A stretch of DNA of 64,000 nt from Macrostomum hystrix (taxonomy: Eukaryota > Animalia > Platyhelminthes), in NCBI GenBank assembly GCA_950097015.1, contig CATNEN010000029.1, positions 2,604,001 to 2,668,000 of the forward strand. Direction: 5' to 3'. Below the pieces are notes generated by a model. It ran no database searches. It was not told the DNA's origin and worked only from the letters and a program-made list of their open reading frames with translations. Both the position numbers and the translations under genes were made by a program. How positions within the stretch are numbered: the stretch's first letter is position 1; each line of letters starts with the position of its first letter. Below, one piece after another: positions 1 to 64,000 of this stretch.

Positions 1-388
1 AACGAGTCCCGATTGTTCAATAAGTCCCAGTTTTAGCGAGTCCCGATTGTTCAATGAATCCCAGTTTTAGCGAGTCCCGATTGTTTAATAAGTCCCAGTT
101 TTAACGAGTCCCGATTGTTCAATAAGTCCCAGTTTTAGCGAGTCCCGATTGTTCAATGAATCCCAGTTTTAGCGAGTCCCGATTGTTTAATGTATCCCAG
201 TTTTAGCGAGTCCCAATTGTTCAATGAATCCCACTTTTTTTATCGAGTCCCAATTGTTCAATGAATCCCAGTTTTAGCGAGTCCCGATTGGTCAATGAAT
301 CCCAGTTTTAGCGAGTCCCGATTGTTCAATGAATCCCAGTTTTAGCGAGTCCCAATTGGTCAATGAATCCCAGTTTTAGCGAGTCCCG
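1..388. repeat. 34-bp minisatellite (AGCGAGTCCCGATTGTTCAATGAATCCCAGTTTT), ~11 copies, runs off the window start
   Basis: Tandem units read directly. Confidence 0.95.
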
Positions 389-814
389 ATTGGTATTGCA
401 TGCGCACACGTTTATTGAGTTTTTTTACACGACCTTAATTTCTCTGTATTCCATGTCGATTCATTATTGCCCTTATTTTGGGATTTTATTATCGTTCTTG
501 CTGTTGCTATCATGCATACAAGTATTTACAATGCGATTGTTAAACGGAAAGTCGTTTACTGTCATTGTAAAATAACAAATGTGCAAATTTAGTGACTGAT
601 TTATAAAATAAATAAATGTCTGACGAACTGTCGTCGGGTGATTGTGTGGTAAATATTTTAGTAGATTGTAAACTCTCTGCTGCTGTTTGCATTTTCATGA
701 TTTAGTTGTTTCAATTTAGAATATTCTGTGGGAATTAGTGAACTGACACGCTTTCAACCAGACGAACAGCTAGTGGTACAGCCGCAAAACTCATGAAAAC
801 GCATTCCAAATGTT

Positions 815-1430
815 GGAATCTGCCCAATAATCTCTCAAAGGAATCGTCGCTTCAATCGCTTTGTTAGTGTAGGAATCTGCCCAAGAATCTCTCAAAGGAA
901 TCGTCGCTTCAATCGCTTTGTTAGTGTAGGAATCTGCCCAAGAATCTCTCAAAGGAATCGTCGCTTCAATCGCTTTGTTAGTGTAGGAATCTGCCCAAGA
1001 ATCTCTCAAAGGAATCGTCGCTTCAATCGCTTTGTTAGTGTAGGAATCTGCCCAAGAATCGCTCAAAGGAATCTTCGCTTCAATCGCTTTGTTAGTGTAG
1101 GAATCTGCCCAAGAATCTCTCAAAGGAATCGTCGCTTCAATCGCTTTGTTAGTGTAGGAATCTGCCCAAGAATCTCTCAAAGGAATCGTCGCTTCAATCG
1201 CTTTTTGAGTGTAGGAATCTGCCCAAGAATCTCTCAAAGGAATCGTCGCTTCAATCGCTTTGTTAGTGTAGGAATCTGCCCAAGAATCTCTCAAAGGAAT
1301 CGTCGCTTCAATCGCTTTTTGAGTGTAGGAATCTGCCCAAGAATCTCTAAAAGGAATTGTTGCTTCAATCGCTTTTTGAGTGTAGGAATCTGCCCAAGAA
1401 TCTCTCAAAGGAATCGTCGCTTCAATCGCT
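815..1430. repeat. 57-bp minisatellite, ~10.5 copies
   Basis: Unit GAATCTGCCCAAGAATCTCTCAAAGGAATCGTCGCTTCAATCGCTTTGTTAGTGTAG; explains the 19-aa periodic ORF 791..1408. Confidence 0.95.
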
Positions 1431-1888
1431 AAATAAAATGATCATACAGTAAAGGTGAACCAACATCACGTGACTTAGTCAGCCAAATTTACACTGTAGT
1501 GTATGTAGTACCCAAAAGCCAATGAGTGATGCAGCATTTAGGGAAATTCTTGCACCTTTACCACTATGTCTTTCGACATACAGTGAAAAAATCTATAAAA
1601 AAATCAATATTAACAGATGAAAAACTGCACAATTTGCGCATGCTCGTAAGGAGCAAAACACGAAACAAAATACAGGTGATAATTATTGTATCCAGTGCAC
1701 AAAAAAGCATTTCGGCAATCGACGAAATTACATCATCGTTGACAGCAAACAATAAATAGACAAATCAGATTTGCGTCACAAAAACTCGCATTGTCATGTC
1801 CGCATGTTTGGAATTATTAATTTAGAGAACAATGACGCAGGCAATAATCAGGGCCGCTTAACTTCCCCAAGACTACACTCCGTGCAGC

Positions 1889-4800
1889 CTAGTAAGTTTT
1901 CTGCCGGGTCACCTGTCCAGAATGTGAGCCGTGGTGGGCCGGCATGTCGTGCGCATCTTCTATAGCGTTACGACGAAGAAAGTACTTGCAGTAGATGAGC
2001 ACGCCAGCGCCGATAAGTAGGCCGGCGCCGACAGCTGAGAATACCGCGATCAGCACAATGGCCAGCGTGTCCAAGCCAACGCCTCCAGTGCCTGGGTCAA
2101 CGGTTGACGTAGGCGGCGTGGTAGAAGGAACTATCGGTGCAGATGTTGTATCAACGTCGGGCGAAGGATTTGTCGGTCCAGTTGACAGGGTTGACCCGGT
2201 CGAGTCAGTCACGGGAGGACGAATGGTAGAAGTAGACTCACCAGTCACCTGTGTGGGAGTGGAATCGGCCTGTGAGTCAGTGGAAGTCCGCGTTGTCGGG
2301 GAGGTCGTCGGTGTTGTCTCTGTCGGGGTAGTCATTGTCGTTGTCATCGGCGGGTCCAGCTGGCTGATGCAATGGGGCGAGTCGATGCACGGAAGCGCCT
2401 GGTCCCAGAAGGCGCAGTTCTGTCCGCGGTAGACGTCCTCGACGTATCGCAGGGGCGACGTGGCGTTGTCGCCGTCTCCGGGGTCCCGCAGCAGCAGCAC
2501 TCGTTGACTGGCAGCGTCGTATGCCTCCCAGCGCGGACTGCCGTTCTCAGCGAAATCCAGCAGGTTGCGGACCAGGAAGGCCGATAGCTGGGCGGGCACC
2601 TCGCCGAGTGGCTTCGCAGGACCGGCGGGCCGGCCCATGAGGATGTGGGCGTCGTCGACTGCAGGACGGGGTGGTCAGGAGGAGCGGTCAACTAATAAAA
2701 CAGAATGAAGCCAGTGATGGCTGGTGAGTGAGGCCAGTGATGGCTGGTGAGTGAGAGCACCCCTACACAAAAGGCAGTCACAAGCAGCTCAGCTCACACA
2801 GAGTGGCTCCAATCAGGGGGTCGCCACTCGGTGGGGCCTCAGCGGGCGCAGCCAGCAGGAAGCCGAACACGGGCTCGGGCTGCTGGCGAGCGCTGGCAGC
2901 TGCCATGAACTTCCAGGACGGGCAGCTGAAGTGTCGGTCGCCCAGCGCCTGCGCCAGCAGCCGAGCGTCGCTGCCGACACCAGGACTACCAGCACCCGGG
3001 TCCGGGAACCTGGCGAACCGGTTGGCAGCCGCCTGCAGGCCGACGGGCGACAGCGACTCGGCGAAGCGGGGGAAGTGGCGAAGAGAGTCGGCCAGGAGCT
3101 GAGCGGGCGGAATGAGCGGCTGAGATGCAGATGCGGAAGATACACAACACAACAGCGTCAAGGAACAGAGGTACACAGGTACACAGGTACACAAGCGCAC
3201 AGGTACACAAGCACACAGATACACAAGCACACAGGTACACAAGCACACAGATACACAAGCACACAGGTACACAAGCGCACAGGTACACAGGTACACAGGT
3301 ACACAAGCGCACAGGTACACAGGTACATAAGCACACAGATACACAAGCACACAGGTAAACAAGCACACAGATACACAAGCACATAGATACACAAGCACAC
3401 AGGTACACAAGCGCACAGGCACACAGGTACACAAGCACACAGGTTCACAAGCACACAGGTACACAAGTACACAGGTACACAAGTACACAGGTTCACAAGC
3501 ACACAGGTACACAAGCGCACAGATACACAAGCGCACAGGTACACAGAAAACCTCATACAGAGCACACTCTACTCACTGTCTGCAGCTCGTCACGAGTCAT
3601 ATTCTGCAGCTGCTGGCTGCTGAGCAGCATTCGGAGCAGGGCGTTGCCAGGCGCCGCCACACCGCCCAGCAACAGCGGAGGCAGCGGAGGCAGCGAGTCG
3701 GTGGCCCAGGGTTCCGAGTTCAGGAAGTCATTGTCCAAGACCGGCCCGAAGGCGATGAACGGTGCAGGGAGTCGAGCCTCGTTTAGCTGGAACTCGGCGG
3801 CTGCGCTGACGATGTCGGAGACGTTAAGGGCTTGCAGGCAGGCCAGCAAGGACTTCGTGGACCCGAAGGTGTTGCATTGCAGCGAGGCGGCTGCGGGAGA
3901 GGCGCGAGACAAGATTTAGGGCTGCAGTGCACTGCTTATCCCCTGATGATTTTCACATCCTCCAATCCCAGTCACGAGTCAGCTGCTCCCAGTACCAATA
4001 TGCTGATTCCCTGATGCAAATGCTTACATACTAATTCCCTAATCCCTATCTGCATGTCCCATCCCCACATTCCTATCTTTATATCCCATACCCACATCCC
4101 TATCTGCATATCTCATCCCCACATCCCTATCTGCATATCTCCACATCCTTATCTGCATATCCCACATCCATCATCCCTATCTGCGTATCCCATCCCTCAT
4201 CCCTATCTGCATATCCCATCCCCACATCCCTATCTGCATGTCCCATCCCCACATCCCTATCTGCATGTCCCATCCCCACATCCCTATCTGCATGTCCCAT
4301 CCCCACATCCCTATCTGCATATCCCAATTCCCACATCCCTACCTGCATACCCCATACCCACATCCCTATCTGCATATACCAATCCCATGTAAAACACCCA
4401 GCTCCTGGCTGAGCTGAGCACACCTGTGAAGTTCGAGTGCAGCTGCTGGACGCTGTCTGTTCTGGGCGATACCAGGTAAGGCATGTTGGGCGACCCTGAC
4501 AGCAGCACAGCTCGCTGGAATTGTGACTTCCCAGCCAGAAGGTGGAAGCCGACCGAGGCGGCGCCCGACTCCACGCCGATCAGGGTGACCTTCGAGGAGG
4601 AGCCGCCGAAACTGCGGATGTTTCTTCCGCTCACCCACTCAATGACCATGGCCTGGTCTCTCAGTCCCAGGTTTGCACTCACAACGCCCGGAATCCAAAG
4701 GAAGCCGAGCGGTCCTGCGGGCCACATTTTCGGTTGTGATTTCGAGAGCTACTACTAACAGTAGTGCTGATAGAGCACTGATCTCATACTAGATAATTTT

Positions 4801-7800
4801 AATAAATAATATTTATTCATAAAGAGACTGGCACAGGTAAGAAAGTAGATAGACTGACTGACACAGATGGGTAACACAGGAGAGTAACAGGGGGGAAGAG
4901 ACAGTAACAGGTTAGGGAGAAACAGTAACAGGTGGAGAAGGGACAGTAAGAGGTGGGGAAGAGACAGTAACAGGTGGGGAAGAGACAGTAACAGGTTGGG
5001 GAGAGACAGTAACAGGTGGGGAAAGAGACGGTACCTAATGGGGAAGAGACAGTAACAGATGGGGAAAGAGAAAATAACAGGTGGGGAAGAGACAGTAACA
5101 TGTAAGAGTCGCACCCAGTCGGTAGGCAGCCGTGACCACCACTGCATCACCGAAGTCCAGCACGTGGCTGCCTCGCCAGCGGTCGTCTGCAGCGTCGCCA
5201 GCCTCGAAGAAGCCACCGTGCAGAAAGAGCAGCACTGGCAGGTTCGTCACAGTGACTTCAGCAGTCGCGGGCGTCCACAGGTTCATGTAGAGGCAGTCCT
5301 CCGAGGTGTCGAGGACTTGCCCGGACGACGGATGTCCGAACTGGACGCAGGCGGGCTTCGGACTGATGGCCACGTAGGTCTGAGGAGAAGCTGCGGCGTG
5401 AGAGCACAGTTGAAGCACAGTGAGAACACAGTTTAAGCACAGTTTGAGCACAGTTGAAACACAGTTGAAGCACAGTTTGAGCACAGTTGAAGCACAGTGA
5501 GAACACAGTTGAAGCACAGTTTGAGCACAGTTGAAGCACAGTGAGAACACAGTTGAAGCACAGTGAGAACACAGTTGAAGCACAGTTTGAGCACAGTTGA
5601 AGCACAGTGAGAACACAGTTTAAGCACAGTTTGAGCACAGTTGAAACACAGTTTGAGCACAGTTTGAGCACAGTTGAAGCACAGTGAGAACACAGTTTAA
5701 GCACAGTTTGAGCACAGTTGAAACACAGTTTGAGCACAGTTTGAGCACAGTTGAAACACAGTTTGAGCACAGTTGAAGCACAGTTTGTGCACAGTTGAAG
5801 CGCGCTTTGAGCACATTGAGAACTAATTTAAGCACAGTTTGAGCACAGACCAGACAGCATGGTTAGAGAACAGTGAAAACACAGTAAGACAATAGTGAGC
5901 ACACAGTAAGAACAAGGTGAGAACGCAGTGAGAACAGAGTGAGCACACAGTGAGAACATTATAAGATACCAAAAGAGCTCAGATCATAGAGTCAGATTCA
6001 CCAAAGTGCAGCAGCTTGAGCTGAACTCACGGAGTACATCCAGTTTTTCTGGTGGTTTGAATCGCCGGTCTCCGATTGGCGGCTTTGCGTAGGGCAGGCC
6101 GAGAAACTGCGACATCACTTTGCCAGCAGGTGTCCTGATTGTCTGTCCAATTGTATCTCCGTAGCCAATCACATTGATTGAAAAGTTTCGCAGCACCGTG
6201 TTAGACACGGGCTTCGGCAACGACCAGTGCTGCTGCTGCTGCTGCTGCTGTGGCATTGTCCTGGAAGTTTTCGTTTCCAGCGCCGGCCGTGGCGTTGCGG
6301 GGCCGGACAGAGCGTTGGCCAGCGGCATCTCAGCGGTCCAGAGCGGGCAGCGTCCGGGCTCGAATGCGAAGCCACCGGTTGACAGCTTGGCGGAGTTGTT
6401 GGCATTCGACTCAGCGCTGAAGCGCATGAACTCGGAGATGGAGACACTGCTGGCCGACCAGTCAGCACCGGGCACTGCGGGATCGGATTTAAGGCTGGGA
6501 AATCCAACTGTCACTCCCGCACCTCAGCTGTCACTCACGCACCTCAACTGTCACTCACGCACCTCAGCTGTCACTTCCTCACCTCAGCTGTCACTCCCGC
6601 ACCTCAGGTGTCACTTCCTCACCTCAGCTGTCAGTCCCGCACCTCAGCTGTCACTCCCGCACCTCAGCTGTCACTCACGCACCTCAGCTGTCAGTCCCGC
6701 ACCTCAGCTGTCAGTCCCGCACCTCAGCTGTCAGTCCCGCACCTCAGCTGTCAGTCCCGCACCTCAACTGTCACTCACGCACCTCAGCTGTCACTTCCTC
6801 ACCTCAGCTGTCACTCCCACACCTCATCTGTCACTCACGCACCTCAGCTGTCAGTCCCACACCTCAGCTGTCGTTCCGAATTCTTCAATCTCAGTGGTTT
6901 CGCACAGCACTTGTCACTGTCACCTGGCACCAAGTAACCGAAATTCGCAAGCCTACCGCCAGCAGTCACGAAGGCGGCCAGGTGCCGTGACATCAGTCGA
7001 GCCAGACTCCTGTGCTCTGCCGGATAGTTCGGACGCAGCAGCGGCTCCCCTAGCAGGTAGGCCACGTCTGTCGCCGCCTTCTCTGGCTCAGTCGGGTCGA
7101 TGTCCAAGTCGAGCAGGTACATGAAAACCTCCGCTCCGCCACTGCTCAGCAGCTCGCTGGTGGCGAGCCATGCTGGACAGGCCACCCCGAAGTCGGACAG
7201 CGCTCGCGCCAGCGTCGACTGGACGGAGGCTCCGAAGGCAGCGTGTGGCCAGTCGGACAGGGCCACGCGGAGGAACCGCCGACCGGAGATTGACGTGCCT
7301 CCGCCTTCAGCGTGCAGGCGGGGAAACTGCCCGAGCTCTCTGTCCAGCATCTAGGAATGAACGGCAGGTGATGGGGATGAGAACTCTGTCCAGCATCTGG
7401 GAATGAACGGCAGGTGATGGGGATAAGGACTCTGTCCAGCATCTGGGAATGAACGGCAGGTGATGGGGATGAGAACTCTGTCCAGCATCTGGGAAAGAAC
7501 GGCAGGTGATGGGGATGAGAACTCTGTCCAGCATCTGGGAATGAACGGCAGGTGATGGGGATGAGAAATATGTCCAGCATCTGGGATGAGGATGGTGATG
7601 ATGAGGATGAGGATGCAGGTTATCGGGATAATCTAAGAAACTCACAGCCTCGAAGTCGGTCTTGTTGACGCTGTCCCAGTCGACTCGTCCCAGAAGTCGC
7701 AGCGCGCGCTTCGCCAGCGCCAAGCCAGCGCCCGAGCTGGCCCCGATCAGAAGCGAGCCGTTGAAGCCACCCCCGCGCCAGCGCGCGTCCGGCAGCTTCT

Positions 7801-8752
7801 CCGAGGCGTTGAAGCTCGGTGCGAATCGACCTGTGCCGTTGACATCGTCGCGAAGCAGCGCTGCCTCAGCGTCCAGCAGCGATTGCAGCGACTGTTGGCG
7901 GAGGCATTCTAGTGACAGCCGACTCCCTTCGGCGACGCAGCCGAGACTCTCAGCGAACCGGAGGTCGAGCTCGGCGGCCACCTCGCTGGAAGCTGACCAG
8001 GCCATCGGTGCTTTGATCGAGCCGCTCATCATGATGACGCGCGAGAAGCCCGGACTGTCCCCGACGACGCCGATCGAGTGTAGGCCGACAGCTCCGGCGG
8101 CGGACGGTCCGTGGCCAGCCAGCGAGACCCGGCTCGGGTCGCCGCCGAATACGCCGATCGCCTCTCGTAGGAACCGCAGCGCCAGGCGCTGGTCGAGCAG
8201 GCCCGCGTTCAGGCCGGCCGGCAGGTTGCCAAGGACGCCTGTCCGGCTGCCGACCGTCGCCAGGACGACTCCGCTGGCTGCGCCGTCGATTCCGGCGGCC
8301 AACGCGTCGCCGTCCTCGTGGCCCACGATTTCGTCGTCGAAGTCGGTGGAGCCTCCGAGCAGCAGCGCCAGCACCGGCCGCTGGCCTGAGAGGTCCGGAG
8401 TTCGAATGCTCACGCGGAGAAGCAGATCCTCAATTAATGAGCCGCCTGGCTCGTCTCCGGTGGCGTTTAGCTTGCAGTCTGGCTGATCGAACTCGGTAAA
8501 CGGCTCCGGCGCGGCGAAGCGCCTCAACCCGACCGGCGCCTCCGCGTACGGCACGCGCAGAAAGCGAAACAGCGGCCTCTCCTCACCGCTGATCGTCACG
8601 TTCAGCTCGGAGCCCACGATGGTGCAGTTGCGAATTTTCACCTTGACCTCTCCAATCACCTGCCGCTGAGCCTCCGCCAACATCGGCGACAGGGCGACGG
8701 CTACGGCGACAGAGACGGCCGCAACAACAGTGACTACGGCAACGCCAGTCAT
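1889..8752 (-). CDS. Tandem double cholinesterase-like (non-catalytic, neuroligin/CLAM-like) type I membrane protein, short-tail copy; 8 exons 8752-7646, 7350-6957, 6474-6031, 5390-5115, 4714-4424, 3890-3577, 3119-2798, 2658-1889; ~1305 aa
   Basis: Signal peptide MTGVAVV...AEA. Two carboxylesterase folds ([16 protein letters not shown] / [37 protein letters not shown] / [13 protein letters not shown] / CAFW). All seven introns are GT-AG with matching phases and the summed length (3918 nt) is divisible by 3. Thr/Ser stalk, TM helix, ~30-aa tail ending RQKTY. Confidence 0.88.
3165..3546. repeat. GTACACAAGCACACAG-type minisatellite in intron 6 of the minus copy
   Basis: Tandem 8/16-bp units; source of the LCACV/HTGTQ ORFs. 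Confidence 0.95.
4025..4386. repeat. CCCACATCCCTATCTGCATAT-type minisatellite in intron 5 of the minus copy
   Basis: Tandem units seen directly. Confidence 0.9.
4880..5100. repeat. ~21-bp AACAGGTGGGGAAGAGACAGT minisatellite in intron 4 of the minus copy
   Basis: Tandem units seen directly. Confidence 0.9.
5403..5850. repeat. 11-bp GCACAGTTTGA-type minisatellite in intron 3 of the minus copy
   Basis: Tandem units seen directly. Confidence 0.95.
6508..6875. repeat. 20-bp GCACCTCAGCTGTCACTCAC minisatellite in intron 2 of the minus copy
   Basis: Tandem units seen directly. Confidence 0.95.
7337..7620. repeat. 46-bp minisatellite spanning the intron 1/exon 2 junction of the minus copy (6 acceptor copies)
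   Basis: YAG|ATGCTGGAC recurs at 7580, 7534, 7488, 7442, 7396, 7350. Confidence 0.92.
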
Positions 8753-9382
8753 CGAGATCTGCTGAGATCTGATTGGTCAGTCCGACCTGCGCTCTGTGCT
8801 TGTCCGCAGTGCGGATGTGAGTCCGATTTCAGTGACGGTAACGCCCTGTTTATGCTTTTGCACCACCCTGTCTTGCGAATTCTGGCTAATTCTGGCTATT
8901 TTCTGGCATCCTACGCCTTGCAGGAACCGCCTACTTTTTTCTCTTCTTAGTCCCTAAGCCCAGATAAGATTATATCCCTATGCTGGCTGGTCAGGCTTTT
9001 AGTTCGGGGGGCTAATCGTTGACTAGAAATGCAAACCTGATTCTTGTGCACACCGGCGCTTGTGTGTTATATCGCAGTAGGCTGAGATTTCTGAGTAGCA
9101 GATAACACAGCAACAGTACTTGTTGGTGCAATAGTTCTGCTGATATTCGCCATGCCCAGTGTACGAATGTGCATGCAGTTTTAGATCTGCACAGCGATAG
9201 ACAGGGACCATGCTATTTGCGGATATTATTGCTAAATTTCGAATACTGCCGTGTCTCCTAGCAACCAAAAAGTAAACAGTGGCAATTTTTTCCGTCTTTT
9301 TTGTGCATTTTCTTTGGGGTTCATTTTTTCAAAGAAAGAATATTCTAAAAATGCTATTTTATGTTTTAGTGGCACTTATTAA

Positions 9383-9930
9383 AAACCCGTCAGAATCCTT
9401 CAGATCCTTCACAAACCCGTCAGAATCCTTCATTTCCTTCACAAACCCGTCAGAATCCTTCAGGTCCTTCACAAACCCGTCAGAATCCTTCAGGTCCATC
9501 ACAAACCCGTCAGAATCCTTCAGGTCCTTCACAAACCCGTCAGAATCCTTCAGGTCCTTCACAAACCCGTCAGAATCCTTCAGGTCCTTCACAAACCCGT
9601 CAGAATCCTTCATTTCCTTCACAAACCCGTCAGAATCCTTCATTTCCTTCACAAACCCGTCAGAATCCTTCAGTTCCTTCACAAAACCGTCAGAATCCTT
9701 CAGGTCCTTCACAAACTCACCATAATCCTTCAGGTCCTTCACAAACCCTTCAGGTCTTTCACAAACCCGTCAGGTCTTTCACAAATCCGTCAGAATCCTT
9801 CAGGTCCTTCACAAACCCATCAGGTCCTTCACAAACCCGTCAGAATCCTTCAGGTCTTTCCTAAACTCACCAGAATCCTTCAGGTACTTCTCAAACCCGT
9901 CAGAATCCTACAAGTCCTTCATAAGCCACC
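9383..9930. repeat. 30-bp minisatellite (AAACCCGTCAGAATCCTTCAGGTCCTTCAC) in the palindrome spacer
   Basis: Tandem units, degenerating towards 9930. Confidence 0.95.
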
Positions 9931-10478
9931 TAAAATCCTTTAGGTTTTGGTCTCTGAAAATACTACTTTAGGTAGGCTGTGCAGCAGTTCAGCATTAAAA
10001 CTCCATGTGTGACTCAATGGCATTCGGCGCACACATCGAAAAAGAAAGATATAATAAGAGTCGCCATAAAACTCAGTCGCAAGCTCCGCGACGGGAAGCT
10101 ATACAGGACCACGGTTTGGCTCAGCGGCCTGAGTTGTTGGCCTTATCTACTCACAAATTAAGCCGAAGCTAGTTTCAACACTCAGCAAAGCACAAGCAGG
10201 TCGCCTTCATGACAGATTTCTCCACACACTGAGCAGCATTTAGGCGTAATCTAATCAGCAGAGCAACCGGGGAAAACAGCAGGCAAGCAGTGTTGCGGGA
10301 GGTCGGAATCGAATGCAAAATAATAAATAGCGTTCAAAGGGAGTGTTTTCAGAAAAATTATTTAAGGCTGGACTTGTGCGAACAGGGCGTTACCGTCACC
10401 GAAATCGGACTCACATCCGCACTGCGGACAAGCACAGAGCGCAGGTCGGACTGACCAATCAGATCTCAGCAGATCTCG

Positions 10479-13400
10479 ATGACTGGCGTTGCCGTAGTCA
10501 CTGTTGTTGCGGCCGTCTCTGTCGCCGTAGCCGTCGCCCTGTCGCCGATGTTGGCGGAGGCTCAGCGGCAGGTGATTGGAGAGGTCAAGGTGAAAATTCG
10601 CAACTGCACCATCGTGGGCTCCGAGCTGAACGTGACGATCAGCGGTGAGGAGAGGCCGCTGTTTCGCTTTCTGCGCGTGCCGTACGCGGAGGCGCCGGTC
10701 GGGTTGAGGCGCTTCGCCGCGCCGGAGCCGTTTACCGAGTTCGATCAGCCAGACTGCAAGCTAAACGCCACCGGAGACGAGCCAGGCGGCTCATTAATTG
10801 AGGATCTGCTTCTCCGCGTGAGCATTCGAACTCCGGACCTCTCAGGCCAGCGGCCGGTGCTGGCGCTGCTGCTCGGAGGCTCCACCGACTTCGACGACGA
10901 AATCGTGGGCCACGAGGACGGCGACGCGTTGGCCGCCGGAATCGACGGCGCAGCCAGCGGAGTCATCCTGGCGACGGTCGGCAGCCGGACAGGCGTCCTT
11001 GGCAACCTGCCGGCCGGCCTGAACGCGGGCCTGCTCGACCAGCGCCTGGCGCTGCGGTTCCTACGAGAGGCGATCGGCGTATTCGGCGGCGACCCGAGCC
11101 GGGTCTCGCTGGCTGGCCACGGACCGTCCGCCGCCGGAGCTGTCGGCCTACACTCGATCGGCGTCGTCGGGGACGCCGGGGACAGTCCGGGCTTCTCGCG
11201 CGTCATCATGATGAGCGGCTCGATCAAGGCACCGATGGCCTGGTCAGCTTCCAGCGAGGTGGCCGCCGAGCTCGACCTCCGGTTCGCTGAGAGTCTCGGC
11301 TGCGTCGCCGAAGGGAGTCGGCTGTCACTAGAATGCCTCCGCCAACAGTCGCTGCAATCGCTGCTGGACGCTGAGGCAGCGCTGCTTCGCGACGATGTCA
11401 ACGGCACAGGTCGATTCGCACCGAGCTTCAACGCCTCGGAGAAGCTGCCGGACGCGCGCTGGCGCGGGGGTGGCTTCAATGGCTCGCTTCTGATCGGGGC
11501 CAGCTCGGGCGCTGGCTTGGCGCTGGCGAAGCGCGCGCTGCGACTTCTGGGACGAGTCGACTGGGGCAGCGTCAACAAGACCGACTTCGAGGCTGTGAGT
11601 TTCTTAGATTATCCCGATAACCTGCATCCTCATCCTCATCATCTGCATCACAGAATCCTCATCCCAATCACCTGCCGTTCATTCCCAGATGCTGGACAGA
11701 GTTCTCATCCCCATCACCTGCCGTTCATTCCCAGATGCTGGACAGAGTTCTCATCCCCATCACCTGCCGTTCATTCCCAGATGCTGGACAGAGTTCTCAT
11801 CCCCATCACCTGCCGTTCATTCCCAGATGCTGGACAGAGTTCTCATCCCCATCACCTGCCGTTCATTCCCAGATGCTGGACAGAGTCCTTATCCCCATCA
11901 CCTGCCGTTCATTCCCAGATGCTGGACAGAGTTCTCATCCCCATCACCTGCCGTTCATTCCCAGATGCTGGACAGAGAGCTCGGGCAGTTTCCCCGCCTG
12001 CACGCTGAAGGCGGAGGCACGTCAATCTCCGGTCGGCGGTTCCTCCGCGTGGCCCTGTCCGACTGGCCACACGCTGCCTTCGGAGCCTCCGTCCAGTCGA
12101 CGCTGGCGCGAGCGCTGTCCGACTTCGGGGTGGCCTGTCCAGCATGGCTCGCCACCAGCGAGCTGCTGAGCAGTGGCGGAGCGGAGGTTTTCATGTACCT
12201 GCTCGACTTGGACATCGACCCGACTGAGCCAGAGAAGGCGGCGACAGACGTGGCCTACCTGCTAGGGGAGCCGCTGCTGCGTCCGAACTATCCGGCAGAG
12301 CACAGGAGTCTGGCTCGACTGATGTCACGGCACCTGGCCGCCTTCGTGACTGCTGGCGGTAGGCTTGCGAATTTCGGTTACTTGGTGCCAGGTGACAGTG
12401 ACAAGTGCTGTGCGAAACCACTGAGATTGAAGAATTCGGAACGACAGCTGAGGTGTGGGACTGACAGCTGAGGTGCGTGAGTGACAGATGAGGTGTGGGA
12501 GTGACAGCTGAGGTGAGGAAGTGACAGCTGAGGTGCGTGAGTGACAGTTGAGGTGCGGGACTGACAGCTGAGGTGCGGGACTGACAGCTGAGGTGCGGGA
12601 CTGACAGCTGAGGTGCGTGAGTGACAGTTGAGGTGCGTGAGTGACAGCTGAGGTGCGGGAGTGACACCTGAAGTGCGTGAGTGACAGCTGAAGTGCAGAA
12701 GCGACAGCTGAGGTGCGTGAGTGACGGCTGAGGTGCGTGAGTGACAGCTGAGGTGCGTGAGTGACAGCTGAGGTGCGGGAGTGACAGTTGGATTTCCCAG
12801 CCCCAAATCCGATCCCGCAGTGCCCGGTGCTGACTGGTCGGCCAGCAGTGTCTCCAGCTCCGAGTTCATGCGCTTCAGCGCTGAGTCGAATGCCAACAAC
12901 TCCGCCAAGCTGTCAAACGGTGGCTTCGCCTTCGAGCCCGGCCGCTGCCCGCTCTGGACCGCCGAGATGCCGCTGGCCAACGCTCTGTCCGGCCCCGCAA
13001 CGCTACGGCCGGCGCTGGAAACGAAAACTTCCAGGACAATGCCACAGCAGCAGCAGCAGCAGCAGCACTGGTCGTTGCCGAAGCCCGTGTCTAACACGGT
13101 GCTGCGAAACTTTTCAATCAATGTGATTGGCTACGGAGATACAATTGGACAGACAATCAGGACACCTGCTGGCAAAGTGATGTCGCAGTTTCTCGGCCTG
13201 CCCTACGCAAAGCCGCCAATCGGAGACCGGCGATTCAAACCACCAGAAAAACTGGATGTACTCCGTGAGTTCAGCTCAAGCTGCTGCACTTTGGTGAATC
13301 TGACTCTATGATCTGAGCTCTTTTGGTATCTTATAATGTTCTCACTGTGTGCTCACTCTGTTCTCACTGCGTTCTCACCTTGTTCTTACTGTGTGCTCAC

Positions 13401-16400
13401 TATTGTCTTACTGTGTTTTCACTGTTCTCTAACCGTGCTCTCTGGTCTGTGCTCAAACTGTGCTTAAATTAGTTCTCAATGTGCTCAAAGCGTGCTTCAA
13501 CTGTGCACAAACTGTGCTTCAACTGTGCTCAAACTGTGCTTAAACTGTGCTCAAACTGTGCTCAAACTGTGCTTAAACTGTACTCAAACTGTGCTTAAAC
13601 TGTGTTCTCACTGTGCCTCAACTGTGCTCTCACGCCGCAGCTTCTCCTCAGACCTACGTGGTCATCAGTCCGAAGCCCGCCTGCGTCCAGTTCGGACATC
13701 CGTCGTCCGGGCAAGTCCTCGACACCTCGGAGGACTGCCTCTACATGAACCTGTGGACGCCCGCGACTTCTGAAGTCACTGTGACCAACCTGCCAGTGCT
13801 GCTCTTTCTGCACGGTGGCTTCTTCGAGGCTGGCGACGCTGCAGACGACCGCTGGCGAGGCAGCCACGTGCTGGACTTCGGTGATGCAGTGGTGGTCACG
13901 GCTGCCTACCGACTGGGTGCGACTCTTACATGTTACTGTCTCTTTCCCCATCTGTTACTGTCTCTTCCCCATTAGGTACTGTCTCTTTCCCCACCTGTTA
14001 CTGTCTCTCCCCAACCTGTTACTGTCTCGTCCCCCCACCTGTTACTGTCTCTTCCCCACCTCTTACTGTCCCTTCTCCACCTGTTACTGTTTCTCCCTAA
14101 CCTGTTACTGTCTCTTCTCCCCTGTTACTCTCCTGTGTTACCCATCTGTGTCAGTCAGTCTATCTACTTTCTTACCTGTGGCAGTCTCTTTATGAATAAA
14201 TAATTTTTATGCTCTATAGTGCTCTATCAGCACTACTGTTAGTAGCAGCTCTCGAAATCACAACCGAAAATGTGGCCCGCAGGACCGCTCGGCTTCCTTT
14301 GGATTCCGGGCGTTGTGAGTGCAAACCTGGGACTGAGAGACCAGGCCATGGTCATTGAGTGGGTGAGCGGAAGAAACATCCGCAGGTTCGGCGGCTCCTC
14401 CTCGAAGGTCACCCTGATCGGCGTGGAGTCGGGCGCCGCCTCGGTCGGCTTCCACCTTCTGGCTGGGAAGTCACAATTCCAGCGAGCTGTGCTGCTGTCA
14501 GGGTCGCCCAACACGCCTTACCTGGTATCGCCCAGAACAGACAGCGTCCAGCAGCTGCACTCGAACTTCACAGGTGTGCTCAGCTCAGCCAGGAGCTGGG
14601 TGTTTTACATAGGATTGGTATATGCAGATAGGGATGTGGGGATGGGATATGCAGGTAGGGATGTGGGAATTGGGATATGCAGATAGGGATGAGGGGATGG
14701 GATATGCAGATAGGGATGTGGGGATGGGACATGCAGATAGGGATGTGGGGATGGGATATGCAGATAGGGATGTGGGGATTGGATACGCAGATAGTGATGT
14801 GGGGATGGGACATGCAGATAGGGATGTGGGTATGGGATATGCAGATAGGGATGAGAGGATGGGATATGCAGATAATGATGTGGAGATATGCAGATAGGGA
14901 TGAGGGGATGGGATATGCAGATAGGGATGTGGGGATGGGACATGCAGATAGGGATGTGGGGATGGGATATGCAGATAGGGATGTGGGGATTGGATACGCA
15001 GATAGTGATGTGGGGATGGGACATGCAGATAGGGATGTGGGTATGGGATTGCAGATAGGGATGAGAGGATGGGATATGCAGATAATGATGTGGAGATATG
15101 CAGATAGGGATGTGGGGATGAGATATGCAGATAGGGATGTGGGGATGGGACATGCAGATAGGGATGTGGGGATGGGATATGCAGATAGGTATGTAGGGAT
15201 TGGAATGTAAAACGTTTGCATCATAGAATCAGGATCTTGGTATTGTGAGTTGCTGACTCGTGACTGGGATTGGAGGATGTGAAAATCATCAGGGGATAAG
15301 CAGTGCACTGCAGCCCTGAATCTTGTCTCGCGCCTCTCCCGCAGCCGCCTCGCTGCAATGCAATACCTTCGGGTCCACGAAGTCCTTGCTGGCCTGCCTG
15401 CAAGCCCTTAACGTCTCAGACATCGTCAGCGCAGCCGCCGAGTTCCAGCGAAACGAGGCTCGACTCCCTGCACCGTTCATCGCCTTCGGGCCGGTCTTGG
15501 ACAATGACTTCCTGAACTCGGAACCCTGGGCCACCGACTCGCTGCCTCCGCTGCCTCCGCTGTTGCTGGGCGGTGTGGCGGCGCCTGGCAACGCCCTGCT
15601 CCGAATGCTGCTCAGCAGCCAGCAGCTGCAGAATATGACTCGTGACGAGCTGCAGACAGTGAGTAGAGTGTGCTCTGTATGAGGTTTTCTGTGTACCTGT
15701 GCGCTTGTGTACCTGTGTGCTTGTGAACCTGTGTGCTTGTGTACCTGTGCGCTTGTGTACCTGTGTGCTTGTGAACCTGTGTGCTTGTGTACCTGTGCGC
15801 TTGTGTACCTGTGTGCTTGTGAACCTGTGCGCTTGTGTATCTGTGCGCTTATGTACCTCTGTGCTTGTGAACCTGTGTACTTGTGTACCTGTGTGCTTGT
15901 GTACCTGCGTGCTTGTGTACCTGTGTGCCTGTGCGCTTGTGTACCTGTGTACTTGTGAACCTGTGTACTTGTGAACCTGTGTACTTGTGTATCTGTGTGC
16001 TTGTGTATCTGTGTGCTTGTGTACCTGTGTGCTTGTGTATCTGTGTGCTTGTGTATCTGTGTGCTTGTGTACCTGCGTGCTTGTGTACCTGTGTATCTGT
16101 GTGCTTGTGTATCTGTGTGCTTGTGTATCTGTGCGCTTGTGTATCTGTGTGCTTGTGAACCTGTGTGCTTGTGAACCTGTGTGCTTGTGTATCTGTGTGC
16201 TTGTGTATCTGTGTGCTTGTGTACCTGTGTGCTTGTGTACCTGCGTGCTTGTGTACCTGTGTGCCTGTGCGCTTGTGTACCTGTGTACTTGTGTACCTGT
16301 GTGCTTGTGAACCTGTGTACTTGTGTATCTGTGTGCTTGTGTATCTGTGTGCTTGTGTACCTGTGTGCTTGTGTATCTGTGTGCTTGTGAACCTGTGTGC

Positions 16401-18589
16401 TTGTGAACCTGTGTGCTTGTGTATCTGTGTGCTTGTGTATCTGTGTGCTTGTGTACCTGTGTGCTTGTGTACCTGCGTGCTTGTGTACCTGTGTATCTGT
16501 GTGCTTGTGTATCTGTGTGCTTGTGTACCTGTGTGCTTGTGTACCTGCGTGCTTGTGTACCTGTGTATCTGTGTGCTTGTGTATCTGTGTGCTTGTGTAT
16601 CTGTGCGCTTGTGTATCTGTGCGCTAATGTACCTATGTGCTTGTGAACCTGTGTGCTTGTGTGCTTGTGAACCTGTGTGCTTGTGAACCTGTGTGCTTGT
16701 GTGCTTGTGAACCTGTGTGCTTGTTTACATGTGTACCTGTGTGCTTGTGTATCTGTGCGCTTGTGCACCTGTGTGCCCGTGTAAGTGTGTTCCTGTTTGT
16801 TTGTACGCCTGTGTGCTTGAGTCACAGTGTACCTGTGTACCTCTGTTCCTTGACGCTGTTGTGTTGTGTATCTTCCGCATCTGCATCTCAGCCGCTCATT
16901 CCGCCCGCTCAGCTCCTGGCCGACTCTCTTCGCCACTTCCCCCGCTTCGCCGAGTCGCTGTCGCCCGTCGGCCTGCAGGCGGCTGCCAACCGGTTCGCCA
17001 GGTTCCCGGACCCGGGTGCTGGTAGTCCTGGTGTCGGCAGCGACGCTCGGCTGCTGGCGCAGGCGCTGGGCGACCGACACTTCAGCTGCCCGTCCTGGAA
17101 GTTCATGGCAGCTGCCAGCGCTCGCCAGCAGCCCGAGCCCGTGTTCGGCTTCCTGCTGGCTGCGCCCGCTGAGGCCCCACCGAGTGGCGACCCCCTGATT
17201 GGAGCCACTCTGTGTGAGCTGAGCTGCTTGTGACTGCCTTTTGTGTAGGGGTGCTCTCACTCACCAGCCATCACTGGCCTCACTCACCAGTCATCACTGG
17301 CCTCACTCACCAGTCATCACTGGCCTCACTCACCAGCCATCACTGGCCTCACTCACCAGTCATCACTGGCCTCACTCACCAGTCATCACTGGCCTCACTC
17401 ACCAGCCATCACTGGCCTCACTCACCAGCCATCACTGGCCTCACTCACCAGCCATCACTGGCCTCACTCACCAGCCATCACTGGCCTCACTCACCAGCCA
17501 TCACTGGCCTCACTCACCAGCCATCACTGGCTTCATTCAGTTTTATTAGTTGACCGCTCCTCCTGACCACTCCGTCCTGCAGTCGACGACGCCCACATCC
17601 TCATGGGCCGGCCCGCCGGTCCTGCGAAGCCACTCGGCGAGGTGCCCGCCCAGCTATCGGCCTTCCTGGTCCGCAGCCTGCTGGATTTCGCTGAGAACGG
17701 CAGTCCGCGCTGGGAGGCATACGACGCTGCCAGTCAACGAGTGCTGCTGCTGCGGGATCCCGGAGACGGCGACAACGCCACATCGCCCCTGCGATACGTC
17801 GAGGACGTCTACCGCGGACAGAACTGCGCCTTCTGGGACCAGGCGCTTCCGTGCATCGACTCGCCCCATTGCATCAGCCAGCTGGACCCGCCGATGACAA
17901 CGACAATGACTACCCCGACAGAGACAACACCGACGACCTCCCCGACTTCCACTGACTCACAGGCCGATTCCACTCCCACACAGGTGACTGGTGAGTCTAC
18001 TTCTACCATTCGTCCTCCCGTGACTGACTCGACCGGGTCAACCCTGTCAACTGGACCGACAAATCCTTCGCCCGACGTTGATACAACATCTGCACCGATA
18101 GTTCCTTCCACCACGCCGCCTACGTCAACCGTTGACCCAGGCACTGGAGGCGGTGGCTTGGACATGCTGGCCATTGTGCTCATTGTGGTCTTCTCAATTG
18201 TTGGAGTGGCTCTTCTGATTGGTGGCGGATTCCTGATCTATCGATTCTACAGTAGAAGCCCGTCCAGAGGAGACACTGACCTACCAGAGCGATACCCTAG
18301 TCGAACCCAGAATCAGCAGCAGCAGCAGCAGCAGAACAATAAACCGCTTGACCGGGCCGTGGATCAAGAACCACCTCAGGCGGCGTCCAATAGGCAACGA
18401 AGTGGCGCCGACAGCGCTGACCAACGTCCAGCCAATAAAACAACTGTCCAGCCAGGAAAGCAAGAATCCACTGCCGTTGGCGCAGCGATTTATGGGTCAC
18501 TCGCTGATCAGCAGCAGCAGCAGCACACTGCTTCAGTGGATGGTGTCAATAATGAGGGCTTTTCAAGTGTTGAGGAAAGTAAAATGTAG
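10479..18589 (+). CDS. Tandem double cholinesterase-like (non-catalytic, neuroligin/CLAM-like) type I membrane protein, long-tail copy; 8 exons 10479-11594, 11965-12358, 12821-13264, 13641-13916, 14283-14573, 15345-15658, 16892-17213, 17583-18589; ~1387 aa
   Basis: Same motifs as the minus copy; phases 0,1,1,1,1,0,1 are consistent and the total is 4164 nt. Nucleophile elbows GHGPS and GVESG lack the catalytic Ser. TM helix followed by a ~115-aa tail ending EESKM. An alternative exon 3 acceptor at 12788 is in the same phase but lacks a pyrimidine tract. Confidence 0.88.
11650..11977. repeat. 46-bp minisatellite spanning the intron 1/exon 2 junction of the plus copy (7 acceptor copies)
   Basis: CCCAG|ATGCTGGACAGAG at 11689, 11735, 11781, 11827, 11873, 11919, 11965. 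Confidence 0.92.
12445..12787. repeat. 20-bp GTGACAGCTGAGGTGCGTGA minisatellite, intron 2 of the plus copy
   Basis: Tandem units. Confidence 0.95.
13490..13630. repeat. 11-bp AAACTGTGCTC minisatellite, intron 3 of the plus copy
   Basis: Tandem units; much shorter than in the left arm. Confidence 0.9.
13930..14135. repeat. ~21-bp ACCTGTTACTGTCTCTTCCCC minisatellite, intron 4 of the plus copy
   Basis: Tandem units. Confidence 0.9.
14618..15205. repeat. ATATGCAGATAGGGATGTGGGGATGGG minisatellite, intron 5 of the plus copy
   Basis: Tandem units with an internal block duplication. Confidence 0.95.
15690..16835. repeat. CTGTGTGCTTGTGTAC-type minisatellite, intron 6 of the plus copy (~1.1 kb)
   Basis: Tandem units. 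Confidence 0.95.
17255..17530. repeat. 20-bp CACTCACCAGCCATCACTGG-type minisatellite, intron 7 of the plus copy
   Basis: ~13-14 copies versus ~2.5 in the left arm (2706-2756). Confidence 0.95.
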
Positions 18590-21500
18590 GTTTTTGGAAC
18601 TTCCAAGATGTTTTAATTATGGACATTTCGCCTAAGCTTCTATGCAAAACGTTTCCCTCATTTATCACTCACGGCCTATGTCACTAGGTGTCGTGATCGA
18701 GCTATCCTGACATTAGTATGATCATTTTTGCCTCTTTTATTTCTTATGTTACTGTGCTAACACATGCATGTACATTTAACCACCCGATAAATCCAATGAT
18801 CGAGCAGTTCATCTCAAAACTTTAAACTTAAAAAAATTCCATCGCAACTGAAACGGGTCTCAATTTAGAGCCGTTTTGACCAGTTTGTCATTAGATTCAG
18901 CGGGCAATGCATATACTCGTGAATTTGCATTCTCACATGCATTCTCACATGTATAGATCAGTAAATTTTTCTGTTAGGCTGTGAATGCATTGTGGTATCT
19001 ACTCAAGTGAAATTTTCCGATTAGCTACTGCCAAGATATTATATATTCTGTTCATTGATCGATGGAAATTTGGCGTTGATCACTAAGAGAACTGTGCCGA
19101 GTTATCTTTTACCCTTGCTCATTCAATTCAGTCGCGAAGCGCTTTATGGGTTCTCACCCCTTGTCGTCTATGGCTCCATTTTATGGAGTCATCAGCGTCA
19201 CAGCTAAGTGATTCTTCACTCGAGTTTGGAGTTTTTTAAAGAAGCATGCACGACGGCACATCAGGAAATTATGGGTATTCTTAGTGCAGAACGCGAGTGT
19301 GAAATTATTGATTGCACAACTTGCTGCATCTGTTTAAACAATCGAATTTAGGAAAGTGAACTGCATAAATAGAGTTGCTTAGCTTGACTTGATCGAAAGA
19401 ATAGCCAGTCGCGCTGCTGAGACAGCAGCAAATTGAGCGTTGAATCGAAGCTACGTATAGTGCTAATAACATCCTGGCTTCATTATGTTATTTATTTTCG
19501 TTTATTTATCATCAAGCACAATAGCAACCAATAAGACATAAAATTATACTTGATTTAAGTGACTGTAAAATTGAGTTAGTCATTTGATAGATTTTGACTA
19601 GCTGCTGTGCTTTTTTATAAACAAACAAAAACAAAATTACGATATAATTTTCATAATGAAGCCATCTAGAATTCGGAGAAGACTTTTTAATTTTCCAAGA
19701 AACAAAGCGTCCTATCCTTCTTCTTCTAGAGGTCCTTAGCTTGTTTAAATCTAAAATTTGCAATCACGGTTTTATTTGAATTAAAACAACATTTTAAACA
19801 AGTAGATAACAGGTTTATTTACTGTGCACTAATGTGTACAAATATTACACATTAGGTTGTCAATTAAAAGCTAGAAATGTTTTTTTTTACTTTTAAAATA
19901 TGAGCAATAAAATTTAATATACTTGATCTTGAAGAAATGCAAGTGTACAATTAAAAAATTATTACCTAATTTGGGAAATGTCTTCTTTACTTAAATCTAT
20001 GGCAAGATACGATAAGCATAATAATTAGTCATCAGTAGAGTAGAGTAGCGATATTTCTATGGCGAAATGTTTTGCTCTAATTAGTATTATGCTTCGCTAA
20101 CAAATGCTTCATGGACTGTTTTTTTCTGTTACTTGTTTGCGTTGCTTACGTTTTATCTAGTTGACTATTATTCGTCTGCGTGCAACAAACCTAGATTCCC
20201 GAAAGATATTGATATTAACCGAGAATACTAATCAGCTTAGCTGCGAAAATCACTGCAAACAGAGCAAATATTCAAATTCTCTATTTAAGTAGAATCAAAA
20301 GCAATTAACTGAACTACCTTTGGATTTACTATAGGTAGGCCTAATATGAATAAGTATTATCTGTTCTTTTGTTCCACATATTGCAGAAGTAGCAGTGCTT
20401 ATTGACACAGTACCGTGCTGTGCCAATAACAATAACTTGCAGACACAGTACCATGCCAATTCATGCCAATAGTATGACTATTAAAGTCTTTCATGCTAAA
20501 AAGTGGGCCTTATTGCTAGGACATTTAATTGTCTTGTCTAAATGCGTAAACCTATCTGTCTAGTCTTTGACACTTTGTGTTATTAAGTGGACCTTATTGC
20601 CATTCCATTATACTGCAGCAATAGCTAGTCGCCTAGTCTGCAAGTTATTGGGATACTACTATACCATGGCAATTAGTTCTGCAATTAGATTAGGCCCCTA
20701 TAGGCCCTATGCTTGAGTTAGACCTAGCATATAGCAATGGAAATAAAAAAGGGCATAACATTTTCTGAATATGTGGTCAGGTTTTTTTTCATAAAAAAGC
20801 AGATGCAAGCTTGCATCTTAAGCCTAAAATCTAGGTGCAAATTAAAAAGTCTGGGTGCAGATTTTATCTACACCCAAAATTAGTTCTTACACAGAAAATA
20901 AAGATATTTTAATGAAATTTCAGGGCTTAAGGCAGATGTTTTACTTGAATATTTCTAGGAAATCTGTGAGCACTGCAGCCTGAAATTTGAAATGTCACTA
21001 TAGGTTTGGTAAAGTGAAAATACTAAAGATGCAAAATAAATATACTGAATAATTGAAAAGCTCAATAAGGAACAAAAAAGTTACTTTAAAGTGTTCCTAT
21101 AAATTAATTTGCACTTGCACCTTAACTAAGAAAAAAGCTGGTGCAATATTTGCATATGATTCCCAATTTTAGGTGTAAATCAGGATTTTGGGGTGCAAGT
21201 TGTTCCCAATTTACACACTTTTGTTTCCCACCCTAAATGATTTTAACATATTTTTGCACAGAATGTGATATATGTATAGAAAATATCAGCAAGGCCAGTT
21301 TCAGGAAGGCCAAGTTGAGATGAAAGAGGCACACAGTGTTACTCGATGGCTATAGTTCCCAACAGGTCTGCCAATAGCCTGATTCTGATCATCAATTGTC
21401 AACCACTTGCCTGTTAACCACTCTCTATACTTTATACTCTTTTTTATATAATTGCCCATGATTTGACTTGTTCTGCACTCTTTAGGCTCTGAAATGGGCA

Positions 21501-21679
21501 CAAAATATGTTTAAACAGTTTAGAGCAAGAAACCAAAGTTATTCCCACAATATAAGCTAACAGGATTGCCATGTTTGCTTGTGGGAATTTTGCTTACAGA
21601 AAGTTTGCTTGCGGCAGTCTGCTTGGGGAGGTTTGCTTGCCAAAGTTTGCTTGCAAGAATTTTAGCTTTTCTACCTACC

Positions 21680-21962
21680 CATACATGCGCAACCTCCCAA
21701 ATCTTAGCCGGCCATATGACTTAGTTTTTGCTCTATTTACGACTTAGTTTGCTCTCATTTGCGACTTAGTTCGTTTCATTGCTCAATTTACGACTTAGTT
21801 TGCTCTCTTTTTCTCTCCCCTTTTTCCTTTTCTTCAAGCCTTCCTTTTTTGTCCCTTGGTCCCCCCTTTGATTTTTTGGTGCTTGGTTGATTGGTTTTTG
21901 CGACTTACTATGCTTGGCACTCGTTTCATCCAGCCGGTTCGGCCGGGTGTTGCGCATGTATG
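21680..21962. mobile_element. MITE (hAT-like), copy 1
   Basis: 14-bp TIR CATACATGCGCAAC / GTTGCGCATGTATG; flanks TACCTACC and TACTTACC (8-bp TSD, 1 mismatch); homologous to 45226..45526. Confidence 0.88.
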
Positions 21963-23527
21963 TACTTACCGACCTTGACTACCTTTGCTTGGTTTTCTAC
22001 TTGCTTTAAGAATCTTTCATTTCAAACTTACTTCACCCTATTAAGTTAAAGCTATGCCTCAAAAGTTTAATCTGGATTGGTGCCAGATTGGTGACATAGA
22101 CTGCAGCTTGTTTTTACAGCATGATATGATGATGGCAGCTAACAGAATGAGTGCATAAGGTAATTAATTTAGAGTAGTTATTCCTGCCTAAGAAATAACA
22201 TGGTACAAAAATAGTAATATGCCTATAAGTTTCGAGTAAACTTGCAAACTTAAATTTTAATCCAATTTTCACCAAAAGCATAGCATGGTTTTTCTGATTT
22301 TTAAAGTCAGGTTTTTCTGTGCTAAATAGATACCATCACACCTCAAAAGTAGATTTCACACCCTGAATTTGGACAGACTCAAAAAAGCAATGGCAAAATA
22401 AATATAATTTTAAGGGCTTGTGTCAAACTTGAATGGTTTCATGATAGAGATCACTAAAGTGTGTATCAATAGTATAATATCAACTTTTGAGTTGAAATTG
22501 AATCCAATGTACGCTCACCTGATATCTGATTTGACACCCTAATTTTGGACCCAATGTCCAACTTAGACACCTAATGGTCTTCTGGCACATAATTAGGTGT
22601 ATGAATAGCACCACAGTTGTGACAAAAAATCTGTATATATGCTAGAAATTTATGAACAGTACAAGGTGAGATTGATAATTTGTGCTAAAGCTATTATGTC
22701 ATACTATCTGACATTTGCTATCTATTATTGAAAACTAATGTAAACAATATTCGATTTATTAGTCATGCATAGCATATTTCATACTAATAGTTAGTTTATA
22801 GCAACTATTTAATCTTTAGATATATATTGGTAATTTCTCTTGTCAAACATCAATTCAAATTGTGGCACTTGTAGGCATTGTAAAATCATATGGTAGCGGG
22901 ATACATCCCTAGCATTGATTGACAATGCAGATATGGGCATAGCATGAATTACTATGCGCTGCAAATTATCTTAGAGGCCTGATAGGTTCTGTGCAGAAGT
23001 CTTTGCGTGTGCGTATGTTTGTGCGCGCGAACTAATAACTCGGGGAAAAGATTGCTAAAGGTTGGCTTAAACAAGTGCGCCACAATTTACCCGTGGATTC
23101 GCGGAAATCTCTCTTCTTAGATCACTCGCCGCACTTAATACCTCCGGCACCATCAACTGCGCATTGATTATGATTAACTCGCAGCTTGATGGTTCGGGTT
23201 GCAGATCGTTGCACGAATACTATTTTTAGCTGCAAACGAATGATGGAAATAAAAACATAGCTTTCATGTTTTATTGCTTTTTATTAATTCGATTTAACAT
23301 TTAACGTTTAGGTTGAAATGTCAGCGATAATGGCTGGCTTACTATCTATTAAGGGTGCACTACGATAAGCCAAAGCAGCGCAAAATATTTAAGCCAGTCT
23401 AAACTTATAAAGTTAGGCCATCCTCTCCAGAATCATCTGGCTGTTCTCTTCAAATGTTAAACAAAAAAATCGACCAACTTCAGGCAACCAATCAACGGCG
23501 GCTAATCCTAGCAGGAGCCTAGTTGCT

Positions 23528-24846
23528 ATGACAACGCCGAACTCCGGTGCCGGCAGTCGGCGAGGCTCCGGAGGAGGCGGCACTCGCACGCCTGGCAGGG
23601 GAGCCGGCGGCTCCGGTGATGGCAGCCAGCGGGGCTCGCCGGGTCTGAGCGCCACTGCCAGCTGCCTGCGCTGGGCGGAGTGTCCGCAGAATCTGCTTGA
23701 CGATCCTGAAGGCGTCCTACTACTGAAGCAATTCATGGAGGACATGAATCCTTCGCATGCGCGCGCTTTCGACTTCTACTTTGCCGTGAAAGGTTTAAAA
23801 AGCGGCTGTCAGCAGCCGCAGCAGCATCAGCTAATTCGCCTTATCAATAGAAAGTACGTCAGCAGAGACGACTGCGTGCCGATCAGCGCCGCAGTTCGCG
23901 CCGCCATTCAGGCCAGGGTGCGCGCCGGAGACACAGATCCTTGCCTGTTTGACCCGGCTCTGGATGAAGTTGTTCATTTTCTCACAGATACAGTCTATCC
24001 GGCCTTTCTAAAGTCCGACTTGTATATAAACTATCTGGCCTGCGTTGGTAGCGGCGCCACCTGGCAACCCTGTCTAGCCGGGGTCGAACTCGCGACCAAC
24101 AATTCGACAGCAGCCGGCGCCTCATGTTCGCCAGCTGTGCACACTCCGCGCAGCCTGCCAACTGTGCATGAGGATCGAGAATTGCAACAGCAGCTGACTG
24201 CGGCAGTCGCAGCGGCAGCTGGGTCCAGAGCCGGGTCGGTGCCTCGATCCCGCTCATCGCCGGCGCCCGCCACCACTGGAGCGGCTGCAGCAACAGCGGC
24301 CCGGCCGGTGCTTGACTTGACCATTAAGAATCTGTACGCTACTCGGTTTCAAAGGGGACGCGCGTCTCTACCTGAGTTTGCAGGCGGCCCACAGACTGGG
24401 TGAGTATGGGGTCATTGCAGCTGATAGACAGGGAGTCTATGCTGACAGGCAGGGAGTCTATGCTGACAGGCAGGGAGTCTATGCTGACAGGCAGGGAGTC
24501 TATGCTGACAGGCAGGGAGTTTCAGCTGACATACAGACCGTACACTCCACCTGTTACCTTTGCCGGTTGTCATAGAAACCGACTCAGGTGAAGACATTTT
24601 AAGCTACTCTATTGATGAGTAAAACAGTTCAAATACAGAGGTTAAGTAAAATTTTGCACCTGTAAAATTCTATATTGTCTTCTCGTACTGGACATGTCCT
24701 CCTTTTCAGTCTAGATTTTTTCATGTCGTTTTAATTATAGGAAAAATTGCGTTGTTAAAGAAAATTGTCAGCGTGTTTAACTTTTGGAATGTCTGGCTTT
24801 TTCTCTTTCTTCTTTTCCGCTTGCTTTGCCGCCGCCGCCGCCTCTG

Positions 24847-24905
<59 letters not shown>

Positions 24906-27900
24906 CATATCCGTCACACCTTAACAGCCCAAAGCTACGACTACCTAAGCGGCTCCCATCTCTTACCGGTCTCTCTCTCCCCCCCTCTCTCTCTCTCTCA
25001 ATCCGGCAGCTTTATTCCCTTTGCCTTTCTTCCGCACCCTTTGAAATGTGCCGCCGCCGCTGCTACCGCCTCCCTGCAGCAATGGTCTACCTCCTCTTTG
25101 AGCAGGTGCCCCTCAGTATAGTCGCATATAGTTCCGATATTAAATATCCTATTGGTATAGGAAGGCCAACCAAATAAGTGTGTTCGCCTCTGTCTATATA
25201 AATAAATCCTCTGTCGGTACCTATCTTTGTATTTCCCTGTCCTATCTGTCAAACTGTAAATGTGAGCTACTTCTATGCGCTCCCTAATTTAGAATTTGTT
25301 TGTCGGTTCGCCGCCTTTTGTATTTATTAATAATTTCCACTTGAGGCACTGAGACGCCGCCTCTCCCTTTCTCCCCTCTTGTCCCCTTGTCAAGCCCTCC
25401 GCCTCCGCATGATTCTTTTTTACCCATTTGCATTTTTTGTTCTCAGGTTTCTAAGCCTCCAATATTTTAAATTGCCGGCCGGCGTTTTCTCCGCCGACCG
25501 ACTCAATCAACGTCTAAACGCGCCGCTTATGTGTGTGTGAAGCAGATTTCTCTGTGTGTGCGTGTGGAAGGACTTGAGCCACGGATTGGCTACAAGGATA
25601 TCCTTCCACCCTCTAAAAATCCCTTTTGTTTCGTCCGCTTTTTTCTAACAAATTCCGCCACAAAGTGCCTTTGCTCTCTTTCTCTTTCAGTTTTTGTTCC
25701 CTTTCTCTTCTTTTTCCCCTTTGTCTCTTTGCCGCGCCGCCGCGCAGCCATCGGATAAAGGCGGGCAGACTGGCATTTAGTCGTCACGAAACGGCTAGTA
25801 GCCTCCCCTCGCCTCTCCCGTCTCCAAGGCGAGATCGCGACCTATCCAACTGCTATTCAGATAAATATATATTCACACATAGACTCTGGTTTAAGCATTT
25901 TCTTCTCATTTATTTGAATCTCAGAGCCGTGTGCTACAGCATGAGCCAGGCAGCGTTGCCCTACCACACATCGTACGCGCCAGGCTCCAAGCAAGACTCG
26001 GAGCTGCAGTCGCTATCATCCGACGCGTTGACAGACGACACTCTCTCGCAGGCTGACACAGCTAGCAGCTTTGAACAGCATCAGCACAGCCGGCGGAGTC
26101 ATCGGCGAGCAATTAGACGCTCCGCTGACATCAACAAGGAGGATCCGCGCGCGGCCATCATTCCGCGGCCGGCAACTGCGGCATTAGCCACCGAGGCGAT
26201 GGCTGCCGCGACTGCGGCTGGCCGACCAGTCGGCTGCGACGCCACCAACAATCCGGCCGAGTTTGCACGCCTTCTAATCGAGAAGCTGCAGGCGCATCAG
26301 CGCGACGTCGGACGGACCGAACGCCTGCACGAAGCCATCGGCCGACCGGAGCGGCCAACCGGCGCCGGTCTGCTGAACTCGGACTGGGCCCAGCGCCTGC
26401 TGGCGCGCAATTCAGAGTCGCACAATCCGGAACAGATTCTGGACAATCACCTGGAGACTGTGTTCGACCGGGCCGCCGGGGGCGCTCAGCAGGTATCTTC
26501 GTCTAGGCCGGATACTGAACACGTGCATCATTATCATTATCATCACCACTACGGTGGAGCTGACGGTGCCGGAAGCAGCGGCGGCATTGCCGGTGCCTGT
26601 CGCCAGTCCAAGTCGACCAGTTCGCTGGCCGATTCAGGCGTTGGCACAGTCTCTAGTCGCGGTCGCAGCGGTCGTCAATCTTCGCAGCAGCATCGTCAGC
26701 AGCCGCCGTCGGCGTCACCCGGAGCTCAGATTTCATTTCCAATGGCGCCGCCGCAGTCGCTGCAGTTGCAGCCTAACCCGCCAATACCGACTTCGCTTTC
26801 AATGCCTGCCTCGGCCTCGCTTCAGAAGCCGCAGCCGCCGCCAGTCTCCCAGCGTCAGCTGAATCTTCACGTAGCCCAACAGGCCGCTTCAGCTTCGATA
26901 GCGGCTGGGCCAAGGCAGCCGTTCGCGTGCGATCCCAATATGTCGCTAGTGGACAAACCGCTCACTGACAATGTCATTGTGGAAGCCCGGCGGCGACTGG
27001 AGGAGGTAAAAATCTGGATTAACTGGATTAACAACAAAGGTTGCCTTTGTTACTTAGGGGTTGCCTTTGTTACTTAGGGGTTGCCTTTGTTACTTAGGGG
27101 TTGCCTTTGTTACTTAGGGGTTGCCTTTGTTACTTAGGGGTTGCCTTTGTTACTTAGGGGTTGCCTTTGTTTCTTAGGGGTTGCCTTTGTTACTTAGGGG
27201 TTGCCTTTGTTACTTAGGGGTTGCCTTTGTTACTTAGTGGTTGCCTTTGTTACTTAGTGGTTGCCTTTGTTACTTAGTGGTTGCCTTTGTTACTTAGGGG
27301 TTGCCTTTGTTACTTAGGGGTTGCCTTTGTTACTTAGTGGTTGCCTTTGTTACTTAGGGGTTGCCTTTGTTACTTAGTGGTTGCCTTTGTTACTTAGGGG
27401 TTGCCTCTGTCACTTGGAGGTTGCCTTTGATACTTAGGGGTTGCCTTTGTCACTTGGGGGTTGCCTTTCTTACTTAGGGGTTGCCTTTGTCACTTGGGGG
27501 TTGCCTTTCTTACTTAGGGGTTGCCTTTGTCACTTGGGGGTTGCCTTTCTTACTTAGGGGTTGCCTTTGTCACTTGTGGGTTGCCTTTCTTACTTAGGGG
27601 TTGCCAATCTATCATTTTTTAAATGGTTGATATCTTCGATTCTTTCTTATTGGTTGCCCATCTTCCGTATGGGTTGCCTATCTTTCATAGGGGTTGCCCA
27701 TCTTCCGTATCGTTGCCCATATAGCCCTAAAGTTTCTCATGTTCTTCATGGGTTGGCCAAAGTCTTTAATGTATATATATAATCCTTAAGGGTTGCCCAC
27801 CTTAAGTATGGCTTGCCCATCTAGTTGTCTATCACGCGCATACAAATCTGGTATCCAGATGTCATTGTCAGCCGCCGAGGAATCTACCGGAGCCCAGCAA

Positions 27901-28152
27901 CCCCAGCTGACAATCGGTTATTTCCTATTCGGCGAATCCGTGCCCTTCCGCTGCACCTGGTCGGGCCGAGAGATCACACTTGGCGAGTTCAAGCAGCTCA
28001 TTGCTAAGAAGGGTAACTTTCGCTACTTCTTCAAGAAGCGTTCCGATGAATTCGTTGTCGGCGGCGCTGTTCACGAGGAAGTGACCGACGACTCTGAGGT
28101 GCTGCCCCTGTGGGACGGCAAAGTCGTGGGCAAGGTGGAGAAGGTCGAGTGA
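23528..28152 (+). CDS. axin: Axin; exons 23528-24399, 25925-27005, 27859-28152; ~748 aa
   Basis: RGS domain (LRWAECPQNLLDDPEG...YPAFLKSDLY), LPTVHEDRE, PYHTSYAPGSKQDSELQSLSSDA, GSK3-binding PAEFARLLIEKLQ, beta-catenin-binding NPEQILDNHL, His-rich tract, QPFACDPNM...EARRRLEE, C-terminal DIX domain (FRYFFKK...LPLWDGKVVGKVE); intron phases 2 and 0 match. Confidence 0.96.
24420..24530. repeat. 21-bp GCTGACAGGCAGGGAGTCTAT minisatellite, ~5 copies, Axin intron 1
   Basis: Starts ~20 nt after the donor. Confidence 0.9.
24848..24903. repeat. (GT)n microsatellite, Axin intron 1
   Basis: Pure dinucleotide run. Confidence 0.98.
27039..27605. repeat. 21-bp GGTTGCCTTTGTTACTTAGGG minisatellite, ~27 copies, Axin intron 2
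   Basis: Tandem units, most containing TTAGGG. Confidence 0.96.
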
Positions 28153-28663
28153 TTCAGAACAGGCTTGCTTAGTTGCTGCTTTTTTAATTGAAATCCAGTG
28201 AATTGATTGCTAATCTATGGTTTGCTTAGAAGAACAGGGATAGCATTAACAATCAATTCACTGTTCCGTTCAGTTAGTTTATAGAATACTCAATTTTCTA
28301 GCCCCATATCACAGCTGTAACTGATTATCCTTTTATTGATTTTGCGAATCATACTACTAAATGCTACCTGTAGGCGAGTAGTATCAAAGAGACGCTTATT
28401 TGAGCCGCGTGCGCCATCATCGTACTCAAATGGCTCTTTAACCAATGAGCTTCCTACAGTTTCGTTCTGTTATCATACAAATTGATGCATTAGCAGTTTT
28501 TTACACTGGTCTGAACGAAAAGTAGTTCATTTTTTCTTTGCTAAATTTAAAAAGCTATCGTAGCAGTACCTACCTGTCCCGCATGCGTCTGCTTTTTGCC
28601 AAATTGCCTTCTCCTGATTCGATCTTGTATTTAGTTTTATTTGCATTGACTATATGCTTTAGC

Positions 28664-29487
28664 CAGTGTTGGGCATCGTTAACTTTTTTTAACGGATTAA
28701 ACATCGATCCATTAAAGTTAAAATTACAAAAAAAGTTAACGTTTTACAACATTAGCCGTTAATTTCAGAAAAAGTTAACGTTTTAGCGTTAAAAAGCGTT
28801 AAAAAAATAAAATAAGGTAATAAGGTATAAAAAACTCCTAAGAATAAAATAAGGTATACACTGATAGAACGACTCTAATATTGTAGAGACTTTTAACCAG
28901 TCAGCAGATTCATTGGAGAACTCGAAACAAATTCAGAGTATATTGCACACCTCATCTATCTCAACTTCTGTAACTTTATTCTTTCCGTAAGAGAAACCAG
29001 CATCATGCGTAGCAGCGGTTTCTGTTTGAAATTTTGATTAGCGCAATATGCGTTTAAAATGATTAACAAATAATGCATACTCAGCATTGTTAATCAGTTA
29101 ATCAATACTAGTCACAGCCAAACTGAAACTGTGCCAAACTATTAATCAATAATAATAATAACCAGTGGGCATTGGCACTATCCAACTCAGCGAAACCACG
29201 TGAATTGGTCACTTGGGCCAACTTCGATCTAGACCGATTCGAAATTGGTCTAGATGAAATTGATGAAATTGTTGCGAAAAAATGCTGAGTTCAAGTCTTT
29301 TCATTTGACGCGAATTTTGTGCAAAATTCGTATTTAACGGAAGTTATCTGCAGTTAAATCGTCAAAAAAGTAACGGAAAATCATGAATCCGTTAAGAGCA
29401 AAAAATTAACTTGAGATCCGTTAAAGTAAAAAAACGTTAACGGACTTTAACGGACTTTAACGGTTAACGGACTTGTGCCCAACACTG
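28664..29487. mobile_element. Non-autonomous hAT-type DNA transposon (MITE), 824 bp
   Basis: TIR CAGTGTTGGGCA / TGCCCAACACTG; perfect 8-bp TSD GCTTTAGC (28656-28663, 29488-29495); subterminal TTAACGG repeats. Confidence 0.93.
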
Positions 29488-31679
29488 GCTTTAGCTGACT
29501 ATGTTTGATTGCAGAAATAGCGTTTCTTGCTATTCACAACTACACAAAATGCCTTTTGAATAGTCGGAATTTCCTAAATTTGTAATCATTTGTATGTCGT
29601 GGTGTTGCACATTTTTCCGCCGCTAAGTCACCAAACTCAGCCTTACTATTTTTATGTGTTCTCATAGTTTTGAAAGCATTGCATCGAAATATAAAATCTT
29701 GGAAACTCAATGGTGCCTTTGTCTGCTAGCGTCGCTGTTATTTATTTATTTAAATTCACAAACTTACCTTACTGCATGAGTAGGTTGTAATCCTATTAGA
29801 AAAGGCAGGAAGGCTGGCTCAATATAGCTTGCTTGTAATTTCTGCTTTTAATATTCATAATATCTAGTTTCCTGTCATTTTTATTGTATTTTTACGCAAC
29901 ACTAGCTTCATTGATAGGAACTTATATATTTAAAACTGTATTTTGTGACACGTAGTACATTCAGTGTACATCTATCTGGCCTTCACTGCTTGCTAATGAT
30001 AGCTATGCACAGTAGTTTTGACACAGTTTTTAAGCAAAAACGAATTGTCACTGTACAGCGTGTACCGTGTAAATAAACTTTTTTGCCTCGGACGCTGTTC
30101 TTTTAATTTTTTCGTTTTCACTTTAACTTTATAATCACGCAGGCACGTACAAACCGTTTGTACAGTTGTTTTTTTTATATTTAATTCCCTGTTTGAGTGC
30201 ATCTAAATACAACTTTTTCTACTGATCTTTACACTAAATAAGCGGAAGCAAGCAAATAGTCACAACTAGCTTTGCCTTCAGTTTGTTAAATATTTTATTG
30301 CGTCATTAGTCTCATGCAAATTAAATTCTGACGAGAATAACGAGAATAACGAGAATTCGCTTTCTAAATATTTTATACATATTCTCGTCTGCATCACAAT
30401 ACATATAATTTACTTTGAAGTAATTGATAGGTTTCAGAAAATTTCACATGCACTTTTACATCCGCGGTTTGAAACTAAAAGCTGAAAATGCATTCTTGCT
30501 CATTGCATGGTTATGATGTAATGTACGAGTACTTGAATTCGATTTTCAATATCGATCAAATTGGTGAAATTTCTTGCATACTTGCGTTGATCACATACTT
30601 TCTATCGAGCTCTCATTAACGAATATATTCGAAAACTAGTATATCTTCCTGTTTGGAACTTATTAAACATAAGTTCTATTCAAAGAGCTTTTCGTCAGCA
30701 AAACGGAAACCACCTCGTGTTAAAACAAAACTTTGCTATTTGTATTAAGCTTGTACAAACTAAAAAATATCTTGGCACATAAAGCTTATTAAAAAAAGTA
30801 TTGATAAACTTCTAGTGTGTTTCTAGCGTTAAAAAATAATTTATTTTTCCTTAGCTCCATTTAAGCTTGGCTTGTAGATTTTTTAATTTAAGAATAAACC
30901 AATTTATTTTTACTTGCTTGCTGCATTTGTACGACTTCTCTTACTCGACAAATATTAGCCCACAATGAATGCTTTTTCGGCATAAGTAAATATGCATTGA
31001 AACCGGTGAAAACGTTAGATTTAAATGCAACAGTCTTTATATATTTTTTGTGCATTATTACGTTCTTTGCCTCCATGTTTGAAGCTTTTCATAGATATTT
31101 TTTAATAACAAATAAATAAATTTGGTACTATGAAAATAAAAAATATTTATTTGTCTATAGGTGTTAGTTAAAATTAAAAGCAACACAATATCAATAAGTT
31201 CAATTCCTTTTTACAGCGCGTTTAACTTATTTTATTTTATAAATATTTCAAGACATCAAGTTTATATTTAATTTAAAAAGCTTTTTATCAGTTGGAGACA
31301 TGAAAAGAAAAATCGCAAAAAATTATTCTACACAAACTTTTAATGACCAGTCATGATTCAAAAAGATTTAATGTCTGTTTCGGATTCAAATAATACAAAG
31401 ATACAACAAAAATATTTTTCTTTCTAACCAAAAAGGTTTGATGCTTTTTTCATTTAGTTTTTACATTAACAGTAACACATGTACTTTAATAAATTTTGTA
31501 GACGAGTAGAAACCCTGAAATATACATGAATTATTTTCTTTCGATTTCTCTTTTTCCTTCAAATAGAGAATCGCACTATTTACTATCTAATGCGCAAAAT
31601 GAGGAATTCGTCCATCAATTTGCACCCGCAGCAGAACGGAGCTCTGGCAGCCGCGACCCAACACTGCTCACCATCAGGA

Positions 31680-34707
<3,028 letters not shown>

Positions 34708-35404
34708 GCTATGAGCAGTTCTACCATAGAAGTCTCTAACACTATTTTTATTATTTTCCTACTGTTACGTACTTAGGTGCAACACCTGTAGTTGGTTTCC
34801 CTAGCCTTGACTGCAGCTACTTGTATGATGAATTGCGTTTATAATTGCCCGATGGCCACTTTAGCAGATTCTGACTGTTTTACTATGAGTAGCTCAGTAG
34901 ACAAACAGTAGTAGTTTTTGTACCCTCATTTCTTATCCTTAAGACTAATTTAAATTTAAAATATTTTTCTTGCCTCTGAAGATGTTACTGTGGCTCCCGC
35001 CTCCCTTTCCTATAAAATTTCTTTAAAGTTATTACCTTATTTTAATTATGAGTTTAAACATTTTTTCGTCTTCCTATTTAATTTTGTCTATAATCTGATC
35101 TTTTCTGTTATACTAGTGACAAGCCTTTCTTCTGCTAATTCTGATAGATTTTCTTCTGATAAAGCATTTGAATTTGAACTAATAATGACTACGACACATG
35201 TATGGGATAAGAGGAGCGAGATTTTATCGTGTGTTAATCCCTAAAGAGTTGGTAGGAATAATGTATTTTAACATAATCGCGGTTGTTAAAAATGGTTAAA
35301 AAAGGATTTACTTATTGTAAGTTAACTGTATATCGAATCCCAATTTATTCTATTATACTATTATGAATCGACTCCAAATTCTTGTAATTACCTATATCTT
35401 AGCC

Positions 35405-36032
35405 AATTCTTCGAATCCAAATTCTTCGTATCCAAATTCTTCGAATCCAAATTCTTCGAATCCCAATTCTTCGAATCCCAATTCTTCGAATCCCAATTCC
35501 TCGAATCCCAATTCTTTAAATCCCAATTCTTCGAATCCCAATTCTTCGCATCCCAATTCTTCGAATCCCAATTCTTCGAAACCCAATTCTTCGAAACCCA
35601 ATTCTTCGAAACCCAATTCTTCGAATCCCAATTCTTCGAATCCCAATTCTTCGAATCCCAATTCTTCGAATCCCAATTCTTCGAATCCCAATTCTTCGAA
35701 TCCCAATTCTTCGAATCCCAATTCTTCGAATCCCAATTCTTCGAATCCCAATTCTTCGAATCCCAATTCTTCGAAACCCAATTCTCCGAATCCAAATTCT
35801 TCGAATCCCAATTCTTCGAATCCCAATTCTTCGAATCCCAATTCTTCGAATCCCAATTCTTCGTATCCCAATTCTTCGAAACCCAATTCTTCGAATCCCA
35901 ATTCTTCGAATCCCAATTCTTCGAATCCCAATTCCTCGAATCCAAATTCTTCGAATCCCAATTCTTAGAATCCCAATTCTTCGAATCCCAATTCTTCGAA
36001 TCCCAATTCTTCGAATCCAAATTCTTCTAATC
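35405..36032. repeat. 15-bp CCCAATTCTTCGAAT minisatellite, ~42 copies
   Basis: Tandem units; explains the NSSNP/WDSKN/FEELG ORFs. Confidence 0.97.
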
Positions 36033-36435
36033 CCAATTTTAAAAAATTTAAAATATTTTTTTATTTAGCTGCGGAGTACATGGCTCGCCATTATAATTCA
36101 GATTTTTAAGCAGGTATTCTATAGTTTTTAGCATGTCAGTCAATTTTGTTGGCCAATTTAGTTTTTTTTTCAATTTGGTAATGCTTCCTTAATAGACGAA
36201 CAAAGAATCTGCTGATTTTCTACATTCTTTTTTCGAACTTTTTAAATTTTATTAAGTATCTAAGTAATTTTCTTGTCACAACTCTGCACATTCACTCATG
36301 CAAGTATAACAAATATAATATCGTATTTAACTGAACAGCTCCTGTGTCTGAACTTCAACGGCGAGGAGTCTTTGTCCAGTAAATATTTCAGTTCTTTATT
36401 GTGCTTCTCAGAAATGATTTCGTATATCTGTAGGT

Positions 36436-37211
36436 CAGGGGTCGGCAAACTTATTAGCTAGTGGGCCAAAAAGAGAACCGAAAAGACGACAGCGGGCCGC
36501 ATTGACTGTAGAAATATGAGATAGGGGAGAGATGAGACACGGGAGAGACGAGACTGAGAGACGAGACTGAGGAGAGATGAGACACGGGAGAGACGAGACT
36601 GGGAGATGAGACACGGGAGAGATGAGACACGGGAGAGACGAGACACAGGAGAGATGAGACACAGGAGAGATGAGACACAGGAGAGATGAGACACAGGAGA
36701 GATGAGACAGCGGAGAGATGAGACGCGGGAGAGATGAGACGGCGGAGAGATGAGACACGGGAGAGACGAGACTGAGAGACGAGACTGAGGAGAGATGAGA
36801 CACGGGAGAGACGAGACTGGGAGATGAGACACGGGAGAGATGAGACACGGGAGAGATGAGACACGGGAGAGACGAGACACAGGAGAGATGAGACACAGGA
36901 GAGATGAGACACAGGAGAGATGAGACAGCGGAGAGATGAGACGCGGGAGAGATGAGACGGCGGAGAGATGAGACGCGGGAGAGATGAGACACAGGAGAGA
37001 TTAGACACAGGAGAGATGAGACACGGGAGGGATAAGACACGGAAGAGATGAGACACGGGAGGGATAAGACACGGAAGAGACGAGACATGGGAGAGACGAG
37101 TCAGGGGAGAGATAAAACAGGATACTGTAGGTGTCGGAAAGGGCAACGGGGCCGGATTTGGGAGCTTCGAGGGCCGCATCTGGCCTACTGGCCGGAGTTT
37201 GCCGGCCCGTG
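36436..37211. mobile_element. Non-autonomous hAT (Charlie-like) element, 776 bp, carrying an internal minisatellite
   Basis: TIR CAGGGGTCGGCAAACT / AGTTTGCCGGCCCGTG; perfect 8-bp TSD CTGTAGGT (36428-36435, 37212-37219); interior ~36520-37110 is GAGAGATGAGACAC-type repeat. Confidence 0.92.
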
Positions 37212-37239
37212 CTGTAGGTTCTCGAGAACAGTTACAGTA

Positions 37240-37432
37240 ATACAGAGTATGTACAGAGTACAGAGCATGTAGTACAAACTGTGCAGTACAGAGTATGCAG
37301 TACAGAGTATGCAGTACAGAGTATGCAGTACAGAGTATGCAGTACAGAGTATGCAGCACAGAGTATGCAGTACAGAGTATGCAGTACAGAGTATGCAGTA
37401 CAGAGTATGCAGTACAGAGTATGCAGTACAGA
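37240..37432. repeat. 14-bp AGTACAGAGTATGC minisatellite
   Basis: Tandem units. Confidence 0.93.
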
Positions 37433-38479
37433 GCACAATCTGTATTCTCAGATTCTATATTGCTATTATAGAGCATATAATCAGAGCTGGGCAGTATGCA
37501 ACAAAGTAAACCAGCACACGCACGCTGCAATCCAATTGGACTTAGCAACTTTTCTGAGTAACTCAAAATGCGATAACAAATCGAGCATGTGACCTGACCC
37601 GATGGTATTTTTTATGCAGATTCAGTTTCACAGAATGTCATGTTGGCTCAGACTGTCATTATTTATTGCGGGCATTTTAGCGGACCTTCTCAACTCGCTT
37701 CTGGACAAAAAAGGCCTTTGACCCAGTTTTTAGATGTGGGGTGTTAAATTGAACGTATGCGACGCGAGGTCGACCCTTTTTGTCTATTTTGCTAATTTCT
37801 TGAATCTATTCAATGTACATTACTCTTATATAGCTTCTACAAGAGCATACAGACGTTTTGCTTTGACTTTCCTTTTCACACTGTGTGTTTATCTCTCGCA
37901 GGATAATTAACGCAAGTACTCCACTATTGTGAAACATGGTGCAATGTACTTTTAGACCTAAAATAGAGCAGTTTGACTGTAGGCTTGACAATCTTTTAGT
38001 TTATTCATTAATTTATGGCGCTGTTAAGTCGTGAGGTTTTAAGCTTGTCTTGCACTAATTGCATGGGTTGCATGACGGCTTGGGGGGAAGGCAGAATTAG
38101 GGGGTGGAGGAAATAAGTGTACAGCCATCGTGCCCTGGGGAAGGGGTAGAGAGTTTATTCAGGTCGGTAACTGTACAGAACTATCTGGCTGTGACGGGTT
38201 GAGCGAGATGATAGAGGGGACAGAAAGGCGATAGTGCTAGTGTGTTGGGGGGAGGGGGGGAGGGGGCAGCGAGAAGTCTAAAAGACCACCCGCCCCACTG
38301 GCGAGGCTTCTTCCTTTATTTATTTTCCAGTTGGAAAAGATATTCGCGCACGTACTCACTAAGCTAGCAGTAGCAAAGCATTATTTAATTGTTCTTGTTA
38401 GTTAAAGTCTAGTCTCACCGCTGGTGCCAACCCAAGCGACAATCCACAGAATTGCGCACTTATCTGGCATTCAGTTATA

Positions 38480-39055
38480 ATGCTTTCTAAGTCGACCACG
38501 CTGATCCTGATCGGCATGATCTGCTGCGGCCTCCAGTGCCAGCTGGTCAATGCCTGCGGTAGCTCGGGCAGCAAATCCTGCTACGCTGCGACCACGAAGG
38601 CTGTGGCCTATCTGACGCCTCACGGCAGCGGCTTCAATGTCTACGGCTTCATCTCGCTGGTGCAGTCTGGCGACAGTCTAGTCATCACCGGCAATGTGAC
38701 CGGCCTCAATGCCAGCCAGCTATACGGCTTCCACATCCACGAATCTGGCGACCTCAGCAGCGGCTGCAGCGGCGCCCTGGGACACTACAATCCGTACGGA
38801 AAGCAGCACGGCGCGCCCGACGATGCCGAACGACACGTTGGCGACTTCGGCAACATTCAAGGCGGCTCAGGCGGCGTTGCCGTAGTCAGCATCACTGACA
38901 AGCTGGCTTCGCTAGTTAACACCGAGTCAGTCCTCGGCCGGTCCATCGTTGTGCACGCCGGTGTTGACGATCTGGGACGCGGCGGCCAGCCGTCTTCCAA
39001 GACAACCGGAAATGCGGGCGCGCGCATGGCCTGCGGAGTGATCGGCGTCAAGTGA
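38480..39055 (+). CDS. SOD3: Secreted (extracellular-type) Cu/Zn superoxide dismutase, single coding exon, 191 aa
   Basis: Signal peptide; all metal ligands present (GFHIH, GHYNP, HGAP, RHVGD, IVVH), the conserved disulfide Cys pair and the GAR Arg; NVT and NAS sequons. Confidence 0.95.
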   Translation: MLSKSTTLILIGMICCGLQCQLVNACGSSGSKSCYAATTKAVAYLTPHGSGFNVYGFISLVQSGDSLVITGNVTGLNASQLYGFHIHESGDLSSGCSGALGHYNPYGKQHGAPDDAERHVGDFGNIQGGSGGVAVVSITDKLASLVNTESVLGRSIVVHAGVDDLGRGGQPSSKTTGNAGARMACGVIGVK

Positions 39056-39798
39056 ACCCATCGACGAGTTTGACGCAATGATATTTCCGGGTTGTTTTGT
39101 TTAAACAAAATCGCACTATTTTTATCTATTTTTTGGAATGGCCAAAGTTTGTTTATCTGACGCTTGAATACGTGATCACTTCTGAAGATAAGATTTTTTT
39201 TAATTCTAATTTTTTTTATTTTACAAATCCTATAAATTCAATTTACGAATGTTGCAAGTAATATTATTAATTAAAAATCATTCAGCTATTTCTTCTGTCT
39301 CCAGATGTCAGATTGCACCCTGTTTATTTCTTTAAATCACTAAGCAGCGACATTAAACCAACGATTATTGATTTTGTTATACTTTCATACGTGTGCATAT
39401 CGTTCAGTGTATTTCGAGTAGAAAACTGGAAAAATTATTGGCGAAAGACGAATCCGTTCCATATTGTTCATGTTTAAAAAAAGTCATCTTTCCTGTGGAA
39501 ATCCACAATTTACTATTCCGCCATATCTAAAATGTCAATCGCACCTGTTCAAAACAAAGCAATTTTGTTACATTTTTATAATGTTTCGTAAATATCAGTA
39601 TTTGATGCTTAAACATTTTCTTATACTATTTTATTGTTTTCTCGCCGTAAACCAACTGCTGTATCTACAGTAAACAAATAGAAACAGTTAAAGTAAAGAA
39701 AGTTTTGTGAACACATTAATTCACTTCGGTGCACCCACTAACAGATTTCATTATAGTGTTTGAATCCACACTTTACTGCATTTAACTTCCTTCAGGAG

Positions 39799-40038
39799 GG
39801 TTTTTAGCTAGAGTCTAAGTGGTTGTAGCGTCGGACTCACGACCTGAAGGTCGGGGGCTCGATTCCCGTTTCCACTGTAACATTTCCTGTCCTTAGGCAA
39901 GACACTTAACGATGAATTGCTTCAGTTCCGCCAGCTGTTAAATGGGTACCTGCATCAGCTGGGGTAATTGAGGGTGGGTGTGGCGTGCCCTCAGTCCATG
40001 GACTGAACAGCTGTACACAGCTTTCACATGCGCCACGC
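39799..40038 (+). mobile_element. tRNA-derived SINE with CORE-like central domain
   Basis: tRNA-like head (AAGTGG...GGCTCGATTCCC) then TCCTTAGGCAAGACACTTAAC...CAGCTGTTAAATGGGTACC, resembling the MIR/CORE domain; homologous to 50422 and 63229. Confidence 0.85.
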
Positions 40039-41724
40039 AATAGGTGCGACTGTTCTGTCCGTATGTTAATTTGTCTGTTTGTAAATAGCGGAGCGCGATC
40101 GATACTTCAGACATGGGGAGGTGCACAATTTATGTTGTTTAAACGTCGCTCTTTGAAGAATATCCCTGAAAAGCACGTGCAGTTACTTTGGCGACTTTGA
40201 ATAGAAAAAAGCGAATCGCTATTTGGCTTTGTTCAAATTTTTATTTCAGTAATTTACACATTTTTAGATGCTAATTCAAGCATTTTCTTGTATATTACTT
40301 TTTTAATTTACAATGGGCGATAGGGGATATGAAGATAATGTACAAACGTTAAGAAATAAATATTATTTATGAATTAGAAAATAGCAACACACACGGGCCA
40401 TTTTGCAAACATACTAAGCAACGCGGAGAGGCAAAAGGCTTAACGAGATTAAAATAAACAGTAGCAAGAAAGGTATAAATATTCTGATGAATATGTACTA
40501 TAGCCGAAGCAAAACAATTTCATGGATGCAGAGATTTAGTACACAAAAACGAGGAAAATTATGCATAAAAGGCGTACACTACTACTTGCTTATGACAAAT
40601 CTGATACAGTAGTCAGTTGGACAATCATGCAATTTTGAAATTTGCACAAAATTTACCTCACAACAACAGTAGCAATAAACATTTAAATTACTTTATACAA
40701 TGGCTGTTAATTAGTTAGCAACACGTGGACAAGCGTTAGCTAAGACAATTATTGCGAATTTACATACAATTAGTGTACTAAGGACAAATCGACGATGAAT
40801 AGCACGGTAATACCCTGCTAACATAACTCATTAGCAGGGTGCAGGTATATTAAGCTGGACAAGGCAAAACACGTGTCTTAATTAGCAATCGAAAAGAAAA
40901 TATTATTAAAATATTAATGATCATAGAATCATCTGAATTGAAACAAATTTAACTGACTAAGGAATTCAATAGTTTGGTGTGTTTTTTAATTCCCTTAAAA
41001 TTAGGCCCCGTTCGCACCAGTATGGAAAATAGTAACAATATAAAATAAAAAAAATATGATAAACTTCTATTCGTTGATGTTTTTGTCAAACCACAATTTT
41101 TTTTTACAAAAAAGCAAAAAGAAGAACAAACAGAAAATTAAATAACAAATTAACACGCTAGCGCAATGTCGTGAGTCTAGCTACATCTTTTTGATCTTCA
41201 TTTAAACAGGAGCGTATACTACTTACTTTATAAGTAGTAAAAAGTGCGATTTTAAATAGCAGTTTTTCGATTACAAATAACTTCAAAGTAAAACTGCCAA
41301 ATGTCCAAAACCAATGGACATTTAAAATATTTAAAAAGTAGCATAATTGATGAGAAGAAAAGTTTGAATAGAATTAGAGCATTAAAATACGAGTAAAAAA
41401 ACACAAGACTTTAGTACAAAACCGAAATAACTATTGCACTGAGACAGATTCCCATTGCAATAGTGCGTCTAATTTCACCAGAAAATGTTATTCTTTACCA
41501 ACTAAACTATATACAGATTTAGATTTTACGCTTTGAAACGAACAGAAGCAAAGACAGGGAGTTTAGAAAAAAATTGCAACAATTAAACAAGACAGGTTAA
41601 TTAATTAATAAAACACACTTTAAAGAAAACCTGACGCGTTGCTATGGAAACTAGATAAACAGACAAAAAGAGCATTAAAATCAATATTTGAAAAGCTTGC
41701 CGTCGAAAATAGATTTGCAATAAG

Positions 41725-43878
41725 CTAAGCTGCCGCCTCTTCTGGCCAGTTGATTTCCAAATTGTCTGTATCGTCATTCAGCGTGTAGAAGGCCTGCTGC
41801 TGTGCCAGAAGGTCCAACTGGCCAAAGCTGTACCGCTGCTGCTGCTGTTGCTGATGATGGCCAAACTGCTGGGAGGAGGCAGTTGAAGTGGCCATCGCCG
41901 CCGCAACCAGCGCCGAGGCGGCTGCGGCAGTTGCAGCCGCTGAAGCCGCAGCCGAGCCGACTGGCGACACGACCTGGCTGACGGGCTGCGGCGACTGACG
42001 CTGCCAGCCGCCTGAGGCGTGGTGCTTGCAGTAGGAATGGTCCGAGTAGGCCAGCCCGTAGCTACAATAGGCGGTGCAAATGTTAAACGGATTTCAGTAG
42101 TGTTTGACTCGTTAAAGAAGCGTTTGAGTCGTTAAGGAAGTGTTTGACTCGTTAAAGAAGCGTTTGAGTCGTTAAGGAAGTGTTTGAGTCGTTTGAGAAG
42201 CTGTTGAGTCCTTGAAACGACCTTATCGAATCGCATGTTAAAAGTATCGTCTTCATTGGGCTATAAATAAACATGGATTCCAGAAATAAAAGAAAAAGGT
42301 GACGCACGGTGTGCAGAACTGCGGTCGTGGAGTTGCCACAATCAAGGAGCCGTTATCACTGGTTGGATGATGATGACGATGCTTCTGCAGCTGATGATGA
42401 TGATGCCGACGCTTTCGGCCAGTGTCAATCGCCTGCGAGTCGGCCCCGACGCCACGCTGATGATGCTGCAGAATGGCGGAAGACGGTGACAGTTGCTGCT
42501 GATGGCCGACGCCCGGTTCGTCGCGTCTGGTGCGCGGCCTGGCCCCGGCAGACAGGTAGAGAAAATATTCGTTGCTTAGCGACGCTTTGGAGGGCCGGCC
42601 GCGACCGCGTTTCTGTATTGGAAACGGCAGCGAGCCGAGACGGCCGCCAAGTTTGGCCATTGTGCGGCACTGGCGGGCCAGACAGTCAACAGTGTCCAGC
42701 TTGAAGCTTGGGTAGCGCTTCTTGGCCTGACAAACCTCGCAGCGGCCGCAGTCGACCTTCAGGCGGCAGGCCTCGCAGTAGCCGCAGCGTTTAGGGAAGC
42801 GGAACACGCTGGTTGAGGCGAAGTCGTCTTCGTCTAGCATGGAGTTGTGATCCTGCTCAGGGTCCGACTCCAGCTGGGGCGGACGAAAGCCGGACGTTTC
42901 CAGTTCGTCATCGGTGGCCGACTCGTCCTCAGCCGGCAGGAGCATCTCCTCATCAGCGACAGCTAAACTGTCCGCGTCGACGATAACGCTGCCAACAGCG
43001 ACACCACCAACGTCGGTTGCGACGCGACTGACAACAACCTCATCGTCGTCGTCTTCGTCGACGTCGCTAACGACGGCGCCGAGAGCGACGGCGGCGGCCG
43101 CCGCGGCAGCTGCTGACGGGCTTGAGAGCAGCGAAGGTGGATCTAGAACAACAATGCCGTTCTTGCTGCTGCTGCCGCTAATGTCGTGACAGTCGCTGTC
43201 GGGCACCAAATCTAACTCCTCGATACCATCGTCGTGGTGGTTAATATTGTTAGCAGTGTCGGCATCGTGAATTCGTTGCTGATTGTAATCGGTCGGTGGC
43301 AAAGACGCCGGCCTGGCGGTTGGCCGCCGACCTCGACGCCGCCGACGCTCTTCGCCACCATTGGTCAGCAATGCTGGAGCCGCCTTCTTCAGTGCCTTTG
43401 TGTTAGGAGTCTTGGCGGCAGCGGCTGCTTTTGCCGCCCTCTTAACTGGAGCTGTATCGATGCTAGCTTCCTTGGATTTCGAATGAGTCCGCTGTTGCTG
43501 TTGAGAAACGGCCTCTTGCCTAATTGGCGACCGTCTTCGACCGCCGCGACGCGGCTGCTTGGCCTCCGAGGCCTCGTTTTCGGAGTCGTCAGCAGCAGTC
43601 GCAGCCTGTACAGGAGAGGTGGCGTTCTTGTACTGAATGGACAGGCGGCGATTCTTTTTGCGGCAAGTCTCGCAATAGTAGGCCAGAATACGATCGGCCA
43701 TGCTAGACGTGACGCTGACGCAGTCGCCGTGGAACCATTCTTGACAATTGTCGCAGGCGATCATAAATCTAGCCGTGTCACCGGAACGGCACAGGCAATA
43801 CACTGGCCTAGGCGGCTTCAGTGGACGCGAGCTGGACCGCGTGGCCCCGGCCTCCGGCTTTGGTACGGCCTTCTGCAT
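41725..43878 (-). CDS. CXXC1: CFP1/CXXC1-like PHD + CXXC zinc-finger protein with AT-hook, atypical C-terminus; exons 43878-42308, 42061-41725; ~635 aa (an upstream exon or leader may join at the phase-0 acceptor 43947)
   Basis: PHD finger VYCLCR...FMIACDNCQEWFHGDC...YYCETCR closely matches the CFP1 PHD; CXXC CGYCEACR..DCGRCEVC...C..RQC; phase-2 intron CC|gtgcgt...ttgtag|C gives a 1908-nt frame. Confidence 0.82.
42105..42200. repeat. 20-bp GTTTGAGTCGTTAAGGAAGT-type short tandem repeat in the CXXC gene intron
   Basis: ~4.5 units. Confidence 0.8.
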
Positions 43879-45225
43879 GGCTTTGGTTTCAACCCTGGGT
43901 CTGGTCGGACTGCCGCCGCCGAGGCCGCTGCGAGTCTGGTGCCTCTTCTGCGATAAGAATCAGATCAACTGGGTCAATAGCGATATTTAATAGACTAAAG
44001 TAGCCTACAGAAACATTTGTTTAAAGTCGTTTTTAGACCAAAATAGATTTTGGCTGTCCATGAGGTCAAATAAACATAATACTGAGGATTGTAAATAGTC
44101 ATAAAGAAAAAGTGTCTATATAATAAGCCATTTGAATGTAAAGTCTAAGACTCAGCTTTAAAAATAAAAGGCAAGTGCAACATTATTAGAATGCCAAAAG
44201 CAAGTTCTGTGGAGAACATAAATTCTCAGAGTTTACAATAAGCCCTTTGTTCCTATCACATTAGGTACTTGTGCTATACAAACCCTAGTAGTTAGAAAAA
44301 AATAAAAAACTTGCACTGAATTATACTGACTCAATACCATTTCATATGATTAAAAAATAAAGCTAATAAAGCATCATCATCATTTGTTTCATTGTCATGA
44401 GCTCACTTTTTGAGGCATGAGACATACACATTAAGTAATAAAATAAAATAAATATTAAATAATATATTGTTCTCTTTCCTCTAGAATGCAAAAGCCAATT
44501 CCTACCTCAATCTTAGCCAATTAGAAAGGCCAAGACTTGTTATCTTTGAAGCAAGCTAGAGCTGAGGCAGTCTTGGTCCTATGCTAATTTAAAAAAAAAA
44601 TTATTGCATACAAATATATATATATTTTAATATTGGCCTAATTTTCTCAAAATTGGACAGTTTATGAGGATTATATTTTACATGATAATGGACTACAACA
44701 TATTGAAAACTAAAATATATAGAGGGTCCCAAATTAAATTCCAACATGTGTTGTCAACAAGGACAACTTAACAGCACAGGATGTAACACTAATCAATTGA
44801 CAAAAATAAAAAAAGTATCAATGGCTTTAGTATGCTTTGTAGGCTATAATAGTCAAATGCATTTTAACACGTGCTAAGAAAATAAAATCTCTAGTGCAAC
44901 GGAGATTATTGTGAAACAATTTAAGGTTATACTGATAAATATTACATTTTCAGCTCAACTTCACAATATATAACTTAACAATTGCCTCAAAGTATCACTA
45001 GGCCTACCAGAACATCAACAACTAGTGTACTGCCCACAGGGTCTGTCCAAAATAATATACAATAGATAATTTACACAAAAATAGGCCACAATCTATCTAT
45101 TGAAGAAAATGCTTCTCTATACAATCTTTGAGGACCAGAGAAAGAGAATCTGAATGGCAAGATAAAGAAAGCAAATGTAGAAAACTTGGAGTTCAAATCT
45201 AGCAAAATCACAATATAAGTTTCAT

Positions 45226-45526
45226 CATACATGTGCAACCTCCCAAATCTTAGTTGGCCGTGCGACTTAGTTTTTGCTCTATTTATGACTTAGTTTGCTC
45301 TCAGTTGCGACTTAGTTCGTTTCATTGCTTTATTTACAACTTAGTTTGCTCTCATTTGCTCTATTTTTCTCTCCCCTTTTTCCTCTTCTTCACACGTTCC
45401 TTTTTGTCCCTTGGTCCCCCCTTTGATTTTTTTGTGCTTGGTTGATTGGTTTTTGCGACTTACCTTGCTTGGCCCTTGTTTCACCCGGCCGGTTCAGCCG
45501 GGTCGGCCGGGTGTTGCGCATGTATG
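45226..45526. mobile_element. MITE (hAT-like), copy 2
   Basis: TIR CATACATGTGCAAC / GTTGCGCATGTATG; perfect 8-bp TSD AGTTTCAT (45218-45225, 45527-45534). Confidence 0.92.
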
Positions 45527-46261
45527 AGTTTCATAAGGAAAACTGAGCCATCTGCTTTACTTGCAATGAAGCATTTGACATTTCTCAAAAACTTTGTGTT
45601 AACAGTTTAGTGAATATGTTGCTAAGAATGTTTATACTAGTCTAGCTAACTTGGTTATATTATTTTATATTTTAATTCACTTTGCATTGGTTCTGTTGAC
45701 TTGTTTATGTTGCCTTAAGGCTTAAGTTCAATTGGAACTGCATTTACATAATAGTTAAATTGTATTTACTATAGAGTATTTAGTTAATTGTTTGATGTTA
45801 AATAATGTTTGCTATGAGCAATTAGTACATATAGTAACTGAGTATTTGTATATAGACAGCCTTTTTACATGAGTTGCCTAAGCCTTTACTTATACATCAG
45901 TTCAATTTCAGATTTGCAACTTTTAATATGTAAAAAATATTAACATTCTTACTTTTCATATATTAAGAAATTAGGCCTTAGCATCTTTATGAAACTCTGT
46001 GCAAAGCCATAGACACAAGAAATTAAAGTGGCTTTTCTGATTTTTGTCAATATTAGCAAGTATAACATCCTGTGTTCTTAAGCTTACTTTAGTTAGCAGT
46101 AATGTTCTAGGACCAAGCTAAAAAGACATCTAAAATAAATAAATAATATCATGCAAATCATTAAACTTTAACCAACCCATGCATGGTGGCACTTTACAAA
46201 AAAATTATAGGCTAATAATTTTACTAATGTGCCTGAGGGCTGAGGCTATGGTAGGCCTATA

Positions 46262-46545
46262 GGCGATTTCTTAGTTTCCCGCGTTAAATTATTTTGTAAG
46301 TCCAAGCAATAAGCAATTAAGCAATAAGAAGTCCAAGTCCATATATAAAAGTCCAGGGGCCATAGATGGGATGTCAGACAGCGGGGTAGTAGTGCGCAAT
46401 CCAGAACATGATGTTGCCAAACTGATTGTGCGGAAACTGGCGGCGCCACATGTACTCTTGCAGGTACGTGTCAAAGAGGACAGTTAGCTCCCGATGGAAA
46501 AAGCAAAAAAATAGCTATTTTAATGCGGGAAACTAAAAAATCGCC
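46262..46545 (-). mobile_element. Merlin-type DNA transposon deletion derivative retaining the transposase C-terminus
   Basis: 27-bp TIR GGCGATTTYTTAGTTTCCCGCRTTAAA; perfect 8-bp TSD GGCCTATA; minus strand 46472-46374 reads DTYLQEYMWRRQFPHNQFGNIMFWIAHYYPAV*, like the YLxEFMWRR...I...YP end of Merlin/IS1595-type transposases. Confidence 0.82.
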
Positions 46546-48442
46546 GGCCTATATGCCATGTATTATTACACATATTGCTTTATCAGTTAACACTTTGAGC
46601 ACGTACTAAACCTATGTACACATAGATTTGACAAGAGAGATAAATATAAAGCTTTTTATTTAAAGATCTGCAATGACAAAACTGTTTACAAAAATTATAG
46701 GCCTACTCATGTGAATCAGAATATGCCACAATGTCAATATTTAGGCCTATAGGTTGTGACATACTTTTGCTGCTGTGTTTCCAAATCTCAATTCATAAGA
46801 AATGCAAAGAATTTCACTTAGATTTTTGCAGCGTCATATGTTTTAAACATGCAACGAATAAAAATAGGTATGCCCTTCCAGTATTATTACAAGAGTCTTT
46901 AATGGTTGTCCGTGTGAAATTCTTAGTAATGATATTTTCATCGTTTTTATACGAGACATTGGCGTTTTTACAAACAAAATGCTGAAAAGATGCCACGGAA
47001 AATATGTAAGTATTCAAACTGCGACAAAAGAACCATATCATTTGGCTGTCGTCCTACTACTACGGGCGTTTTGCGTATTATTTGTTTTCATAATTTCCAA
47101 GAATCTCTGCTTACTAACACCGGAAATCTAATCTCATTAAAAAGAACTTAATGCCAAGCATAATAAATGGATTTTAGCGAAATTATTTTACATTTATCAT
47201 TCATTACGCATTTGATAGTCTTTACTTAACAGAATAGTTGCGTGAGAAGGAACACGCATTTTTCCGCATTCTGAAATGCTTTGCCTTTACGTAGATCTCG
47301 CGTGCAGAAGCCTACATATAAATTTTTTTGGTATTTTATAAAGTGTTCAGCTAAATTCACACAACCTGACATGCTTTGAACTCCGGTTTCTTTTACATCA
47401 ATATAAATTAAGCTATTACAATATGATGAGATGATATAGGAGCTAGAGCACGTTCTTTAACTTAAAGAAATATAACTTCGGTTATGATGCACCGAATGGC
47501 CCATAAAAAATAAAGCGTAACTTGTCGCAGGCTTAGTATCCAATACGTCAGTTTTTAATTTACTGCATCCAATAAATTGAAGGGAAAGGGAATGAATGGC
47601 TTTGTAATAGAAAAATTCAAAACATGATCAGAAATTATGTGTTCTAATATATAATATTTTAGCACATATATCTTGGAGTTTATATTGGAGTTTACCATTC
47701 CGGGTTTAACATTAGTTCTATTCCGCAACACATAAAATCAAATACAGGCACAGCCGTCAATGAATACAAAGTCCGACAACTTTGTATGTGAAACTGCTGG
47801 TACGAGTACATATGTCAAAGCGTGCAGGCCAAAAAATCACTTCGATTTTGAGCACAAAAGCTATTCTTAAGCATGTCTATTTTAGCAGCAGGCAATTGTA
47901 AAAGAGCAGCCCACTAAATCGCTGTGGCGCGGGAATGCTTACGTTTCACTAATTGGAGCGCTGCATGGCTTCGTGCTACGCATACAGCTGCATCGGTGCT
48001 AGGACTATAAGCTAGGATTTGTGTGGCCAAGGATATACTTATATATAAATCGCCTAGCATGCACAAGCTGTAGCAATGGCCGGGGGAACAGCCGGGCAGG
48101 TTCTAGAGCGTCTTTCGCTCTCCGCGCCTATCCGCGTACGCATAACTTGTAAGCTAGTGCAGGGGATGCACTAATTCATGCGTTAATGGACACAAGGAAG
48201 AGTTGGCAACTGGCACAAGTGCTTCATGCTAGCGAATTTCTGTTGCAAAGTTCTGGTTACAGCTGTTTCTTTGTAGTCTGTTTGTTGCCAATTATTTTAA
48301 GAGATTTAGAGCCGGCGTTATATGTGTTTAGGATCTGTAGGCCGATTTCCTTTCTTTCTTGTTTAAGTACACACAAGTGCACATTTAAATTTGTGTCTGT
48401 CTCGGCGACCAAAATCTATAGATCCAGTAGTATAATGGGAGG

Positions 48443-48623
<181 letters not shown>

Positions 48624-49212
48624 TTGAATGCTTCATTGGTTCATTGAGAGCTGCTGCAGGTCCATCTAGTGAGGCTGTCACAGCTCTACTCCATGCGTAA
48701 TTACTGATGCAACAGCAAAGCGGGGGTCGTTTGCTCAAGGAAATGGGATTTGTTTACTAGGTCTACTATAGAAGCAGCTCTCGATAAGATTTTGCCTGCA
48801 CTCAGCTTTGCTTGCATAAAAAGGCATTGCACGTAGGCATGCACTGAAGCCCCACTTCCCATGGGAATTGAGGCAGAGGGAGCGTTCCATCGGCATCAAC
48901 TGGTTTTTTATGAATTTCCGTTTCTTCTTTCTCTTCATTTTTCTTTCTGGGACGCTATCGATTTTTTACTTGGTAATTTTCGTAAATTCTACTTCCGACT
49001 TTCATTTTGGAGGGGCCGCCCTGTCCTTAGCGTGGATTAGTTTCACCGCTTGTTGTAGAGTGGCCTCTGCTACAGTTCTCCCACATTTTTTGTGCGAAGT
49101 TGCCAATTTTATAGGTAAATTCTAGTGCTGAAAGCTATACGCTGGTTCGAAACTTTCTTATGCAATTCGAACTGTTGTGGACATCACTGACTCCAAAGCT
49201 GCGGGTCGAAAT

Positions 49213-49758
49213 GACCGGATCGAGATAATCGGATCGGGATTAACGGATCTGGATGGAGATTAACGGATCGGATTAAGTGATCCGGATAATCGGATCGGGA
49301 TTATTGGATAGGGATTAACAGATCGCGATTAAGTGATCCGGATAATCGGATTGAGATTATTTGATCGGGATTAGCAGATCGAGATTAAGAAATCCGGATA
49401 ATCGGATCGAGATTATTGGATCGGGATTAACAGATCGAGATTAAGTGATCCGGATAATCGGATCGGGATTATTGGATCGGGATTAACAGATCGAGATTAC
49501 CGGATCAGGGTATTATCGAATTCGGGATTATCGAATCGAGACTATATATTGGATCGGGATTAACAGATCGAGATTACCGAATCAGGGATTACCGGATCAG
49601 TGATAACCGGATCAGGGATAACCGGATCGGGATTAACAGATCGGGATTAACAGATCGAGATTACCGGATCGGGATAACCGGATCGGGATAACCAGATCGG
49701 GATTATCGAATCGAGATTATTGGATCGGGATTACCAGATCGGGATTACCGGATCGGAA
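49213..49758. repeat. Degenerate CGGATCGGGATTA-type tandem repeat
   Basis: Recurrent GGATCGGGATTA / GATCGAGATTA motifs. Confidence 0.88.
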
Positions 49759-50421
49759 ATCCAGGGGCTAGCGGAATGGGGGGCGATTTCTCCCCGCTGC
49801 TGTAACCGAAATAATGGAAATGCGGTTTGTTTTGGTTTCTAAAATCAATAGCAAATAGCATCTTGCCATCAATCTATTAGTTATACTGAGTTAATCATTG
49901 TAAGATTATGCAGAGCTCGGATTAAGCCGGGCATCTATAATCCCCTCCTAAACACACAACTCCGATGCTTAAAGCCGGACCGCGGTTGAATAAGTGCAGT
50001 CGCAGGAACGGCCCATATTCTATTGGGCATTGCGGGCCACAACAATCAGTGAGATTGATGTTTCGTTTCGCGAAAAGCGGCTTACGCAACGGCTTATTAG
50101 CAATTTCATCTGTTTCCGATGGCTTGCATGCCCCCAGCGTTGTTTTAGTGCCAATAACAGGCCAAATGGAGTGCAGCGTTCGGCTCCGGGGGAAAATGCC
50201 AAATATTTTTGAGCTGTCATAAATCAGAGAGACTGCTGAGGCAGGTCGGCTGCTCAATATCATACTCGTGACTTCTATTATAGTTGCAAAGTTCGAATCT
50301 CGATCTTCATCTCTCTTCCTCTCGATCGAAATTCTTTTAATATCTACTCAAATTAAACATTTTCTTTCAGTTGTTTGAAGTTTTTCAGCTACACTTCAAT
50401 TGCTGATCACACGCTCCAAGT

Positions 50422-50690
50422 GGGCCAGATGTGCAGCCGACAGCACAGCCGCAGCTATTGCGCGGCGCATCTGAAGGCTGCGTACGGCTGTTCAGTCCAT
50501 GGACTGGGGGGACGCCACACCCACCCATTATTACCTCAGCTAATGCTGGTACCCATTTAACAGCTGGGTGAACTCAAGCAATGCAGAGTTAAAGGTCTTG
50601 CTAAAAACAAAAAAATTCCAGTGGAGTCGGGAATCGAGCCCCCGACCTTCAAGTCTTGAGTTAGACGCTCGAACTACTGGGCTAAAAACT
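50422..50690 (-). mobile_element. tRNA-derived CORE-like SINE
   Basis: Closely similar to 63229..63497; tRNA-like head at the right end (GGGAATCGAGCC = RC B box). Confidence 0.88.
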
Positions 50691-52257
50691 CTAAATTACT
50701 CGTAAGAAGACTCGTATTCTGTTTTTAATGCAAAATAAAACATTTTTTATCTGAACACATATATAGTAACGAAATAAACTTTCATCTAAAAGTAGACATT
50801 TTGTGGAAGCAAGTGAAGGTTAATTAGTAACTCGTAATTCGTAAAAATACGTAGAGAAATTATGTTTTTTTCTAAAGAGAGAAAATTGCCCACGTGTCTA
50901 GTGTGGAATTATTTGAATAGCCTCGTTGCGAATCGGGACTCGCAGGCATTGAGCAGGTGAGGCACGAACGCTGCCGCCTCAAACACATCAAAGGCGATTC
51001 GAATAGCAGAGGAAGGACGAAAATTTGAGAACACCTGCTTCTAACTATTCAGCTCCACTGTTTTTGCCGCTCTTTTACCTTAACAGTCCCTGCGTAAAAC
51101 TCGTTGCCTGTTGTGCTGTATGTTTTTAACTGTTAGACAGCCTGATGGAAAGTTGCAACCAGTAAGACAGCCTGATGGAAAGGTGTTAACTGTCCGTTAA
51201 ACTGCCCGGCAAACTGACAGTTCATATGGACTTTAAATAAGCAGCTAACACTTATAAATGAAGGTAGAGACAAAATAAATAATCATGAAGTTAAAAAGGC
51301 ATGCTTATAAACTGCTGTCTTGCAAATAATACTATTCGGCTGCTTATATATTTTTAGACAACTGAGACGTGTCTTTCAGAAAATGAGAAGTATCGATTGA
51401 CAAATTATCTGTCTCCGTAAAAACGGCCCAAATTAGGGTCTTACTTATTGTCAGTCAAAACAACCAAAAAGCCACACAAAGCATGACAGAATTCCAATTC
51501 TGACAGCCTGTGATTAGCTCAAATTAGCGAAGCCTATTAAAAAAACCGTTTTTTAGAAAACGGTTGCCCAGTTGCTTGTGGGATTTGTCTGTTGGACAGC
51601 TCTTTAAGGTCCTGCAGGATTATAAATTGACTGAGGCACTTTAACTCTGGATTGAGGACTCAATTTTTCCCAACTATATGAGGCAATATAATTTATAAAT
51701 ATTTCACTTTCCTCATCATCCTGACATTGAAATGACATCCGGAGTGGCACTTGAGCAGGGATTGTTGCTCTCCTGCGGCAGAAGCAGAACACTGCCTTGT
51801 TGCTGCCCCATCTCAGCTCAAAGAACGTATGTGGAACTCTCACTCAGTCATTGACAGACATCCCCGCAGACCGCAGTCGGTCCATTCGTCACGCTGCAAA
51901 ACATGGGTTAGAAAAAATCTGAGCTGCCACTGATTAATTGTCGGTTGTTCTTATTGCCATTCCTGCCATGCATTTTAGAGTCGCCAGTTCCGCTGTTGAC
52001 AAAGCACGGGCTGCGATAGTCAAGGTTGGGGACGGCTCGAGAACAGCTCAAGGACTGGCTAATGACAGCCGAGTTTCAACAAGCATGGTTAGAAAAGCCT
52101 TAGTAACTAAAATGACAGAGGGAGAAATCAGATAGGAGAAATGAGGCCAGAGAGACATAGGTGCGGACGGCGGCTGTGGCTAACACGCTCTGTGGAATAC
52201 TCAAGGCAAGGTTACTGTCATTCATCACGGATCAGCTGCGGCACAGCTTGCGGCTAC

Positions 52258-52500
52258 TATCGATATCTCACTGGTGCATTCTGCAGACATTGCACTGGAT
52301 TATCGATATCTCACTGGTGCATTCTGCAGACATTGCACTGGATTATCGATATCTCACTGGTGCATTCCACTGACATCACTGGGTTATCGATATCTCACTG
52401 ACACATTCCACTGACATCAATGGGCTATCGATATCTCACTGACACATTCCACTGACATCAATGGGCTATCAATATCTCACTGACACATTCCACTGATACT
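52258..52500. repeat. ~41-43-bp TATCGATATCTCACTG... minisatellite, ~6 copies
   Basis: Tandem units with a gradient of variants. Confidence 0.9.
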
Positions 52501-52773
52501 CACGAAATAAATTTGCACAAGCATTCACGGTAGGTCGATATTGCAGAAAAATTTAAACAGCGTCTACAGCTCTATATTTCACAAATTAGTCGTTCGAATT
52601 TGTCCACTAAAAGCACAAGTAAAATTTCTAGTGGTGCAGCACAATGCGCTTACAACATTGAAAAAGGTTAGGTACATTAGATGGGATCATGGTTCGGGGA
52701 TTTCATTATTGTTTTTCCACGCCATACGGGCTTGTGGAATGCTGGTTAAAGTTAACAACAGCATGGTTGATTT

Positions 52774-52886
52774 TTAAAGCTCCGTTATGTCATACTGTCG
52801 CTGCTGCTGCTGCTGTTGCTGCTGCTCCAGCTGCAAATCGCACATTTCGATTCCATTCGGCATTAGCTGGTCAGTTTCAGATGCCG

Positions 52887-52932
<46 letters not shown>

Positions 52933-55900
52933 ATTCTGATTGGTGCCAGCTGGCGATTTTGTGGCATTGATTGTCTCTTCATTCGACGAGTCTCTCTGCC
53001 CCCTGCGACCTCCAGCCACCTGGGCGGCCTCACGTCGGCAGATGAGCTGCTTGGCCACCTGGAGGAAGGTCGGATTGGACATCAGGTAGATGAAGATGTT
53101 CATTGACGAGTCCAGGGTGATCAGCATGTTCGACCATTTGGACAGCGTCACTTCCGTATTCCTTGGCAGCGCTTTGAATGCGAAGAGCAGTTTTGAGAAG
53201 AAGGCCGGCATCTCTAGGACAAAGAAGGTCAGAGCCAGCATGATTATCAGCTTGTCCGTGCCCGACTTGCGGCGCAGGTTGTGCGTCTCACGGAACCTCT
53301 GCCGAGCCCACAGCACCTGGCGAATTCGGGTGGACGGGTTGGGCAGTCTGGTAGGCAGAGTTAAAAGTCTGGTAGGTTTAGAATGCTGATAGGTAGTGTT
53401 TTAAAACAAAGTAGATACGATTAGAAGTCGTGAAGATAAACTAAACAGTCTGGTAGATAGGGTGGGAAGTCGAGTAGATAAAATTATAAGTCGGGTAGAT
53501 AGGATCAGAAGTCGAGTAGAATGGAACATAAGTCGGGTAGATAGGATCAGAAGTCTGGTAGATAGGATCAGAAGTCGAGTAGAATGGAACATAAGTCTGG
53601 TAGATAGGATCAGAAGTCGAGTAGAATGGAACAGAAGTCGAGTAGATAGGATCAGAAGTCTGGTAGATAGGATCAGAAGTCGAGTAGATAGGATCAGAAG
53701 TCTGGTAGATAGGATCAGAAGTCGAGTAGAAAGGATCAGAAGACAAAAGGCGGATAGAGACAAAATAAGTAAGTAAAAAGTAATATAATGTTTATAAGCT
53801 CGCTAGTCTAAGTTTTGGCCAATTTTCAGCTGAAATCACCATTCGTTTTTTAACTTTCTGGTTTACTGAGAATATACTGAGAAAAAGTTCCTAAGAAAAA
53901 GACAGCTAATAGAGAATAAGGATGCCAACAAGAGCTATTATAGAACAGACTTCTCCCCTAGCCATTAGTGTAATGAGCGCGGCATCCTTATAGTAGAGTT
54001 TCTCTATGCGAACTGCCACATCATCTTTACTGCTCCTTATCTCAGCTGAAAGTCAGCCCCTTAGCAACAGAAAAACAAAGTGCCAAGCAAAGAGTAAAAG
54101 ACAAAAAGACAGAAGGAAGTCGCCACACAGAGAGGAGAGAGAAGAGATCCCCGCCAGAGAAACACCAGACCGGACAGCCAGTGTCCCTGGATTCGATCGA
54201 CAACTTGGCTTGACTTGACAGTGAAATGAAAATTACTAAAAATTGATACAGCTGCAGCATGGTTGTGACACAGCCTAGCCCGGCCACGCGAGGGGGATAT
54301 CTCGTAGATGGGAACAAAAAACTTTTTTCCACTCTCTGTCTTCCCTCTCGCTAGCAGTCTGCATTTTCGGAGCACGAGAAGTGCTGATTAGATTAAGTGA
54401 ATTTTCTATCTATTTTATTTTCTGCCTAGGAACCGTTGTCTCTGGAGATCATTTTGTCTGCTCGTATTAAATCGATTTCAAACACCCAACACAGTGGTTG
54501 CCAAAATGGGGAAATGAATGTAAAACATGTAAATATGGTCAGAATAAACACAAGTGTATCCATCATAGTAGTTAAAAATGTTTCCTAGAAAACATTGCTT
54601 ATTATTCACATTTAAATATTGTGCACACAGGACATTGTGCCGGGGCCGAGATGGCTAAAATCTATGTTGACTCAAATCGCGTTGTCAGGAATGCAGGAAA
54701 GATATCGACAAGCGATGCCTGTCACCGTAGAAAGAACAGGTCGTGACTTGGACTTTTGCTTGACTTTATTGGACGATCTACGTATTGTTGACCTCGAATT
54801 AGGTTAAAATCTGATTGGACAATTTCTGAATTCAAGTTTACAAATTAGAAAAAAACGATTTTCCTACAAGTAGGACAAGTGTCCCCTCTGGCGCAGCGCG
54901 CCGATTGGTCGGTGAGGGAGGTGGGGTGGGGTTTGGTGGGGTTGGTGTGCAGGGGGGTGGAGAGGGATATGAGGGGTTAGAGTGAAGGGGTGGGTAGGGG
55001 TTTCAAGGGGTTTCTATTTAACACCAAATTGCGTATCTCTACTTTCGTGTTTAAGATTAAGGGTTACGGATTTGATGATGCTAAAACCCTCACACACGAT
55101 TTCGAAATGAGTTGTTTCAACTCTGTTATCTTCATACTATACTCCTTCTTTCTCTGCACTTCTCTTGTTTACTTCGTCAAGTTCAATCTAGTTCTTTCTT
55201 TGTTGTTATCGCTGCGCGCTGGTGTCCCATTCTGTCTCTCTTCCTCCCTTCTGATTGGTCGCCACCTCCCCCATTTTTATTCTCTAACCCTCTGTCTAAC
55301 CACACCTTCACAGCTTCACAGTCCGGCAATGCTGGCATTAAATTTTTCTCTCTTTCTCTTTCTTGCCGCCAGCAAGCAAATCCGTTAATCGATATTTTCC
55401 CCGACACTTATAATCTAGATCAATAGGATTTAAAATTTGACGATATTATTTTTTTTAGATTTGAGACTAGGGATTTTGGATTTGGCAATCGGGATTTTTG
55501 GATTTAGGTATGGGAATTCAGACGTGGCGAATTCTTAGGATTTGAGACTAAGGATTTGGGATCCAGCGATTTGAAATTCTAGGATTTTAGATTCAGGATT
55601 TCGGATTTCGGGATTTAAATCTGCGAGGCAGATATTTAAGAAGGAAAATTGAGTCTATAAAATTTATCAATATCCAGACCCACCTTGAGCACATAGGCGC
55701 TGCACACTAGCACCACAATGGCCGGACCGCCAGACTGCAGCAGGAACAGGCAGCCAGACAGGTAGAATATCTGATAGTACTGGTTTGAGTACACCGGCTT
55801 GTACGGCCCGGTTGAGCCCAGCAGGTACTGGCCCTGCGGCTCCAGCAGGCAGACGGTCTCATAGGCCTCGAATAGGCGGGGCAGCATCGCCAGGGCGCAG

Positions 55901-56484
55901 AGCAGGGCCGCCCCAATCAGCACCCGGCCGCAGGTCTCTCGGCGGAACAGCCGGGCGCCGGAGGTTGACCGGCAGACAGCTTCGTAGCGGTAATAGGACA
56001 GGCCGGCAAGGGTCCAGTTGCGAGCCAGCTGGAATGTGGCCGAGGTCTGGCGGGCCAGCACCGCCAGGCTGGCAAGGCCCACAGCCAGGCTGCGGCTGGT
56101 CAGGGGTGGCAGGCAGCAGGCGCGCAGCAGGCAGATGGCCAAGAAGCCGGACTGGCCGAGCTGGAAGGCGGTCTCGAACACTGACAGGCCGGTCAGCAGC
56201 ACGCTGGTGATGGACCGGTTAAAGGCTTTGTTGATGAATATGGCGAATGAGAGGCCGTTGGCCAGTGCGTTGAACAGGCATAGCGCGATGCTGGCAATGT
56301 CTAGCAGGCTGTCCTCGTCTGCTAGCGAGGCCGCGGCGGCGCCAGTGCTGGCATTGTAGAGATTGGCCGGGTCGCAGGCGGTGTCCGGCAGCACAGGCAG
56401 GACGCGGACCAGGGCGAAGTCGGACATTGACGGCACTGCCGGGGTCCGGTTGCCAGCCAAGTGACTGGCGGCGTCTGCTGACAT
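52774..56484 (-). CDS. Rhodopsin-class peptide-type GPCR (FMRFamide-receptor/Srw-like); exons 56484-55684 and 53316-52774; ~447 aa
   Basis: Seven hydrophobic segments; TM3 RNWTLAGLSYYRYEAVC, TM4 AMLPRLFE, TM6 FFVLEMPA, TM7 LDSSMNIFIYLMSNPTF; phase-0 intron AAG|gtgggt...ccag|GTG; polyQ tail ending ITEL. Confidence 0.9.
53410..53745. repeat. 21-bp AGTAGATAGGATCAGAAGTCG-type minisatellite in the GPCR intron
   Basis: Tandem units. Confidence 0.92.
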
Positions 56485-57374
56485 GGCTCTGACGGGAACA
56501 ATCCGGGGTTGGGATCTTTCTGTCTCGATCTCTCGGCCCTCTGGCGCCTATATTCCTTCAGTCCTATCAGGCGCGGGATTGGCCAGCAGGCGGGGAGCCA
56601 GCTGAGGAAGCCCCGATTGTATCTGGGAGGATCAGGCCTGGCAAATAGGAAGCAGCTTTTACAGTCGAGCTGTCAGGCACTTACTCCTTGGTTGATTGAC
56701 ACCTGGCGCAATGCCCCCCAACTAATAAATGGTCACCAACCGTGGCCTCATCACTTCTATCTAACACTTGCAGCTGGATCTTTAGTTACGCTACTATAGC
56801 AATAGAAGCAGCAGCAGCAGATGTTTCGCCGCACCGCTAGACGATTTGCTGCACAGCTGCGCTGGGATAACTGTTATATAAAGAGGCCGCCAGTTGGACG
56901 TGACTGTGCATAACAACGGAGAGTATTTCAAACTATTTCATTGCTACAGTTGGGGGCCTTGTTTCTGGAGTTTTGCGTAGACCAGATTCACTTGGCGCTA
57001 TTGCATACGGATGATTGCACTGCCGCTGACAGCGAGGTAAACAGTCGATGGCGCGGTGGAAAAGATGAGGATTATAGCCAGCCTGCATGATATTACGACT
57101 AAAATCCCTACAGTGTAAACACACCTGCGCGAACCGTTTCCTTGAAGTGTAGGCAGCCTCGTCGGTTTTTAGTACTAGTCAACTAGGATTAAAAAAAGAC
57201 ATGCATTGTAAAAAATGTACTACGAGTGTAATTGCATTTTACATTCTGACTAGTACCTATTCGACCAGGAGAACTATGCGGCAACATTTTATTCTATAGC
57301 TGGAATTTAACATTTACAAAAACTAAATAGCTTCGGAGGATCTGAGGGGTTTGGCGGACCTGTTAACTGCGGGC

Positions 57375-59930
57375 ATCTAGGTTAGCAATGGCTGATACCT
57401 GAGGGGATCTAGAATAGCGATGACTGATACCTGAGGGGATCTAGGATAGCGATGGCTGATACCTGAGGGGATCTAGAATAGCGATGACTGATACCTGAGG
57501 GATCTAGGATAGCGATGGCTGATACCTGAGGGATCTAGGATAGCGATGACTGATACCTGAGGGGATCTAGAATAGCGATGACTGATACCTGAGGGGATCT
57601 AGAATAGCGATGACTGATACCTGAGGGGATCTAGGATAGCGATGGCTGATACCTGAGGGGATCTAGAATAGCGATGACTGATACCTGAGGGATCTAGGAT
57701 AGCGATGGCTGATACCTGAGGGATCTAGGATAGCGATGACTGATACCTGAGGGGATCTAGGATAGCGATGACTGATACCTGAGGGATCAAGGATAGCGAT
57801 GGCTAATATCTGAGGGATCTAGGATAGCGATGGCTAATACCGGAGGGATCAAGGATAGCGATGGCTAATACCTGAGGGATCAAGGATAGCGATGGCTGAT
57901 ACCTGAGGGGATCTAGGATAGCGATGGCTAATACCTGAGGGATCTAGGATAGCGATGACTGATACGAGGGATCTAGAATAGCGATGGCTGATACCTGAGG
58001 GATCTAGGATAGCGATGACTGATACCTGAGGGATCTAGGATAGCGATGGCTAATACCTGAGGGATCAAGGATAGCGATGGCTGATACCTGAGGGATCTAG
58101 GATAGCAATGGCTGATACCTGAGGGATCTAGGATAGCGATGACTGATACCTGAGGGGATCTAGGATAGCAATGGCTGATACCTGAGGGATCTAGGATAGC
58201 GATGGCTGATACCTGAGGGATCTAGGATAGCGATGGCTGATACCTGAGGGATCTAGGATAGCAATGGCTGATACCTGAGGGATCTAGGATAGCGATGGCT
58301 GATACCTGAGGGATCTAGGATAGCAATGGCTGATACCTGAGGGATCTAGGATAGCGATGGCTGATACCTGAGGGATCTAGGATAGCGATGACTGATACCT
58401 GAGGGGATCTAGGATAGCGATGACTGATACCTGAGGGATCAAGGATAGCGATGGCTAATATCTGAGGGATCTAGGATAGCGATGGCTAATACCGGAGGGA
58501 TCAAGGATAGCGATGGCTAATACCTGAGGGATCAAGGATAGCGATGGCTGATACCTGAGGGGATCTAGGATAGCGATGGCTAATACCTGAGGGATCTAGG
58601 ATAGCGATGACTGATACGAGGGATCTAGAATAGCGATGGCTGATACCTGAGGGATCTAGGATAGCGATGACTGATACCTGAGGGATCTAGGATAGCGATG
58701 GCTAATACCTGAGGGATCAAGGATAGCGATGGCTAATATCTGAGGGATCTAGGATAGCGATGGCTAATACCGGAGGGATCAAGGATAGCGATGGCTAATA
58801 CCTGAGGGATCAAGGATAGCGATGGCTGATACCTGAGGGGATCTAGGATAGCGATGGCTAATACCTGAGGGATCTAGGATAGCGATGACTGATACGAGGG
58901 ATCTAGAATAGCGATGGCTGATACCTGAGGGATCTAGGATAGCGATGACTGATACCTGAGGGATCTAGGATAGCGATGGCTAATACCTGAGGGATCAAGG
59001 ATAGCGATGGCTGATACCTGAGGGATCTAGGATAGCAATGGCTGATACCTGAGGGATCTAGGATAGCGATGACTGATACCTGAGGGGATCTAGGATAGCA
59101 ATGGCTGATACCTGAGGGATCTAGGATAGCGATGGCTGATACCTGAGGGATCTAGGATAGCGATGGCTGATACCTGAGGGATCTAGGATAGCAATGGCTG
59201 ATACCTGAGGGATCTAGGATAGCGATGGCTAATACCTGAGGGATCTAGGATAGCGATAGCTAATACCTGAGGGATCAAGTATAGCGATGGCTGATACCTG
59301 AGGGGATCTAGGATAGCGATGCTGATACCTGAGGGGATCTAGGATAGCGATGGCTGATACCTGAGGGGATCTAGGATAGCAATGGCTGATACCTGAGGGG
59401 ATCTAGGATTGCGATGACTGATACCTGAGGGATCTAGGATAGCGATGGCTGATACCTGAGGGATCTAGGATAGCGATGACTGATACCTGAGGGGATCTAG
59501 GATTGCAATGGCTGATACCTGAGGGATCTAGGATAGCGATGGCTGATACCTGAGGGATCTAGGATAGCGATGGCTGATACCTGAGGGGATCTAGGATAGC
59601 AATGGCTGATACCTGAGGGATCTAGGATAGCGATGGCTAATACCTGAGGGATCTAGGATAGCGATAGCTAATACCTGAGGGATCAAGTATAGCGATGGCT
59701 GATACCTGAGGGGATCTAGGATAGCGATGGCTGATACCTGAGGGGATCTAGGATAGCGATGGCTGATACCTGAGGGGATCTAGGATAGCAATGGCTGATA
59801 CCTGAGGGGATCTAGGATAGCGATGACTGATACCTGAGGGATCTAGGATAGCGATGGCTGATACCTGAGGGGATCTAGGATAGCGATGTCTGATACCTGA
59901 GGGGATTTAGGATAGCGATGGCTGATACTC
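57375..59930. repeat. 31/32-bp GATACCTGAGGG(G)ATCTAGGATAGCGATGGCT minisatellite, ~2.55 kb (~80 units)
   Basis: Tandem units with re-duplicated variant blocks. Confidence 0.98.
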
Positions 59931-60613
59931 ATTGGATCTAGGATTCTCTCTCTGAATAACAATCTGATGGGGATCTGGGAGCGGTAGATTAAAATGCCAA
60001 CGGAGGATCAGCTCAGAGTTAAATCGTCATAGCAGAAAAATCATTCAGATCTAAATTGAGCGATATGTACTAGGAGTAAAATTTAAAATTATGTGCAGCA
60101 GATGTGCCTTAGGCAATGCAGCCAAAAAGCACTCCCAGAAAATTAAAAGTGAACCGTATCAGCCAGGCTAACAATAATCCCTGTAATCCACATAGATAAC
60201 TGTCAACAAGCCTTTTAAAATGCTTCACGGAGCAGTGCAGTCCAGTCCAGATAAGAATCGAAACTGCTAGTAGCTGGTGGGCTAAAATAGGGGCAAACAC
60301 TGGCCAGGAAATATAACCTGAATGCCGCCGTTTGCAACTGCTGAATTGCCAAATACACATAATTTTCAAGCAGGAAACACGCTTGGCGCATTCGATAGAA
60401 ATCCGAATCTAGCCAGATTTGCTTGCTTTTCAACGCGCTAGTCGCATGCTCTCTTATCTGATACTCTAGACGCCTGCAGCTGGACTTCATTTGAGAACGC
60501 ATCTGTGCCAAGCTGCAGCTGGAAGCCCTCTAATGTTACAGTGCAACAGTGCTTTCTGTGATAACCTGCATTCTGAATATATGCACGAGGTGGTGCAATT
60601 AATGTCATGGATA

Positions 60614-61084
60614 TCAGGGAAGATGGCTGCCATACTGTCACCAGAGAATCAGGGAAGATGGCGGACATACTGTCACTAGAGAATCAGGCAGGATGGCGGC
60701 CATACTGTCACTAGAGAATCAGGGAAGATGGCGGCCACACTGTCACTAGAGAATCAGGGAAGATGGCGGCCATACTGTCACTAGAGAATCAGGGAAGATG
60801 GCGGCCATACTGTCACTAGAGAATCCGGGAAGATGGCGGCCATACTGTCACTAGAGAATCAGGGAAGATGGCGGCCATACTGTCACTAGAGAATCAGGGA
60901 AGATGGCGGCCATACTGTCACCAGAGAATCAGTGAAGATGGCGGCCATACTGTCACTAGAGAATCAGGGAAGATGGCGGCCATACTGTCACTAGAGAATC
61001 AGGGAAGATGGCGGCCATACTGTCACTAGAGAATCAGGGAAGATGGCGGCCATACTGTCACTAGAGAATCAGGGAAGATGGCGG
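60614..61084. repeat. 35-bp AGAGAATCAGGGAAGATGGCGGCCATACTGTCACT minisatellite, ~13.5 units
   Basis: Tandem units. Confidence 0.96.
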
Positions 61085-61974
61085 AAAATAGAAGAAATGG
61101 ATTAATTATTAGAAGAATGGATAACATTGGAATAGAAAAAAAACCAAGGAAAACCAGTTTCATAACTTTATTTTACGTGCATTAGAAAAATGCATTTATT
61201 ATTTCGTACATTAGTATGCTTCGTAACAGGCTTAAAAAGATAGAAGGCTGGAAATTAGATAAAATTGTAATTTAAGCGGGGTTATGCAGGTAGTTAATTA
61301 ACTTTCTGGGCGATTAAGGCAGCCAACGCAAGTAGGAAAACATAGATAAAAAAATAAAGGAACTGGCGACAACATTTACAGAGCTGAATTTTAAACATGT
61401 AAAAAGTATGCTTGCTTGCCAATAATTATTTAACTTAACTATCAGATTATGAGGCGTCAGTAGTGGCCAATTTATGACTTAGTAGATACTACTGTCCATA
61501 ATGTTGCTCGAGTAGCAGGTTTAGCGTGAATGGTCTTTAATTATCTAGCACAAAAATTAACATTTACATAGATGATAAAGGGTGTTGCACAACATATTAA
61601 ATAGGTCACTATTCAATAGAGTTAAATATAATGATAAAGTGAATGAAACATCAAGGCTATGTACAAAATTGACCAACGGTTAAAAGCTGACTGACTTAGC
61701 AACTATTGAAATAAAAACACGGGACACACACTGACAGATTAAGAAAAATGCAGCTTTAAGCACGGGTAAGCTGGTGCAACCGAAAACTATTCAGTGTAGA
61801 ATAAGAGATTAGCTTTTCAAGTAGTCAATTTTTTGTGAAAATTTTAACAAGATATGAGAACAGCACGAATTCAATGATTCCGAAATGCTACGCAATACGA
61901 ATCTATCCATAGCTCATCTAAAAGGAGAGGAGAAAAATTAACTATTACACTTGAACAGATACTTGGCCTTAACT

Positions 61975-62640
61975 TCGTTGTTCCTGAGGACCCACTCATT
62001 CAGTCTGTTGTTCCTGAGGACCCTCTCATTCAGTCTGTTGTTCCTGAGGACCCTCTCATTCAGTCTGTTGTTCCTGAGGACCCACTCATTCAGTCTGTTG
62101 TTCCTGAGGACCCTCTCATTCAGTCTGTTGTTCCTGAGGACCCTCTCATTCAGTCTGTTGTTCCTGAGGACCCACTCATTCAGTCTGTTGTTCCTGAGGA
62201 CCCTCTCATTCAGTCTGTTGTTCCTGAGGACCCTCTCATTCAGTCTGTTGTTCCTGAGGACCCTCTCATTCAGTCTGTTGTTCCTGAGGACCCTCTCATT
62301 CAGTCTGTTGATCCTGTAGACCCTCTCATTCAGTCTGTTGATCCTGTAGACCCTCTCATTCAGTCTGTTGTTCCTGTAGACCCTCTCATTCAGTCTGTTG
62401 ATATTGTAGACCCTCTCATTCAGTCTGTTGTTCCTGTAGACCCTCTCATTCAGTCTGTTGTTCCTGAGGACCCTCTCATTCAGTCTGTTGTTCCTGATGA
62501 CCCACTCATTCAGTCTGTTGTTCCTGTGGACCCTCTCATTCAGTCTGTTGATATTGTAGACCCTCTCATTCAGTCTGTTGTTCCTGTGGACCCTCTCATT
62601 CAGTCTGTTGTTCCTGTGGACCCTCTCATTCAGTCTGTTA
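61975..62640. repeat. 30-bp CCTCTCATTCAGTCTGTTGTTCCTGAGGAC minisatellite just 3' of the NSD stop codon, ~22 units
   Basis: Tandem units. Confidence 0.97.
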
Positions 62641-62687
62641 ATAATTAGGTCTCTTTGTGTCGCTATTGTGAGCACTAGACTCCGAAA

Positions 62688-64000
62688 TCAGTCGCCGTTC
62701 TCCTTGCCCTCGGACGAGGCTTGAAAAGCGACGAGAAGGTCGTCGTGCTCGCAGCACACGTAGTAAGAATTATTATTATTATTGTTACTGTTGACATTGG
62801 CGCCAACTTCGGCGGCGTCGCCAGACGACATCCGATAGATGCGACCCTCGGCGTGCTCTGTGCAATAGGAGCCCGGACACTCGGAGCACAGCACGCCGGC
62901 CGGCCGGCCGCATTCGTCGCAGTGATGCCAGGGGCAGTACCATTTGCCGAATGGCGCCTTGGCCAGGCCGAGGCAGCCCAGGTGATAGACCTTTGGGCAG
63001 CCCTCCTTGTCGCACATTATCATCTCGCCTCCGTCGCAGCATCTGCAGAAAAGCAAAACATACGCATATTGATCAATCTGTCTCATTTGTTGTTTATTCT
63101 ACTAGAATGAATTTATTTACCGTGAAACTTAAAGAAAGAAAATTCTAACGAAATCTCAAAATTTCTGAAACAGAAGCCGAATTTTCTTGATTATCGAATA
63201 ATAATTTTTTATTACACCTGCCCTAATCGGGCCAGATGTGCAGCCGACAGCACAGCCGCAGCTATTGCGCGGCGCATCTGAAGGCTGCGTACAGCTGTTC
63301 AGTCCATGGACTGGGGGGACGCCGCACCCACCCTTTATTACCCCAGCTAATGCTGGTACCCATTTAACAGCCGTGTGAACTGAAGTAATGCAGAGTTAAG
63401 TGTCATGCTAAAAACACAAAAAATTTTTCCAGTGGAGTCGGGAATCGAGCCCCCGACCTTCAAGTCGTGAGTCCGACGCTCTAACCACTAGGCTTCTAAG
63501 GCCGTAAAGACTACATTACTCGTATTATCATAACTATAGCGGTACCATAGTTTTGGGAATTCAGAAGTTGCCAGAGTTATTGGATTGTGGCATTCAGCCA
63601 CAAGGCCATGACTCAAATGCGAAATTTAGGAGGCTCGAAACTTACCGATAGCAAGTGTCTTCGTAAACAACTTTAGACACGGCTACGGAGCAGAGACCGC
63701 TAGCGGCGGTAGCGATGGCGCTCTTTGATCGACGGCCACGCTTCTTGCCAGTCTCGGCACAGTCTTTGGCGTCCTTGGCGGCTGCCGCATCGCGCAGCAG
63801 ATTAGCCGAAGATTTCGGCCGGACGCCCAGAAAGCCGGAGCAGTTGTCGGCTCCGCATTGGCAGGCCAATTTTTCGGCGCCCAAGCATTCGAAATTGTAA
63901 TTAAAGGTGAGCTCTTCGCCGGCTTTGATGTCGCGCAATGCGAATAGACCGATTCTGAGGTCGCCGTTAACCGACCACTTCTGAGTCACAAGGTTTGGCG
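62688..64000 (-). CDS. NSD: NSD-family H3K36 methyltransferase, 3' end only; exons (>64000)-63646 and 63042-62688
   Basis: SET end [35 protein letters not shown], post-[16 protein letters not shown], then PHD5-C5HCH ([30 protein letters not shown]...[14 protein letters not shown]); phase-2 intron CG|gtaagt...ctgcag|A. Confidence 0.95.
63229..63497 (-). mobile_element. tRNA-derived CORE-like SINE in an NSD intron
   Basis: RC head CCTAGTGGTTAGAGCGTCGGACTCACGACTTGAAGGTCGGGGGCTCGATTCCC; body matches the 50422 and 39799 copies. Confidence 0.88.

Follow-up and report, generated by a model that had tools for sequence, protein, structure and literature searches.

The two head-to-head genes that form a palindrome in the window (the whole 64,000-nt stretch of Macrostomum hystrix DNA analyzed here) are most probably an old inverted duplicate pair in which ~7-8 kb of one copy was recently overwritten by gene conversion. 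The pair is predicted to encode two surface proteins that are nearly the same in their extracellular part and differ in their membrane and cytoplasmic parts. Both genes are intact and transcribed.

Layout and transcription of the gene pair

Each arm of the palindrome carries one gene with eight coding exons, denoted L (minus strand) and R (plus strand), and the features of the locus are as follows:

2052..8850, minus strand: left arm, homogenized tract (inverted-repeat and blastn matches)
8851..10380, unstranded: unique, asymmetric spacer of 1,530 nt between the two 5' ends
10381..18180, plus strand: right arm, homogenized tract (inverted-repeat and blastn matches, piecewise alignment)
8752..1889, minus strand: gene L (short tail), 1,298 aa (spliced RNA contigs and intact translation)
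8752-7646, 7350-6957, 6474-6031, 5390-5115, 4714-4424, 3890-3577, 3098-2798 and 2658-1889, minus strand: coding exons of L, stop codon at 1891-1889
1991..2065, minus strand: transmembrane (TM) helix of L, with the tract boundary inside the helix at 2051/2052
1892..1990, minus strand: L tail, 33 aa, no recognized motif, open frame, present in RNA unitigs
1400..1888, minus strand: L-specific 3' UTR, at least this long (RNA contig)
2092..2241, minus strand: in-frame GT..AG 'exitron' of 150 nt, within the portion of exon 8 that encodes the stalk (a contig of run X9 shows the joint 2090/2241)
10479..18589, plus strand: gene R (long tail), 1,380 aa (junctions transferred from L by alignment, splice-site sequences identical; PF00135 matches)
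10479-11594, 11965-12358, 12821-13264, 13641-13916, 14283-14573, 15345-15658, 16913-17213 and 17583-18589, plus strand: coding exons of R
18167..18241, plus strand: TM helix of R, LAIVLIVVFSIVGVALLIGGGFLIY, with the tract boundary at 18180/18181
18242..18586, plus strand: R tail, 115 aa (ending in NNEGFSSVEESKM), open frame

The left arm takes in the 98 nt that precede the ATG, the first seven exons together with all introns, and exon 8 as far as the first codons of the TM helix. The spacer, which contains a 30-bp tandem array at 9383-9921 and shows no internal inverted symmetry across its 1,530 nt, is presumed to be a putative divergent promoter region, and the two genes have the 98-nt 5' flank and this spacer in common. 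Arms, spacer and intact genes were all recovered as described in the initial annotation of the locus.

Junctions 2 to 7 of L are GT..AG joints in spliced contigs of X7 and X3 (2658/2798, 3098/3577, 3890/4424, 4714/5115, 5390/6031 and 6474/6957), which are RNA runs with zero intron depth; for junction 1, a contig has a loose end at 7350, matching the end of exon 1. Compared with the longest-ORF reading, the RNA contigs place the donor of exon 2 earlier (L 6957, R 12358) and the acceptor of exon 7 later (L 3098, R 16913). A contig of X7 extends ~465 nt further left of the L 3' UTR, into a 57-bp tandem array, and the exitron-spliced contig of X9 runs on into the L-specific tail; R 17991-18140 is identical in sequence to the L exitron. 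An L-specific RNA unitig spans the region from the 3' UTR (below 1400) to 2109, covering the L tail, and reaches exactly 30 nt beyond the final L-specific base, the overhang that k=31 predicts. Transcripts of both tail-specific 3' ends, called for by the initial annotation, are present: L-specific mRNA was assembled in three independent RNA data sets, with a depth in X7 of 29 vs 37 for the shared body, and for R the evidence consists of word shares in RNA runs rather than placed reads, with 0.86-0.92 of the words of the unique 3' end (18197-18900) found in X7 and X3. The RNA data are bulk contigs in which L and R collapsed into mosaics at diagnostic sites, and the L/R mosaics among contigs from other samples are explained equally well by assembler collapse and by conversion. 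Probes, RNAi triggers and short reads from the ectodomain do not separate L from R; only 1400-2051 and 18181-18900 do.

Homogenized arms and their edge at the TM helix

Outside tandem repeats, the arms differ at 44 of the 4,567 non-repeat columns of a piecewise alignment (0.96%), with a difference of 0-1.35% in exons and 1.06-1.65% in alignable introns, so that introns are indeed as alike as exons (1-1.7% different), as originally noted. Over 1,240 ectodomain codons, dS (0.011) is similar to the divergence of the introns and dN is 0.0048, and the resulting dN/dS of 0.43 indicates net purifying selection. There are 13 amino-acid substitutions before the TM helix and 11 synonymous differences; the count of about eleven substitutions given initially was recovered and falls short by two, V/G at 1236 and T/M at 1240, just before the helix. 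Both reported in-frame 9-nt indels were found as well, an extra G-D-A at 231-233 in R and an extra T-T-R at 1164-1166 in L. Derived amino-acid changes are balanced (5 in L, 4 in R), and the arms also differ in minisatellite copy number. Mismatches are spread along the arms with only mild unevenness (P about 1e-3 for the longest clean run, before correcting for 45 intervals), and hence a single homogenization event, dating back about 1% of divergence, is enough to explain the data.

In the nucleotide alignment, the similarity switches at L2051/R18181, that is, at the first TM codons. The 22 TM codons past this boundary are identical at 43 of 66 nucleotides and, in frame, at 14 of 22 residues, with pS of 0.78 and pN of 0.16; the synonymous difference thus rises from 0.011 (dS) to saturation (pS 0.78) within a few codons. 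Every replacement exchanges one small or hydrophobic residue for another, and the helix stays hydrophobic in both copies. Each helix matches that of the Macrostomum lignano ortholog at 19 of 29 positions (hand count on the alignment), which places both in the same gene lineage. The jump in pS, combined with the retention of a hydrophobic helix, suggests that L and R are old paralogs recently homogenized by gene conversion, and neither a fresh duplication nor a misassembly; conversion as the cause of the likeness, proposed in the initial annotation, is borne out by this comparison of neighboring codons. As a natural case of a conversion tract whose edge coincides with a protein-domain border, the locus is unusually clean.

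A recent partial inverted duplication with its outer breakpoint in the last exon, which would make the L 'tail' a read-through into the flank, is compatible with the ~99% identity of introns and exons alike, but is contradicted by the TM codon comparison, where homology continues for 22 synonymously saturated codons, and by the GC content of the L tail, which at 53.5% equals that of the R tail, whereas the 3' flank just after the stop has 37%; we consider this scenario very improbable. A false palindrome made from chimeric long reads or from haplotypes joined head to head is, if anything, still more improbable. The assemblies from which the window probably derives were made with canu from error-prone PacBio reads, and haplotigs had to be purged from them (PMC10468722), but the 1.5 kb spacer has a unique, asymmetric sequence, the arms are distinguished by their minisatellite copy number and the 44 point differences, and the two outer ends are ancient paralogs rather than alleles. 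Furthermore, both unique ends recur across several samples and two studies, among DNA as well as RNA data, and the word depth in a DNA run (X4) is 2:1 between the arms and the unique end (about 140-180 on the arms vs 73 on the L-unique part).

It is also unlikely, albeit less so, that L is a redundant duplicate in the course of being lost, with a truncated tail and an ectodomain passively refreshed from R. The short, motif-free tail, the ability of conversion to keep a dying copy looking intact, and the presence in M. lignano of the long tail only, in a single gene per locus, are all in line with such decay. Against it, the L helix lies outside the converted tract and yet remains a clean hydrophobic helix with saturated synonymous sites, the composition of the L tail resembles that of coding sequence and its frame is open, L mRNA occurs in three independent data sets at a depth close to that of the shared body (29 vs 37 in X7), and derived substitutions are balanced between the copies.

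Under the preferred reading of an old pair with one overwritten copy, an old head-to-head duplication of a Macrostomum gene would have been followed by arm-to-arm conversion, or one long event, that replaced ~7-8 kb in one copy by the sequence of its partner, a tract covering the final 98 nt before the ATG, the seven introns and the complete coding sequence of ectodomain and stalk. Conversion would have halted within a few bases, at the first TM-helix codons, past which the copies would have kept their ancient divergence in the form of a conserved but synonymously saturated helix followed by tails of 33 and 115 aa. Homogenization is probably mainly a mechanical by-product of the palindrome, and the edge would stay sharp because conversion can no longer proceed into the diverged sequence beyond it; selection that keeps the anchors and tails distinct possibly also preserves the edge.

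Protein architecture and the divergent tails

The encoded protein consists of a signal peptide, two cholinesterase-like domains, a Thr/Pro/Ser stalk, one TM helix and a tail. Exon 1 matches PF00135 (E=2.5e-37), with more matches in exons 3 and 5; the fold class assigned in the initial annotation therefore stands, although the ectodomain, of ~1,240 aa, contains two such domains rather than one. HMMER alignments show Gly at the nucleophile position of domain 1 and Glu at that of domain 2. Read against a 33-sequence family alignment, the Ser/His positions are G/T in domain 1 and E/L in domain 2 of the window protein, and the respective columns of the M. lignano ortholog are G/V and E/L. By these residues, both domains are catalytically dead, with the catalytic triad lost, and the product is best explained as a type I membrane protein in which a mucin-like stalk carries the two domains in tandem. 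A model of one domain of the M. lignano ortholog has a TM-score of 0.82-0.84 to human AChE. Double or multiple cholinesterase-like membrane proteins occur in flatworms, molluscs, echinoderms, hemichordates and tunicates.

The ortholog, M. lignano BOX15_Mlig025559g1/g3 (P0151, P0001), is uncharacterized and ~60% identical over the full length. It has the same two dead domains, stalk, TM helix and long Gln/Pro-rich tail, but is present as one gene at each of two homeologous loci, with no inverted partner within 10 kb at these loci, and only the long-tail form was found in M. lignano in the databases searched. The two-tail arrangement that the initial annotation proposed to seek in related species is accordingly not seen in M. 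lignano, the single relative compared. A PHD-CXXC gene lies 3 kb upstream of the ortholog, and the window also contains a PHD-CXXC gene, at 42-44 kb.

The tails, estimated earlier at ~30 and ~115 aa with intact frames, measure 33 and 115 aa, and both are open. The R tail is rich in Gln, Ser, Pro and Asn and, unlike the L tail, contains a YxxPhi match (YGSL) and ends in S-K-M. No pair among the L, R and M. lignano tails is significantly similar (p=0.06 for R vs the M. lignano ortholog), and the R-tail motifs are absent from the M. lignano tail; since the long tail is not conserved, no specific 'output' is indicated by tail conservation. Nevertheless, the description of the two tails as unrelated goes too far: the TM helix encoded just ahead of them in the same exon is clearly homologous between the copies, so that the tails are more likely to be fast-diverged descendants of one tail. 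The R tail contains no ITIM ([SIVL]xYxx[ILV]), its sole tyrosine motif, YGSL, being preceded by A-I; there is no ITAM in either tail and no charged residue in the TM helices, the L helix being free of K, R, D and E.

Paired receptors and other known systems

The closest analogue is the primate SIGLEC11/SIGLEC16 pair, type I receptor genes located head to head a few kb apart, in which the upstream region and the ectodomain exons and introns are 98-99% identical via gene conversion, the similarity stops before the TM/tail region, and both genes are expressed (PMC5701461). The flatworm pair shares this geometry, the converted upstream region and ectodomain, the diverged TM/tail region and the expression of both genes. 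It differs in that the Siglec ectodomain is an Ig-fold lectin, where the flatworm proteins have a pair of dead cholinesterase folds; the ITIMs of Siglec-11 and the charged, DAP12-recruiting TM residue of Siglec-16 have no counterpart in the flatworm pair; Siglec conversion recurs across several primate lineages, whereas the flatworm pair was analyzed in one genome; and the setting is a flatworm rather than a vertebrate immune cell.

It is conceivable, but rather doubtful, that L and R form a true paired-receptor system in which selection holds the ectodomains identical so that one ligand specificity leads to two intracellular behaviors. The long tail would then serve in signaling or scaffolding and the short tail as a decoy, modulator or heterodimer partner, with the logic of SIGLEC11/16 or SIGLEC5/14. 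Consistent with this possibility are the match to SIGLEC11/16 in geometry and conversion pattern (PMC5701461), net purifying selection on two intact, expressed copies with a constrained TM helix in both, a boundary located exactly at the ectodomain/TM border, the YxxPhi match and C-terminal S-K-M confined to R, and the shared 5' flank and spacer. On the other side, ITIM, ITAM and a charged TM residue are all lacking, the long tail is not significantly conserved in M. lignano, where its motifs are missing, one conversion event accounts for the data, and M. lignano manages with one gene type. The invertebrate paired receptor proposed in the initial annotation thus holds with respect to the linked head-to-head genes, converted ectodomains, diverged TM/tail and transcription of both copies, but not the signaling hallmarks.

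We tentatively entertain an independent flatworm paired-receptor module built on a double pseudo-cholinesterase fold, in which conversion would lock the specificity, selection would separate the anchors and tails, and one ligand would be read in two ways or via L/R heterodimers. 'One ligand, two outputs' is possible. L and R may bind the same ligand, may be co-regulated from the shared spacer, and may differ in trafficking or coupling through their tails; we further infer that L/R dimers, along with selection for identical ectodomains, might be involved. Paired receptors have not been described in this animal group or protein family in the literature searched. If selection is behind the arrangement, 'same ectodomain, different tail' would be a general design that evolves repeatedly rather than a vertebrate immune speciality, and the locus would offer a handle on an uncharacterized family of double or multiple cholinesterase-like membrane proteins.

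Neuroligins resemble the flatworm proteins in the non-catalytic cholinesterase fold, with neuroligin-2 among the best sequence matches, and in the O-glycosylation-type stalk, single TM helix and cytoplasmic tail. They also carry Gly at the nucleophile position, like flatworm domain 1. In contrast to the two full tandem domains of the flatworm protein, however, neuroligins have one domain per chain; none of the conserved neuroligin tail motifs was found in the flatworm tails, of which R alone ends in a class-I-PDZ-like S-K-M.

Human Y-chromosome ampliconic palindromes consist of inverted arms around a unique spacer and remain near-identical in coding and non-coding DNA via intrachromosomal conversion. 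The flatworm locus likewise has inverted arms, a unique spacer and equally similar coding and non-coding DNA, but its arms are ~7 kb long, compared with tens of kb to Mb, and the arm edge cuts an exon, so that one part of the gene is common to both copies and the other is not. If palindrome mechanics alone are responsible, the locus would be a marker of ectopic conversion activity in this genome.

Structure and transcription of the gene pair

An inverted-repeat scan of positions 1-24000 of the window reveals two arms that are 96-100% complementary, at ~2.3-8.85 kb and 10.38-17.9 kb, and comparison of arm against arm by blastn extends them to 2036-8850 and 10381-18196. On both sides of the spacer between the arms, the first outward open frames match the carboxylesterase type B profile of Pfam (PF00135, E ~1e-37), and later exons match other segments of this profile a second time over, which gives a head-to-head gene arrangement with two such domains encoded per gene. 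The main features of the locus, with L denoting the short-tail gene and R the long-tail gene, are:

8752-1889, minus strand: gene L
7350-6957, 6474-6031, 5390-5115, 4714-4424, 3890-3577, 3098-2798 and 2658 onward, minus strand: L exons from the joints of Logan RNA contigs
8851-10380: unique spacer between the arms, holding a 30-bp tandem array
10479-18589, plus strand: gene R
residues from ~1145, L and R proteins: Thr/Pro/Ser stalk
residues 1241-1265, L and R proteins: transmembrane (TM) helix

Within the spacer (8851-10380), no inverted symmetry was detected, and a search of the spacer and outer flanks for leftover old homology found none. The 98 nt that precede each ATG (10381-10478 and 8753-8850) lie inside the homogenised tract and are identical at 97 of 98 positions, and in both genes a CCAAT motif occurs here ~25 nt ahead of the ATG; beyond these segments, L and R face different sides of the asymmetric spacer.

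The 8-exon models were built from open frames and splice sites and then corrected by RNA evidence. Logan contigs of four sequencing runs were aligned over 1400-7390, and in those of runs X7 and X3 all introns are spliced out at GT..AG borders (minus strand), with zero depth inside the introns, which identifies these runs as RNA; the loose contig end at 7350 corresponds to the end of exon 1. At the exon 2 donor and the exon 7 acceptor, the RNA junctions differ from the longest-ORF choice and match the ortholog in M. lignano. The R exons were transferred from L by alignment, the splice-site sequences being identical. The predicted products (1,298 aa for L and 1,380 aa for R) share a layout that consists of an N-terminal signal-like segment, two cholinesterase-like domains, the stalk, one TM helix and a tail of 33 aa in L and 115 aa in R.

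In both RNA runs, an L-specific contig stretches from beyond 1400 to exactly 2109, ending 30 nt after the final L-specific base (2079), where a unitig built with k=31 is expected to break; this indicates that the L tail is physically continuous with the mRNA encoding the shared stalk. R is transcribed as well, which is less directly shown than for L: 86-92% of the R-specific words are present in X7 and X3, where no intronic DNA is assembled. The 20-odd diagnostic exon sites could not be used to assign transcripts to L or R: at these sites, the RNA runs and the DNA source run alike yield L/R mosaic contigs, which makes the relative expression of the two genes unreadable.

Several additional features of the transcripts were observed. 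A candidate exitron of 150 nt, in frame within the stalk-coding exon (2092-2241 in L and 17991-18140 in R), has perfect intron ends (CTG|GTGAGT ... CCCAG|G) and is missing from a single contig of run X9, which extends into the L-specific tail; the stalk would become 50 aa shorter. A 46-bp tandem repeat of intron 1 (11650-11977 in R, 7338-7629 in L) includes the exon-2 acceptor and the first 13 nt of exon 2, so that several identical cryptic acceptors (e.g., 11689, 11827 and 11965) lie ahead of the real one; the RNA contigs use the last acceptor of the series. In X7 and X3 RNA contigs, a backward joint (2347 to 2088, one T added; depth 39.5 and 5.5) is located in the low-complexity stalk region near a 9-nt indel and probably arose during assembly. 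The L 3' UTR appears to include a 57-bp tandem array with ~11 copies (811-1430), and the X7 RNA contig with the L tail reaches ~465 nt to the left of 1400.

Ectodomain homogenisation and the boundary in the TM helix

Ahead of the TM helix, the 1,240 aligned codons of L and R show 11 synonymous and 13 non-synonymous differences (dS 0.011, dN 0.0048) and two 9-nt in-frame indels; the whole arms outside tandem repeats, introns counted, differ in 44 of 4,567 columns (0.96%). These figures confirm and sharpen the description of a head-to-head 8-exon pair with near-identical ectodomains in a palindrome. With M. lignano as the outgroup, the derived amino-acid changes that postdate homogenisation are balanced, five in L and four in R; dN/dS (0.43) points to mild purifying selection. 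The copy numbers of intronic minisatellites differ strongly between the arms. The introns consist largely of private minisatellites with periods of 16-46 bp, and copy numbers are up to three-fold apart (e.g., 3165-3545 vs 15690-16776 and 4042-4386 vs 14616-15204), whereas the unique sequence flanking the arrays is 99% identical, so that array length changes faster than point divergence accrues.

The similarity switches at L2051/R18181, at the third to fourth codon of the TM helix, within a few bases. The 22 codons past the switch remain in frame and are identical in protein at 14 of 22 positions, all replacements being among Ala, Val, Ile, Gly and Phe, and only 43 of 66 nt match, with pS saturated (0.78) and pN 0.16. 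Further outward, beyond the tails, no alignment was obtained. The L and R tails themselves show no significant similarity (p=0.39, Smith-Waterman score against shuffles). For the tail pairs among L, R and M. lignano, p ranges from 0.06 to 0.39, and no other reading frame, as a frameshift between tails would leave, scores better; these scores demonstrate neither relatedness nor unrelatedness. Of the 'unrelated' tails described in the initial annotation, the lack of significant similarity is confirmed, and unrelatedness itself goes beyond these scores. The GC content of the L tail is 53.5%, the same as that of the R tail, and drops to 37% right after the L stop.

A reading in which L and R are old inverted paralogs with a recently homogenised ectodomain and a spared TM helix and tail is well supported, because a fresh duplication with an in-exon breakpoint cannot yield an in-frame, synonymously saturated and functionally conserved helix beyond that breakpoint. 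A recent partial duplication with a read-through tail is rejected in view of this TM homology together with the coding-like GC content of the L tail. Given that the L helix stayed clean through a long divergence and that the tail GC equals that of R against 37% in the flank, L has long been a working membrane-anchored gene. Under the old-paralog reading, the inner 7-8 kb was homogenised recently, and one long conversion event ~1% of divergence ago is enough to explain the data, as mismatch spacing along the arms is only weakly uneven.

Misassembly is very unlikely: the spacer is asymmetric, the outer ends are ancient, the unique ends recur across several DNA and RNA data sets, and word depth is 2:1. 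Specifically, both unique outer ends are represented by 0.83-1.00 of sampled words in DNA and RNA runs from several samples and two studies, and in DNA run X4, probably the assembly source, the L-unique end has a word depth of 73 and the arms one of ~140-180, as expected for two collapsed copies.

Relatives and comparison with paired receptors

When exon 1 was run with HMMER against all 1.84 billion representatives, the best match was the 1,232-aa M. lignano protein BOX15_Mlig025559g3, which has a homeolog, g1; identity is 49% on exon 1 and ~60% overall. Each M. lignano locus contains a single gene, with a PHD-CXXC gene in the same orientation 3 kb upstream, and no second copy was detected within 10 kb on either strand at either locus. 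M. lignano has a long tail rich in Gln and Pro, which is not significantly similar to that of R (p=0.06) or L (p=0.31). On the alignment, 19 of 29 helix positions are shared between M. lignano and each TM helix of the window, and 21 of 29 between L and R, which fits a duplication that postdates the divergence from M. lignano. The window also contains:

23528-24403: RGS-domain ORF
38480-39055: Cu/Zn superoxide dismutase
42253-43878: PHD and CXXC zinc-finger gene, syntenic with the M. lignano locus (70-75% identity)
52774-53316: Srw-like GPCR fragment

A search of 5.8 billion proteins for closer relatives with two tails gave M. lignano only. Run X9 ('organism C') contains the L tail at ~99% identity, which is uninformative on constraint, and run X14 ('organism D') contains 0.14 of the L words. 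For the two-tail arrangement that the initial annotation suggested seeking in relatives, the comparison covers M. lignano, with one gene per locus. Literature searches on Mlig025559, tandem cholinesterase-like membrane proteins and invertebrate paired receptors with conversion returned nothing.

The geometry of L and R is the same as that of SIGLEC11/SIGLEC16, which lie head to head ~9 kb apart and in which conversion keeps the upstream region and ectodomain exons 98-99% identical (PMC5701461). However, the defining signalling features of such receptor pairs, namely an ITIM, an ITAM or a charged TM residue, are absent from L and R. A YxxPhi match (YGSL) and a C-terminal S-K-M occur in R but not in L, and neither is present in M. 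lignano. The locus resembles paired receptors in architecture but falls outside them in signalling features. It has the features of a conversion-homogenised palindrome and offers a textbook-clean example from a new phylum and with a new fold. One specificity with two outputs, and heterodimers, are plausible, although the tails are poorly conserved, which weakens this functional reading. Recurrent conversion in sister species, together with tails that are conserved and distinct, would make the locus notable.

Catalytic columns of the cholinesterase-like domains

HMMER alignments to cholinesterases place Gly at the nucleophile position of domain 1 and Glu at that of domain 2. Across 33 aligned sequences of double-domain relatives, S occupies the Ser column in 20-21 and H the His column in 21-27. 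At these columns, the M. lignano ortholog has G and V in domain 1 and E and L in domain 2, and the window protein, read by eye against the family alignment, has G and T in domain 1 and E and L in domain 2; by these residues, both domains are dead enzymes. A PDB sequence search with exon 2 for the catalytic His gave no match. An AlphaFold2 model of the M. lignano ortholog ectodomain has a mean pLDDT of 76 and a pTM of 0.54, and one of its domains superimposes on human acetylcholinesterase with a TM-score of 0.82-0.84; the individual domains are modelled well, and the two may pair as an intramolecular pseudo-dimer, which would bear on L/R heterodimers.

Double and multiple cholinesterase-like membrane proteins are also encoded in genomes from tunicates, bivalves, hemichordates, echinoderms and gastropods. 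In most double-domain relatives from molluscs, echinoderms and other groups, both domains retain Ser and His at their catalytic columns, whereas the Macrostomum orthologs have lost them in both, so that the family may hold active double esterases besides dead ones.

What the first reader, a model, noticed from the sequence alone, without database searches (positions are those of the whole stretch)
18160..18241. Sharp homogenisation boundary at the start of the TM helix: old paralogs, young identity
Seen: the arms are near-identical up to ...GCC ATT GTG CT (18180 / 2052). Over the next 21 codons (18179-18241 vs 2053-1991) the proteins are still homologous (LIVVFSIVGVALLIGGGFLIY vs [21 protein letters not shown], 15/21 identical), but 12 of those 15 conserved codons differ synonymously. 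A simple recent duplication would leave no homologous, saturated TM beyond its breakpoint. Inference: the duplication is ancient, and everything 5' of the TM, introns included, has been overwritten by arm-to-arm gene conversion (as in Y-chromosome palindromes) or by one recent replacement. Selection may stop the tract at the point where the tails must stay different.
Basis: partly seen in the sequence, partly recalled or inferred. Interest (0 to 1): 0.78.

Follow-up and report, generated by a model that had tools for sequence, protein, structure and literature searches.

The report
Old gene pair, freshly homogenised front
Two old, back-to-back flatworm genes for a membrane protein have recently copied each other's outer part, introns included, up to the membrane anchor, while anchors and inner tails stayed different; this is a clean example of a well-known process.

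Summary
The inverted arms (2052-8850 minus strand, 10381-18180 plus strand) differ at 0.84% of clean aligned positions. The last shared base is 18180/2052.

In the next 21 codons:
- 15 residues are identical, against 3.0 expected for composition-matched shuffles (P about 6e-9).
- 12 of those 15 codons differ silently.
- Third codon positions match at 5 of 21, which is random, and pS is 0.82.

Beyond the membrane anchor (TM) no homology is detectable. No third locus in the genome carries either TM or tail.

Macrostomum lignano also has two such genes on one contig, with ectodomains about 97% identical and different TMs and tails.
- Ectodomains group by species: 99% and 97% within, 55-62% between.
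- Tails group by type: long tail with long tail p=0.001, short with short p=0.006.
- The TM alone does not resolve either grouping.

So the pair is old, and its 5' part was homogenised separately in each lineage, most likely by gene conversion between the inverted copies.

I could not test whether selection sets the boundary. In M. lignano the boundary lies about 60-150 codons further upstream, but it also spares the TM and tail.

This is a new member of a known kind: partial concerted evolution, as in mammalian paired receptors and palindrome arms. The window is a flatworm contig, not human. The same scan had already noted a gene-conversion palindrome elsewhere in this genome.

The parts
10381..18180 (+). 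Right arm of the inverted repeat. It runs from 98 nt upstream of the ATG of gene A to the fourth or fifth residue of the TM helix.
   Evidence: Inverted-repeat search and global alignment. Clean columns show 35 mismatches in 4186.
2052..8850 (-). Left arm of the inverted repeat, holding gene B from 98 nt upstream of its ATG to the TM start.
   Evidence: The arms differ mainly in copy number of intronic tandem repeats.
8851..10380 (.). Unique spacer between the two gene heads. It contains a 30-nt tandem repeat at 9383-9921 and has no inverted symmetry of its own.
   Evidence: no inverted self-hits.
10479..18589 (+). Gene A, about 8 exons: two cholinesterase-fold (COesterase) domains in tandem, a Thr/Pro-rich stalk, a TM helix and a 115-residue Gln-rich tail. 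Approximate coding blocks: 10479-11600, 11965-12360, 12823-13270, 13649-13921, 14282-14575, 15386-15652, 16910-17218, 17585-18589.
   Evidence: Pfam hits exon by exon. Local tblastn of the M. lignano protein P0005 against the window.
1889..8752 (-). Gene B, with the same exon plan, a TM helix and a 33-residue tail. Approximate coding blocks: 8752-7640, 7350-6958, 6472-6026, 5382-5110, 4715-4425, 3849-3583, 3101-2793, 2656-1889.
   Evidence: Coding differences from gene A are 26 substitutions and two in-frame 9-nt indels, with no stop or frameshift.
18109..18180 (+). Frayed edge of the homogenised tract: 3 mismatches in the last 72 nt (18109, 18153, 18165).
18181..18241 (+). Unconverted, anciently homologous rest of the TM helix of gene A. 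The helix as a whole spans about 18167-18241.
1991..2051 (-). Unconverted, anciently homologous rest of the TM helix of gene B. The helix as a whole spans about 2065-1991.
18242..18589 (+). Cytoplasmic tail A, the long Gln-rich type. It is alignable with the tail of M. lignano P0005.
   Evidence: It is unique in the genome.
1889..1990 (-). Cytoplasmic tail B, the short type. It is alignable with the tail of M. lignano P0020.
   Evidence: It is unique in the genome.

Best explanation
Genes A and B are old paralogues. The duplication is at least about as old as the split between this species (probably Macrostomum hystrix) and M. lignano. Both encode a type I membrane protein with two cholinesterase-fold domains, a mucin-like stalk, a conserved TM helix and a copy-specific tail.

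In this lineage the two genes lie head to head, 1.5 kb apart. The whole stretch from 98 nt upstream of the start codon to the start of the TM helix, exons and introns alike, has been made alike by non-reciprocal copying between the inverted arms (intrachromosomal gene conversion). The last such event was recent, because the arms differ by only 0.84%.

The TM and tail lie outside the tract. They have kept diverging until silent sites are random, while purifying selection kept 15 of 21 TM residues.

Shown: the step in divergence, the homology of the TM beyond it, grouping of ectodomains by species, grouping of tails by type, and the absence of any third donor locus.

Inferred: the mechanism (conversion rather than another replacement process); that it recurs; and that the edge stays stable because sequence that has once diverged can no longer pair, possibly helped by selection for different tails.
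For: - Boundary and saturation: pS is 0.82 and pN 0.17 in the 21 codons past 18180. In the arms' coding sequence there are 11 silent and 15 replacement differences over about 4 kb.
- TM homology: 15/21 against 3.0 expected, P=6e-9. The C12 paralogue control reaches 6/21.
- Introns are homogenised too, at 99-100% in unique intronic stretches.
- The M. lignano pair P0005/P0020 sits on one contig. It is 92-96% identical in DNA, introns included, from about 250 nt upstream of the ATG to the middle of the stalk, and diverges after that.
- Ectodomains group by species.
- Tails group by type.
- A and MA are syntenic: both lie upstream of, and in the same orientation as, a Sel1-like gene and a Cu/Zn SOD gene.
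- Neither TM/tail has another copy in the 220-Mb genome at DNA or protein level.
- Mismatches along the arms are overdispersed (p=6e-4) and denser at the outer edge (P=0.03). This fits several tracts of different age.
- The tight palindrome (1.5-kb spacer) is more alike (99.2%) than the M. lignano pair 30 kb apart (92-96%), as expected if conversion falls with distance.
Against: - The TM alone gives no by-type signal (4/3/1 informative sites).
- The tail orthology rests on short, low-complexity sequences (p=0.001 and 0.006).
- B and MB lie in different places and orientations: head to head next to A here, convergent and 30 kb downstream in M. lignano. At least two rearrangements, or two independent duplications, are needed.
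- Part of the overdispersion comes from a mismatch cluster next to a tandem repeat (15233-15251), which may be misalignment.
- No population or third-species data were available, so ongoing conversion is not shown.
Confidence: 0.8

Rival explanations
1. One single recent replacement in this lineage. A long conversion tract or a replication template switch between the two old inverted paralogues overwrote about 7 kb once, with its outer junction in the microhomology at the TM start. There would be no ongoing arm-to-arm exchange.
For: The arms differ by 0.84%, not by the 0.03% or less typical of actively converting palindromes. One event explains the sharp step as well as many events do.
Against: The same kind of homogenisation, with a different boundary and a different age (4-8% divergence), occurred separately in M. 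lignano, so the process recurs at least across lineages. Mismatch density is uneven along the arms and raised at the edge. A single tract through introns that had long since diverged would have had no homology to run through.
Confidence: 0.13
2. A recent whole-gene inverted duplication, after which one copy had its 3' end (TM plus tail) replaced from a third, older paralogue.
For: It would also give identical 5' parts and a homologous but diverged TM.
Against: No other locus in the genome matches either TM/tail at DNA or protein level. The nearest other paralogue has an unrelated TM, 6/21. M. lignano has the same two tail types, so both tails predate the recent identity.
Confidence: 0.04
3. 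Assembly or polishing artefact. The palindrome, or its high identity, was produced by fold-back reads or by short-read polishing across two more divergent copies.
For: Palindromes are a known failure mode of long-read assembly. No reads were available to check.
Against: The locus lies 2.6 Mb inside a contig. The arms carry 35 clean substitutions, two in-frame indels and very different repeat copy numbers, for example 24.8 versus 70.9 copies of a 16-mer. They end in two different, intact 3' ends, each with a counterpart in M. lignano.
Confidence: 0.02
4. The TM similarity past the boundary is chance or convergence of two unrelated hydrophobic helices, so the boundary is simply the breakpoint of a recent partial duplication.
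For: TM helices share composition. Only 21 codons are involved.
Against: 15/21 in a fixed register, against 3.0 expected and a maximum of 11 in 200,000 shuffles. The same motif is kept in M. lignano. Matches are 19/21 and 16/21 at codon positions 1 and 2 and random at position 3. The genome-wide protein search returns the partner TM as the only significant hit, E=9e-7.
Confidence: 0.01

Closest known systems
Merohomogenization of paired leukocyte receptors (KLRC/NKG2, KLRB, Ly49, PIR; Fossum et al. 2011, PMC3210942). Similar cases are Siglec-11/16 (PMC5701461) and CEACAM pairs (PMC2832619, PMC7042247).
   Same: Two neighbouring paralogues share a ligand-side domain kept nearly identical by homogenisation after speciation. 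The membrane and cytoplasmic parts stay different and are conserved by type between species. The ectodomain tree groups by species and the tail grouping is by type.
   Different: The fold is a double cholinesterase-like domain, not Ig or C-type lectin, and the host is a flatworm. I found no charged TM residue and no ITIM or ITAM consensus in either tail by reading the sequences, so opposing signalling is not shown. The ligand is unknown. Here the tract covers whole introns and the proximal promoter, about 7 kb.
Arm-to-arm gene conversion in large palindromes (primate Y and X ampliconic palindromes; from my own knowledge of Rozen et al. 2003).
   Same: Inverted arms around a short unique spacer. 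Arm identity is far above the age of the duplication. The outer boundary is sharp and similarity collapses beyond it.
   Different: The arms are 7-8 kb, not tens to hundreds of kb. Identity is 99.2% rather than about 99.97%. The arms hold one gene each, and that gene continues past the arm end into a copy-specific 3' end. In M. lignano the related pair is not a tight palindrome at all: it is convergent and 30 kb apart.
Cholinesterase-like adhesion molecules (neuroligin, neurotactin, gliotactin; Pfam PF00135 COesterase).
   Same: An extracellular COesterase fold, a stalk, a single TM helix and a cytoplasmic tail. The esterase active-site motif is degenerate.
   Different: There are two COesterase domains in tandem in one chain. 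There is no neuroligin-type C-terminal PDZ ligand. The nearest relatives are only Macrostomum proteins.

Membership tests
Partial concerted evolution of a paired-receptor gene pair (merohomogenization) | In one part of the gene, paralogues within a species are more alike than orthologues between species. | tested here: met
   Exon 1 is 98.7% identical for A versus B and 55-56% against M. lignano. The pre-stalk part of the last exon is 99% versus 60-62%. The tree is ((A,B),(MA,MB)). The M. lignano pair is about 97% identical.
Partial concerted evolution of a paired-receptor gene pair (merohomogenization) | The remaining part (TM and tail) groups by receptor type across species. | tested here: inconclusive
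   Tails meet it: A-MA z=3.79, p=0.001; B-MB z=3.06, p=0.006; cross pairs at or below z=1.85. The TM is unresolved, with 4/3/1 informative sites, although A-MA silent divergence (0.55) is below A-B (0.82).
Partial concerted evolution of a paired-receptor gene pair (merohomogenization) | The partners carry opposing signalling features: an ITIM-type tail versus a charged TM residue or an adaptor-binding short tail. | tested here: not met
   Direct reading of the TMs and tails shows no Lys, Arg, Asp or Glu inside either TM and no [ILVS]xYxx[LVI] consensus. Only the long-versus-short tail contrast is present.
Partial concerted evolution of a paired-receptor gene pair (merohomogenization) | Both partners bind the same ligand. 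| not testable with these tools
   The ligand is unknown. This needs binding assays.
Palindrome maintained by arm-to-arm gene conversion | Inverted arms flank a short unique spacer. | tested here: met
   Arms at 2052-8850 and 10381-18180. The spacer is 1530 nt with no inverted symmetry.
Palindrome maintained by arm-to-arm gene conversion | Arm divergence is far below the divergence expected from the age of the duplication. | tested here: met
   0.84% in the arms against saturated silent sites immediately outside. The duplication is at least as old as the split from M. lignano.
Palindrome maintained by arm-to-arm gene conversion | Conversion is ongoing: polymorphisms shared between arms, or tracts that vary among individuals. 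| not testable with these tools
   No population data. The only hints are overdispersed mismatches and a frayed edge.
Pfam PF00135 COesterase / cholinesterase-like membrane proteins | A significant match to the COesterase profile. | tested here: met
   Exon 1 scores E=2.5e-37, covering profile positions 4-287. Later exons cover a second domain, profile positions 9-339.
Pfam PF00135 COesterase / cholinesterase-like membrane proteins | A catalytic GESAG-type serine motif, which would mark an active esterase. | tested here: inconclusive
   Domain 1 reads GHGPSAAG. Domain 2 reads GVESGAAS here but GAEAGAAS in M. lignano. This was read by eye only; the other triad residues were not checked.

The most novel reading that the evidence does not exclude
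The pair is a true paired receptor system outside the vertebrate immune system. Two double-cholinesterase-fold receptors must see the same, possibly fast-evolving, ligand but deliver different signals: a long Gln-rich tail versus a short tail. Selection has therefore kept ectodomain homogenisation and tail separation going across the genus Macrostomum. The conversion edge would be held outside the TM and tail by selection rather than by sequence divergence alone.
Probability: 0.25. Interest if true: 0.65.

Novelty: new member of a known kind. Interest (0 to 1): 0.42.

Why it matters
This is an unusually clean natural example of partial concerted evolution. Within one open reading frame, silent divergence jumps from about 1% to saturation at a single base. 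The inference of old paralogues with young identity could be checked against a second species, where the same thing happened independently with a different boundary.

For annotators it is a warning. Near-identical paralogues in Macrostomum genomes need not be recent duplicates, so dating by dS will mislead.

For biology, it points to a conserved two-tail receptor pair with a doubled cholinesterase-like ectodomain in free-living flatworms. Its ligand and signalling are unknown.

The process itself is textbook, so the general significance is modest.

Tried and rejected
- Third-locus donor. DNA and protein searches of the whole genome with each TM/tail found only the two genes themselves. Rejected.
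- Residual homology beyond the TM. Sensitive blastn and tblastx of the outer flanks, and an inverted self-comparison of the spacer, found nothing except the TM.
- BLASTP of each tail alone against the M. lignano fragment P0001 was not significant. Local-alignment z-scores were only marginal. Global alignment with shuffles gave the by-type signal.
- A quartet analysis of the 63-nt TM was inconclusive. In one search I pasted four 87-nt strings printed. I repeated the count from file references, with the same result.
- GC-biased conversion. GC3 is 0.67-0.80 in the homogenised exons against 0.48 in TM-A and tail A, but neighbouring genes have GC3 of 0.61-0.76. No claim is made.
- The look-up of encoding contigs on the UniRef-only fragment P0001 found no record. 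The NCBI proteins P0005 and P0020 worked.
- The word search and the full representative search returned only M. lignano relatives, so no third species could be added.
- Literature searches found no report of this locus or of gene conversion in Macrostomum.
- All protein searches of the window's genes were done exon by exon, by reference.

Full report
**What the window is.** The window is not human. It is G000:C29:2604001-2668000 of a 220,453,370-base assembly in 42 contigs. Earlier notes of this scan call the genome a Macrostomum flatworm. The size and contig number match the Macrostomum hystrix assembly described in the abstract of PMC10468722, about 220 Mb in 42 contigs. The species name is therefore an inference. 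The nearest database relatives of the genes are all from M. lignano.

**Anatomy of the locus.** Bases 2052-8850 and 10381-18180 form an inverted repeat around a 1530-nt spacer. The spacer has no inverted symmetry of its own.

Each arm carries one gene, and the genes lie head to head. Gene B is on the minus strand (ATG at 8752, stop at 1889). Gene A is on the plus strand (ATG at 10479, stop at 18589). Pfam, run exon by exon, finds two COesterase (cholinesterase-fold) domains in tandem. A Thr/Pro-rich stalk, one hydrophobic helix and a cytoplasmic tail follow.

A 1232-residue M. lignano protein, P0005, has the same plan. Aligned locally to the window, it gives eight coding blocks per gene. I built and searched no joined spliced model; every search of the window's genes was by single-exon reference.

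The introns consist largely of tandem repeats, and their copy numbers differ between the arms.

**Checking the observation.**
- The arms are identical through GCC ATT GTG CT. The first difference is at 18181/2051.
- In the next 21 codons, 15 residues are the same. Twelve of those 15 codons differ at the third position.
- Nucleotide matches by codon position are 19/21, 16/21 and 5/21. pS is 0.82, beyond correction, and pN is 0.17.

Inside the arms, 4186 clean aligned columns hold 35 mismatches, or 0.84%. This count leaves out tandem repeats and positions next to gaps. Coding sequence holds 11 silent and 15 replacement differences plus two in-frame 9-nt indels, and no stop or frameshift. Silent divergence therefore jumps about a hundredfold at one base within an uninterrupted reading frame.

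The step is not perfectly clean. Three of the mismatches fall in the last 72 nt of the arm (Poisson P=0.03).

**Is the TM similarity real?**
- Composition-preserving shuffles give 3.0 identities on average and never more than 11 in 200,000 trials. The binomial P for 15 or more is 6e-9.
- The TM of the nearest other paralogue in the genome reaches 6/21 at best. That paralogue lies on contig C12 and is 37-42% identical in the ectodomain.
- A six-frame protein search of the whole genome with the TM and tail of B returns the TM of A as its only other hit (E=9e-7), and the reverse also holds.

After the helix no similarity remains in the tails or flanks.

**The cross-species test.** The profile search over all protein representatives and the cluster look-up found two M. 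lignano proteins on one 498-kb contig: P0005 (here MA) and P0020 (here MB).
- They are about 97% identical through both esterase domains and into the first part of the stalk. From there they diverge, to 42% over the last 96 residues.
- At the DNA level the two loci are 92-96% identical, introns included. The similarity runs from about 250 nt upstream of the ATG to L032:16544 / L033:17476, in the middle of the stalk.
- M. lignano therefore shows the same phenomenon, but with older identity and a boundary about 60 codons (MA) to 150 codons (MB) upstream of the TM.

Ectodomains group by species. Identity is 98.7-99% within this genome, about 97% within M. lignano and 55-62% between them. The exon-1 tree is ((A,B),(MA,MB)), with internal branches of 0.36-0.43 and tips of 0.026 or less.

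Tails group by type. Global alignment against shuffles gives z=3.79 (p=0.001) for the two long Gln-rich tails, A and MA. It gives z=3.06 (p=0.006) for the two short tails, B and MB. All four other pairs, including both within-species pairs, have z of 1.85 or less.

The 63-nt TM does not resolve a quartet: 4, 3 and 1 informative sites. However, A is closer at silent sites to MA (pS 0.55, 12/21 third positions equal) than to its own neighbour B (pS 0.82, 5/21; Fisher p=0.058).

Synteny supports orthology of A and MA. Both lie upstream of, and in the same orientation as, a Sel1-like gene and a Cu/Zn superoxide dismutase gene.

The second copy is placed differently in the two species. B is head to head with A here. 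MB is convergent with MA and 30 kb downstream, and a PHD-CXXC gene has changed sides. This needs at least two rearrangements. Alternatively, the second copies arose separately.

**Interpretation.** The internal evidence alone shows that A and B were already diverged paralogues when their 5' parts became identical. The M. lignano comparison places the duplication at or before the split of the two species. It also shows that homogenisation happened separately in each lineage.

Gene conversion between the inverted copies is the simplest mechanism. It copies introns and the proximal promoter along with exons. It needs no third locus, and none exists. It is expected to be more effective for the tight palindrome here (99.2% identity) than for the pair 30 kb apart in M. 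lignano (92-96%).

Uneven mismatch density along the arms (dispersion p=6e-4) and the frayed outer edge hint at several tracts of different ages. Part of that signal comes from a cluster next to a tandem repeat, so I rate recurrence as likely, not shown.

Selection holding the edge is possible. Both species spare the TM and tail, and the TM is under purifying selection. The differing boundary positions fit equally well with a passive edge, where sequence that once escaped conversion becomes too different to pair.

**Comparison with known systems.** This is the pattern described for mammalian paired receptors as merohomogenization (PMC3210942), and for Siglec-11/16 and CEACAM pairs. It also matches, from my own knowledge, palindrome arms on primate sex chromosomes.

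It differs in fold (a doubled cholinesterase-like domain), in host (a free-living flatworm), and in lacking the hallmarks of opposing signalling: there is no charged TM residue and no ITIM-like motif on direct reading. I found no paper on this locus or on gene conversion in Macrostomum. Another report of this scan describes a conversion-maintained inverted gene pair elsewhere in the same genome.

**Verdict.** It is a new member of a known kind, of moderate interest.

Noticed in passing
window 10479-17880 and 2600-8752; M. lignano P0005, P0020: Each gene encodes two COesterase domains in tandem in one membrane protein. The first domain reads GHGPSAAG at the active-site position. The second reads GVESGAAS here and GAEAGAAS in M. 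lignano. The doubled plan is conserved between the two species.
   Followed up: partly
window 11650-17539 and 3165-7586: Almost every intron is filled by its own tandem repeat, with periods of 11 to 46 nt. Copy numbers differ strongly between the arms, for example 24.8 versus 70.9 copies of a 16-mer and 12.9 versus 22.2 copies of a 27-mer. The unique intron sequence is 99-100% identical.
   Followed up: partly
G000:C14:511000-560000 (L005, L006, L015-L020, L029, L031): A cluster of more distant COesterase paralogues. In two of them, one 479-residue open frame matches first the end and then the start of the esterase fold. This suggests chains with several esterase domains in a row.
   Followed up: no
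window 31600-43900 versus M. lignano NIVC01000640.1:211000-262000 (L032, L033): The local gene order is rearranged between the species. The block A, Sel1-like, Cu/Zn SOD is collinear, but the PHD-CXXC gene and the second esterase gene have swapped sides. The esterase pair is head to head here and convergent in M. lignano.
   Followed up: partly
L032:16132-17010 and L033:17055-18101: Both annotated M. lignano proteins (P0005, and P0007 = the C-terminal fragment of the gene that encodes P0020) skip an in-frame piece of the stalk starting at ...TQ|VT..., although the genome is open through it. This is a possible in-frame intron inside the stalk. The same CAG|GTGACT sequence is present in this window at 17981-17989.
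   Followed up: no
window 3-392, 811-1430, 9383-9921: Tandem repeats of 34, 57 and 30 nt lie downstream of gene B and in the spacer between the two promoters.
   Followed up: no
window 23528-24403, 33838-34557: An RGS-domain open frame lies downstream of gene A, with no counterpart in the 10 kb downstream of the M. lignano gene. There is also a Cys-rich repetitive open frame with weak PMG and defensin-like Pfam hits.
   Followed up: no
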